A stretch of 64,000 nucleotides of DNA. Origin: Macrostomum lignano (lineage: Eukaryota). The position numbers and the translations under genes were made by a program. The notes under the pieces were generated by a model that was not told the DNA's origin, did no database searches, and worked only from the letters and a program-made list of their open reading frames with translations. The stretch spans positions 1,116,001-1,180,000 of the forward strand of contig NIVC01000029.1 of assembly GCA_002269645.1 (NCBI GenBank), written 5' to 3'. Below, one piece after another: positions 1 through 64,000 of this stretch (positions are counted from its first letter, which is position 1; every line of letters starts with the position of its first letter).

Positions 1-639
1 TATGACTATCATTTTTTATAGTTAACCAGGCTGGTAGATATGTAAACCATTTGCAAACCTAAGCATAGATCAGGGGCTGGCAAACTCTGACCTGCGGGCC
101 ACATCTGGCCTGCAAAGCCTCTTTATCTGGTCCTTAAATCATTTGAGACTTCAAAATAGCAATCCAGCCTGTTCAAGGTTTGTGCTTCTCAGTTCTCCTC
201 TCCTCTCTCTTCTTTCGTCTCCACTTATCTTCTCTAATCTCCTGTCCTTTCCCCCCGGCCCTCCTCTCTTCTTCTCCTCTCCTCTCTCTTTCTCTCTCCT
301 CTCCTCTTCTCTTCTCTCTTCCTCTTTCCTCTCATCTCTCTTCTCTTCTCCTCTCTTCTCTTCTCCCCTCTTCTCTTCTATTTCGTCTCTGTTCTCTCGC
401 CTCTTTTTTCTCCTCTCTCCCTTCTCTGGCCCACAGTCATGTGCCAGGTTCTGTGTCTGGCCCTTGAGTAAAAAAGTTTGCCGACCCCTGGCATAGATGC
501 ATGCAAGAATAGAGGTACTTACACTTAGTATGCAATAACCCTCGAGGCATTTTTGCTGTATTTTAAAACAAAATAAGAGTGTTGTTGATCCATTTGACCT
601 GATCTGAATTTACTGTTATTAATTTAAAACACATTTCAG

Positions 640-3439
640 GTTGTAACATCCTGGACATTAGGCAAACCGGGTCAAAATGCAACTAGCGGATTCTGTGCTT
701 CAAAATCGCCTAATAAAAACTGGTCTGAGATGTACATAAATGTCACCGATGTCCTTGTTGGCTTTAGATTTTTTAGTCAGCAAGACGGACAGGTGTCATT
801 GGAGAATATCAGTTTGACAGTTAACATTGTCAATGGCAGTCATTTTATTAACCCAATGACCCCTGGTCCAGTGCGTTTTATTGCCAAGACAGGTTTGCCA
901 CTGTCGAGCAATACAGAATGCTTTGTCTGCAAGTCTGAGCTGGACTTGCCAGTTAAGCCTGAAAATGAAACTTTGAGCGACATTGCAGAGCTGAAATTAA
1001 CATCTGGAACTCTGATTCAGGTAAGATTTCTTGAATATGTGGTATTTATATTTTATTTTTTGTTTCTGTTCGTACTTCTAAAATAAGGAACTCTTTAAAA
1101 TTCCAATTCAAGGCATTTAATGTCACCAATGGCACATTTAGCAGCAAAGTGGCCAGATGCCCTGAAGACTCCAATGGTACTATTCCTACTTCTGTGGCAC
1201 CGTTCACTACCAGGTTTGTTTTGTTGCTTAACAATGCTTTGTAGTCACTGATTAGCTACCTCAGGGGGTATTTAACTGCTGACTAACATTGTGTAGTAGT
1301 CACTGATTAGCTACCTCAGGGGGTATTTAACTGCTGAATAACATTGTGTAGTAGTCACTGATTAGCTACCTCAGGGGGTATTTAACTGCTGAATAACATT
1401 GTGTAGTAGTCACTGATTAGCTACCTCAGGGGGTATTTAACTGCTGACTAACATTGTGTAGTAGTCACTGATTAGCTACCTTAGCTACCTATTTTACTGC
1501 TAAGCAAACATTTTACTCTGATAAGTTAATTCAAAGGGTGTTTAAATTTCATTTTATTCATTAATATCTGTCTGTATTTTAAAAAATCTTAAGCACAAAT
1601 CGCCAAATATGTACAAATGTTTATACAAATGTTTATACAGAAATGTCAATATGTTGGGCCTAATACTTTTGCAAAATGTTAAAGTTAAAACAAACGGACT
1701 AAAAAGTGAAAATTCTAGCAGTTTTGATGCGTCATTCTTGAACGCAGAGTTTAGATTTGCAACTGAAAATCTGTTGAAAGTGTTGAAATGAAAGCAAAGC
1801 TTAACGATGTACAGTAACTGTAGAAGATAGTTATCGAATTCACTTGGTGCTTCCAAGTGCTGCGTATGCCAAAGCGCCCGAGCTTACTTGTAGGATATGA
1901 GTTTTAAGGATGTGAAAATTTAATTTGCAGCGAAAAATTTATTCACTTTTATTTTGTTTGTTTAGAATGACCATTAACTGATGGTGTTAGTTATTAAATA
2001 ATAGCCGTGTTTGATTAGATTTGTCTTTAGTGTAGTAAGGTAAAAAAAACTTTTTCCTCAATAAGCTTGGAAAATAAGAAAATCCCTTTGAATCATCCAT
2101 CTCCCCCCCCCCCAAATTAGAGAATCCCCTTGAATCATCCATCTCCCCAAATTAGAGAATCCCCTTGAATCATCATCCATCTCCCCAAATTAGAGAATCC
2201 CCTTGAATCATCCATCTCCCCAAATTAGAGAATCCCATTGAATCATCATCCATCTCCCCAAATTAGAGAATCCTCTTGAATCATCCATCTCCCCAAATTA
2301 GAGAATCCCATTGAATCATCATCCATCTCCCCAAATTAGAGAATCCCCTTGAATCATCATCCATCTCCCCAACTTAGAGAATCCCCTTGAATCATCCATC
2401 TCCCCAAATTAGAGAATCCTCTTGAATCATCCATCTCCCCAAATTAGAGAATCCCCTTTGAGTCATCCATCTCCCCAAATTAGAGAACCCCCTTTGAGTC
2501 ATCCATCTCCACAAATTAGAAACCCCCTTTGAGTCATATATCTCCACAAATTAGAAACCCCCTTTAAGTCATCCATCTTCACAAATTAGAAATCCCCTTT
2601 GAGTCATATATCTCCCCAAATTAGAAATCCCCTTTGAGTCATATATCTCCCCAAATTAGAAATCTGATTGATTATGGAAACGTGAAGTCAAGTTTTCTAA
2701 AGGCATCAATTCGCCCCGTACACACAGCGCTCCGCCGTCACAGCCGCCTCTGCTAACGCTGACCGTGAACAGCGCTCTCACAGATCTACCTTGCATTCGT
2801 CTGCAGTCCAGACTGCAATTGCAAATACCCTACCTGCGACCTGGCATGGTTGCTATGGCAACAGTTTTCATACGCAAAGACGCCACAGTTACCGGAGATT
2901 GCGGCGACGACGTGAACAAAACTGCTCCGATAGAGCAGACAATGATGGTGAATTTTTTTAATGACTGGATTCTGACTTTCTTTTTCAAAAGGACGGCCAG
3001 CGATTACGGGCTAAGTGGACTCAGCTTAGTCTACAATGTTAATGATGCCGCTGTGTTCCCAGGTGCCACGGATGTTGGAAAAATTTTCCAAACCAATGTC
3101 AGTAGCGATTTAGTGCCTAGCAAAGTGCCTAGCAACGGTTACTATGATTGTCAGGTGGTGAATTTAACTCTGCCAGGACCAACAGTTCCTTACAGTTCGG
3201 ATAAAACGGTTATCGCTCTAACTGGCAAAGAGTTTATTGTGCAAGCCTTTCGTGACACTTCCAAGAATAGCACAGGATTTTTTACTGGCACTAAGAAGGA
3301 CTGCCTGTCGGATCAGGTGAACAATATTGTGCCTATCGTGGTTGGAGCGTCTCTGGCCGCTCTGGTAGTCATTGTGCTTGTCGCTTATTTGATTGGAAGA
3401 AGAAGGGCAGCTGCTCGAGACGGCTACCAGAGCGTGTGA
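640..3439 (+). CDS. LAMP: Lysosome-associated membrane glycoprotein (LAMP family), 5'-partial; exons 640-1020, 1113-1213, ~2728-3439
   Basis: Two luminal LAMP-like domains (..IQ/AFNVTNGTF..C.ED and CIRLQSRLQLQIPY..VQAF..C..D), a Pro/Thr hinge, many N-x-S/T sequons, a TM helix (IVPIVVGASLAALVVIVLVAYLI) and a C-terminal RRR..GYQSV lysosomal GYxxPhi motif. Splice phases are consistent; the last acceptor is approximate. The signal-peptide exon lies outside the window. Confidence 0.9.
1241..1490. repeat. 55-bp tandem repeat (~4.5 copies) in LAMP intron
   Basis: Unit gtagtcactgattagctacctcagggggtatttaactgctga(c/a)taacattgtgta, with starts at 55-bp spacing (1261, 1316, 1371). Confidence 0.95.
2089..2665. 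repeat. ~30-35-bp minisatellite in LAMP intron
   Basis: Repeated gaatcatccatctccccaaattagagaatcccctt with drift. Confidence 0.95.
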
Positions 3440-3959
3440 GACCGCTTTACAGTTATAAACGAAGCTCAGAACACCAATTTTAACAACCGAGAGTGCCGAT
3501 TGTGTGTCTTTTTTGAAAACTTATTTATTCCAGATTATTTTTTCCTAAGTAGTGGAATCGGAGCTATCGAAACCACTACCAATCGGAGGGGGTGTCTTTC
3601 TTTAACGTTAGACTAGAGTTGTCCTGGACACTAGCGGAGTCGTGGACAGAAGAACGTCACACTCTCAACTCTTGCAAATTTTCGATAGAGACCAGTTTTC
3701 GCTGGAAAATTTGAGACGAGACAGGAAATTGTCAATTCATTAAAATTTTCATTTTCATTTTTCTGGACTAAATTTCCAGATATCTTACTTCTGGACTTTC
3801 GTAACAAATAAAGCAGGTATTGTGCTCTATCAAGCTATTTTTTCCATTACATGCTACCAATGTAGCTGCTTAACTTTCCTTTCCTTGGGGGGGGGGGAGT
3901 TGTGGCCTCTGGAGCATATAGAGTTAACGAGAATAAACAGTTTCAAAATCCAGTCTAGG

Positions 3960-4255
3960 AGACAGGCCCAATCTTTCCCAGCCAATGAGAGAGCAGTAAG
4001 GAGAGAGGTGAAAGTCAGACGGACGAAACGCAGTCTGAAGGGGCAGGCCCAATCTTGCCCAGCCAATGAGAGAGCAGTAAGGAGAGAGGTGAAAGTCAGA
4101 CGGACGAAACGCAGTCTGAAGGGGCAGGCCCAATCTTGCCCAGCCAATGAGAGAGCAGTAAGGAGAGAGGTGAAAGTCAGACGGACGAAACACAGTCTGG
4201 GGGGGGCAGGCCCAATCTTGCCCAGCCAATGAGAGAGCACTAAGGAGATAGAGGT
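3960..4255. repeat. 81-bp tandem repeat (~3.6 copies) carrying CCAAT boxes
   Basis: caggcccaatc starts at 3963, 4044, 4125 and 4207; each unit contains cccaatc and agccaatgag. Confidence 0.95.
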
Positions 4256-5435
4256 CAAAAGTCAGGCACAAGCAGGCAAAAGGAAAGCGAACTTGTTTAT
4301 CGGCCTGGCTGGAAGCTGAGGCGCCATTCCTTTTTTCTCTTGCTGGCTATGCAGTATGCACACGCACTGGATTTGCCTTATCTCTTTAGTGTAATTTTCC
4401 TAGAAAAACTGAAAAATATGTTTAGAAATCACCCATAAACTCGTAAGTCCAGATGGCCAGTCATTGTTAATTCAGGGCTTAAAAATATGAAAAATTCCTT
4501 CAATGAATTTTGCAGGGAAACCGGCCTTGTAAAAAATTGGTCAATTTTTTTAATTTTTTAAAATTTTCTCAATCGTAATAATAAATCGGTCATAATACTG
4601 TACTCAAATCATTATCCGCTATTAATTGCTTGTTGAATAAATTTCTGCTAATGTTTTCGTAAGGAATGAACCAACTTTTTTTAGGTGATGCGTATGGAAT
4701 GCTTACCATTTACATTTTTTTCAGTTAAAATCTAAATTATTCAATGCATGCCTAAATTATTCTACTTTTAGTAGCTAAGAACCCTTCAGTCAATAGAATA
4801 TTTTGCCAAAAACATTTCTGGTCACTTGATAATGAGTATTTTGTTTTCACATTTTTGCGGATTAGGTAGTGATGATTGAATCTCGCCGAGTGTTAATAAC
4901 AATTTTTTGCCAATATTTAGTACAATAGTGTGTATTTATTTTTTCATCGCTTATGAAAATCTCTTATTTTTGTATCCCAGTTAAATCTCGTTTAATCTGT
5001 TAACACAATGTACTTTATGTAGAAATCGGCTGCGTTAATTATTTTTGAAGTTTTCAAAGAAACCTAAAATTTCTACAGAATTTTTTTCTAAATTTGCAGT
5101 AGTTACTCGCAATAATGATATAAATTGTGCAATAAACTGTCTTTATTTTCAATATACAGACTTTTTGATTTTGCCTACTGCCTATAATTCAAAATTTCTG
5201 TTCTGCTTGTTTTGAGTTTGTTGTTCTTTTTAAGCACTATTAAGCACTCTTTCCATGTGGGTGTCTCACTCATTCTCATCAGAGTGTCTCACTCATTCTC
5301 ATCAGAGTGTCTCACTCATTCTCATTATTGTCTCACTTATTCTCATCAGTGTCTCACTCATTGTCATCCGTGTCTCATTCTCAAACAAGCACTTCATTAA
5401 ATATAAGAGTTCGCTTTACCACACTAGAGAGAGAG

Positions 5436-6324
5436 AAATCAATGTATTCCTCGAGTGCAGAAATCAATGTATTCCTCGAGTGCAGAAATCAATGTATTCC
5501 TCGAGTGCAGAAATCAATGTATTCCTCGAGTGCAGAAATCAATGTATTCCTCGAGTGCCGAAATCAATATATTCCTCGAGTGCCGAAATCAATATATTCC
5601 TCGAGTGCCGAAATCAATGTATTCCTCGAGTGCCGAAATCAATATATTCCTCGAGTGCCGAAATCAATATATTCCTCGAGTGCCGAAATCAATATATTCC
5701 TCGAGTGCAGAAATCAATGTATTCCTCGAGTGCCGAAATCAATATATTCCTCGAGTGCCGAAATCAATATATTCCTCGAGTGCCGAAATCAATGTATTCC
5801 TCGAGTGCCGAAATCAATATATTCCTCGAGTGCCGAAATCAATGTATTCCTCGAGTGCAGAAATCAATGTATTCCTCGAGTGCCGAAATCAATGTATTCC
5901 TCGAGTGCCGAAATCAATGTATTCCTCGAGTGCCGAAATCAATGTATTCCTCGAGTGCAGAAATCAATGTATTCCTCGAGTGCCGAAATCAATGTATTCC
6001 TCGAGTGCCGAAATCAATGTATTCCTCGAGTGCAGAAATCAATGTATTCCTCGAGTGCATGCAGAAATCAATGTATTCCTCGAGTGCCGAAATCAATATA
6101 TTCCTCGAGTGCAGAAATCAATGTATTCCTCGAGTGCCGAAATCAATATATTCCTCGAGTGCCGAAATCAATGTATTCCTCGAGTGCCGAAATCAATGTA
6201 TTCCTCGAGTGCAGAAATCAATGTATTCCTCGAGTGCAGAAATCAATGTATTCCTCGAGTGCCGAAATCAATATATTCCTCGAGTGCAGAAATCAATGTA
6301 TTCCTCGAGTGCCGAAATCAATAT
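5436..6324. repeat. 25-bp minisatellite (~35 copies) with XhoI palindrome
   Basis: Unit aaatcaat(g/a)tattcctcgagtgc(a/c)g; no unique spacers. Confidence 0.97.
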
Positions 6325-8078
6325 CAAAGATGCGCCACAATAACAAAATCAACTTCTACAACAACACGAGGTCCTCCAAAAAGGGCGTCTTCTTCTAGAA
6401 CTAACGGAATCGGAGTCGTGTGCTCCTATCGGTTAATGTAGGATAATCCAAAATCAATCACTCAATAATTTTCTAAGGGTATCGGAATCGGTCCGCAGAT
6501 CCTATCCAATCCCTTAGGAAAATGGGGGACCTCAAATTCAATGAACTCAGGTTAATCAACTGATCAGTAACGGCGGGCAATAAATCGCTCTCACTAAATC
6601 CAAAATCTAAATCCAATTTCTCTGGAGTTATGAGCTCTGCCCTCGCCCGGTCCATCTTGCCCTGTCCTCGGGTCCATCTCCTGGCTCCTGCTGGTCCCTG
6701 CTTGCGTGTCTCTGGCTCTCATCCTGACAGTGGATTGGTGTCCTGGGAAGGATGTTCGTCCCGAACCGGGGACAACCGGCTGAGTCCGGAGTCCTCTTGC
6801 CCTGGGTGCCTCTTCTCCCGACCCCTTGGCCTGGCCCCCAATAATGAGCTGGATAGGCGATGCCCTTGGGTTGGCAGCAATAGAGGTGGACCCCCCCCCC
6901 TCCTGGAGTCTCCCCCTCGGATACAAGCCTTCCAGACTCACTCCAAAATAGAGCTGGGTAGTGAAAAGCCTTGAGGCTCGAGACCTACAGTTGTCGGATT
7001 CTGTATAGGATCGCTCTTGGTAATTAGCTGCCCAGACTCGCTCCAATAGTTTAAGCCATTTCCAAGGTTTAGGAGTAGTTCCTCACTTGGACCGCTTTCA
7101 GTAGTATCCCAAACTTTTCGTTTTCAAATTTTTCTGCGCACACCCAAAAGACTTGCTGGCTGGGGGGATGGTCTGGGTGGATTCGGTCCTAGCACCGTCC
7201 CTGATTCCACTGTTGGTTTGGCGGTGTCTTGTACCATAGGCTTGAAGTCCCTCGCCCTTTCCCTAGCTCTAAGCTGGGGCCCAACTAAATTGGTGTTCGG
7301 GTATCTCGGGTACACAGTCTTATCTGTGCCCTTGGCAGTGCCCTCTGCGGCAGAGCCCCTCCCAGGGCTGATCCGCGGGTAGCAAAGCTTCCCACCCCCG
7401 TTTAACAACAACAAATCCAAATAACAAAGGCTCGAGGCTCACCAATTGGTTTACTTCTCCCTCAGAGATGTAGCCTCGCTTAGCTGCTCCAGCAAGCTTT
7501 AAGATCTTTGGAGGCTGCTCCGAGTCTGAGATTTTTAGCTCGGATTTTGGCTTGCGTTTATAGTAAATTTTTGGGCTAAACAGGATATTTTGGGAAGGTG
7601 ACTCATTTGCTTTTTGGAATTTTGACCTCTCAAAAACTGAATAGAATACAATATGTTTTGCGTATCACTACCATATTTGGAATTCTATTTTTAGATGTTA
7701 CATAAGATGATCACTCGTTGTTTTCGTGGTCTTCTAAAAATAGAGTATGACCACTTGGTGTTTTTAGATTCTAAGTTTTCACATTTTTACGTTACTACTT
7801 ATAGTAGTTTACTTGCACCGTATTTGGAGATCTCTACAAATATTTCTATACTACAATCGGTTAAGGAAATCGTGCAATTAAAAAAAGAAATTTAATAAAC
7901 AAAAAGATATATCTCTGCGCAAATATCAATCATAGATTGACTTGCAACGATTTCTGTCAACTAACTCGGAGTAATTTTATCAACGATTAGTCATGAAAAT
8001 GGTTAACTTAAATGCAGCTGTCAATTTTTTATGAAAATATTATCACAGTTTTACGCAGTCTCTATACATAATGGCGTG

Positions 8079-8086
8079 TATAAATA
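8079..8086 (+). promoter_or_regulatory. TATA box of the orphan secreted-protein gene
   Basis: TATAAATA about 95 bp upstream of ATG 8174. Confidence 0.55.
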
Positions 8087-8173
8087 GGACAGCAATCTGC
8101 AAGATTTGGGGATTAACTACGTGTAGGTTCCAATTTTGACTTGACTACCCAATCGCTCGACAGCATATCCGAT

Positions 8174-8583
8174 ATGGGGTCTCTATTCGAACTCGGCATT
8201 TTAATTGCTGCTGCATTTCTTGTCTGCGGCACTGCGGTGTTGGCCCAGCCACTGGCCACGGATGCCCACGAGAAGTGGGCGGAACCCGCCAATGCAGAGC
8301 TGGCCAGCTTAGCCCCGCTATTTGGACCTCACAATTCGGTCAATGCCTTCGACCTGATTGAAATCTACAATGGCTGGGCTAGCGGCGTGGATCATCTGCC
8401 GTACACTGAGAATCCGGATGCTCAGACGGTCTACAGGATGATCATGTTTCAGCTCGCACGGCTGTTCAAAGTCTTCCATGTTGACCTGGTTAGCATTAAT
8501 ATTAGGCGGAACTTGGAGCACAAAATCTGCTTCGGTGAGTTGCATAATCCCACCACTCCCTGCAGTACTCTGCTGCATTTGCT

Positions 8584-8639
<56 letters not shown>

Positions 8640-8665
8640 GCAGACAGACAGACAGACAAACAGGC

Positions 8666-8722
<57 letters not shown>

Positions 8723-8725
8723 GGC

Positions 8726-8785
<60 letters not shown>

Positions 8786-8960
8786 GACAGACAGACGAGG
8801 AATTCGGATCCAATCTCACACAAAACGCAGTGCAGCATATTAATTAATGGCCTTTTAACTCGCGATTTTGTCAAAAATTTCAGGCGGTTCCGCTCAGGAA
8901 CCGCATGACGTGCGCTATCACGTGAGCCGCTCTGTGCACGAAGATTGCCAGCTGAAATGA
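8174..8960 (+). CDS. Orphan secreted protein, 145 aa; exons 8174-8534 and 8884-8960
   Basis: The ATG is followed by a signal-peptide-like stretch (MGSLFELGILIAAAFLVCGTAVLA). The donor TCG|GTGAGT and acceptor TTTCAG|GC are phase-compatible and give ..HKICFGGSAQEPHDVRYHVSRSVHEDCQLK*. There is a TATA box upstream and AATAAA near 9103. Confidence 0.7.
8586..8796. repeat. (GACA)n microsatellite
   Basis: Directly visible; fills the intron of the secreted-protein gene. Confidence 0.98.
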
Positions 8961-9839
8961 TTGAATTCGATCTGATTCCCCAAGTTGACGTCTAACACTA
9001 AGACATTTTTTATTTAAACATTTATATTCACTATTTTATCGGTCCAATTACAAGCTAGTGGAGTTTCGAACTGTTCGATACTTTTTTTTAATTATTTATT
9101 CAAATAAAAAATAAACCAACAAAAAAGATATATTTATTCGTTTCTGTCGTGAAAGATCCTAAAAATTTTCATTGTTTTGATCCATTCAAACCATTCCATA
9201 AATCTTGATCCATTGTGGTATTTTCTTGTTAATTTACAAGTCTTTACACATGCATTATAATTTATATAGACGATATGGTACACGAAACTTATTCAAATTC
9301 GTTCCAATTTGTTGTCGTCGTCATTGGCAACGCAAGTACAGCCAGTCTTACTCGCATGGGCCGCACTGTACAAGGTACCGTCTGCACATGGGAGCGAGAG
9401 CTGAGAGAGGCGGTGGATTCTAAGGGAAGAGATTATAATAGACGCACATGCAACCTGGTACTCAAAGGACACAGATGAGAATCACATTGCATACACGAGG
9501 TACACTTAAATGAAGCCATTCTGCATCTTGCCTGTACAATTTTGTCGCTTATTGTATCTAAAGCCTGCAGAGAGAAGAGAGGACAACTTAACAAATCAAG
9601 CTGAACTTGTAAGAAGCTGTACAGGGTGATTCTTGCATGAATTTTGGACTGTTTCATTGAAGAAATTACAAAGTTTACATGCGTCCTCATGGCCAATGAG
9701 TGGGGCATGACGAAACAACAAGAGTAGGTCAGTATACTAACTGCATGGATTGATCTAGATTTATGTGTACGAGTATGTTACTGAGGTGATATTGTCAGGC
9801 AAAGCATTATGCTGTATCTTCACTCAACCTGTGTTCTTC

Positions 9840-10495
9840 AGTGTCTTTTCCTTCTACCCCTTGTGTGTCCTTTGCAGTTTCCTCTGCTTACCCCTTGTTT
9901 GTCCTTCGGTATGTCTCCTTCTACCCATTGTGTGTCCTTTGCAGTTTCCTCTGCTTACCCCTTGTTTGTCCTTCGGTATCGTCTCCTTCTACCCCTTGTG
10001 TGTCCTTTGCAGTGTCCTCTGCTTACCCCTTGTGTGTCATTCGGTGTCATCTCCTTCTACCCCTTGTGTGTCCTTTGCAGTGTCCTCTGCTTACCCCTTG
10101 TGTGTCCTTCGGTGTCTTCTTCTTCTACCCCTTGTGTGTCCTTTGCAGTGTCCTCTGCTTACCCCTTGTGTGTCCTTCGGTGTCCTCTCCTTCTACCCCT
10201 TGTGTGTCCTTTGCAGTGTCCTCTGCTTACACCTTGTGTGTCCTTCAGTGTCCTCTCCTTCTACCCCTTGTGTGTCCTTTGCAGTGTCCTCTGCTTACCC
10301 CTTGTGTGTCCTTCGGTGTCCTCTCCTTCTGTCCCCATTCTTTAGTATCCTCTCCTTACCTGGTGTGCCCTTCAGTGTCCTCTCCTCACCCTCTGTGTCC
10401 TTCAGTGTCCTCTTCTTACCCCTTGTGCATCCTTAAGTGTCCTCTGCTTACCCCACATGTGTGTCCCTCGGTGTCCTCTCCTTACCCTCTGCGTT
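9840..10495. repeat. ~67-bp dimeric minisatellite (two ~33-bp subunits)
   Basis: Alternating tcctctgcttaccccttgtgtgtccttcggtg and tcctctccttctaccccttgtgtgtcctttgcagtg. Confidence 0.93.
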
Positions 10496-11164
10496 CTTTA
10501 GCGTCTTAGTCACACCCGCAGAGCTGAAGCCTCGCCTCTAAAGAACACGTGTGCTACTCTTCAGAAGACGAACGCTTATAAAACTCTACTATGTGAATAC
10601 GTGCACATGTACTTTTTATTCAGACAGCCACATCCATGAGCAACCTGGCTCTGATGGGCGACGTCCAAAGGCTCAGATAACTGGCCAACAGGCAGAACGC
10701 TAACTGGCGCGACCGGTGGGGCCAGACCCCGCTGCTGCGGGCTGCCTGGGCTGGCGAGTTCGTGCCCAACCAGGGCCACGCCGACTGCGCCAGCCTGCTG
10801 CTCAAGCTCGGCGCCGACGCCAACGTCAAAGACCCCGACAGAGTGTCGGCGTTGCACTGGTCGGCCGAGTCCGACAACCTGCCGGTGCTGAAGCTGCTGG
10901 CTGACGCCGGGGCCCGGCTGGACGCCACCGACAAGCGCGGACTGACGCCGCTGATGTTGGCGAGCTGGCGGGGACACCTGCGGTCGGCCAGGGAGCTGCT
11001 GCGGCTCGGCTGCGACCCCAGCGTCGAGAACAAGTACGGTGACACGGCGGCATCGCTGGCTGAGATGTACGAGCACGGCGATGTTGTCCGACTGCTGGCT
11101 GACTGGTGAGCAGGCTGCATATGGAGATGAGGGAGGGAGACCGGAGGTGACATGGGTGGAGGAG

Positions 11165-11535
11165 AAGAGAGGGGAGACAAGAGAGGGGAGACAAGAGAGG
11201 GGAGACAAGAGAGGGGAGACAAGAGAGGGGAGACAAGAGAGGGGAGACAAGAGAGGGGAGACAAGAGAGGGGAGACAAGAGAGGGGAGACAAGAGAGGGG
11301 AGACAAGAGAGGGGAGACAAGAGAGGGGAGACAAGAGAGGGGAGACAAGAGAGGGGAGACAAGAGAGGGGAGACAAGAGAGGGGAGACAAGAGAGGGGAG
11401 ACAAGAGAGGGGAGACAAGAGAGGGGAGACAAGAGAGGGGAGACAAGAGAGGGGAGACAAGAGAGGGGAGACAAGAGAGGGGAGACAAGAGAGGGGAGAC
11501 AAGAGAGGGGAGACAAGAGAGCGGAGACAAGAGAG
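11165..11535. repeat. 14-bp purine-rich tandem repeat (gagaggggagacaa)n
   Basis: About 25 near-perfect copies just after the ANK exon donor. Confidence 0.97.
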
Positions 11536-11760
11536 CGCAGGGTGTACAGTGCACTGGCCCTGATCTGCAGGCATGGGTTTGCGGATCAATTGTAGTCGTC
11601 TAATTTTCTAATCATCAGGCATGTACACTCTCTGTGCTTTGGGCACTGGACCTCATGGCTGTGAATTCCACGACAACCCCCTGACCAATTTCCATGCACA
11701 CGAGCCCCAAATAAATTTGGCCGCGCAGGGAATCGAACCAGGGTTCGCATGGCGCAAAAA
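11530..11760 (-). mobile_element. tRNA-headed SINE-like element (copy A of a dispersed family)
   Basis: The minus strand has an exact Pol III B-box GGTTCGATTCC (11729-11739) in a tRNA 3'-half-like context. It is followed by the GAGTGTACATGCCTGATGATTAGAAA..CTGTACACCCTG core shared with other copies in the window. Confidence 0.6.
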
Positions 11761-12319
11761 CGATCCCCAAAACTTAGGGATGTTTTATAGACAAAAGGCT
11801 TTAACTCAAGAACAATAATCTTTCAGACAATAGTCTCTGAACTCGAAAATCTTCAGGTCAAAGAACTCCCACGGAGCCTCCGCAAAATTCAAAGCGCCAG
11901 TACAGATGGATGGCGATGACGAGTGAGTCCGCTTCTAGAGATGTCTGAGCAAATCTAGCTGATTCGAAACTCATTTAGATCGCTCGACACTCAGTGTTCA
12001 GAAAAATTGATTTAAATGTACTTTTACAGCGTTCACTTTCTGGAGCAGATGAAGATGGACGTGTTCCTGCCGCAGCAGTCTGATCAAGCAAGATCACTGA
12101 ATCCTATTGGGTATGATTATAGATGATGGTTCTGTTTGTGAAGGTAAAATATTTATTTCATAAGCATTTCAATTTAATCATTCTCGTCTATTTTTGTTCT
12201 TTGCAGATTTGGGCGTCTTTCTCCATCGCCAGTGCACAGTCACTCAGATTTTGGGTAAGTTTTCCTGAGATTTATCTCTTTAAGATTTCAACAGCCAACC
12301 CACATATCTAGGTGCCCAC

Positions 12320-12515
12320 TCAACCCTGAGATACTGCTCTCAACCCTGAGATACTGCTCTCAACCCTGAGACACTCTAAAAACTGAGACACTGCTCTTAA
12401 CACTAAGACACTGCTCTTAACACTAAGACACTGCTCTTAACACTAAGACACTGCTCTTAACACTAAGACACTGCTCTTAACACTGAGACACTGCTCTTAA
12501 CACTAAGACACTGCC
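12320..12515. repeat. ~22-bp tandem repeat (cactaagacactgctcttaa-like)
   Basis: About 9 copies ending at the acceptor of the caspase exon at 12528. Confidence 0.93.
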
Positions 12516-12842
12516 CTCCACCGACAGAGGTCATTCAAGCAACGTGTACCCAGTAACAGAGCCTCAAGGCCACTGCGTTGTGGTCAATATCGAGAACTAC
12601 GATCCGGAGTCCAACTTCAGTCGTCGCGAAGGCTCAAACCTGGACGTGCGTCGAGTTAAAACTTTGTTTAAATCGCTCGGCTTCAAGGTGTGGATAATAA
12701 AGGATGTGACAGGTACATAATTTTACTTGTGTCATTCTTTATTGATTCAATTAAGTAAAACATATGCTCGTATCAAGGGGACAAATTGGCTCGGTAGTAA
12801 CGTCCTTAAGACTGTTCGTCCAGTTTGTTCGTTCAAACTTGT

Positions 12843-12920
12843 GCCGCTTGTGCACCTTGAGTGAGCCTGTGCTTGCTTACCTCGTACTTATCCGCGTGCT
12901 TGTGCATATTCAGGCATAAA
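12843..12920 (+). mobile_element. Diverged fragment of the SINE-like family in the copy-1-specific caspase intron
   Basis: gcttgtgcaccttgagtgagcctgtgc..cgtacttatccgcgtgcttgtgcatattcagg aligns by eye to 16388-16461 (gctgtacaccctgtgtgagcgtgtgc..cgtactgtattggcgcgcttgcatgtgctcagg). Confidence 0.6.
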
Positions 12921-13982
12921 CGGAATGGGCATGACCCCTTGTCCTCGTTAGCTGTGACACGTGAAACGATATCAAATCTAATTGACAATGCTTCCGCTTA
13001 GTAGCATTTAAAAAATTCCGGTTTCTTAGAATGCGTTGAAACCATTCGCAGGCCAGGAGATCTTCTGGGAGTTGAGCAACTATGCTCGAGGCGACCACAG
13101 CCAATTTGGCACATTCGTCTGCTTCCTGATGGCCCACGGCACAAAGGGTGCGATCTACGGAAGCGACGGGCAGTACCAGTCGCTCAAGGAGCTGTTGTCC
13201 CTGTTCCAGCCGAGCAAGTGTCGGGGTCTGGAGCGCAAGCCGAAGATCTTCTTCACACAGGCTTGTCGAGGAGCCGACGGCGAGCACCTCGCCGAGCCCG
13301 CACCGGAGGTTCAGCACGATGGCAACGTACCAGTGAGGAATTCTCTCTACAGCCCGAACGAGAGCGACTTCCTCATCTGCTACGCCAACACGGAAGACTC
13401 GCCAGCTTACCGGGATCCCAACAACGGGTCAATATTTATTCAGACTCTATGCGACGTTATCGAAGAGCAATACGAAACTGAATTCCTCGAGGACATGATA
13501 CTGGAAGTGAACAATCGGGTCACTAATCGACCAATTCAAGGCGGAGATGGCAGCTTCTATCAGGCGGTGGTGGAAAAAACCGGTTGTTTATCAAAGAAGG
13601 TGTCGTTCAATCCGCACATGGCTTCGTGAAACAATTTTGATAGCCTCTCTAGCAAGGGACTAAACAGCTCATTTTAGAAAATTCGACCCGTCAAATGAGA
13701 CCCGTTTCACTTTAAAAAATCGCGAATTTTTTTGTCTGATGGTAATAAAACCTTACTTAATAGAGCGTAACAAGCTAAACTTTGCTAAATCCCTTTTGAC
13801 ATTTGGGTTTTTCCGGTCTTTAACTATGCTTTATGACAATTATTTGCACCGGTTTAGATTGTATTTTTACATTTATTGTCCATCGACTTCAACATGTATA
13901 TGATTTTCTGTCGGCGGTGGTTTGATAGCTCAATCGATTCAGCGGTGTTAAAGAGCTTAATTAACTGTTTTGTCTTGTACAC

Positions 13983-14627
13983 CAATGTGCGAGAGAAATG
14001 ATCGATTTTCCAGTCTACCCTTTCTAACCCAATTTTACTGACTGTTGCGCACACTAATGTGCGAGAAGAAGATGATCGATTTTCCTGTCTACCCTTTCTA
14101 ACCATACTTTATTGACTGTTGCGCACACCAATGTGCGAGAGCAATTATTGATTTTCCTGTCTACCCTTTCTAACCCTACTTTATTGACTGTTGCGCACAC
14201 CAATGCGCGAGAAGAATTATCGATTTTCCTGTCCACCCTTTCTAACCCTATTTGATTGACTGTTGCGCACACCAATGCGCGAGAAGAATTATCGATTTTC
14301 CAGTCTACCCTTTCTAACCCAATTTTACTGACTGTTGCGCACACTAATGTGCGAGAAGAAGATGATCGATTTTCCTGTCTACCCTTTCTAACCATACTTT
14401 ATTGACTGTTGCGCACACCAATGTGCGAGAGCAATTATTGATTTTCCTGTCTACCCTTTCTAACCATACTTTATTGACTGTTGCGCACACCAATGTGCGA
14501 GAGCAATTATTGATTTTCCTGTCTACCCTTTCTAACCCTACTTTATTGACTGTTGCGCACACCAATGCGCGAGAAGAATTATCGATTTTCCTGTCCACCC
14601 TTTCTAACCCTATTTGATTGACTGTTG
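13983..14627. repeat. ~72-75-bp minisatellite with a 290-bp higher-order duplication
   Basis: Unit actgttgcgcacaccaatgtgcgagag..ctaccctttctaacc; identical variant blocks start at 14054 and 14344. Confidence 0.93.
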
Positions 14628-15139
14628 TGTTTTTCATTATTTTACGCGAGGAATTATCGGTTTATCGACTCTATACCGCCCCTCCCAAACACCCACCCCT
14701 CCATTTCCCTAACTACTAGCCCAGTGTGACTGATTTTGACTACATGGACATCCTAACGAAACATCCTTCTCCTTCGCCCTTCTCTGTTATAGCTTGCATT
14801 ATTTGCACCTAAGTCATCAACATAATTTGAATGCAAAATCAGCCCTTTTAGTTGCTGTCTTGCCAAGCACTTAATACCTGTTGTCATTTGCGAAACTTTT
14901 GAAGTTATTTGTCCTCACTTAGAATTAAGCCTTTTTACCGTCTTTCTGTACTTCTTTCTCTGTAGCAATCAAACAGTTTTTTGTCTCGCCCTGTTGAGCT
15001 GCTTTTGATTTTCATTTTGTTATATTAAGACTCTGCTTCATTTCAGATTTGGTCCTCAGAATCAGACAATAAATTAAGCTTGATTACTCCATTTTTATTA
15101 AATCATTGATTTTTCTAGCTAACAGCTTTTCAGACGAAC

Positions 15140-15752
15140 TGGCGTTCTTCAAGTGAAATGGCGCCTTTCCAAGGGAAATGGCGCCTCTCTAAATTAAACA
15201 GTGCCCGTTTGAAGAAAATTGCGTCTCTTCCAATGAAATGGCCCCTGTCTAAATAAAATAACGCTTTATCAAAAGAAACAGCGCCTCTTCAAATGAAATG
15301 GCGCCTCTTCAAATGAAACGGCGCCTCTTCAAATGAAATGGCGCCTTTTTGAAAAAACTGGTACCTCTTTAAATGAAATGGCGCCTCCTAAAATGAAATG
15401 GCGCCTCTTCAAATGAAATAGCGGTTCTTCAAATTAAATGGCGTTTCCTTCAAATGAAATGGCGCTATTTTAAATGAAATGGCGCTTTTTTAAATGAAAT
15501 GGCGCTTTCTTCAAATGAAATGGCGCTTCTTCAAATGAAATGGCGCTTCTTAAAATGAAATGGCGCTTTTTCAAATGAAATGGCGCTTTTTTAAATGAAA
15601 TGGCGCTTTTTTGAATGAAATGGCGCTTTTTTAAATGAAATGGCGCTTCCTTCAAATGAAATGGCGCTTCTTCAAATGAAATGGCGCTTCTTCAAATGAA
15701 ATGGCGCCTCTCTAAATGAAATGGAGCCTCTTCAAATGAAATGGCGCCTCTT
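15140..15752. repeat. ~19-bp minisatellite (ttcaaatgaaatggcgcctc-like)
   Basis: About 30 degenerate copies upstream of ANK-caspase copy 2. Confidence 0.93.
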
Positions 15753-16172
15753 TAAGTGATCTTGAATGTACCGGATATCCGCTTTGCTGTCTGTCGGGTG
15801 GTCAGTTTTTTCACGGTAGCTTGTAGAAATTAAATGGCGGACGTTAGCGCGACTTAATGACAAAATTCATGAATTCCTTGAGCTGTTTTACGGGGCCCTA
15901 CGAGCTCTGCGATGCACAATGGCACAGCCAAGAGATACACTTTCTATCTCTATCTCTACCTTGGAGCATTTCAAAGGCATAATTGTAAGCTGGCCAGTGT
16001 ACGCGTGGGCCTGTGGTTTCAGCTTGACAGAGTTTTGAAGAGCCATGCTTTCTTCTGTTACACTGGCTGCTTGAATACGAGAATTATTTAAATAGATGAA
16101 TTCTAAAAAACTCAGTAAAGTTTTTTTATCTGACTAACGCTCAAGAATAGGTAAGTTTTATCTGGTCAAGAC

Positions 16173-19100
16173 ATGGACTCAATGACGGTGAGTTTCAGAT
16201 TGTAAATCAGTTGTATTTGATTTGAACTTTATCGACTGAAGCTTAAAATTACTATACTAACGTCTACCATCTACCTATCTGTAATCTTTTTGATTACTCA
16301 TCTACTCAAATGCCTACTTGAATATATCTGGCTGCCAATAGCGTACAGTGAGTGTACATGACTGACGATTAGAAAGTCATCAGGGCAGCTGTACACCCTG
16401 TGTGAGCGTGTGCATGAGTGCATGCCTGCGTACTGTATTGGCGCGCTTGCATGTGCTCAGGAGTCGGCAGAATGGGCAGCATTGCCGTCAGCTCTGATTG
16501 TAGGACGATCTCATAAACAATAAACCATCTACCTCACTACCAATTTACGACGTTACCCAGCCACCAGACCAGCAAACATTTAACAAAGCTAATTACACGC
16601 AAACTATATTATTGTTAAAATCTAAACAGCCCGCTGACAGGCTCAGCAACCTGGCTCTCATGGGCGACATTCGTCGACTACAACTGCTGGCCAACAGAGG
16701 CAATGTGAACAGGCGCGACCGGTGGGGCCAGACCCCGCTGCTGCGGGCTGCCTGGGGCGGCGAATCCGGACCGAACCCCGGTCACAAGGACTGCGCCAGC
16801 CTGCTGCTCAAGCTCGGCGCCGACGCCAACGTCAAAGACCCCGACGGAGTGTCGGCGTTGCACTGGTCGGCCGAGTCCGACAACCTGCCGGTGCTGAAGC
16901 TGCTGGCTGACGCCGGGGCCCGGCTGGACGCCACTGACAAGCGCGGACTGACGCCGCTGATGTTGGCGAGCTGGCGGGGACACCTGCGGTCGGCCAGGGA
17001 GCTGCTGCGGCTCGGCTGCGATCCCGGCGTCGAGGATAAGGACGGCGACACGGCGGCGTCGCTGGCTGAGATGTACGAGCACGGCGATGTTGTGCGACTG
17101 CTGGCTGACTGGTGAGCTCGAGAGGGAGTTCAGAGAGGGCTAACAGACATAGGGGAGAGGTGAGGGAGATACATGTATGGTAAATAGGGAGACAAGAGAG
17201 GGGAGACAAGAGAGGGAGACATGAGATGGGGGGCAAGAGAGGGGAGATATGAGAGGGAGACATGAGATGGGAGATAAGAGAGGGAGATAAGAGAGGGAGA
17301 CAAGAGAGGGGAGATAAGAGAGGGAGATAAGAGAGGGAGACATGAGATGGGAGATAAGAGAGGGAGATAAGAGATGGGAGATAAGAGAGGGAGATAAGAG
17401 AGGGAGACAAGAGAGGGGAGATAAGAGAGGGAGATAAGAGAGGGAGACATGAGATGGGAGATAAGAGAGGGAGATAAGAGAGGGAGACATGAGATGGGAG
17501 ATAAGAGAGGGAGACATGAGATGGGAGATAAGAGAGGGAGATAAGAGAGGGAGACAAGAGAGGGGAGATAAGAGAGGGAGATAAGAGAGGGAGACATGAG
17601 ATGGGAGATAAGAGAGGGAGATAAGAGAGGGAGACAAGAGAGGGGAGATAAGAGAGGGAGACAGGAGAGCGGAGACAAGAAACTTCAACTTTAATCTCCA
17701 TTGAAACGCAGGAATTCTCAACAGACAGGAAGAGACTGGTACAGTGAGGACCAGTAAGTTTTAAAATTTAAATCAAAATGCTACTTTAATGCTACTAAAC
17801 GATCAAAAGGTTTTACCTGTTTGCGCAACTTTTTGCCCTCGTATAACAATAGCGTCGATACTGACGATGACCTAGTAGAAGAAGAAGACCACAGTGAGAG
17901 CAATCGATCCAGAGCCAGCAGTGCCAAAAGAAACTTCGTGAGACAAAAATCAGCGGCACCTGTGGGGTGAGCAGTTGACCTCAATAATTTTTAATGTATA
18001 AAAACGTTCTATTGTTTATTTCTCAGCTATCCTTTGTCCATTTTTTTAAATCTATAGAACTTTGAAGCGACCCGAAATGTACCGGTCGTCAACCAGTTTT
18101 ATGAATCGGTCACTTCCAGTGTAAGTGCAACAGTTTGCTTGTAAAGTGATTCTGGTTTTTATTATTGACTCACCTGAAGCCAGTTTGACTCACCTGAACC
18201 CAGTTTGACTCACCTGAAGCCAGTTTGACTCACCTGAACCCAGTTTGACTCACCTGAAGCCAGTTTGACTCACCTGAACCCAGTTTGACTCACCTGAAGC
18301 GAGTTTGACTCACCTGAAGCCAGTTTGACTCACTTGAACCCAGTTTGACTCACCTGAATCCAGTTTGACTCATCTGAACCCAGTTTTACTCACCTGAACC
18401 CAGTCTGACTCACCTGAACCCAGTTTGACTCACCTGAACCCAGTTTGACTCACCTGAACCCAGTCTGACTCACCTGAAGCCAGTTTGACTCACCTGAACC
18501 CAGTTTGACTCACCTGAAGCCAGTTTGACCCACCTGAACCTAGACTGACTCACCTGAACTTTCAGTGGCAGATCTTTCCGCCACTACCCGGTCAAAGATC
18601 CGCAAGGTCACTGCCTGATAATCAGCATCGAGCACTACGATCCGGGATCGCATTTCACCAACCGCACCGGTTCGGAACTCGATGTGGAGCGAGTCGAATC
18701 GCTCTTCGCTTCGTTGCACTTCAAAGTGACGGTGAAACGCGACTTGACTGCTCCGCAAATTTTCCATGAGATGTCGCGCATCGCCAAGTTTGATCATTCG
18801 GACTACGGGACCTTTATCTGCTTCCTGATGGCTCACGGCACGAAGGGCGCCATCTACGGTCGAGATGGTCAGTTCCATCAGATCAAGGATCTGATCTCAC
18901 TGTTCAAGCCAAACATCTGCAAAGGCTTGGACGGCAAGCCGAAGTTGTTCTTCATACAAGCCTGTCGCGGTAACGTCGAGCAGGTTGCTCAGCCAACGAT
19001 GGAGTCGCGACGACTGCAACCTGCCAAAAAGGCGACCGAGTTTGAGACGGACGGCGAGGTGCCGGTCAAGAACGCAAACTTTGTGCCCAACGAAAGCGAC

Positions 19101-19364
19101 TTTCTGATCTGCTTTGCCAACACGGAAGATTCGCCGGCTTACAGGCACCCAGACGAAGGCTCGGTGTTCATTCAGACTCTGTGCGACGTCATTGGCGATC
19201 AGTACGAAACCGAGGATCTGGAGGGCATGGTGCTGGACGTAAATCGCATTATTTGCGGGAAGAAAATTCCCGGACAGAGAAGGAACGTGTTCTATCATTC
19301 GGTGGTTGACAAGCAAGGAAGACTTACTAAACGAGTGTCACTCAATCCGAATGATGCCAAATAG
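16173..19364 (+). CDS. Ankyrin-repeat caspase copy 2, intact, 466 aa; exons 16173-16187, 16630-17111, 17712-17753, 18058-18120, 18566-19364
   Basis: MDSMT|PADRLSNLALMGD.. about 4 ANK repeats..LADW|NSQQ..|..|GRSFRHYPVKDPQGHCLIISIEHY..NRTGSELD..FLMAHG..QACRG..FETDG..AYRHPDEGSVFIQ..*. Exon lengths sum to 1401 nt (467 codons) with no internal stop. The His/Cys dyad and both S1 Arg residues are present. Confidence 0.88.
16345..16475 (+). mobile_element. SINE-like family copy B (core and 3' part) in intron 1 of ANK-caspase 2
   Basis: gagtgtacatgactgacgattagaaagtcatcagggcagctgtacaccctgtgtgagcg..gcatgtgctcaggag matches the reverse complements of 43540-43660 and 57790-57870. Confidence 0.7.
17186..17675. 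repeat. GA-rich minisatellite after the ANK exon of copy 2
   Basis: Mixed gagagggagataa / gagaggggagacaa / gagatgggagataa units, related to the array at 11165-11535. Confidence 0.95.
18167..18560. repeat. 20-bp tandem repeat (gactcacctgaa(c/g)ccagttt)
   Basis: About 19 copies running into the acceptor at 18565. Confidence 0.96.
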
Positions 19365-19741
19365 AGAACTCAATGATCACAGGTGCTGGTTGGACGTAAA
19401 AGAAGTTCCCCTGAAGATTAGAAGCAAACAAAAGTACTGCGCACTTTCTAAATATCGGATTGATCCGTTTTTCATAGAGTACGTAGCATCAAAAGGAGGT
19501 TTTTACCATAGACTTTTAACCACATTATTTATTGTTTATTTATTCACTCATGTATTTATTGTTTTAAATAATTATGGAGTTTTGCTATATACTAATTAAA
19601 TCGAGAAAAAACTTAAAAGAGACAGGAACAACAGAAATTTTGCAAGAAATTTGCCTGCTGCAATTTCCGGTACCATTGCGTGAAGAAAATAGTTGTTAAA
19701 CTTCGACCAAGCACATTTGGTTCATTCGGAACTCGGAAGCA

Positions 19742-20227
19742 AGGACCACTGTAGTATAACAAACAGCACGTAAAACTCAGAGATCGTGTATTTTTAGAGG
19801 CCAATTTCCCGGGGGGAAATCACTTGCGGGGATAAGAAAAAAATCGTTTAAAAGACAACTAGAGTATCGCCTGTCTTTTAAACGAAAATATTTTGTGAAT
19901 GTTTTTTCTTCACAAAATCAATAATCGTATTCGATCTGGGACGGTGAAGATTACCATTTCTTTAATTTAGCATGCAAAGCATGTTACTCTATTATATTTT
20001 ATATTTTTATGTAGTGAAAGAAGCAAAAATAGAAATTTCACTTATGAGTATTTAGAACTTTGGCTTGGGCTTATATGAAAGGGCTTTACAAAATATTGCT
20101 AAATTTAAATATGCATGCTTTGAAAAATTTTTTTTTTTCATCTCCGCAGTGCTTTTCTTCTAGGAAACTGGCGTCTAAAAAATATACGATCTATGAATTT
20201 CACGTTCTGTTATACTACAGTGGTCCT
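19742..20227. mobile_element. Fold-back/MITE-like inverted repeat with ~60-bp arms
   Basis: 19742-19803 (aggaccactgtagtataac..agatcgtgtatttttagaggcca) is the imperfect reverse complement of 20169-20227 (tggcgtctaaaaaatatacgatct..gttatactacagtggtcct). Confidence 0.6.
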
Positions 20228-20747
20228 AGTCAGGAAGTGAAAAAATATTAAAAATATTTAATAAAATATCTGTTTTTCTGTTGTTTTTTTTTCTTTTAAT
20301 TCATGCCCAGTGCCAAGAGCGAATTCTTTAATTTATATTCCTCAGTCAGCTATATTTAAGCAGCCTTTTTAAATTTAAAAATGCTCCTGATAATTTTGTC
20401 TGCCATGACTCTTACGTCTTACTACTTAGTATTAGTATCGCCTGTCTTTTAAACGATACTTAGCTATACAATGCGTTGAGTGTTTATCCTAGAAATGCTC
20501 GCCTACGCTAGTTTTGATAGAGTTTTTGTTTTTATGACAAGCTATTAAATACTCGTACAAAGTCAATCCAAAACGTCCGTATTTTTTAATACAAATTCCT
20601 TTGATCTTGAAAATGAGCTGAGAGTACATTCCAGGCTGAGAGTTGAAAGTCAAACAGAACAAACTTTAGCCAAGGACCACTAGAAATAAATAAGTCCTTT
20701 ACTTTATAAACAGTCTCCCAGTCATTAATCGGCTTTATAAAGTGACC

Positions 20748-20922
20748 TTCAGCTAATGACCTTCAGCTAGTGACCTTCAGCTAGTGACCTTCAGCTAGCA
20801 ACCTTCAGCTAGCAACCCTCAGCTAGCAACCCTCAGCTAGCAACCTTCAGCTAGCATCCTTCAGCTAGCAACCTTCAGCTAGCATCCTTCAGCTTGCAAC
20901 CTTCAGCTAGCAACCCTCAGCA
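20748..20922. repeat. 14-bp tandem repeat (ccttcagctagcaa)
   Basis: About 12 copies. Confidence 0.92.
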
Positions 20923-21473
20923 AACTTCCCACAGCACTCAGAAGAGCAAAAAGGACCCAACTTTGGGACAGCATCGATGCAGTTGGCTCAGCCTCCACAA
21001 CTTTTCTTCCAATATCGAGTCGACTCGACTTACTTAAACCCAGCCGCAAGGATCCATGCAGCCTTTTCCCTAGTCCGGCACCCCTGCCTTACCCTGCCGG
21101 CCCCTGCTGCTGGTGGGAAAGCGAAATGCTCAAGCCTTTCTCCTCCTACCCCCTGCCCGCGTGCGACTGACTCTGGCGACTCCCCCTCTAGCCTGCCTCA
21201 TCCGGCCTCAAAGGCAGCGCGCCGTTTTCTCCTCTTTCCTCCCCTTTTTTGGTCCCCTCCTCTTTTTCTCTCAGCCCCTGTTCCCCTTTCCCCGCCTTCT
21301 AACCGGCGAGAGGGGGTTCGCGCTGAGAAATAATGGAGGTAGGGCGAGGACGACTCTGCCACCCCCTAACCAACAGAGAGAGGAAAACGAGTGTGAGGAG
21401 CCTTGGGTAATCCGTGTGGGGTCAGAGGCGGCCGCGATCCCTTCCTGCCTTTGTTTGGCTTTCTTGCCGTTTG

Positions 21474-22921
<1,448 letters not shown>

Positions 22922-24112
22922 GACACGTGTCACACATAATTTTATATCTGGCGTTAATTGTATTATTCTCCTAAACACCTGACACGTTTTGCCAGCTTTA
23001 ACACAACTCACTACACACCTGACACTTTTCAACTCCCAATACAGACAAGAGGATGTCGTATTGTAGCTCATGTAGGAGTTTGTATGCAAAAATCGAGTAT
23101 GGGAGAGGCGATGTCAAGAGGAATATGGGGGGGGGGCAGTTTCGTTAGTTTACTAAGTTTGGAAGATTGAGAGGCCAGAGAAGAGGGTGCGCCTCCCCGC
23201 TGGTAATTCAGCCTCTCCATCAGGCGACTCCAGTCCAGAAGAGATGGGACGGTGGTAGCGTAGACCGGGGATACAAAAAAGTGGGAGTCAGCCACAGAGC
23301 CAGCCGAGATTTCAGGGAGATGGGGACAGCCAAGAAGAGAGGTGGGTGGAGCTGCAGGCCCCGGGTGCCTCGGCGATAGGGACGCGGGGGCCGCCTAGCT
23401 AGTAGCTAGGGGGGGGGGGGGGGTTCGGAGTTGCCCGTGTGTCCCTCCGATGGTTCCTATGCCTCTACTTCCCCTTCAAACCCTTCATTCTCTCTCTCTT
23501 TAGCCGTGCCGTGGGAGAGGAGGCATGAGTAGGGGGGATCGTGTGTGTGTGTCGATGAGGATTTAGGCGACATTGGGAGTCGGCAGCCAGAGAAAGAGAG
23601 AGAGAAAGAGGAAGTAAGGGCAGCCCAAGGCGCCCCCAGCCGCGGCCTGCCTTCAGCAATAGTATTGTGGGTGGGACCAACTGGCCCCCTGAGCGCCTCT
23701 TCCTCTCTTACCCCCCTCCCCTCTGGAGTGTCGGGCAGGCTTGCGGATAGAATGAGGGGGTGCGTAGCCCTGCCAGCGAGGTAGCGAGGCGGGAGAGGCA
23801 GGGGGTAGTTAGGGGAGAGGGAGCGACACACTCGAGAGCGAATCCGGGGTGCCCCCCGCCAGAGGCAGGAGGGTCTGCGGGAGGGGCTGGGGAGAGACGC
23901 AAGAAAAAGCGACCGACAGAGGCGGGACGCGCGGGGCTGGGAGAAAGGAGGGGCGCCACCCTAACCGGCTGGGCCTCCCTCTCCCACTCTCTGCACCCCC
24001 CCCCTCCAACTGGCTCCAAATCCCTTCTGCCCCTCCCCTTTACTGTAGCTGCTGCTCCTCATTTTTCCAGGCAAACGCCAGAGCGCATCGGCCCACCAGC
24101 CCTAGGACCGCG

Positions 24113-24250
24113 CTGAGGGGTAGCTATATAACATTAAGACAGGCCCTTCTAGCCCGCTGAGGGGTAGCTATATAACATTAAGACAGGCCCTTCTAGCCCG
24201 CTGAGGGGTAGCTATATAACATTAAGACAGGCCCTTCTAGCCCGCTGAGG
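24113..24250 (+). promoter_or_regulatory. 44-bp unit triplicated, each with TATATAA (24125, 24169, 24213); candidate promoter of the NOL4-like gene
   Basis: Three copies of gctgaggggtagctatataacattaagacaggcccttctagccc lie just upstream of ATG 24291, which is in good ACCATG context. Confidence 0.45.
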
Positions 24251-24290
24251 AATTTCTTCTTGTTGCAAAGAATCGCCGACCGAGTCAACC

Positions 24291-27200
24291 ATGCGAAGCG
24301 TCTCCTCGCTGGCCGCCGCAACTCGGACGCAGGCCCGCTGTCGGACTAGAAACGCAGCCGCTGCTGCCGCCGCCGCCGCTGCCGCTGCCGCAGCCGCCAC
24401 TTCAACAGCCGACTCGGCAGCTCCAACTAAAGAGAGTTCGCTGGACAAAATTCTCTTCGAGACGGCTAAAGAATCTGCTGAAGCTGCAATTGAAGAGGAG
24501 AAAGCCGAGCAGAATGCCGACAACAGAGAGGAAGAGCAGTCGAGTCAGGTGGCTGCGTCTTCGGTGCTGGATCTCAGCCGCTCCGGCGCTGACGTCGACG
24601 AAGCAACGCGTCAGAGAAAACGACGCTGCTCAGATCGAGACGACGATAAAAATGAGACTGAGGAGGCCGAAGGCGCGAATGTTACGGTGAGTTTCGTCTG
24701 ACCCGATTTGAGCACCAGTGACACCCTGACCCGATTTGAGCATCCCGTGACACCCTGACCCGATTTGACCACTCCGAGACAGCCTGACCCGATTTGAGCA
24801 CTCCGTGACACCCTGACCCGTGGGAGAACCCCCGTTACACCCTGACCCGATTTGAGCACTCCGTGACACCCTGACCCGATTTGACCACTTCGTGACACCC
24901 TGACCCGATTTGACCACTCCGAGACACCCTGACCCGATTTGACCACTCCGAGACACCCTGACCCGATTTGACCACCCCGTGACATCCTGACCCGATTTGG
25001 CACAATTAGGAGCGTTTTAATGCCTTTTGAATTTTACGTACAGTGGGTAATTTCTTCGTGGCTCTTCGTAATCTTCCCAACGCAATTTTCGTCTCAATTT
25101 CCAGTCGTCAAACGGCGCAGCCGAGAGCAAGAACTCCCAGCCAGCAGTTAAGGAAGAAGATCCCGAAGAGGGAGAAGAAGAAGAGGAGGAAGAAGAAGAG
25201 GAGGACGATGTCGAGGAGGAGCCGCGCGGTAGCGTTGAAAGCGCTTCGGTCTTGGACGACGAGCGAGTGAAAGCGTTCAATGTGAGTCCAACAGATGCTT
25301 GCGATTACAGACACCTGTGACTTGACTAAGTTCACAGAACACTTTTCAAGTTACAGAACACCATCCCAAGTCACAGAACACCATCCAAGTCACAGGGCAC
25401 CATCCAAGTCACAGAACACCATCCAAGTCACAGAACACCATTCAAGTCACAGAACACCATCCAAGTCACAGAACACCATCCAATTCACGGAACACCATCC
25501 AAGTCACAGAATATCATCCAAGTCACAGAACACCATCCAAGTCACAGAACACCATCCAAGTCGCAGAACACCATCCAATTCACGGAACATCATCCAAGTC
25601 ACAGAATATCATCCAAGTCACAGAACACCATCCAAGTCACAGAACACCATCCAAGTCGCAGAACACCATCCAATTCACGGAACACCATCCAAGTCACAGA
25701 ATATCATCCAAGTCACAGAACACCATCCAAGTCACAGAACACCATCCAATTCACGGAACACCATCCAAGTCACAGAACACCATCCAAGTCACAGAACACC
25801 ATTCAAGTCACAGAACACCATCCAAGTCACAGAACACCATCCAATTCACGGAACACCATCCAAGTCACAGAATATCATCCAAGTCACAGAACACCATCCA
25901 AGTCACAGAACACCATCCAAGTCGCAGAACACCATCCAATTCACGGAACACCATCCAAGTCACAGAATATCATCCAAATCACAGAACACCATCCAAGTCA
26001 CAGAACACCATCCAAGTTACAGAACAACATCCAATTCACGGAACACCATCCAAGTCTCAATATCATCCAAGTGTTCCTATTTTTACTCTCACACTGCAGC
26101 TATTCGTCAGATTTTTCGTCGACGAGAACATGGACCGAATGGTCCCAATTTCCAAGCAGCCCAAGGACAAGCTCAACGGCATACTGGACGCGTGTGAGAG
26201 ACAATTCCCCGAGCTGTTCGATCGGGCCAGGAAACGGGTTCGCACCTACTTAAAAGCGTGCCGACGAAACGGCAGGAAACACGGCGGACTTCCGGCAGAG
26301 AGCACAGTCAAGCCGGTAGGAATTATGCTAGTTATTTTGCTGGCAGGGGCGAGTAACAGGATCAGATAGACTACCCTTGGCGCACCTAGGATCAGATAGC
26401 CTACCCTTGGCACACGCTTTCCCAAACAAAATGGGGTCCGCAGAGCGACACCTGCCGTCTGATCGAGGGTGGAGAAAATTGCGCCAATTTACGTTGCTTT
26501 TTCGGCTTTTTTCAGCGAGCAATTTTCGGCTTTATATTTTTTTCATTTGGAAGCAAATTTTTGCCTAAAAGGAGGTGCTGATCATTGGCCACATCTGCAG
26601 CTGCGAAAATGCTTTATTTTCTTATGTAAAGGAAAACAGGAAATGCCTGAACCCCTGTGAGGTCCGCTAATCTCAGCTGAGCCTCTCTAGAGGGGCCGCT
26701 TGCCGAATCCTAGATGGGGGGTGTCGCCTTGCTCAAAAGCCTTCTTTCCCAGCCTCCTGACGCTCGCCACCTTATATAGGGAGTGATTGAGCAATGATTC
26801 GGGCTTATAAAATCACCTGCTCATTATGTTGAAAGTATGGAACTGTATTAGAAGAAATTACATCTGTGAGAGGGTGTTTCGGGAGTTAGGGTTCTGTGAG
26901 ATGTTGCTTTTCTTTGGATGGTGGATGGTTATCACTAGGTACAGGTAGCTTTGAGATTGGATAGTGGATGGTTATCACTAGGTACAGGTAGCTTTGAGAT
27001 TGGATAGTGGATGGTTATCACTCAGGTACAGGTAGCTTTGAGATTGGATAGTGGATGGTTATCACTCAGGTACAGGTAGCTTTGAGATTGGATAGTGGAT
27101 GGTTATCACTAGGTACAGGTAGCTTTGAGATTGGATAGTGGATGGTTATCACTCAGGTACAGGTAGCTTTGAGATTGGATAGTGGATGGTTATCACTAGG

Positions 27201-30200
27201 TACAGGTAGCTATGAGATTGGATAGTGGATGGTTATCACTCAGGTACAGGTAGCTTTGAGATTGGATAGTGGATGGTTATCACTCAGGTACAGGTAGCTT
27301 TGAGATTGGATAGTGGATGGTTATCACTCAGGTACAGGTAGCTTTGAGATTGGATAGTGGATGGTTATCACTAGGTACAGGTAGCTTTGAGATTGGATAG
27401 TGGATGGTTATCACTAGGTACAGGTAGCTTTGAGATTGGATAGTGGATGGTTATCACTAGGTACAGGTAGCTATGAGATTGGATAGTGGATGGTTATCAC
27501 TAGGTACAGGTAGCTATGAGATTGGATAGTGGATGGTTATCACTAGGTACAGGTAGCTATGAGATGGGTGTTGAAGAATCTCACTCAGATACGGGTAGCT
27601 ATGAGATGGGTGTTGAAGAATCTCACTGAGGTACAGGTAGCCATGAGATGGGTGTGGAATAAACTCACTCAGGTACAGGTAGCCATGAGATGGGTGTTGA
27701 AGAAACTCACTCAGGTACAGGTAGCTATGAGATGGGTGTTGAAGAAACTCACTCAGGTACAGGTAGCTATGAGATGGGTGTTGAAGAATCTCACTCAGGT
27801 ACAGGTAGCTTTGAGATGGGTGTTGAAGAAACTCACTCAGGTACAGGTAGCTATGAGATTGGATAGTGGATGGTTATCACTAGGTACAGGTAGCTTTGAG
27901 ATTGGATAGTGGATGGTTATCACTCAGGTACAGGTAGCTTTGAGATTGGATAGTGGATGGTTATCACTAGGTACAGGTAGCTATGAGATTGGATAGTGGA
28001 TGGTTATCACTCAGGTACAGGTAGCTTTGAGATTGGATAGTGGATGGTTATCACTCAGGTACAGGTAGCTTTGAGATTGGATAGTGGATGGTTATCACTA
28101 GGTACAGGTAGCTTTGAGATTGGATAGTGGATGGTTATCACTAGGTACAGGTAGCTTTGAGATTGGATAGTGGATGGTTATCACTAGGTACAGGTAGCTA
28201 TGAGATTGGATAGTGGATGGTTATCACTAGGTACAGGTAGCTATGAGATTGGATAGTGGATGGTTATCACTAGGTACAGGTAGCTATGAGATTGGATAGT
28301 GGATGGTTATCACTAGGTACAGGTAGCTATGAGATGGGTGTTGAAGAATCTCACTCAGATACGGGTAGCTATGAGATGGGTGTTGAAGAATCTCACTGAG
28401 GTACAGGTAGCCATGAGATGGGTGTGGAATAAACTCACTCAGGTACAGGTAGCCATGAGATGGGTGTTGAAGAAACTCACTCAGGTACAGGTAGCCATGA
28501 GATGGGTGTTGAAGAAACTCACTCAGGTACAGGTAGCTATGAGATGGGTGTTGAAGAATCTCACTCAGGTACAGGTAGCTTTGAGATGGGTGTTGAAGAA
28601 ACTCACTCAGGTACAGGTAGCTATGAGATGGGTGTTGAAGAATCTCACTGAGGTACAGGTAGCTTTGAGATGGGTGTTGAAGAAACTCACTCAGGTACAG
28701 GTAACTCTGCTTGCCTTCAGTACGCTGGTGAAAATAATCAAGGCTACCCATCTGCAAATCCGCAGCCGCGCACAACCCCGTCGCATCTGACCTCCGCCAC
28801 CGCCGAGGGCATACTCGAGCGGGCGCTCAGCAGCGAGCGCGAGCTGCAGGCGCGAGGCTGTGGCTCCGCGTCGAACGACTCCGGTCCGACTCCAGCCAAG
28901 CGGCAGTCTCAGTCGTCTCCATCAGCCGAGCCGCCGCAACTGTCGCCACAGCCGGCCGTGGTCAAGACCAAGCTGTTCGAGCCGCAGACGCCTCAGTCTC
29001 AACAGCCGCAGGCGCAGCGGGTCAGGCCTGCAGCCAAGCAGCAACTGCAGCAGCAGCAGCAGCAACAGAAGCCAGGTGCTCAACCACAAACCGCAGCCAT
29101 TCCTCATCAGGCCGTTCTCGCTGCTCAGCTGAGCCAAACGACCGGCGCCACTCTGTCGTCCGTCTCCAACGGACAGCAGCAGCAGGCGGCAGCAGCCGTA
29201 GCCGCCGCAGCAGCCGCCGCCCAGTTTCCTCTGGCGACATCAGCCAGCGGGCCTCCGTTCGCCTTTCCTCCCGGCCTCGCCGCCGCCCTGGCCTCGCCAT
29301 TCCTGCCGCTGAGGTGCTTCGCTCCGCAGGTGCTGCGACCGGCTCAATCGGCGCAACCTCCGCTGCCGCAGGCGCTGCCGCCGCCGCAGCTGGTCCCGCA
29401 GACGGCGGCTTCGATCCCCAATGTTGCCACCGCCGCTGCTGCCGCTGCCGCCGCCTCTGCAAGCACCGCCAACTCTCGTGGCGAGAGACCTGCCGAGCTT
29501 GACTGGCAGTCGTTCGAAGCTCTGTTCAGGGCGCAGATGGGGCACCAGATTGCTGAGGACAAGGATGGCGCTGTGAGTGTCCGAATAGTTCTGACATCCA
29601 TGCTCTAGCTTCATTGTTCAATATCACAATGTGTCTAACATGTCACTGGTGTGTCTAACATGCCATTGGCGTGTCTAACATGTCACTGGTGTGTCTAACA
29701 TGCCATTGGCGTGTCTAACATGCTATTGGCATGTCTAACATGTCACTGGCGTGTCTAACATGCCATTGGCGTGTCTAACATGTCACTGGTGTGTCTAACA
29801 TGCCATTGGCGTGTCTAACATGTCACTGGCGTGTCTAACATGTCGCTGGCGTGTCTAACATGCCATTCGCGTGTCTAACATGCCATTGGTGTGTCTAACA
29901 TGCCATTGGTGTGTCTAACATGTCACTGGTGTGTCTAACATGTTACTGGTGTGTCTAACATGTCACTGGTGTGTCTAACATGTAGCTAGTCTCGGTAACT
30001 AAAATGACTTTAAGTTTCTGTCTAACAACTATCTTTTCCTGTACAGTAGTCGAGCAGGAAAACTCTCATATCTAACAGGAAAATATAATATCTAACAGGT
30101 AGAATATCATATCTAACAGGTAGGATATCTTATCTAACAGGTAGGATATCTTATCTAACAGGTAGGATATCTTATCTAACAGGTAGGATATCTTATCTAA

Positions 30201-30521
30201 CAGGTAGGATATCTTATCTAACAGGTAGGATATCATATCTAACAGGTAGGATATCTTATCTAGCAGGTAGGATATCTTATCTAACAGGTAGGATATCTTA
30301 TCTAACAGGTAGGATATCTTATCTAACAGGTAAACACCCATTTCTAACACGTAAAATCTGATGTCTAGGAGTAACAGGCATCCCCAATTCTAATTAATTA
30401 CCAAACGCTACCCAAAAAACCGCCTCAACTTCGCAGCTTCGTCGAATGTCACGCAGCTTGCGAGAGGCGGCTACATTTCTCAACAAAACTGCCGACTTCA
30501 TTGAGATGAGTAGCGGCGGCA

Positions 30522-30570
<49 letters not shown>

Positions 30571-30592
30571 TGGACTTAACGGCAAAGCCTGA
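24291..30592 (+). CDS. NOL4: Nucleolar protein 4 / NOL4L homologue; exons 24291-24686, 25105-25281, 26100-26315, 28721-29572, 30437-30592 (598 aa if ATG 24291 is the start)
   Basis: The spliced ERVKAFN|[56 protein letters not shown] matches the NOL4 family core as I recall it ([47 protein letters not shown]). The last exon [20 protein letters not shown] matches the C-terminal RESAAFLLRSAD motif. All introns are phase 0. An acceptor at 24270 allows further upstream exons. Confidence 0.9.
24698..24998. repeat. ~30-bp minisatellite (acaccctgacccgatttgagcactccgtg)
   Basis: Fills NOL4 intron 1. Confidence 0.93.
25330..26070. repeat. ~19-bp minisatellite (cacagaacaccatccaagt)
   Basis: Fills NOL4 intron 2. 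Confidence 0.96.
26918..28701. repeat. Composite 44-46-bp minisatellite (X-Y-X-Y blocks) with a 770-bp internal duplication
   Basis: X = ggtacaggtagctttgagattggatagtggatggttatcact(c)a and Y = ggtacaggtagctatgagatgggtgttgaagaaactcactca. Rare variants recur at a 770-bp offset (ORFs 27559 and 28329 start identically). Confidence 0.95.
29630..29982. repeat. 20-bp tandem repeat (gtgtctaacatgccattggc-like)
   Basis: In NOL4 intron 4. Confidence 0.95.
30066..30335. repeat. 21-bp tandem repeat (atctaacaggtaggatatctt)
   Basis: About 13 copies in NOL4 intron 4. Confidence 0.95.
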
Positions 30593-30799
30593 AGGCCCTG
30601 ACTTAAAGTTGAACGCCTCAATTTTACTCGCTTTTGTTGTTTGCTGCAGTTGCTGTTTGCTGCAGTTGCCGTTGGCGCAAAAATGGCCATGCGAGTGTAA
30701 AATTTCTGTCAGCTTACTAATAGTAGTCTCCGTTATCTGCCCGCTAGTGAAATCTTTTTCTGCAATAAAAAGTCACTGGGAATTGGAGCGGTGTTGATT

Positions 30800-31045
30800 G
30801 GGGTAAGTCACCGGTTAGACAGGGTAAGTCACCGGTTAGACAGGGGTAAGTCACCGGTTATACAGGGGTAAGTCACCTGTCAGACTGGGGTAAGTCACCT
30901 GTTAGACTGGGGTAAGTCACCGGTTAGACAGGGGTAAGTCACCGGTTAGACAGGGGTAAGTCACCGGTTAGACAGGGGTAAGTCAACTGTTAGACAGGGG
31001 TACAGTGTAAGTCACCGGTTAGACAGGGATAAGTCATCTGTTAGA
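30800..31045. repeat. ~23-bp tandem repeat (ggggtaagtcaccggttagaca)
   Basis: About 9 copies downstream of NOL4. Confidence 0.92.
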
Positions 31046-31654
31046 TTTCAATAGAGTTATTAGTATACTTCAGCCAAGATAAGAGAAAGACAAGCTACTA
31101 CTAAATCGTATCTGCGTGCTTTAAGTAGTCTGCTAGAGATATATCCGTCGCTTTTACTCTTAGTGATGTGACGATGTCAGCTTTTCAAAATCGTTCGCCT
31201 GATATATTTTTTATCGTGATTTTTATTGGCCTAAATTTTCCAGCCTTTTTGCGCAGATGTTCGCTTTGCAAAACTAATTAATGTAACTAACACTCACTTA
31301 GAAAAAGTGACCAGCACATGTACGTGTTTTACTACTAATAAGTAGTGTGAAAGCAATTTATTAATTCAAATATTAATTTGAACTAAATAAAATTCAAGGT
31401 TTTTTCGATTTTACAGAATATTATTTAGGGGCCAATATTAATAAAACTGTTCCTGTTTTTCGTTTGTTTGCTGCCCTTTAGGTCGGTCTGTCTATCTTTT
31501 GTGATGTACAAAGTCGCTTTATATATTCCCTGTGTCGGTTTATTGTTTGTAAAATTAAATAAATTTCTTTTTTAATCTTAATTTAACCTTTGTTGACTTT
31601 TTAATATTTTAATTCTAACTTAAATAAGGGAACAAGGTCCTTTGAAAAGATGCT

Positions 31655-31876
31655 TACCTGTTAGATAAGGTAGATGTTTACCTGTTAAACAAGGTAGATG
31701 TTTACCTGTTAGACAAGGTAGATGTTTACCTGTTAGACAAGGTAGATGTTTACCTGTTAAACAAGGTAGATGTTTACCTGTTAGACAAGGTAGATGTTTA
31801 CCTGTTAGACAAGGTAGATGTTTACCTGTTAGACAAGATAGATTTTAACCTGTTAGACAAGGTAGATGTTTACTTG
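31655..31876. repeat. 24-bp tandem repeat (acctgttagacaaggtagatgttt)
   Basis: About 9 copies. Confidence 0.93.
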
Positions 31877-32269
31877 TAAGAAAGAAATTATAACAAAGCT
31901 ATAACTTCAGGGACATCTAAATTTATCACCTATTTTCTTGACAATCGGTCTGTAATGGGCCATCAAATTGATATTTTCGCTGCCTGGATTTTCCATATTC
32001 AAGGCCAAATATGCCAGGGATCCAGTTCGATACAGGCAAGGAGATTCATTCGACATTTTTCTATTTCATTTTGATACCGCTCGTGTCATGATCGTCATTG
32101 CGCCTTGTTGACTATCGGTTATAAAGTTGCCGAACAACCCCTACCCCCAACAACAGCCAGCCAGGGACTTTTATAGAATCTGCGTTGCTGGATTGGAAAC
32201 CAAAAGCAGCTTCAAAAATTGTTTAATAACTTTAGAAACTATACAAATATTCAAGTCTACCAAGGGGCG

Positions 32270-32646
32270 CCAGCACCTAGGGGCGCCAGCACCAAGGGGC
32301 GCCAGCACCAAGGGGCGCCAGCACCAAGGGGCGCCAGCACCAAGGGGCGCCAGCACCAAGGGGCGCCAGCACCAAGGGGCGCCAGCACCAAGGGGCGCCA
32401 GCACCAAGGGGCGCCAGCACCAAGGGGCGCCAGCACCAAGGGGCGCCAGCACCAAGGGGTGCCAGCACCAAGGGGCGCCAGCACCAAGGGGCGCCAGCAC
32501 CAAGGGGCGCCAGCACCAAGGGGCGCCAGCACCAAGGGGCGCCAGCACCAAGGGGCGCCAGCACCAAGGGGCGCCAGCACCAAGGGGCGCCAGCACCAAG
32601 GGGCGCCAGCACCAAGGGGCGCCAGCACCAAGGGGCGCCAGCACCA
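32270..32646. repeat. 16-bp tandem repeat (ggggcgccagcaccaa)
   Basis: About 23 near-perfect copies. Confidence 0.97.
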
Positions 32647-33077
32647 TTCCACGCCCTACAGTCCACCCATGCCATTAATAGGAGTCCCTGAAGCAGCCCA
32701 TTGCAGACGGAGAATTCCTTCTCTCATTTGCAATAAAAGCTGTATTGGCGATACACCTTCCTGGCATCTTATTGACGCAGTTTAACTGCCAATGACAGTT
32801 TAAAAGCATCGCGGTGCTGATTTTTTATGACTTTCATTCCGCCAATATGGCTCTGCAGTTGCAATCAATTTGGCGTTTGGCATCCCTCCGCATGCGGGAC
32901 CCAGATTTCTGACACAGACCGTTAGCAGGTTTTAAAACAGACAGACAGGTAAATGTGCCTAATGGTGGTGTTGCTATTTAACAATAATTACATCTGCTTG
33001 TTTAAATCTACAATATTGTTACATAGCGGCTTATCAAAGCAACAAGTAACGAAACTTTAATGACTATCAGATTTCTC

Positions 33078-34375
33078 TTTCATCCTGCCATTCACTCATT
33101 CATTCACTCTCTCACTCACTCTCTCATTCACTCCCTAATTCACTCTCTCATTCACTCTCTCATTCACTCTCTCATTCACTCTCTCATTCACTCTCTCATT
33201 AACTCTCTCATTCCCTCTCTTATTCACTCTCTCATTCACTCTCTCATTCACTCTCTCATTCACTCTCTCATTCACTCTCTCATTCACCCTCTCATTCACT
33301 CTCTCATTCACTCTCTCATTCACTCTCTCATTCACTCTCTCATTCACTCTCTCATTCACTCTCTCATTCACTCTCTCATTCACTCTCTCATTCACTCTCT
33401 CATTCACTCTCTCATTCACTCTCTTATTCACTCTCTCATTCACTCTCTCATTCACTCTCTCATTCACTCTCTCATTCACTCTCTCATTCACTCTCTCATT
33501 CACTCTCTCATTCACTCTCTTATTCACTCTCTCATTCACTCTCTCATTCACTCTCTCATTCACTCTCTCATTCACTCTCTCATTCACTCTCTTATTCACT
33601 CTCTCATTCACTCTCTCATTCGCTCTGCCATTCACTCTCTCATTCACTCTCTCATTCACTCTCTCATTCACTCTCTCATTCACTCTCTCATTCACTCTCT
33701 TATTCACTCTCTCATTCACTCTCTCATTCACTCTCTCATTCACTCTCTCATTCACTCTCTCATTCACTCTCTCATTCACTCTCTCATTCCCTCTCTTATT
33801 CACTCTGTCATCCACTCTGCCATTCACTCTCTTATTCACTCTGTCATCCACTCTGCCATTCACTCTCTCATTCACTCTCTCATTCACTCTCTCATTCACT
33901 CTCTCATTCACTCTCTTATTCACTCTCTCATTCACTCTCTCATTCACTCTCTCATTCACTCTCTCATTCACTCTCTCATTCACTCTCTCATTCACTCTCT
34001 CATTCACTCTCTCATTCCCTCTCTTATTCACTCTCTTATTCACTCTCTCATTCACTCTCTCATCATCACTCTCTCATTCACTCTCTCATTCACTCTCTCA
34101 TTCCCTCTCTTATTCACTCTCTCATTCGCTCTGCCATTCACTCTCTCATTCACTCTCTCATTCACTCTCTCATTCACTCTCTCATTCCCTCTCTCATTCA
34201 CTCTCTCATTCACTCTCTCATTCACTCTCTCATTCACTCTCTCATTCACTCTCTCACTCACTCTCTCATTCACTCCCTAATTCACTCTCTCATTCACTCT
34301 CTCATTCACTCTCTCCTCATTCACTCTCTCATTCACTCTCTCATTCACTCTCTTATTCACTCTGTCATTCACTCT
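33078..34375. repeat. 12-bp minisatellite (ttcactctctca)
   Basis: About 105 copies; same family as 38935-39960. Confidence 0.98.
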
Positions 34376-35639
34376 CATTAACGTATTCTCTCTTTCATTA
34401 ATATTTTGATCACAAACACATTCAGTATCGATCCTCTATAGAGTCTGCTATTTTGATCATCATCAAAATTGACGCCGTTTCACACTTGACAACTTTAAAT
34501 GGCTGCATATGAATTGCCAATCATTCATATCTCGATCTAAATGTTACAAAACAAAGCTCTATATTGGTCTTAATTCTTAATTTGCATTACAATAGACACA
34601 GTGCGCGCACAGAAAGCTGTGTGCGCAAACTCCAAGACAGATGGCTGTTCATAGAGTTTTGTAAGCTCAACTCATCTCTTGATCGGGTGCTCGATATATT
34701 AAGATATTGCCAAACAAACAAATCAACAATTGAAACAGCTTGCCTCCTGTCCCATAGGATGCTGGATGATGGCGAATGCCCCCCCCCCCCTATACAGACA
34801 GTTTATTAATTGTATCAATAGTCACTCAACCGGTGTATGATATCGCATGTATACATTGTCATGGCAACGTAAAGTTTAACTCAGTTCGATTCTATTTGCA
34901 TAAAATTAAATTTTTGTTTATCTTGAATTGGGTGTGCATCCTACCACCTTGTTCACATCCTTCATCATTCTGTCCTGCCCTCACAACTTATCGTCTTAAC
35001 AGTTCCCTCATCAACCTTATCCACCATTCATCTTCCAATTCATGCTCCCTTCATCCTCCCTTTATGCTCCCTTCATCCTCCCTTCATACCCCTTTCATCC
35101 TCCCTTTATCCTACCTTCATCTTCCCTTCATGATCCCTTCATCCTCCTTTCATGCTCCCTTCATGCTCCCTTCATCATTGCTTCTTCCTCCCTTCATCAT
35201 CCTTCATGCTCCCTTCATGCTCCCTTCAATCCTCACTTCAACGGTGCCCATCCTTCACGCTGCTTCATCTGCACCCTATCTATCATACCTGGTCAATATG
35301 TAAATCGTAAAATAATGGACTCGAGTTTATTTTGACACTTATACATTAAATCGACAAATTTTCAACTTGGCGCATATGATAATTAATTAATTCAATCTAA
35401 GAATTTATTTCACTATCGGTTATATTAGCATTCCTGAGACTTCCAGCTGTTACAAACTTGAAGTGTGTCAATCGAGTTGAAATCTCCCACTGAGCCGGGT
35501 TGGCGTGCCTGCCCTGTTCTGTCAACTCGAAGACGCTGGAGGCCCATCGGCCACCGACGAAACCCGCTGTGCCAGTTGAGTTTGACACAATTGTGACATC
35601 AAGCAGCCTGTAAAGCCTAACCTAAAAGCAGAGCTCAGC

Positions 35640-35760
35640 GGGCGGGCCAAGCCTCGGTCCAGTCAAGTTCGAATCAGATTGGCCCCGTTCGAGTGTCAGC
35701 AGCCAATGAGAATCAAGTTGACGCCAAGCAACCCCACCAATCAACCCCAACCCACAACCC
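35640..35760. promoter_or_regulatory. CCAAT-box cluster, candidate promoter
   Basis: gattggc, agccaatgag and caccaatca plus a GGGCGG GC box, about 250 bp upstream of the candidate first exon at 35990. Confidence 0.4.
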
Positions 35761-35989
35761 CAAAAAGCACAGCTCCTCAACCAAGGTCATCCGAGATATA
35801 AGCTTGAAAAAATATCTATCTGAGTTTTTTAAATAATAATTCTCTGACTTGCCAACAATTTTCTAATTTGAAGTTTTACGCTTTCTTTCTGTCTTAATAT
35901 CTTAATGGCTACAGAAACTGCATCCAGTCGAACTGATTTACAGCAGAGCTTTAGTAAATTCTCTGTGAGAAGTTTACTTAATCTGCCAG

Positions 35990-37502
35990 ATGGAGCAGAC
36001 TCAACTGGAGATGTTAATCCTAAGCGATCTGGAGAGACTCGACTTGGTAAGTTCTTTTTTGAATCCTAGCTGTTTGTGATTGTCCTGTCTAAGTAGCCAC
36101 AATCTCACCTGAGACCCTTGAGTATGAGTAGCCACAATCTCACCTTAGACCCTTGAGTATGAGTATAGCCACAATCTCACCTGAGACCCTTGAGTATAAG
36201 TAGCCACAATCTCACCTGAGACCCTTGAATATAACTAGCCACAATCTCACCTGAGACCCTTGAGTATAAGTATAGCCACAATCTCACCTGAGACCCTTGA
36301 ATATAACTAGCCACAATCTCACCTGAGACCCTTGAGTATAAGTATAGCCACAATCTCACCTGAGACCCTTGAGTATGAGTATAGCCACAATCTCACCTGA
36401 GACCCTTGAGTATGAGTAGCCACAATCTCACCTGAGACCCTTGAGTATGAGTAGCCACAATCTCACCTTAGACCCTTGAGTATGAGTAGCCACAATCTCA
36501 CCTGAGACCCTTGAGTATGAGTAGCCACAATCTCACCTGAGACCCTTGAGTATGAGTAGCCACAATCTCACCTTAGACCCTTGAGTATGAGTAGCCACAA
36601 TCTCACCTGAGACCCTTGAGTATGAGTAGCCACAATCTCACCTGAGACCCTTGAGTATGAGTATAGCCACAATCTCACCTGAGACCCTTGAGTATGAGTA
36701 GCCACAATCTCACCTGAGACCCTTGAGTATGAGTAGCCACAATCTCACCTGAGACCCTTGAGTATAAGTAGCCACAATCTCACCTTAGACCCTTGAGTAT
36801 AAGTAGCCACAATCTCACCTTAGACCCTTGAGTATGAGTAGCCACAATCTCACCTTAGACCCTTGAGTATGAGTATAGCCACAATCTCACCTGAGACCCT
36901 TGAGTATAAGTAGCCACAATCTCACCTGAGACCCTTGAGTATAAGTAGCCACAATCTCACCTTAGACCCTTGAGTATGAGTATAGCCACAATCTCACCTG
37001 AGACCCTTGAGTATAAGTAGCCACAATCTCACCTGAGACCCTTGAGTATAATTAGCCACAATCTCACCTGAGACCCTTGAGTATAATTAGCCACAATCTC
37101 ACCTGGGATTCTTGAGTATAAGTATAGCCACAATCTCATATGAGATCTCTGAGTCAGTCGCTACAATCTCATATGAGATCTCTGAGTCAGTCGCTACAAT
37201 CTCATATGAGATCTCTGAGTCAGTCGCTACAATCTCATATGAGATCTCTGAGTCAGTCGCTACAATCTCATATGGAATCTCTGAGTCAGTCGCTACAATC
37301 TCATATGGAATCTCTGAGTCAGTCGCTACAATCTCATATGAGATCTCTGAGTCAGTCGCTACAATCTCATATGAGATCCCTAAGTCAGTCGCTACAATCT
37401 CTCATAGTTCTTCAATTAGGCAGTCCCAAAATTTCTCACAGTATATTCCACTTGCTCATTTCACAACGCCTCTAATGCCCTCAAGCCTCAAATCTTCTCA
37501 AT
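35990..37502 (+). CDS. Candidate 5' exons of the NK2 gene: 35990-36046 (MEQTQLEMLILSDLERLDL) and 37424-37502
   Basis: An ATG exon with a strong donor (TTG|GTAAGT). The second exon is phase 0 to 1 and joins exon 40071 in frame, giving 819 nt (273 codons) in total. The donor at 37503 is weak (GTGTGT). Confidence 0.35.
36092..37400. repeat. 32-35-bp minisatellite (gtagccacaatctcacctgagacccttgagtatga) grading into a 33-bp variant
   Basis: Directly visible. Confidence 0.95.
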
Positions 37503-38934
37503 GTGTGTGAAAAATCAGTGAAGCTGTTCACGAATAGGCATATAGGGCTCAGCAGGGGCCCTTTCCTCAATTCAAAAAGTTTGAAACATTTAATATGCAA
37601 ATGAATGAATATAAGAGGCAGAAGATCGGTTACAAAGGAATATTTGACGGAAACTCTCTGTCTGGCTATTCAAGTTTTATATGGTCCATCAGACCTGTCA
37701 CAGAGTATTCTTCTCAATGCTCCATCCAACACGGGGAAAGTCCCGAAACTGTCACTGATCCCATGCAATATATTCAACTCTTAGTATTCGAATTATAGCT
37801 GTTAGAAAGTTCAACCAACCGTTTTACGTTTCGAGTGAGACACCAGAGAGACATCGAAAGCATGCTATTAAGCAACAGGGCTGTTGCGCAATCACTGTCA
37901 CCTATGCTGTACAATCTATGGCCGCCCTAGCAACTGAAACCTCGCCAATGGACATCAAGAAATCGTTCGATTGGAAAAATTAAAAATTCAACCTAGCAGT
38001 GTGCGTGTTGTGCGAAGTTGAGGATGTCTGACCCCTCTAGCTGTCTCTCTGCCCATGCAGTTCTCTTTTTATAACTGTTGCGCGCCATGCCAGGAGGTGT
38101 GAGGAGCCAAAATCTGTCACCTTTTACTTATATATTTAACACTTAGATACTCGCCCGCAACTTGAAATGGGATATTTTTTTTCTAGGTAATAGGAAGGGA
38201 AGAAAAGTAGTTAAGCCTAAAAAATCTTATCCTCTTTAATATCAGGGTTGGCCTGCATGCATGGGGGGTATTTCACGGCTGACCGAACCTGACCGGTCGC
38301 CTTGGACACAAGGCTTAAACACTGTGACAGCCCCCCCCCCCCCTAATTACCCGCAGTAGAAGGTGGCAGGCAGCCTAGCTATATCCCATCTATAGCGGTC
38401 GAAAAAAGGGTCTCGTAGATCAAAATCAAAGCTGAGCAGTATAGGTAATTGTTCCTTCACGCGGTGACTCTTTAAGAAATCCTCTGAATTTGAGGCATTG
38501 TGGGGCGCCAGATGCTTGTTGGGATTTGGTTACCGGCCTGAGGAGTTCTGATTTCCTGAACAGATTAGAGTCTTAACTTTTTTCACCCATCCCTTCGATT
38601 CTTCCCATTGTGGCATAATCCCGCGCTCAGCGAATTTAGTGTTGAGATAATTGGAACTGCAGGACCAAATCCCCTGCAGTGGTTGTGATCGCAATTGTTG
38701 CTTAATATCGATAGCAGATGGCTGACTTAATTATGGAAAATTATTCAAGAATAAGTTAATGAGACCAAGAAATCTTAGAAATTATAGACAAAAACAGGTG
38801 TCTCTCCCTGCCTCAGTTAGGGACGAAACTGTGACCAAAATATGATTGTCTGTTGCTTGCGCGGAGCTTCTGGTTTCCTGTATGGGTCATTTATCATGTT
38901 CATATCGGATTTCCAGTTCTTCTCGCTTTTGTCT

Positions 38935-39960
38935 CAATCATTCACTCTCTCAGTCACTCTGCCATTCACTCTCTCATTCACTCTCTCATTCACTCTGTCA
39001 TCCACTCTGTCATTCACTCTCTCACTCACTCTCTCATTTACTCTGTCATTCACTCTGTCATTCACTCTGTCATTCACTCTGTCATTCACTCTGTCATTCA
39101 CTCTGTCTTCACTCTGTCATTCACTCTCTCATTCACTCTGTCATCCACTCTGTCATTCACTCTCTCACTCACTCTCTCATTTACTCTGTCATTCACTCTG
39201 TCATTCACTCTGTCATTCACTCTGTCATTCACTCTGTCATTCACTCTGTCTTCACTCTGTCATTCACTCTCTCATTCACTCTGTCATTCACTCTGTCATT
39301 CACTCTGTCATTCACTCTGTCATTCACTCTGTCATTCACTCTGTCATTCACTCTCTCACACTCTCTCATTCACTCTGTCATTCACTCTGTCATTCACTCT
39401 CTCACACTCTCTCATTCACTCTGTCATTCACTCTGTCATTCACTCTGTCATTCACTCTGTCATTCACTCTCTCACACTCTCTCATTCACTCTGTCATTCA
39501 CTCTGTCATTCACTCTGTCATTCACTCTCTCATTCACTCTGTCATTCACTCTGTCATTCACTCTCTCATTCACTCTCTCACACTCTCTCATTCACTCTGT
39601 CATTCACTCTGTCATTCACTCTCTCACACTCTCTCATTCACTCTGTTATTCACTCTGTCATTCACTCTCATTCACTCTGTCATTCACTCTGTCATTCACT
39701 CTCTCATTCACTCTGTCATTCACTCTGTCATTCACTCTCTCATTCACTCTCTCACACTCTCTCATTCACTCTGTCATTCACTCTGTCATTCACTCTCTCA
39801 CACTCTCTCATTCACTCTGTTATTCACTCTGTCATTCACTCTCATTCACTCTCATTCACTCTTATTCACTCTCTCACACTCTGTTATTCACTCTGTCATT
39901 CACTCTCAGTCACTCTCGTTCACTCTCTCATTCACTCTCTCATTCACTCTCTCATTCACT
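38935..39960. repeat. 12-bp minisatellite (ttcactctgtca)
   Basis: Variant of the array at 33078-34375. Confidence 0.97.
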
Positions 39961-40070
39961 TTTTGTTAATTATCTTTTTGGCTTCAACCTTCAATGGAAC
40001 ATTTCTGTATGCTGAATAAAAACTGAATTCTCTTAATCCGAAGCGCTGCATTCACCCCCTACTTTTTCAG

Positions 40071-42245
40071 CCAGCCCCGAAGACCGCAGCAGCAACGATG
40101 CGGAATTCGATGACGAAGACATCTCTGAGGACGGCGAAGAGGAGTTCAAAGTTGCCGGGAAGACTTCCGCTTCGTCTTCGACTGTTGCCGGTGTTGCTAC
40201 GGCTGTTTCTGCTGCTGCTGCCGGAAGCAAGCGCAGGAGACGGCGCATCCTGTTCACCAAGCAGCAGTGCCAGCAGCTGGAAGCCCGGTTTCGCCAGCAG
40301 AGGTATCTGTCTGCTGCTGAGCGGGAGCAGCTGGCCCTGCGCATCGATCTGACGCCTACGCAGGTAAGTGTTGCTATGGGAATTTCATGAGATTCTTTTC
40401 CGTTGCTATGGTGTTGCTATGGGAATTTCATGAGATTCTTTTCCGTTGCTATGGTGTTGCTATGGGAGTTCTAACAGGCATTAATCCGTTACTATGGTGT
40501 TTCTATGGGAAGTCTAAAAGTTTCTTATCCGTTGCTATGGTGGTACTATGTAAATTCCATGATGTTTAACAGGTTTATATTGCTATGGTATTTCTATGGG
40601 CATTCTACCAGATTTATTGATATTTGGAAAGCTCTATTTCGAAACGATATTTTAAATATAACTTTTTGGATCACGTTGAGAGAGATTTCATTGATTAAAA
40701 TTTTAGCCTCACTTTGAGCTGTTAAATTTTCTAGAAAATTATCCTGCCAAAAGTAATTGCTCAGACACTGGGTGTTAATTATTCTGTATAATAAAATAGT
40801 TTATCAAGTGATTTATTCAGAACATTTTTGCCTGGTAAACTTTGGTTATCAAGCGCGGCGGGAGATTTCAAATTTTATTGCATTGGGTGACCGACTGCTG
40901 ACACCAGCAGCTGGGGGGGGGGGGCACAGCAGGTGGGTTAACAAATTGACCAATTAGCGATGCTGCTCTGTGGGAAGCCGCGGTCTGCGAAGCAAAAAAG
41001 CAAATTAGCAGCAAAATAGACATTTTTGGCGATAATTCATTTTTTCTTTAAGCGAGAGTTTTGAATCGCACTTTGTTGGAGAAATTTATGAATTAGTGTA
41101 ATTTATGAATAATATGCGTTAGTCACTTTTTGATAATCTGATGTGATGAAAGGTGATGATTGAATTGCTAACCGAGGAAATGAATAAGTAATTACGGGGC
41201 CATTGGTGAACTAACGGGGTCATTGGTGAACGGTTAGGATCACTGGTGAACGAATGGGGTCATTGGTGAACGGTTAAGATCACTGGTGAACGAATGGGGT
41301 CATTGGTGAATGGTTAGGATCACTGGTGAACGAATGGGGTCATTGGTGAACGGTTAGGATCACTGGTGAACGAATGGGGTCATTGGTGAACGGTTAGGAT
41401 CACTGGTGAACGAATGGAATCATTGGTGAACGGTTGAGGCCACTAGTAACCGAATGGGGTCATTGGTGAACGGTTAAGGCCACTGGTGAACGAATGTGGT
41501 CATCGGTGAACGATTAAGGCCACTGGTGAACGAATGGGGTCATTGGTGAACGGTTAAGGTCATTGGTGAACGATTTGGTCCTTTGGTGAATGATGGGTTG
41601 ATTTGTGAATGATAGGGCCATTGGTGAACGATTCGGTCCATTGGTGAATGATGAGGTAATTAGTGAACACGATGGATAAATGGTGAATACGACAGGTCAA
41701 TGATGAAAGCTACAGTTGTGACTCTGATCGATGGGTCAATGGTGAAAGCTACAGTTGTGACTGTGATCAATGGGTCAATGGTGCATTCCAGTCAAATACA
41801 ATATCAAACTCTTAATGATTTCAACTTTTTAATCTTCCCCCTCCCCAAACCCCAGGTGAAGATCTGGTTTCAGAACCATCGCTACAAGTGCAAACGAGCC
41901 GAGGTACAAGGTGACAGCGGTTGCGACTTCCCGTCGGAGGATGCGACAGCGGCAACGCCAACCAGACGGACGTCGCGCAAGCGTCGTCGCAATGAAGACG
42001 TCGTCGCCTCTACGTCCGACTTTGCATCCGCGAATTCCAAGCGGCATCAGCTGCATCCGGCATTTCTTCCGGCCGCGCTGCAGCATCAGCCAACTGTGTC
42101 AGCGTTTCGCACTTTCCCACATCTGCAGCTGCATCACCAGCAGCAGCAGCCCCAGCTGCCTCATCATCAGAATCACTTAGCTGCGATGGCAGCCATGGCG
42201 GCGGCAGGATTCTGGCCGTGGAATTCCGCCTCATCTGCCATTTGA
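40071..42245 (+). CDS. NK2-class homeobox transcription factor (NK2.1/NK2.2-like); exons 40071-40363 and 41856-42245, 5' end uncertain
   Basis: The spliced homeodomain [43 protein letters not shown]|[14 protein letters not shown] has the NK2-diagnostic Tyr54 (HRYK). The intron falls between codons 46 and 47. Confidence 0.9.
40368..40545. repeat. Degenerate ~43-bp repeat with several GTTGCTATGG motifs
   Basis: Starts right after the homeobox intron donor. Confidence 0.8.
41196..41700. repeat. 20/40-bp minisatellite (cattggtgaacggttaggatcactggtgaacgaatggggt)
   Basis: In the homeobox intron. Confidence 0.92.
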
Positions 42246-42413
42246 ACTCTAAGAATGAGACGAATTGTGTTGTCGCTTTTTGTTAGTTGTGCTTTTTTGT
42301 TGCCCCTAGAAGCTTAATAATTTCCCATAGACAATTAGTGCAGCCAATATGCATCTGTGTACCAACTTCGCATTGAATAACGTGTTTCCCTACAATTATT
42401 GTGTTTACAGTGT

Positions 42414-42665
42414 TTCCCCATAGACGATTGTGTGTTTTTCCCATAGACTATAATCTGTTTCCCATAGACTATAATCTGTTTCCCATAGACTATAATCTAT
42501 GTTTCCCATAGACTATAATCTGTTTCCCATAGACTATAATCTATGTTTCCCATAGACTATAATCTGTGTTTCCCATAGACTATAATCTGTGTTTCTCATA
42601 GACTATTGTGTGTTTCTCATAGTCATAGACTATTGTGTTTCCTATAGGATATTTCGCATTTCCCA
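42414..42665. repeat. ~20-24-bp repeat (gtttcccatagactataatct)
   Basis: Downstream of the NK2 stop codon. Confidence 0.85.
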
Positions 42666-43534
42666 TAGTTGATCGTGTTTCCTCTTTGGGCATAGACTTA
42701 CTGGAAATTTCTCAGAAAAAATGTGTTTCTTAATACAGAAGCATATTTCTCATTTTTTGTAAACAGCATTTTATAGAAAATGCTCACATGAAATCGTTCA
42801 CTCTTATCAGTGTAATGTAAGTTTTACTTGTCATTGCGGTCAACACCATGTACAATATTTTATTGGAAATGCATGTCACTATATTTCCCCCTGGCATGAA
42901 TTGTTTTGTTTTGTAAAACTATACACGTATTCTCCATGCGCTCGAACGCGCTTGGTATTAACTGTAAAAAGATCCGCTTCTGTAAGACAACAGTTTTATA
43001 TCGTATTTTTGCATCGCCATAAAATGTTAGTAAAAAAATTTCTCACATGTTTCGTCGCACAGATTCGATCAAAGAAATTATCAAGCCAGTTTTTGCTTTC
43101 CATTATTTTATCAATGCTTGAAAACGTTTCTTTGATTCGAGGGAAGTTGAGTAATGCTCAGAGATGTCTGCATTGAGTCACTCAAGTGATCAACTCAGTC
43201 ACCACTTACTCTAAGAAGCTTAAGAAACAATCCAAACCGGCAAAAACTAGAGTGATTTCTATATTTCTCCCAGCAGGCGTTGATCCCGAACCCAGGATCG
43301 AATTTCTATCTGCAGGAAAGCCGAACATTTACAGAAAAATCGATCTGATCAAACTCTAAATGCATCAATTTAACAGACATAAATCTGGTAATGGATCGCC
43401 CACTTTGTATCTCAACAGATCAGGGGAGCCGAGTTGCGCGGCAAAGGCTTAAGCATGGGATCGAATTCCCAAATCGAAGCAGATATCTTCTGACATCCTG
43501 ATACGACAAACTTTGTAATTGTGAGAGCTGTAGC

Positions 43535-43662
43535 CTACGGCTCCTGAGCACATGCAATACAAGCGCGTCAATACAGTACACAGACACAGCAGTCAAACAC
43601 GCGCTCACACAGGAGTGTACAGCGGTCCTGACTTTCTAATCGACAGGCATGTACACTCTGCG
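43535..43662 (-). mobile_element. SINE-like family copy C
   Basis: The reverse complement matches copy B (16345-16475) across the core and 3' part. Confidence 0.7.
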
Positions 43663-44327
43663 ACTTGAGGGTTGGGCCTCAAGGCTAAGAATTAATGTGG
43701 CCATCACGTGTGAAATAAAAACGGGTATCCCCTACCGATTGACCCAAAAATCTTAGCAAAATTCTCTGCTCGGACTACTGTTAAGTAGGATGGTGAAATT
43801 CTGGGTAGTTTTTTCATTCGCACACTAAACAAAATCTACAACCCAACACAGTTCTTCACGAGTGTAAGTGAAAATTGTTTACCATAAACAAAACCGATTT
43901 TGCGGAAACGTCTCTTCCAGTACTGGGTTTTCTCTTGAAAGAAGTTTAATAAAAGCAACCCGAACAGAAACAAGCACGGCTGTGGAAGTGACAGGACAAG
44001 GATGAGTTTATCTTGACTCAGCAATCGGTAAACATGTCAGTCGCATATGGACGAGAACCGAACCAAAAAATCATTTCTAGGAACAGGGACGGACAGAAGC
44101 AGACTTAAGACGTAATTGAACGACGGTGTGTTCCGACAGAGAAATACAAAAGAAGTCTGCTTACACTCTACACTGTAGATTTATAAGATTTCTTTAACTC
44201 TGACCCGGTAAGTTTGATTTTAAACAGAGCATCTATGATGATTTCCATGCAAATATTGGTGATTAAAGAGTAGTGATTTTAGAATAGCGATTCACAGCAT
44301 TGGCAATTCACAACATTGGTAAAGACA

Positions 44328-45014
44328 GAGGCGCCAGCACCAGAGGCGCCAGCACCAGAGGCGCCAGCACCAGAGGCGCCAGCACCAGAGGCGCCAGCAC
44401 CAGAGGCGCCAGCACCAGAGGCGCCAGCACCAGAGGCGCCAGCACCAGAGGCGCCAGCACCAGAGGCGCCAGCACCAGAGGCGCCAGCACCAGAGGCGCC
44501 AGCACCAGAGGCGCCAGCACCAGAGGCGCCAGCACCAGAGGCGCCAGCACCAGAGGCGCCAGCACCAGAGGCGCCAGCACCAGAGGCGCCAGCACCAGAG
44601 GCGCCAGCACCAGAGGCGCCAGCACCAGAGGCGCCAGCACCAGAGGCGCCAGCACCAGAGGCGCCAGCAACAGAGGCGCCAGCACCAGAGGCGCCAGCAC
44701 CAGAGGCGCCAGCAACAGAGGCGCCAGCACCAGAGGCGCCAGCACCAGAGGCGCCAGCACCAGAGGCGCCAGCACCAGAGGCGCCAGCACCAGAGGCGCC
44801 AGCACCAGAGGCGCCAGCACCAGAGGCGCCAGCACCAGAGGCGCCAGCACCAGAGGCGCCAGCACCAGAGGCGCCAGCACCAGAGGCGCCAGCACCAGAG
44901 GCGCCAGCACCAGAGGCGCCAGCACCAGAGGCGCCAGCACCAGAGGCGCCAGCACCAGAGGCGCCAGCACCAGAGGCGCCAGCACCAGAGGCGCCAGCAC
45001 CAGAGGCGCCAGCA
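44328..45014. repeat. 15-bp tandem repeat (ggcgccagcaccaga)
   Basis: About 45 near-perfect copies. Confidence 0.98.
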
Positions 45015-45756
45015 GTAGATGGCATTGCTTAACTTCTGTAGGCGTCGGCGCTGCTAAATGGACTATCTCTGTTTGCCCCTAGAGGAATGGCCGCACCGCA
45101 ACATGGCTAATAAAATCAAATTCTTGAATGTTAAGAAACCCTAAACCTTAGCTTAGCTGCTGTAAGCTAAAGTTGCATTTCATGCGTGCGACACAGCTAG
45201 AAGCATGACGTCACCCCGCCAATGCATTCGCCAACACGCACACCCCCAACCAGTTTCAGTTCTTAGCGCGCAATAAATATAGGACGGACGAAAGGAAAGG
45301 CAAGAGCAAGGCTGAACGTTGTGGAGAGAGGAGAGAAATGGGGGGAGTTGGGAGTCCTCTGGGCCACCCGTTCCCCCTTCCCCTGCAACTAGCACCCCAA
45401 TGAGACGTACACTCTCCATTCGCCGGGAGGGTACCAAAGCCGCACATTCCTATTTCCGTTGCCTCGCCCACTCCTGTACAATGTGCAGCCCCTCCGTTCT
45501 CTGTCCCTCTCTGCCTTCCTTTCTGCTCCCTTTTTAGCTCGTACACCGGCTGTGCCTTTGTAATAAATGTTCTTCTTCCCAAGTGTAATCCAGGCAACCT
45601 ATAGATACGATATAGAGCCGGCCTTACTGGATATGATTGCGTTGTAAGACCTGTATTTTCTTGCAACAAACTGTAGATTAAAGCACTTTTAGCTCGTAAT
45701 ATCAATGTAGGGCTAACCATAAAAATCTCAGGGAGAAATGCGAAATGCGAATGTAA

Positions 45757-46256
45757 ATGACAGTGTCTGTTGAGTTGGGGACACCAGCAGAGCCAACACC
45801 ATCGAGACGTGGTGGCCAAGCAACTATGTTTACAAAATTTCAGGTAAGATAATGAAACTTTTCAGCTCCTAATCAGAGTCTGTTTGCATCATTTGAATCC
45901 AACTGATGGATTATGAGATCCCATTGAAGGATTATGAGACCCTAATGCATCTGTAATTAGTGTTCTAATGATCTGTAATCAGTGTCCTAATGAACTGTAA
46001 TCAGTGTCCTAATGAACTGTAATCAGTGTCCTAATGATCTGCAATCAGCGTTCTAATGATCTGTAATCAGTTGCCCTACTTATTCTCACATTTATTCAGC
46101 GAAAGAAATCTCACAATCAGCAACAGCATCAACAACAGCAGCCGCAACAACATCAGCAACAACCATCCAACTCAAATTCTGCGGGACAAGAAACTTCAGC
46201 AAGACGATCGCATCATAATCAGCACGATGCTGAAGCCGTGTCGCAGTCCCAGTTGC

Positions 46257-46308
<52 letters not shown>

Positions 46309-49300
46309 GCAGCAGCAACAACAGCAGTTGCATCAACAATTGACAGAATCTCAGGAGTCGAATAGAATGTAAGTTTCTGTTATGATCTATACTTTAAAAG
46401 ATTTGTTTATTTAGTACATAATCAGAACATTAATTTGAAACTGATATGCAGATTTAGATAGCTCCTGCTTGAATATTTTTGCCTCTAAAACACTAAACGC
46501 CGCTTCGTTTAAAAACAAATCTATGAAATTTTCAAATATTTTTTGCTCAAATTCTATGTAAAAATATTACAGTGACTCTGTGTCTGTGTAGAAGATTCTA
46601 GTTTGGCCATAGACATTCTAGCCCTATATCTAGAGCCAATTTACTCCTAAAGCTGCTAGTATAGAAAGGATGTCTATGGCCAAACCAGTATTGTCTTCGA
46701 TTCGAGGGCGGATTGGTGGTCTCTAAGTTCGTCAGGCATGTACACTCACTGTGCATAGCTCGTATGAATGTAGCCCGCCCATGAAATTGGTTGGCAGGAA
46801 TCATAAAATTGGTCTGTAAAATCGCTATAGTAGGGAAGAAAGCCGCCAAAGATTTTTTTCTGCTTCTTCGACGCAAAAGCAGTTTTTTTTGGAAAGAGAT
46901 AGTCTACTGCGCAAAACTGCAACTTGTCTTTTGCATTATTTGCATTACTGGGTTACTTTCTTTTGTACTTGGTGTTTTACAGGCTACAACTACAAATCAA
47001 TAAAGTGGTGAGCCAAAGAAAAACACCCACTAAAAAGGTAGTAAAATCCAGTATATTCTCGCTAGAATGCAGTGAAGGACGAATTTGATAGCCCAAAAAG
47101 TTGAAGGCCAAATCTCGCTTAAAATGACATTTCCGAGATAATAAAATCTGGATATTGGCGTCGTTTCATTGTAGGCTGAATCCTGATCAAAAAGTTTTCA
47201 AATGTCGTGACTTTTTTAGTTCATCTGCACTTGTCTCTGTGTACTTTTTTTCTGTCCCTCTCGCTGTCCAATTCAGTCTTGTTATTCTTTTATCTCTCTC
47301 TCTCTCTCTCGCTGCCTTCTGATTGGCTCTTCAATTTCGCCTCTTGCTCCTACTCCTTACCTGTAAAACTAAGTTTTGTTTGAGCTGCGCCAGAGCTAAA
47401 TTCCATGTTAACCTTCTTTCGCTATTTTTCTCAAGGCAAGACTAAATAAACGCCGACTTCTTACAATTAAATAAAGACTTTCCTAATATTCTCGTCCTAT
47501 TTTATTTTGTTATCTTATCTTAACACCACCCCCTACTTTACCCTAGGTAAATATGCCCCTGTAAGCCTTGAGCCCTACTTTCCTCTGTCTGTGTTTTAAA
47601 TACTCGCTGTTTATGTGTTTTTTTTTAAATAAAAAGCCTAAGTACTCTGTGTACTCTAATTCCAAACGAATGTATGTCAACTCTGACTTTCAATGAACCT
47701 CCCATTGCACCAAATGAGGTTTTACCATAGAAAGTTTTGGGACAAGAAAATTTGGCCCAGGAGGAACGCAATATAAGTTGTAATTATACTATATAAGTAT
47801 ACTCTGCAACATTGAAAAGTCGCCACCCTTTGCCCAAGTGAGCAGTCTTTCGACCAGCGTCTATCACCTGGCCAACCATTTGGATATAAAAAATGTTTGA
47901 AAAAAAACAATGAAACCGGGCGGAAGCTTCAATCCACCCGGTCTTCGCCCTCCGCTCTTCCCAATCCCTCCTCACCCAGCCCAACTTTGCATCGCGTGGC
48001 GCAAGTTGCATCACTCAAAAGTCAATACTGAGCTAGAGTTTACTCATAGGTGGCATCTTTTTAATGTCGTTGAGTATAGTTCCGAGTTCCGACCCACGGA
48101 CAACTGAGGTAGTAGCGCTACACTAGATTTTCTTAGAAATGAGCTGGAGGCTCATGAGCCAGACCTAAATGCAAATTATTATATTTAACTAATTCTGCCG
48201 CTTCTCTTCCGTTCGGTATAAACGAGTTTTTCATTTCCTCGAGTCCAGCCTTTGCACTCCAGCCTTCTCTCCCCTGAACTTCGTCTTGCCGATCGTAGTA
48301 AACTGAACCGCTATCTAACCACCAGAGCAACAGTGCAATTGCAACCAAGAGGTCCCAAGAGGTTTAAAGTTATATAGCCAACTAGCTGTATGAAATAAGG
48401 GGCTAGTTAACTGATGGTTTTATGCAGGAAGAAGGGTCAATAGTATCTAAGGCACTGGAGCTAGCTAGCTGGTAGAGCCAGACTAAAGGATTCTCCGAGG
48501 AACCTGAGTTGAAAAGCGAGTGAAAGTTTGAGAGACTATAGTTGGGAAATATTATTGGAGTCAAAAAGCGGAGATAACAGACACGAGAGAGATAACAGAC
48601 ACGAGAGAGATAACAGACACGAGAGAGATAATAGACACGAGAGAGATAACAGACACGAGAGAGAGATAATAGACACGAGAGAAATAACAGACACGAGAGA
48701 TATAAAAGACACGAGAGAGATAACAGACACGAGAGAGAGATAATAGACACGAGAGAAATAAAAGACACGAGAGAGATAACAGACACGAGAGAGATAACAG
48801 AAACGAGAGAGATAACAGACACGAGAGAGATAACAGACACGAGAGAAATAATAGACACGAGAGAGATAACAGACACGAGAGAGATAACAGAAACGAGAGA
48901 GATAACAGACACGAGAGAGAGATAACAGACATGGGAGAGAGATAACAGACACGAGAGAGATAACAGACACGAGAGAAATAACAGAAACGAGAGAGATAAC
49001 AGACACGAGAGAGATAATAGACACGAGAGAAATAAAAGACACGAGAGAGATAACATACACGAGAGAGATAACAGAAACGAGAGAGATAACAGACACGAGA
49101 GAGATAACAGACACGAGAGAAATAATAGACACGAGAGAGATAACAGACACGAGAGAAATAACAGACACGAGAGAGATAATAGACACGAGAGAAATAATAG
49201 ACACGAGAGAGATAACAGACACGAGAGAAATAACAGACACGAGAGAGATAACAGACACGAGAGAGATAACAGACACGAGAGAGAGATAACAGACATGGGA

Positions 49301-52300
49301 GAGAGATAACAGACACGAGAGAGATAACAGACACGAGAGAGATAACAGACACGAGAGAGATAACAGACACGAGAGAGATAACAGACACGAGAGAGAGATA
49401 ACAGACATGGGAGAGATGACAGACACGAGAGAGATAATAGACACGAAAGAGAGATAACAGACATGGGAGAGAGATAACAGACACGAGAGAGATAACAGAC
49501 ACGAGAGAAATAACAGACACGAGAGAGATAACAGACACGAGAGAGATAACAGACACGAGAGAGAGATAACAGACATGGGAGAGAGATAACAGACACGAGA
49601 GAGATAACAGACACGAGAGAGATAACAGACACGAGAGAGATAACAGACACGAGAGAGAGATAACAGACATGGGAGAGATAACAGACACGAGAGAGATAAT
49701 AGACACGAAAGAGAGATAACAGACATGGGAGAGAGATAACAGACACGAGAGAGATAACAGACACGAGAGATATAACAGACACGAGAGAGATAACAGACAC
49801 GAGAGAGATAACAGACACGAGAGAGATAACAGACACGAGAGAGATAACAGACACGAGAGAGATAACAGACACGAGAGAGATAACAGACACGAGAGAGATA
49901 ACAGACACGAGAGAGAGATAACAGACATGGGAGAGATAACAGACACGAGAGAGATAACAGACACGAAAGAGAGATAACAGACATGGGAGAGAGATAACAG
50001 ACACGAGAGAGATAACAGACACGAGAGAGGGATAACAGACAGAGGAGAAAGGACACAGGAAGTAGGTGATGACGATGCGCAACAGAAAGTAAGCTACTAT
50101 GCATGCAAGCTACTGCTATCATTAAAAATAAGAGGAGAACTGCGATCGACCTCATTGATTTCAGAATTTACTATTTTAACTGAAATTGACTTACACAATC
50201 GGAAAGATCGAGAGTCGAGAGTGAGAGAAAAGTAGAGCCAGTGGCCTTAAGTGTTGCTCTCATTGCTCATTTCCATTGCGCATCGTTTAGCACACTAGTG
50301 CAACCCTCGAAAACGGAGCCCTTCTTCTTCTCAGCCTACACTGGGAGAGCAAAAGCTATTCGCCTGGGGCTAAATTCGGAAACTCGACACGAATGGGATT
50401 TGAGAATGAGGAAGAGAAATGCATTAGCTGGCTGTTGAGCAAGAGGGATTAATCGGATTATCTTAATATAAGGCTGTATAGTATACTGAAGAGGCTTTCG
50501 CTTCACTCAGTGCAGTCAGTCATTCAGTGCCGTCGCTATATCCCCTTTAATCTTCTTCTTCCGGCAGACTTGGCGGTCGAATCGAAGAGGCTGTAAGTCG
50601 CCTGGAGCGAGTGGAGATTGAATGCCAACAACTGCGCTCCGAGCTGGCGGTGAGCACTGCGGGACTCTGACTGAGGGATTCGGGACTCGGACTGGAGGAT
50701 TCGGAACTTGAACTGTGGGATTCGGGACTCTGACTGTGGGATTCGGGACTCAGACTGAGGGATTCGGGATTCTGACTGAGGGATTCGGAACTCGGACTGG
50801 AGGATTCGGAACTTGAACTGTGGGATTCGGGACTCTGACTGTGGGATTCGGGACTCAGACTGAGAGATTCGGGATTCTGACTGAGGGATTCGGGACTCGG
50901 ACTGTGGGATTCGGACTCAGACTGAGGGATTCGGGATTCTGACTGAGGGATTCGGGACTCGGACTGTGGGATTCGGGACTCGGACTGGAGGATTCGGAAC
51001 TTGAACTGTGGGATTCGGGACTCGGACTGGAGGATTCGGGACTCAGACTGGAAGATTCAGGACTCGAATTGTGGGATTCGGGACTCGGACTGGAAGATTC
51101 AGGACTCGGACTGGAAGATTCAGGACTCGGACTGTGGGATTCGGGACTCAGACTGGAAGATTCAGGACTCGGATTGTGGGATTCGGGACTCGGACTGGAG
51201 GATTCGGGACTCAGACTGGAAGATTCAGGACTCGGATTGTGGGATTCGGGACTCAGACTGGAAGATTCAGGACTCGGATTGTGGGATTCGGGACTCGGAC
51301 TGGAAGATTCAGGACTCGGATTGTGGGATTCGGGACTCGGACTGGAGGATTCGGGACTCAGACTGGAAGATTCAGGACTCGGATTGTGGGATTCGGGACT
51401 CGGACTGGAGGATTCGAGACTCGGACTGAACGATTCGGGACACGGGACTATGGGATTCAGGAATCGGGACTACGGGATTCGGGACACGGACTAAGGAATT
51501 CGGGTCTCGAAGTAAGGGATTCGGGACTCGGACTGGACACGGGACACGGACTAAGGAACTCGGGTCTCGAAGTAAGGGATTCGGGACTCGGACTAGACAC
51601 GGGACACGGAATTTGGGAAATTTTTATTGCAACCAAGGATTTTAAACAAATTTTCTTATTTATCGAACGTAGAGTAGAATTTTGATAGCAGATTCGGCGC
51701 TGCTCGGAATTTCAGGTTTTACAAATTTTACAATCCTCCTCGAGGTGAAGCTCTGGAAGTTAATGACTAATTAGCGGGCCATGCCTCTGCTAGACCGAAG
51801 TCAACCAAATTCAAGGACAACTTGAAAAGAGAGTCTGGTCTGTGTCGAGACAAACATCGGCACTCCAGATATTCAATTCAATATTGATCTACATTAACTA
51901 TAGAGGCAGCAAATGTTCTTTAACTTGTTCTTAGGTGTGGGTTTCTGTGCTCTAGGGTGTGAGTTTCTGTGCTCTTGGGTGTGGGTTTCGGTGCTCTAGG
52001 GTGTGGGTTTCGGTGCTCTAGGGTGTGGGTTTCGGTGCTCTAGGGTGTGGGTTTCGGTGCTCTAGGGTGTGGGTTTCGGTGCTCTAGGGTGTGGGTTTCG
52101 GGTGTGGGTTTCTGTGCTCTAGGGTGTGGGTTTCTGTGCTCTAGGGTGTGAGTTTCTGTGCTCTTGGGTGTGGGTTTCGGTGCTCTAGAGTGTGGGTTTC
52201 AGGTGTGGGTTTCGGTGCTCTAGGGTGTGAGTTTCGGTGCTCTAGGGTGTGGGTTTCGGTGCTCTAGGGTGTGGGTTTCGGTGCTCTAGGGTGTGGGTTT

Positions 52301-54852
52301 CGGTGCTCTAGGGTGTGGGTTTCGGTGCTCTAGGGTGTGGGTTTCGGTGCTCTAGGGTGTGGGTTTCGGTGCTCTAGGGTGTGGGTTTCGGTGCTCTAGG
52401 GTGTGGGTTTCGGTGCTCTAGGGTGTGGGTTTCGGTGCTCTAGGGTGTGGGTTTCTGTGCTCTAGGGTGTGGGTTTTGGTGCTCTAGGGTGTGGGTTTCG
52501 GTGCTCTAGGGTGTGGGTTTCGGTGCTCTAGGGTGTGGGTTTTGGTGCTCTAGGGTGTGGGTTTCGGTGCTCTAGGGTGTGGGTTTCGGTGCTCTAGGGT
52601 GTGGGTTTCTGTTTTTTAGGTTGTGAGCTACTGTAACAGGGGGTGTGGGTTACGTTGTTATCGGGTCTGGTATGGGTCCATTACCTAAAATCCCATTCTT
52701 ATTCCTTATACGTCATGCAGGTTGCGTCATCGAGCGGTGCAACGGCAAAAACTCGATTGGATCGTCTTGAACGAATCGGGTGCGAGCAGCGTCTGCAATC
52801 GGCTGAGCGGGAGAACGCTCTGCTCAGGCAGGAGCTGCTGCAGGCTGGCCGCTTCACGGATGAACTGGCAAGCCAGCTGATTCAGAACACTCTCATTCAG
52901 AAGGTATGGGGCCTGGTGGAATTATCACTGCCATGATTTGTACGAGCATTCATGGTGTGTACACTCACGTATGAAACATTCGCCGACACTTATTCAGACA
53001 CTTCTACACTCTACAGACACTTTAGTTTCCGTCGTACGAGTGCTAGTTGACTAGCATGATGTGTACACAAATTATAGTTGACTAACATGATGTGTACACG
53101 AGTGCTAGTTGACTAAAATGATGTGTACACGAGTAGGTCACAGTTGTGCACACGAGTAGATCACAGTTGTGTATACTAGTAGATCACAGGTGTGTACACG
53201 AGTAGATCACAGGTGTGTGCACGAGTAGGTCACAGTTGTGTACACGAGTAGATCACAGTTGTGTACACGAGTAGATCACAGTTGTGTACACGAGTAGATC
53301 ACATTTGTGTACACGAGTAGATCGCAGGTGTGTGCACGGTATGGCTTAAGTACAGAAGTTACTGTTTTACTTTCATTGTTTATAATGAAAACAGTACCAT
53401 ATTGTACACAAGAGTGTATTTTACTATATTTATCAGCTACTTTCGATCATTGCTACTATCTAGTAGTATGCCAAAACCATTTTCCCTTCCCAGAATCTAA
53501 CAGACGAATGTCGCTACCTGCGCGAGCGGCTATCGGAAGTGGAGCGGGTCAACCAACAGCTGACCACAGGCTTAGTCAGCCTCCTCACTCACACAATTGA
53601 GCCGCAATTCCTCCAGGAAAGAGGCTGCCTCCGTCTGCAACAGCAACAACAGCAGCAGCAACAACAACAACAACAACAACATCAACAGCAACAGCAACAG
53701 CAACAACAGCAAAGAGCAGGAATCGTTGCCCGTGACTCCGATCGTCTGGCAGCATTGCAGGCAGCTGTGTCTCGACTATCAGGCGATGCGTACACCTACT
53801 CGCAGTGCCCGCCGGCGCTGTTCCCTCCAGCACCGGGCCGCAACCCTCCCCAACAACAACAGCAGCAGCCACAGTCATCGACTGCAGCTTCTAGCCAAGC
53901 CAACAACAGCACGACAGCTGCAGGCGCAGAGAAACTGTACTATACTTTGGAGTTCTCGCGGGAACCGCCGGATGGTGGAGCGACGGCCAACGCCACGGCC
54001 GCAACAAATTTGGCGTCGTCTGGAGTTGGTAAGTCAACTGCTGGACCGGCGGTGCCCGAAGGACCGTCTGCAGCAGCCGCTACCGCCGCTGGTGCAGCTG
54101 GCAGCCCGATAGACGATCTGCTCCCTCTGGCACTGGCAACGCCGCCGCACGCACTGGATTTGGAAACGTTTCTAACAGCCAGAGACCGATTGCAAAGGCA
54201 CCGTGTGCGGCTTAATCGACCGTCTGTCTGTAGCGACACTGAACTGTTGGGCGATCGGTTTCTAATCTTGTCAGATGACTCTTCTAGCGCCAGCTGCGCG
54301 GTGGACAATGAAGACGATGCAAACCCTGACGATGACGATGCTGCGGACGAAGAAGAAGAAGAGAGTAACGCATCGGCCGCGGCAGCAGCAGCAGCGAAGG
54401 CTACGACAGCAGCGTCAGCCCCGCCGCCAGTTCGCATAGAGCGACGTCGATTCTGCAGCGGCGACGAAGGCGACGGAGGCGGAGGCGCGGACTCGTCGTC
54501 GGCGTCAACCAGCTCTCCACCGCCGCCACCGCCGCCGCCGAGTGCGCGTCCGACGCCGCAGCCGCCTCCGCAGTCGCAGGCCCTGCCAAAGTTAGCAGCA
54601 CAGGCAACTGCGGCCTCTAAAACTACGCCGCAACAGCAACCACAACCGCAGCCACCGCTGTCACCGCTGGCCGGAGTCAGCGGCAGCGGCATTCCAGTGT
54701 CGGCGGCGGCGGCTCGACATCGGCAAAGAAGAGCGCAGCATCAGCAGCAGCATCAGCAGTCGCAGGCTCAGCAGCAGCAACAGTATCAGGTCAACAGCAG
54801 CAACAGCAACAATAGCAGAGTGACTTCGGTTCGACAGAACAGGGGAACTTAG
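45757..54852 (+). CDS. Unassigned coiled-coil, poly-Q/low-complexity protein (~659 aa); exons 45757-45843, 46100-46368, 50568-50649, 52721-52903, 53494-54852
   Basis: Canonical splice sites, phases 0/2/0/0 consistent, total 1980 nt. Heptad segments include IEEAVSRLERVEIECQQLRSELA, LQSAERENALLRQELLQ and LTDECRYLRERLSEVERVNQQL. No family recognised. Confidence 0.75.
46598..46688. other. 91-nt long hairpin (pre-miRNA-like or mini-MITE)
   Basis: ctagtttggccatagacattct..aggatgtctatggccaaaccag pair at 20/22, with further inner pairing (ctata/tatag, ctag, agc/gct). Confidence 0.6.
47798..48078. mobile_element. 281-bp MITE-like element with 30-bp imperfect TIRs
   Basis: The left arm tatactctgcaacattgaaaagtcgccacc matches the reverse complement of the right arm ggtggcatctttttaatgtcgttgagtata at 24/30. 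Both termini carry TA. Confidence 0.6.
48570..50040. repeat. 18-20-bp purine-rich minisatellite (gagagagataacagacac)
   Basis: About 80 copies; intronic. Confidence 0.97.
50655..51608. repeat. ~20-bp minisatellite (gggattcgggactcggact..)
   Basis: Starts at the donor at 50650. Confidence 0.94.
51935..52612. repeat. 22-bp G-rich minisatellite (ctagggtgtgggtttcggtgct)
   Basis: About 30 copies. Confidence 0.96.
53040..53335. repeat. ~24-bp repeat (gtgtacacgagtagatcacagtt)
   Basis: Intronic. Confidence 0.9.
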
Positions 54853-55894
54853 AACTGTTCACCTGTAAAACTGCGAACGACGTCTCTTCCATTCTTCTGT
54901 AGTTAAAATTTCATTTGTATGAAGGTGTCCTGTCCGCGTTTTTTCACTTTTTCATTGTTTTATTAGAAGCCTCTAGTTTTATTTTTAAGTCTACTTGATA
55001 AAAATAAAACTAAACATAGTGCTATCAGGAATCTTCCCTGCAATATAAAATGAAATTTTGCGCGGTAGAAATTAAATAGACAAATTTTACTAAAAATAGA
55101 CCACGCTAAGAAAAAAATTGCGACCTTGACGTTAGCCAATCAGAAGTCTTCATTTTAGGACGTTTGCTGATTGTTGCTAAAAATAGATTATACATTGGAC
55201 AGTGACCTTCGCACGAGCCAATTAACAAAGGTATAGGTTTGATTTACTGTACAAATAAGTTACACGCAAGTGGCACGTGATGCAATTCATAAAATAATTT
55301 CCGATGCACCGCTCACAACCATCGTCTGAAAAATCATATGGGCACTTTTGCCAGGCATATCAAAGACTTCGTCGTTTAAGGAGTCGCTCCGACAGCTCAC
55401 TGCCTCACTGCGCGTGGGTAAACGCTATCAATAAATATCAGCAGCATTGGCACAATGAAAGCGAAACCTATGGCAGACTGCATCGAACACACCATTTTTT
55501 GTTTAATTAGCTTAGTTTATAAACATTTTAGCCTATAAAAATTTATGAATTCGTGTACGACAAAACCTGATATTTTCCTCCACTATCTGATTTATTGTAA
55601 CATAACATCTTTTATATGCATCTTGGTTCCCTTAAATGATCTCAGTAGTACAATTTCTTTTCGAATTTTTTTTTAAGAAACGTATTTATCATATTGCATA
55701 TGTTATGTACTTCGGAATTGTTTTATGATTTTAGAATTTCTCGGTGGTGCAAAAATACATTAGACATTACTATGACAGAAGTTGCTATTTATTGATGAAA
55801 GATTGCTGATCAAAAATAAATATTTAACTGCCTTGAATTCAATCTATCAAATCGCTCTTGAGCGTTCTTAATAGATCAAACAAATTTATAGAGC

Positions 55895-56045
55895 AGGCTC
55901 ACTTAGTACTGAAAGGTCGGGGGTTTGATTCTCGACCCACTTGGAAAACAATTTGTGCCCTTGAGCGGCTGAGCTGTCGGTTGCACATCTGCCCAATAGG
56001 GCAGGTGTAAATAATTCTATTATTAATATTATTAACATTAATTAA
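55895..56045 (+). mobile_element. Truncated tRNA-derived SINE fragment of a second type
   Basis: A degenerate B-box (gggtttgattctc), then tgtgcccttgagc, a ctgcccaatagggcag hairpin and an (ATT)-like tail. Confidence 0.4.
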
Positions 56046-56273
56046 TTTGCCAATATAATTAGCCTTCTCAAGCTTCATTCATCTTTCAGCGTGAGAAGGA
56101 AACATGTAGACAGGATTTTTATTGCCATTAAAACGTCGAATAAGGCAACTCATTCGATGCATAGTCTCGTTCGTATTAGGGGATTTTAAAATAACAATAA
56201 GCTAGTTTACTGGTCCATGAGCAATGCTAAACAGGTTTAGTAAAAAGTAGTTTCGAGAGCTATTAAACTGTAT

Positions 56274-58131
<1,858 letters not shown>

Positions 58132-58253
58132 GGCTCAGTAGTGATCAGTTTGTGCTGGTCTGCTGCTATAGCTGCTAACTATTTGAGTTGCTTACTCTGA
58201 AGAAACTTGTAGACTTGACTCCCTATACCATTCAAGCCCTAGCGAGTATCGCT

Positions 58254-58267
58254 CTTAACATAGCAAC
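58254..58267. promoter_or_regulatory. RFX X-box-like site upstream of the calcyphosin-like gene
   Basis: cttaacATAGCAAC has a perfect 3' half-site about 125 bp upstream of the ATG. This fits ciliary expression known for the family. Confidence 0.3.
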
Positions 58268-59465
58268 CTTATCGTTAGATTAAGCAGCGACCATTACTCT
58301 CAAAGTCTCCCTCAGCCCCAGCCCGAACTGTTTGCGCTCTGCCCCTTCTGCAGTTTGCGATCGATTGCGCAGAGATTTTGTGTGCTCTCTGCCCCCCTCT
58401 CTGTGTCAGGACTTAGTATCTGAGTAGCCAAATTATAGCTGTTTTTCGTATGTACACACACTGCAGAAGCCTTAAGATTGAACGTTGTGATGCAAAGATT
58501 TAATTAGTAAGTATAGCTAGTTGATTGACTGTCATCAGGCTGACAGAGTGGCTCTATAGTGACCGCCAAACACCCGACGTCGCTGACAAATATGTACTTT
58601 CAAGTTGCACCGACGGTTGAAAGGTTCACAGTCGACAAGTTCAGCCGACATCTGATGTCGATGTACTGATATAATGTAAAAGCCCCCGAACCCCCCCCCC
58701 CAAAAAAAAAATCAGAAATAAGAAAGCAGAATAACTACATCGAACACCGTGTCTTAATTTTAATAAAAAATGGTTGTAAAAACCGTTAATAATTTCAATG
58801 AATATTCTACGCTGAACTTACGAGTACACAATGTACAATTATTTATTTTAGGCACTGAAAAGGCTATCCCTCATGGATGTGTGAATTGATGCTGCCACGT
58901 TGATGAATGTTGATCCTTTTCGTAAGAACCTCGTGAAAGCAACAATGCAATTTGCTCACGTATTTTCCGTTTTTTTGTGAAATTCGAATAGTATGAAAAT
59001 TTGGAAAGATGGGAATTTTATAGAATGAAAAAGAAAATTGGTTGATTCATCTAGCGGTTTTTTCAAGCCCTAGGGCACTGGAACAGAAAATTTTGAAACA
59101 TTTTTTTCACTAGAAATCGATTTGCAATTTTCAGGTTGCTAGTCAGCTTCATGATTTAATGACGAAAAACAAAAAAACAATACTACATGTACGATCTCTC
59201 CATTGAACGAGTATATATGATATGGCGAAAATATTTGTAGCTATACAGAAAATTGGCATAAAATTTCCAAGCACCAGGAACCAAACTCAGATATTTTTCA
59301 CACCTATGACTTGTCATTTCTGCATTTTACAAAAACAATGGACTGAAAGCACCGAAATTTTCTGATCGTAATGTCAGTAAAAATTATGATTAAGGACATT
59401 TTGGCTACAATTGGGACCACAATCAATGTCAAAGAATTATTGTAGACTTTCTAAGTAAAGTCAAG

Positions 59466-61369
59466 TTAAGCACTCTTGCGTGGCACGACGCGAACCTTGA
59501 ATCGCTTGGGCAGCGCAAACAGTATGATAGCATCGTCGCTGTAACCATCTGAGCCTTTGTACTCAGGACACTGGATGAACTTGAACGATTGAATCAGCAG
59601 CGTAGTGATTAAAAACGTTGTCTTCTTAGCGATCGACTCGCCAAGGCAGACCCGAGTGCCGGCGCCAAACGGCATAAATCCTTGCTTATGAGGCGCCAGC
59701 TCGCCCTTCTCGGTGAGAAAGTGCTCCGGCTTGAACGTGTGCGGATCCGGAAAGTTTTTCGGGTCGAAGTGACACCGGTAAGTCGACAGCATCACCTGGG
59801 TGCCTCGGGGCAGCTGGTAGCCTCCCAGTTGGCAGTCCTCGTAGCACTCTCTCGGTATCATGGTGACCAGAGGCCAGAAGCGCATCACCTCGTGCAGAAA
59901 TGCGTCGGTGTACGGCAGGCGATGTCGTTCTGACATTCTCGGAGTTGAGTCACCGAACACCGAGTTCACCTCGGCGTAGCAGCGCTCCTGCATCTCTGGA
60001 TTGTCGCAGAGGGCCCAAACCATCCAGTATAGGGTCATGCTAGTGGTATCCGTGCCAGCCGTGAAAATGTCCATAAGAGTTTGACGCAGGTGGACATCTT
60101 GGAATAGATGGCTGCAAAATAAATGCATTTTTTACTGTTATACACAGTTTCTGTTTATGCTTGTACGCTGGTATATGTCGCATTTTGTAAGGTCGATGAA
60201 AACTAGCAGAAAACTATTTAGCAAGATTGATTTCAAAACAGGAGAGACATGTGATTATTTTAATTATCGAATCGCTTTGAAAGGGATATCAAGGAGATTC
60301 GAGGACGATAAACAGTCACCATTTATAGATCAAGTGACCTCATTTTATGGGACACCCGGATGATCTTATTTCCAGCTGTTCGTCAGCCTTCTACCAATCA
60401 ACCATTAGGTGCTAAAAAGGCATGCCAATAATTTTGATGAAAGTTGGCGTTAAATTCTTACCCTTGGCCAGCCTGAACTGCTTCCCTCTGCTCTTTAACT
60501 AGAAAGTCGAGGATGTCGTTCAACTCGCTAGGATTAAAACTTCTCTGTCGTTTCTCGCAGAGCTCCTTGGCCCAGGACAACAGACCGTCCGTGAGCTTGT
60601 AGAACCGGCGGGTGCTCTGCAGAGGCAGGAACCTCAATGAAGGAAGCAGATCAATCAGTAGACCTTTTTGAACACTCTGATTTAACCCCTCTATGCTATT
60701 GCGCAGCCAAAGGAACTCAGCATCTTGAGGCGTGTACTCCGTGCTAAAGGTCATGCGGCACTGCAGGTTGTAGATCAGCAGATAGACGGTCTCGTAGACA
60801 TCCTTCGGCTCGTTGCTCTGGTCAACAAAGTACTCCGCCACGCTATCAAACGAATCCACTACAAACTGTTCCAGCCGGTCGGCCTGAGCAAACACTCTGA
60901 ATGCTGAGAATGCCGACTTTCTATGGTAGCGCAGCCGCTCGGAGTTTGGGGCCGCGAATATGTCATTCTTGTCCTCGGTGGCGTATGTAAACGAATAGAA
61001 GCCGCTGGATCTGTTAGTCAACTGCTTGCTGAGCAGGCCTTCTAGCACCAGGTCAGGGTTGAGCACAAGAACCATGGGAGTATTTCCCAGACTAATTGTA
61101 ACCATGTCACCGTAATTTTCAGCCAGTTTGTCTGGCAACTCTTTGGCACCTTTGCGACCCTTTGTGTTGAACACTTCGAGCGTGCCAACCAGAGGCCAGG
61201 CAAACGGGCCGGGCGGCAGTTTGTACCGAAGCCGGTACCTGAGGTACTTAGCAAGGTAAATGGCTCCAGCGGACACAGCCGCCACTGTGGCCGCCCCGGC
61301 AATCAGAGTGCGCGGTTCTTTGGTCGAGATGAACTCGTTTAGCTTAGAGACGCTGAGAAAATTCTGCAT
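59466..61369 (-). CDS. Cytochrome P450 (clan-2-like) paralog A, 517 aa; exons 60462-61369 and 59466-60111
   Basis: TM anchor, PPGP, AGTDTT, EVMR (ExxR), PEHF and the heme motif FGAGTRVCLG. One phase-2 intron; total 1554 nt. Confidence 0.93.
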
Positions 61370-62101
61370 TCCTATCAGCATGCAAAACACAAAGCAACCG
61401 CGTTCAGACATTTGAAAGCCGCTGTTTTATAACACTGATTTGAATTAGATAGATTTTTCTTCACATTCATTTTCTAAGCTCAAATTTGTTATAATTTTGG
61501 TACAATCTATTTTAACACAACGATATATAACTAGTTATCGTTCAAAAATTATTGAAGAGGTTGACAAGGTAAAGGAAATTCGTGTATTTCCTACTAATTT
61601 ATTTTAATGATTAATAGAGTAAATATGTAATGTATTTAAATATAGCAAATTTATTACACATAAATGTCATGTCTAGTGACAAGCGGAAGCTTAAAATGGG
61701 AAAGACAAGTACAAAATCTACACAATCTAGTCGGTAAGACACTTCAAATCAATGACGCCGGATTCTTGTCTGCGTCCTAAAAAAAGAACAGTTAGGTTAT
61801 CCAGACATTGAAAAGGTTAGTATAATATATTTTGCTAAAGCCCACGATCTGAAAAAAACGAAATAAACGTCAGATAGAAGCAATTAGAACATCAAGCATG
61901 CCGAAAATGTTGTGTAAGCTATGGTTCTTTTATGCAACTAAATAAGTTAAAACGATTTTTTTATTAACTGACGAGCATTAGTCGAAATGTAAAAGCTGAA
62001 TTTTATTTAAAAAAGCGGTCTTATAGATAACAACAAGCACTGAGGCTAAAACACTGAAGTCAGTTTTAATTTCATCTTGCAATCAAGAAGCCACAAAGTC
62101 C

Positions 62102-63725
62102 TCAACAAGCGGCCTTGCGCAGAACAACCCGAACCTTGAACCGCTTCGGTAGACCAAACAGTAGCGATGCGTTTTCGCCATAACCATCGAAGTCCTTGCA
62201 CTCCGAACTTTGAACGAACTTGAAAGATTGAATCAGCAGCGTAGTGATTAAAAACGTTGTCTTCTTGGCGATCGACTCACCAAGGCAGACCCGAGTGCCG
62301 GCGCCGAACGGCATATAACCTTGCTTATGAGGCGCCAGCTCGCCCTTCTCGGTGAGGAAGTGCTCCGGCTTGAACGTGTGCGGATCCGGAAACGCTGTTG
62401 GATCGAATGAGGACCGGTAAGTCGACAGCATCACCTGGGTGCCTCGGGGCAGCTGGTAGCCACCCAGTTGGCAGTCCTCAGAGCACTCTCTAGGAACCAG
62501 CGGACCGAGAGGCCAGAAGCGCATCACCTCGTGCAGAAAAGCGTCGGTATACGGCAGGCGGTGTCGCTCCGACATTCTCGGAGTTGAGTCGCCGAATACA
62601 GAGTTCACCTCGGCGTAGCAGCGCTCCTGCATCTCTGGGAAGCTGCACAGGCCCCAGATGACCCAGTAGAGGGTCATAGCTAGAGTGTCTGTTCCAGCGG
62701 TAAATATGTCGATAAGGGTTTGTCTAAGGTGAACATCTTGGAACAGGTGTCTGAAAAATTTTTTTGATACATTTTGTACCGAAAAATGCATGACATACGT
62801 TTGTATACTGAAAAAGCTCTCACCCATTGCCAGACGCAATGGCCTGTCGCTGCTCTTGAATCAGGAAGTCCAAAATGTCGTTCAGCTCATTCGGGTTGAA
62901 GCTCGCCTTCCGTTTCTCGCACAGCTTCTTGGCCCAAGACAGCAGACCGTCGGTAGCATCAATGAAGCCGCGACAGCTCTTGAACGGAAGAAACCGAAGA
63001 ATGGGCAGGATGTCAATAATTACACCTTTTTGAAAGCCGATGTTTAAAAACTCCATTGTCTCTCGGAGCCAAATAAACTCAGGATCGTCTGGAGTGTACT
63101 CCGAGCTGAACGTCATCCGGCACTGCAGATTGTAGACCAGCAGGTACACAGTTTCGTACACGTCTTTGTACTCCGACTCCTGGCCTGAAAAGTACTTCAC
63201 AACACCATCAAACGAGTCCACAACAAACTGTTCGAGTCTCTCGCCTTGAGCAAACATCCTAAAGGCTGAGTAGGAGCTTTTCCGATGAAAACGCCAACGC
63301 TCGCTATTTGGCGCGGCAAAGATGCTGTTCATGCCCTCGGTGAAGTAGTCCAAGGAGTAGAAGCCCGTGAACCTGTTAGTCAGCTGTTTGCTCAGCAAGC
63401 CTTCCTGAACAAGCTTCGGATCGAACACCAATACAAACGAGAGAGCGCCAAACTTGACTGTAGTCATATCGCCGTACTTCTCCGCTAGTCTGTCAATTGT
63501 ACCGAGTACAGCGTCTCTGCCAGTGGCTTTGAACAGCTCGACATTGCCAATCAGCGGCCATCCGCGCGGACCTGGCGGCAGACGAGAACGGCGCCTGAGA
63601 CGCCGCACAAACCACAGGGTGGCCAGAGAGGCGCCTGCGATGGCAGCGGCTGTGATAGCGGCTTTGCGGTTCTCGACTGGGACCAAACGGATCGGCCACG
63701 CGTTTGTAGACAGCAGGGCCTGCAT
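62102..63725 (-). CDS. Cytochrome P450 (clan-2-like) paralog B, 516 aa; exons 62824-63725 and 62102-62750
   Basis: PPGP, WRFHR (WxxxR), AGTDTL, ExxR and FGAGTRVCLG. The intron (73 bp) is at the same position as in paralog A; total 1551 nt. Confidence 0.93.
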
Positions 63726-64000
63726 GCTCTGCAAAGATGGCGAATGATTGATAAAAACTATATCTAACAGATATGAATCCATCACACATGTTCACACAGA
63801 AGAGTTTTCAGTAGCATAAATATATTTTCTGCTACGTACTAGTAGTAGTTAAAACGCTAATAGCCATAGATATACTTTTTATATATTAGGTATGATGATG
63901 AAGAATTTAAAACAAAGTATGTGAGTTGAGTTCAGAAAAAAACTGGGCTACAATTTGTTCTGTAAGATGGCTTTGCACTGAACCACAACAACGACTACAT

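What the first reader, a model, noticed from the sequence alone, without database searches (positions are those of the whole stretch)
10624..19364. Tandem pair of caspases with an ankyrin-repeat prodomain (ANK-caspases)
Seen in sequence: two genes each splice about 4 ankyrin repeats in frame to a full caspase p20/p10. Both keep the catalytic His (MAHG) and Cys (QACRG), the S1 arginines, and linker Asp sites (FETD/G in copy 2, resembling IETD/VETD, and VQHD/G in copy 1). Established: animal initiator caspases normally use CARD, DED or death-fold prodomains. Inference: the ANK array may be a direct sensor or adaptor that recruits or dimerises the protease without a death-fold platform, which would be a lineage-specific cell-death or immune module. 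I cannot confirm that this architecture is unreported.
Basis: partly seen in the sequence, partly recalled or inferred. Interest (0 to 1): 0.8.

Follow-up and report, generated by a model that had tools for sequence, protein, structure and literature searches.

The report
Tandem ankyrin-caspase genes in Macrostomum
Two neighbouring genes of the free-living flatworm Macrostomum lignano join an ankyrin-repeat domain to a caspase-8-like protease; this design was already described in flatworms in 2024, one of the two copies carries an early stop codon, and the only mildly new point is that the design is not limited to parasitic flatworms.

Summary
Two tandem genes on the + strand (10624-13629 and 16630-19364) each have one GC-rich exon encoding about 4.5 ankyrin repeats. 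Through phase-2 GT-AG introns this exon can be spliced in frame to a complete caspase domain with all catalytic and Asp-pocket residues.

Three corrections:
- Copy 1 has an in-frame TAA at 10678-10680, in the first ankyrin helix, so it cannot make the full fusion protein.
- The "read-through TGA" at 17113-17115 is only the splice donor (TG|GTGAGC).
- The architecture is not unreported. "ANK caspases" of flatworms were described by Horkan et al. 2024 (PMC11463336), who credit Lee et al. 2014 for Schistosoma.

The window is Macrostomum lignano, by a 98% identical UniRef protein that already joins Ank and Peptidase_C14. This species has at least six further ANK-bearing caspase groups. One of them, Mlig019067, clusters with the parasite ANK caspases (83% bootstrap). 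The window genes sit in a Macrostomum-only expansion (72%).

The published statement that ANK caspases are restricted to parasitic flatworms is therefore too narrow. Function is inferred only: a caspase-8-like initiator recruited through its ankyrin array.

Verdict: new member of a known kind; interest about 0.3.

The parts
10624..11105 (+). Copy 1 ANK exon. Acceptor is ttattcag|ACAGCC, first ATG at 10636, donor is GACTG|gtgagc in phase 2. About 4.5 ankyrin repeats, 68% GC.
   Evidence: Pfam Ank_2 3e-28. GC3 0.76-0.94.
10678..10680 (+). In-frame TAA in copy 1. It replaces a conserved Leu (CTG in copy 2) of the first ankyrin helix and lies downstream of every candidate start codon.
11165..11535 (.). 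14-bp GA-rich minisatellite (26.5 copies) in the intron after the copy 1 ANK exon. It is related to the array in the same position of copy 2.
11857..11922 (+). Copy 1 linker exon (66 nt, phase 2-2). Predicted only.
   Evidence: GT-AG and frame. No independent support.
12030..12110 (+). Copy 1 linker exon (81 nt, phase 2-2). Predicted only.
12207..12254 (+). Copy 1 linker exon (48 nt, phase 2-2). Predicted only.
12528..12712 (+). Copy 1 first caspase exon: start of p20, including the S1 Arg in RREGSNLD.
13052..13629 (+). Copy 1 second caspase exon: MAHG, QACRG, VQHD/G linker, p10, and stop TGA at 13627-13629.
16173..16187 (+). Speculative 5' coding exon of copy 2 (ATGGACTCAATGACG|gtgagt). The alternative is SL trans-splicing at 16630, with the ATG supplied by the spliced leader.
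   Evidence: sequence only; the SL ends in ATG. Database models start exactly at PAD(K/R).
16630..17111 (+). Copy 2 ANK exon. Acceptor is aaacag|CCCGCT, donor is GACTG|gtgagc in phase 2. 68.5% GC. The 'TGA' at 17113-17115 lies inside the donor.
   Evidence: P0001 is 98% identical across it.
17186..17680 (.). GA-rich minisatellite in the intron after the copy 2 ANK exon.
17712..17753 (+). Copy 2 linker exon (42 nt, phase 2-2). Predicted; it is skipped in the homologous database model P0001.
17853..17966 (+). Copy 2 linker exon (114 nt), encoding the acidic VDTDDDLVEEED stretch.
   Evidence: Present in P0001.
18058..18120 (+). Copy 2 linker exon (63 nt).
   Evidence: Present in P0001.
18165..18559 (.). 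20-bp minisatellite (about 20 copies) in the last intron of copy 2.
18566..19364 (+). Copy 2 caspase exon, holding the whole p20-linker-p10: R272, H329 (MAHG), C372 (QACRG), D401 (FETD/G), R432, and stop TAG at 19362-19364. P0001 uses an acceptor 6 nt downstream.
10783..11015 (+). Gene-conversion tract: only 2 differences in 233 nt against 16789-17021 of copy 2, in genes whose caspase exons are saturated at synonymous sites.

Best explanation
The region holds two old tandem paralogues of a Macrostomum lignano caspase family. In this family the prodomain is an ankyrin-repeat array instead of a CARD or DED.

Copy 2 (504 aa in my model) is intact. It has about 4.5 ankyrin repeats, an acidic and basic linker of about 75 residues, and a caspase-8-like p20/p10 domain. 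That domain carries the His-Cys dyad, the Arg-Gln-Arg-Ser Asp-binding pocket and an FETD|G processing site in the inter-subunit linker.

Most likely mechanism (inferred, not shown): the ankyrin array binds a partner protein or scaffold. This concentrates the zymogen, drives dimerisation and self-cleavage after Asp401, and the active protease then cleaves effector caspases or other substrates after Asp.

Copy 1 keeps an intact, constrained caspase domain but has a nonsense codon in the first ankyrin helix. It is therefore either a young pseudogene or makes only a product that lacks most of the ankyrin array.

The ANK exons of the two copies have been homogenised by gene conversion.
For: Shown:
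- Domain content.
- Clean GT-AG, phase-2 gene model for copy 2.
- An independent fused gene model at 98% identity (P0001).
- Best solved relatives are caspase-8 by sequence (124.7 bits) and by fold (4ps1_D, TM 0.82/0.92, rmsd 1.5; model pLDDT 89.9).
- Catalytic and S1 residues and the linker Asp lie in conserved columns.
- Caspase domains have dN 0.34 against saturated dS of about 2.6, so there has been long purifying selection on both copies.
- ANK mid-exon dS is 0.03, and similarity runs into the intron minisatellite.
- At least six other M. lignano caspase groups carry Ank domains in single gene models. Neodermatan ANK caspases exist.
- The window copies group together at 95%, inside a Macrostomum clade at 72%.

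From the literature: ANK caspases are proposed to be initiators and are sister to DED caspases (PMC11463336).
Against: - No transcript, protein or activity data were available. The junctions rest on sequence logic and on a gene model of a homologous locus.
- If the intron after the ANK exon is retained, the ORF ends at once (…LLADW-TGA). This would give an ANK-only protein.
- An in-frame Met in exon 18058-18120 could start a caspase-only protein.
- The copy 1 stop could be an assembly error or a polymorphism.
- The deep position of the Macrostomum clade relative to ANK/DED caspases is unresolved (bootstrap under 15%).
- The ANK array is no closer to other ANK-caspase arrays than to generic ankyrin proteins.
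Confidence: 0.7

Rival explanations
1. The ANK exon and the caspase exons are separate transcription units, for example two genes of an SL trans-spliced operon, or an ANK-only transcript ending in the first intron. Under this reading the fusion is an annotation artefact.
For: - The ANK ORF ends in TGA exactly at the donor if the intron is unspliced.
- There is an AATAAA at 11710 in the copy 1 intron.
- About 30% of M. lignano genes are SL trans-spliced and about 15% lie in operons (PMC8629364).
- Some family members in databases lack ANK (P0292, P0136), although these may be partial models.
Against: - All introns from the ANK exon to the caspase exon are phase 2 and all linker exons are multiples of 3 in both old paralogues.
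- The SL-donated ATG would be out of frame at each internal acceptor (by reading the sequence).
- There is no AATAAA or ATTAAA in the copy 2 intron 17112-17711.
- The fused model P0001 and at least six other M. lignano ANK+caspase single gene models exist.
- The same architecture occurs in Schistosoma, Trichobilharzia and Taenia.
Confidence: 0.12
2. The fusion is real, but the ankyrin array acts mainly as an in-cis or in-trans inhibitor or substrate selector of the protease, docking on the caspase as designed ankyrin-repeat proteins do, rather than as a recruitment and dimerisation module.
For: - Designed ankyrin-repeat proteins bind and inhibit caspases specifically (cited in PMC11463336).
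- The long flexible linker with Asp-rich stretches (VDTDDD) could allow release by cleavage.
Against:
- Long prodomains of caspase-8/9-like enzymes generally recruit rather than inhibit (established knowledge).
- ANK arrays differ widely among paralogues, which fits varied external partners better than one conserved intramolecular site.
Confidence: 0.12
3. Both copies are decaying, unexpressed relics of a large, repeat-ridden polyploid genome. The apparent intactness of copy 2 is incidental.
For: - Copy 1 has a nonsense codon.
- Neither copy has an exact match among annotated proteins; the best match is 98%.
- The introns are filled with minisatellites, and 33% of the window is tandem repeat.
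Against: - Copy 2 has a 504-codon ORF with no defect and all functional residues.
- The caspase domains have dN/dS of roughly 0.13 despite saturated dS.
- A near-identical homologue is in a gene set.
Confidence: 0.06

Closest known systems
Platyhelminth 'ANK caspases' (Horkan et al. 2024, Genome Biol Evol evae204, PMC11463336; first noted in Schistosoma by Lee et al. 2014). Examples: S. mansoni 'subfamily C14A unassigned peptidase' P0399/P0403, and Taenia solium P0411.
   Same: - N-terminal ankyrin repeats followed by a full p20/p10 caspase domain.
- Caspase-8-like catalytic domain.
- Flatworm lineage.
- No death-fold domain.
- Function unknown; proposed to be an initiator.
   Different: - The window genes fall in a Macrostomum-only clade (72%), not in the neodermatan clade. 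That clade instead takes in M. lignano Mlig019067 (83%).
- The window proteins are shorter (504 aa against 700-825 aa).
- The motif is MAHG rather than SHG.
- The ANK arrays show no specific similarity.
- The host is free-living, whereas the paper calls ANK caspases restricted to parasites.
Caspase-8 / DED caspases
   Same: - Best sequence match and best structural match.
- Initiator-like long prodomain.
- ETD-type Asp in the inter-subunit linker, at the conserved processing position.
   Different: - No DED (Pfam), so FADD/DISC-type recruitment is not expected.
- QACRG rather than QACQG.
Other M. lignano caspases with non-death-fold prodomains: Mlig018903 (ANK + protein kinase + caspase, the 'kinase-like prodomain' caspase of Horkan et al.), Mlig030125 (kinase + ANK + caspase), Mlig000293 (Ras/Roc + caspase), A0A1I8GH60 (LRAT + caspase).
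   Same: - Same Macrostomum caspase clade.
- Same MAHG-type catalytic domain.
- An N-terminal module swapped onto a conserved protease.
   Different: The window genes have only the short ANK array and are the only members seen here as a tandem pair with a gene-converted ANK exon.
ANK-caspases outside flatworms: Alitta virens (reported in PMC11463336) and the jellyfish Sanderia malayensis P0131 (found here).
   Same: The same domain order, Ank then Peptidase_C14.
   Different: They are not grouped with the flatworm genes in the tree, so they are probably independent fusions.

Membership tests
Caspases (peptidase family C14A) | Peptidase_C14 domain above the curated threshold | tested here: met
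   159.7 bits (copy 2) and 152.8 bits (copy 1) against a cut-off of 21.4.
Caspases (peptidase family C14A) | Catalytic His-Cys dyad in the (S/A)HG and QACxG motifs | tested here: met
   MAHG and QACRG are present in both copies. H329 and C372 fall in columns conserved in 50 and 49 of 50 sequences.
Caspases (peptidase family C14A) | S1 pocket for Asp (Arg in p20, Gln before the Cys, Arg and Ser/Thr in p10) | tested here: met
   R272, Q370, R432 and S438 are in conserved columns and align to caspase-8.
Caspases (peptidase family C14A) | Caspase alpha/beta fold | tested here: met
   The AF2 model has pLDDT 89.9. The Foldseek top hit is caspase-8 4ps1_D, TM 0.82/0.92, E 1.6e-25.
Caspases (peptidase family C14A) | Cleavage after Asp; autoprocessing at the linker Asp | not testable with these tools
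   Only the sequence site is seen: FETD|G and VQHD|G at the conserved processing column.
ANK caspases (sensu Horkan et al. 2024) | Ankyrin repeats as the prodomain on the same polypeptide as p20/p10 | tested here: inconclusive
   - The copy 2 model is in frame with canonical splice sites, and a 98% identical database model is fused.
- No transcript evidence could be examined.
- Copy 1 fails because of the TAA at 10678-10680.
ANK caspases (sensu Horkan et al. 2024) | Caspase domain belongs to the monophyletic platyhelminth ANK-caspase clade, sister to DED caspases | tested here: inconclusive
   - NJ tree with 240 columns and 200 bootstraps: the neodermatan clade plus Mlig019067 has 83% support.
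- The window genes are in a separate Macrostomum clade (72%).
- The link between the two clades is unresolved.
- The paper places a member of that Macrostomum clade (the kinase-prodomain caspase) as sister to the ANK clade.
ANK caspases (sensu Horkan et al. 2024) | Restricted to parasitic flatworms, as stated in the paper | tested here: not met
   The host is free-living M. lignano. This speaks against the stated restriction, not against the architectural kinship.
DED caspases (caspase-8/10) | Tandem death-effector domains at the N terminus | tested here: not met
   There is no DED hit in Pfam; only Ank families are found.
CARD caspases (caspase-2/9, CED-3) | CARD prodomain | tested here: not met
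   There is no CARD hit.

The most novel reading that the evidence does not exclude
Macrostomum may have turned a caspase-8-like protease into a modular, death-fold-independent sensor family. In this reading one conserved protease cassette, entered through a phase-2 intron, is combined with interchangeable N-terminal modules: ANK, ANK+kinase, Ras/Roc, LRAT. The ANK exons are exchanged between paralogues by gene conversion, which would give a lineage-specific cell-death or immune repertoire. It would also mean that the ANK-caspase fusion predates parasitism in flatworms and was lost in planarians.
Probability: 0.15. Interest if true: 0.6.

Novelty: new member of a known kind. Interest (0 to 1): 0.3.

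Why it matters
The architecture itself is published, so the window adds no new kind of system. It matters in three modest ways.

- Together with the public M. lignano proteins found here, it shows that ankyrin-prodomain caspases occur, and have multiplied, in a free-living, early-branching flatworm. This argues against the published idea that they arose with parasitism.
- M. lignano is transgenic- and RNAi-tractable. It would therefore be a practical organism in which to find what the ankyrin prodomain binds, which is unknown for the schistosome and tapeworm enzymes that have been suggested as drug targets.
- The tandem pair gives a clear example of exon-level gene conversion that keeps a prodomain exon nearly identical between paralogues whose protease domains are saturated at silent sites.

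Tried and rejected
- **Full-length copy 2 search.** It timed out against the 5.8-billion-protein set, probably because of the ankyrin words. I used the linker plus caspase instead.
- **Supplementary data.** The supplementary sequences of PMC11463336 are not held. Neodermatan ANK caspases were recovered by searching with Mlig019067.
- **Full-length structure prediction.** Only the single exons were modelled. The single-sequence ANK model is poor (pLDDT 53), so I used it only for the helix count.
- **Horizontal transfer of the GC-rich ANK exon from bacteria.** A scan of 185,579 prokaryotic genomes gave only generic 33%-identical ankyrin hits. Rejected.
- **Common origin of the ANK prodomain with other ANK caspases.** By array similarity this is inconclusive: bacterial and generic ANK proteins score as high as the paralogues, and neodermatan arrays do not hit. 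By shared intron positions with Mlig019067, the introns differ.
- **P0306 and P0308.** These Schistosoma turkestanicum and Sparganum hits at first looked like short ANK caspases, but they carry no Ank domain in those models. In the tree they sit inside the neodermatan clade and are probably N-terminally incomplete models.
- **P0122 (UniRef A0A1I8FP45).** This is a frameshifted old model of the copy 2 homologue merged with the downstream gene. It is useful only for synteny.
- **Further copies in the window.** None were found.


Full report
**What is in the sequence**

Region 10,000-20,000 was read directly and its ORFs were listed. On the + strand there are two GC-rich ORFs (10762-11109 and 16612-17115) that encode ankyrin repeats. 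Each is followed 1.4-1.5 kb downstream by ORFs that encode a caspase: 12544-12720 plus 13036-13629, and 18684-19364.

Using canonical GT-AG sites I built two gene models.
- Copy 2 exons: 16630-17111 (ANK), 17712-17753, 17853-17966, 18058-18120 and 18566-19364 (the whole caspase domain). These give an uninterrupted protein of 504 residues if a small, speculative 5' exon (16173-16187) supplies the start.
- Copy 1 exons: 10624/10636-11105 (ANK), 11857-11922, 12030-12110, 12207-12254, 12528-12712 and 13052-13629.

In both genes every intron between the ANK exon and the caspase domain is in phase 2, and every linker exon is a multiple of three. The ANK module and the protease module are therefore frame-compatible in two paralogues that are otherwise very diverged.

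Pfam confirms Peptidase_C14 (1e-46 and 2e-44) and Ank_2 (1e-25 and 3e-28). A tblastn and blastn of the locus against the window finds no third copy.

**Corrections to the observation**

- Copy 1 carries an in-frame TAA at 10678-10680. This is codon 15 from the ATG at 10636, at a position where copy 2 has Leu within the first ankyrin helix. Every possible start lies upstream of this stop: the ATG at 10636, the ATG at 10654, or an ATG donated by the spliced leader. The next in-frame ATG is at 10951, inside repeat 4. Copy 1 therefore cannot make the full ANK-caspase.
- The "read-through TGA" at 17113-17115 is simply part of the splice donor TG|GTGAGC. The same is true in copy 1.
- The repeat count of "about 4" is fair. 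Pfam sees three canonical repeats. A low-confidence single-sequence model shows four helix pairs plus one capping helix.

**The protease looks active**

The copy 2 caspase exon matches human caspase-8 best among solved structures (124.7 bits, E 3.9e-35), ahead of caspase-9 and caspase-3.

In a 50-sequence alignment, the following copy 2 residues fall in columns conserved in 44-50 sequences, and copy 1 has the same residues:
- the p20 S1 Arg (R272)
- the catalytic His (H329, MAHG)
- Gln370 and Cys372 (QACRG)
- the p10 Arg (R432)
- Ser438

The Asp of FETD|G (D401; VQHD|G in copy 1) lies in the column of the conserved inter-subunit processing Asp, which is D in 45 of 50 sequences.

An AlphaFold2 model of the exon is confident (pLDDT 89.9, pTM 0.86). 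Its best structural neighbour is caspase-8 (4ps1_D, TM 0.82/0.92, rmsd 1.5 Å).

**Organism and independent support for the fusion**

A search with the linker plus caspase part found a UniRef protein of Macrostomum lignano (P0001, 343 aa, "CASPASE_P20 domain-containing protein"). It is 98% identical and carries both Ank and Peptidase_C14 Pfam domains.

Its sequence starts at PADK…, exactly at my acceptor at 16630. It runs through the ANK exon, skips my 42-nt exon, and continues through the 114-nt and 63-nt linker exons into the caspase exon, using an acceptor 6 nt downstream of mine. It comes from another locus or assembly, since it has a few substitutions. It is therefore an independent gene model that joins the two modules, but it is not read-level evidence.

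The M. lignano spliced leader ends in ATG (PMC8629364). Trans-splicing at 16630 would give M-PADR… in frame, and this may be the real start. That is inference.

**History of the pair**

The two proteins are 61% identical overall, but very unevenly so.
- The caspase domains are about 55-59% identical, with dN 0.34 and saturated dS of about 2.6. This indicates an old duplication with purifying selection on both copies.
- The middle of the ANK exon (10783-11015 against 16789-17021) differs at 2 of 233 bases (dS 0.03).
- The 5' 144 nt of the ANK exon are 76% identical (dS 0.67).
- DNA similarity continues into the GA-rich minisatellite of the following intron (85% over 924 nt).

This mosaic is the signature of gene conversion of the ANK exon between paralogues.

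The ANK exons are also compositionally odd: 68% GC and GC3 of 0.75-0.94, against 0.57-0.69 for the caspase exons. GC-biased conversion is a plausible cause. A scan of prokaryotic genomes found no close relative, so I reject horizontal transfer.

**Comparison with what is known**

The architecture is already in the literature. Horkan et al. 2024 (PMC11463336; preprint 10.1101/2023.12.11.571055) describe "ANK caspases". These form a monophyletic platyhelminth group sister to DED caspases, first noticed in Schistosoma by Lee et al. 2014, plus one case in the annelid Alitta virens. The authors propose that these enzymes are initiators.

[quoted passage not shown] For M. lignano they report only a caspase with a kinase-like prodomain, placed as sister to the ANK clade. 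No other paper in the library links Macrostomum, caspases and ankyrin.

**The family in M. lignano**

An exhaustive HMMER search of 1.84 billion representative proteins with the copy 2 caspase exon gave 6348 hits. Eight of the 147 top hits that I aligned carry ankyrin repeats, and all but one of these are M. lignano.

Pfam architectures:

| Gene or protein | Architecture |
|---|---|
| Mlig000705/009621 | ANK-caspase |
| Mlig009377 | ANK-caspase |
| Mlig019067 | ANK-caspase |
| Mlig006436/011129 | ANK-caspase |
| A0A1I8JID0 | ANK-caspase |
| Mlig018903 | ANK + kinase + caspase (the published "kinase" caspase also has ankyrin repeats) |
| Mlig030125 | kinase + ANK + caspase |
| Mlig000293 | Ras/Roc + caspase |

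An LRAT + caspase protein also turned up. The one non-flatworm hit is a jellyfish (Sanderia malayensis) model with two ANK-caspase units.

Searching with Mlig019067 recovered the neodermatan ANK caspases: S. rodhaini, S. mansoni, Trichobilharzia and Taenia solium.

**Phylogeny**

I built a neighbour-joining tree of 48 caspase domains, with 240 columns and 200 bootstraps.
- Mlig019067 groups with the neodermatan ANK caspases (83%).
- The two window copies group together (95%).
- They lie inside a Macrostomum-only clade (72%) that contains the ANK, ANK-kinase, Ras and LRAT forms.
- Deeper nodes are unresolved.

The window genes are therefore new members of a known architectural kind, belonging to a lineage-specific expansion. 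The free-living M. lignano also has what looks like the orthologue of the parasite enzyme.

I could not show whether the ANK prodomain of the window genes descends from the same ancestral fusion. The ANK arrays are no more alike than unrelated ankyrin proteins, and intron positions differ from Mlig019067.

**Mechanism**

Shown:
- a complete, constrained caspase-8-like catalytic domain
- a processing-site Asp
- an ankyrin array and a flexible charged linker encoded in frame upstream

Inferred from general caspase biology and from the literature's proposal:
- The ankyrin array serves as the recruitment module.
- It concentrates the zymogen on a partner, causing dimerisation, cleavage at FETD|G and downstream proteolysis.

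Rivals:
- separate ANK and caspase transcripts (0.12)
- an inhibitory or substrate-selecting role of the ANK array (0.12)
- non-expressed relics (0.06)

No data here speak to an immune or sensor role.

**Verdict**

Novelty is "new member of a known kind". Interest is about 0.3. The main residual value is the evidence that ANK caspases are not parasite-specific, and that a genetically tractable flatworm carries a diversified set of them.

Noticed in passing
window 1-64000: Tandem repeats (minisatellites with 4-290 bp units, 37 separate arrays) cover 32.7% of the window. Nearly every intron and intergenic spacer around the caspase genes contains one.
   Followed up: partly
window 10624-11105 and 16630-17111: The ANK exons are much more GC-rich (68% GC, GC3 up to 0.94) than the rest of the same genes and the window (about 45%). 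GC-biased gene conversion is a possible cause. No bacterial relative was found.
   Followed up: partly
window 59466-63785 (- strand): Two tandem cytochrome P450 genes, each split into two large ORFs (Pfam p450 at 2e-66 and 3e-25 for one gene, 9e-62 and 1e-26 for the other).
   Followed up: partly
window 41700-42245 (+): An ORF holding the C-terminal part of a homeodomain ([13 protein letters not shown]; Pfam Homeodomain 9e-06). It is probably one exon of an NK-type homeobox gene.
   Followed up: no
window 2765-3439 (+): An ORF ending in a LAMP-type transmembrane segment (Pfam Lamp2_2nd 9e-12). It is a likely exon of a lysosome-associated membrane glycoprotein gene.
   Followed up: no
window 24260-26300 (+): The gene downstream of copy 2 (an acidic and basic low-complexity protein with a 19-bp coding minisatellite) is merged with the caspase in an old database model (P0122, UniRef A0A1I8FP45). 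This shows conserved gene order in another assembly, and that the model is frameshifted.
   Followed up: partly
proteins P0163 (Mlig018903), P0174 (Mlig030125), P0130 (Mlig000293), P0179 (A0A1I8GH60): M. lignano caspases of the same clade carry ANK+kinase, kinase+ANK, Ras/Roc or LRAT domains at the N terminus. The published 'kinase-like prodomain' caspase also contains ankyrin repeats.
   Followed up: partly
protein P0131 (Sanderia malayensis, EukProt): A jellyfish gene model contains two consecutive ANK-caspase units, so the Ank+Peptidase_C14 architecture also occurs in a cnidarian.
   Followed up: no
protein P0138 (Mlig019067, PAA94436.1); locus L001: This M. lignano ANK caspase clusters with the Schistosoma and Taenia ANK caspases (83% NJ bootstrap). 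This contradicts the published statement that the clade is restricted to parasitic flatworms.
   Followed up: partly
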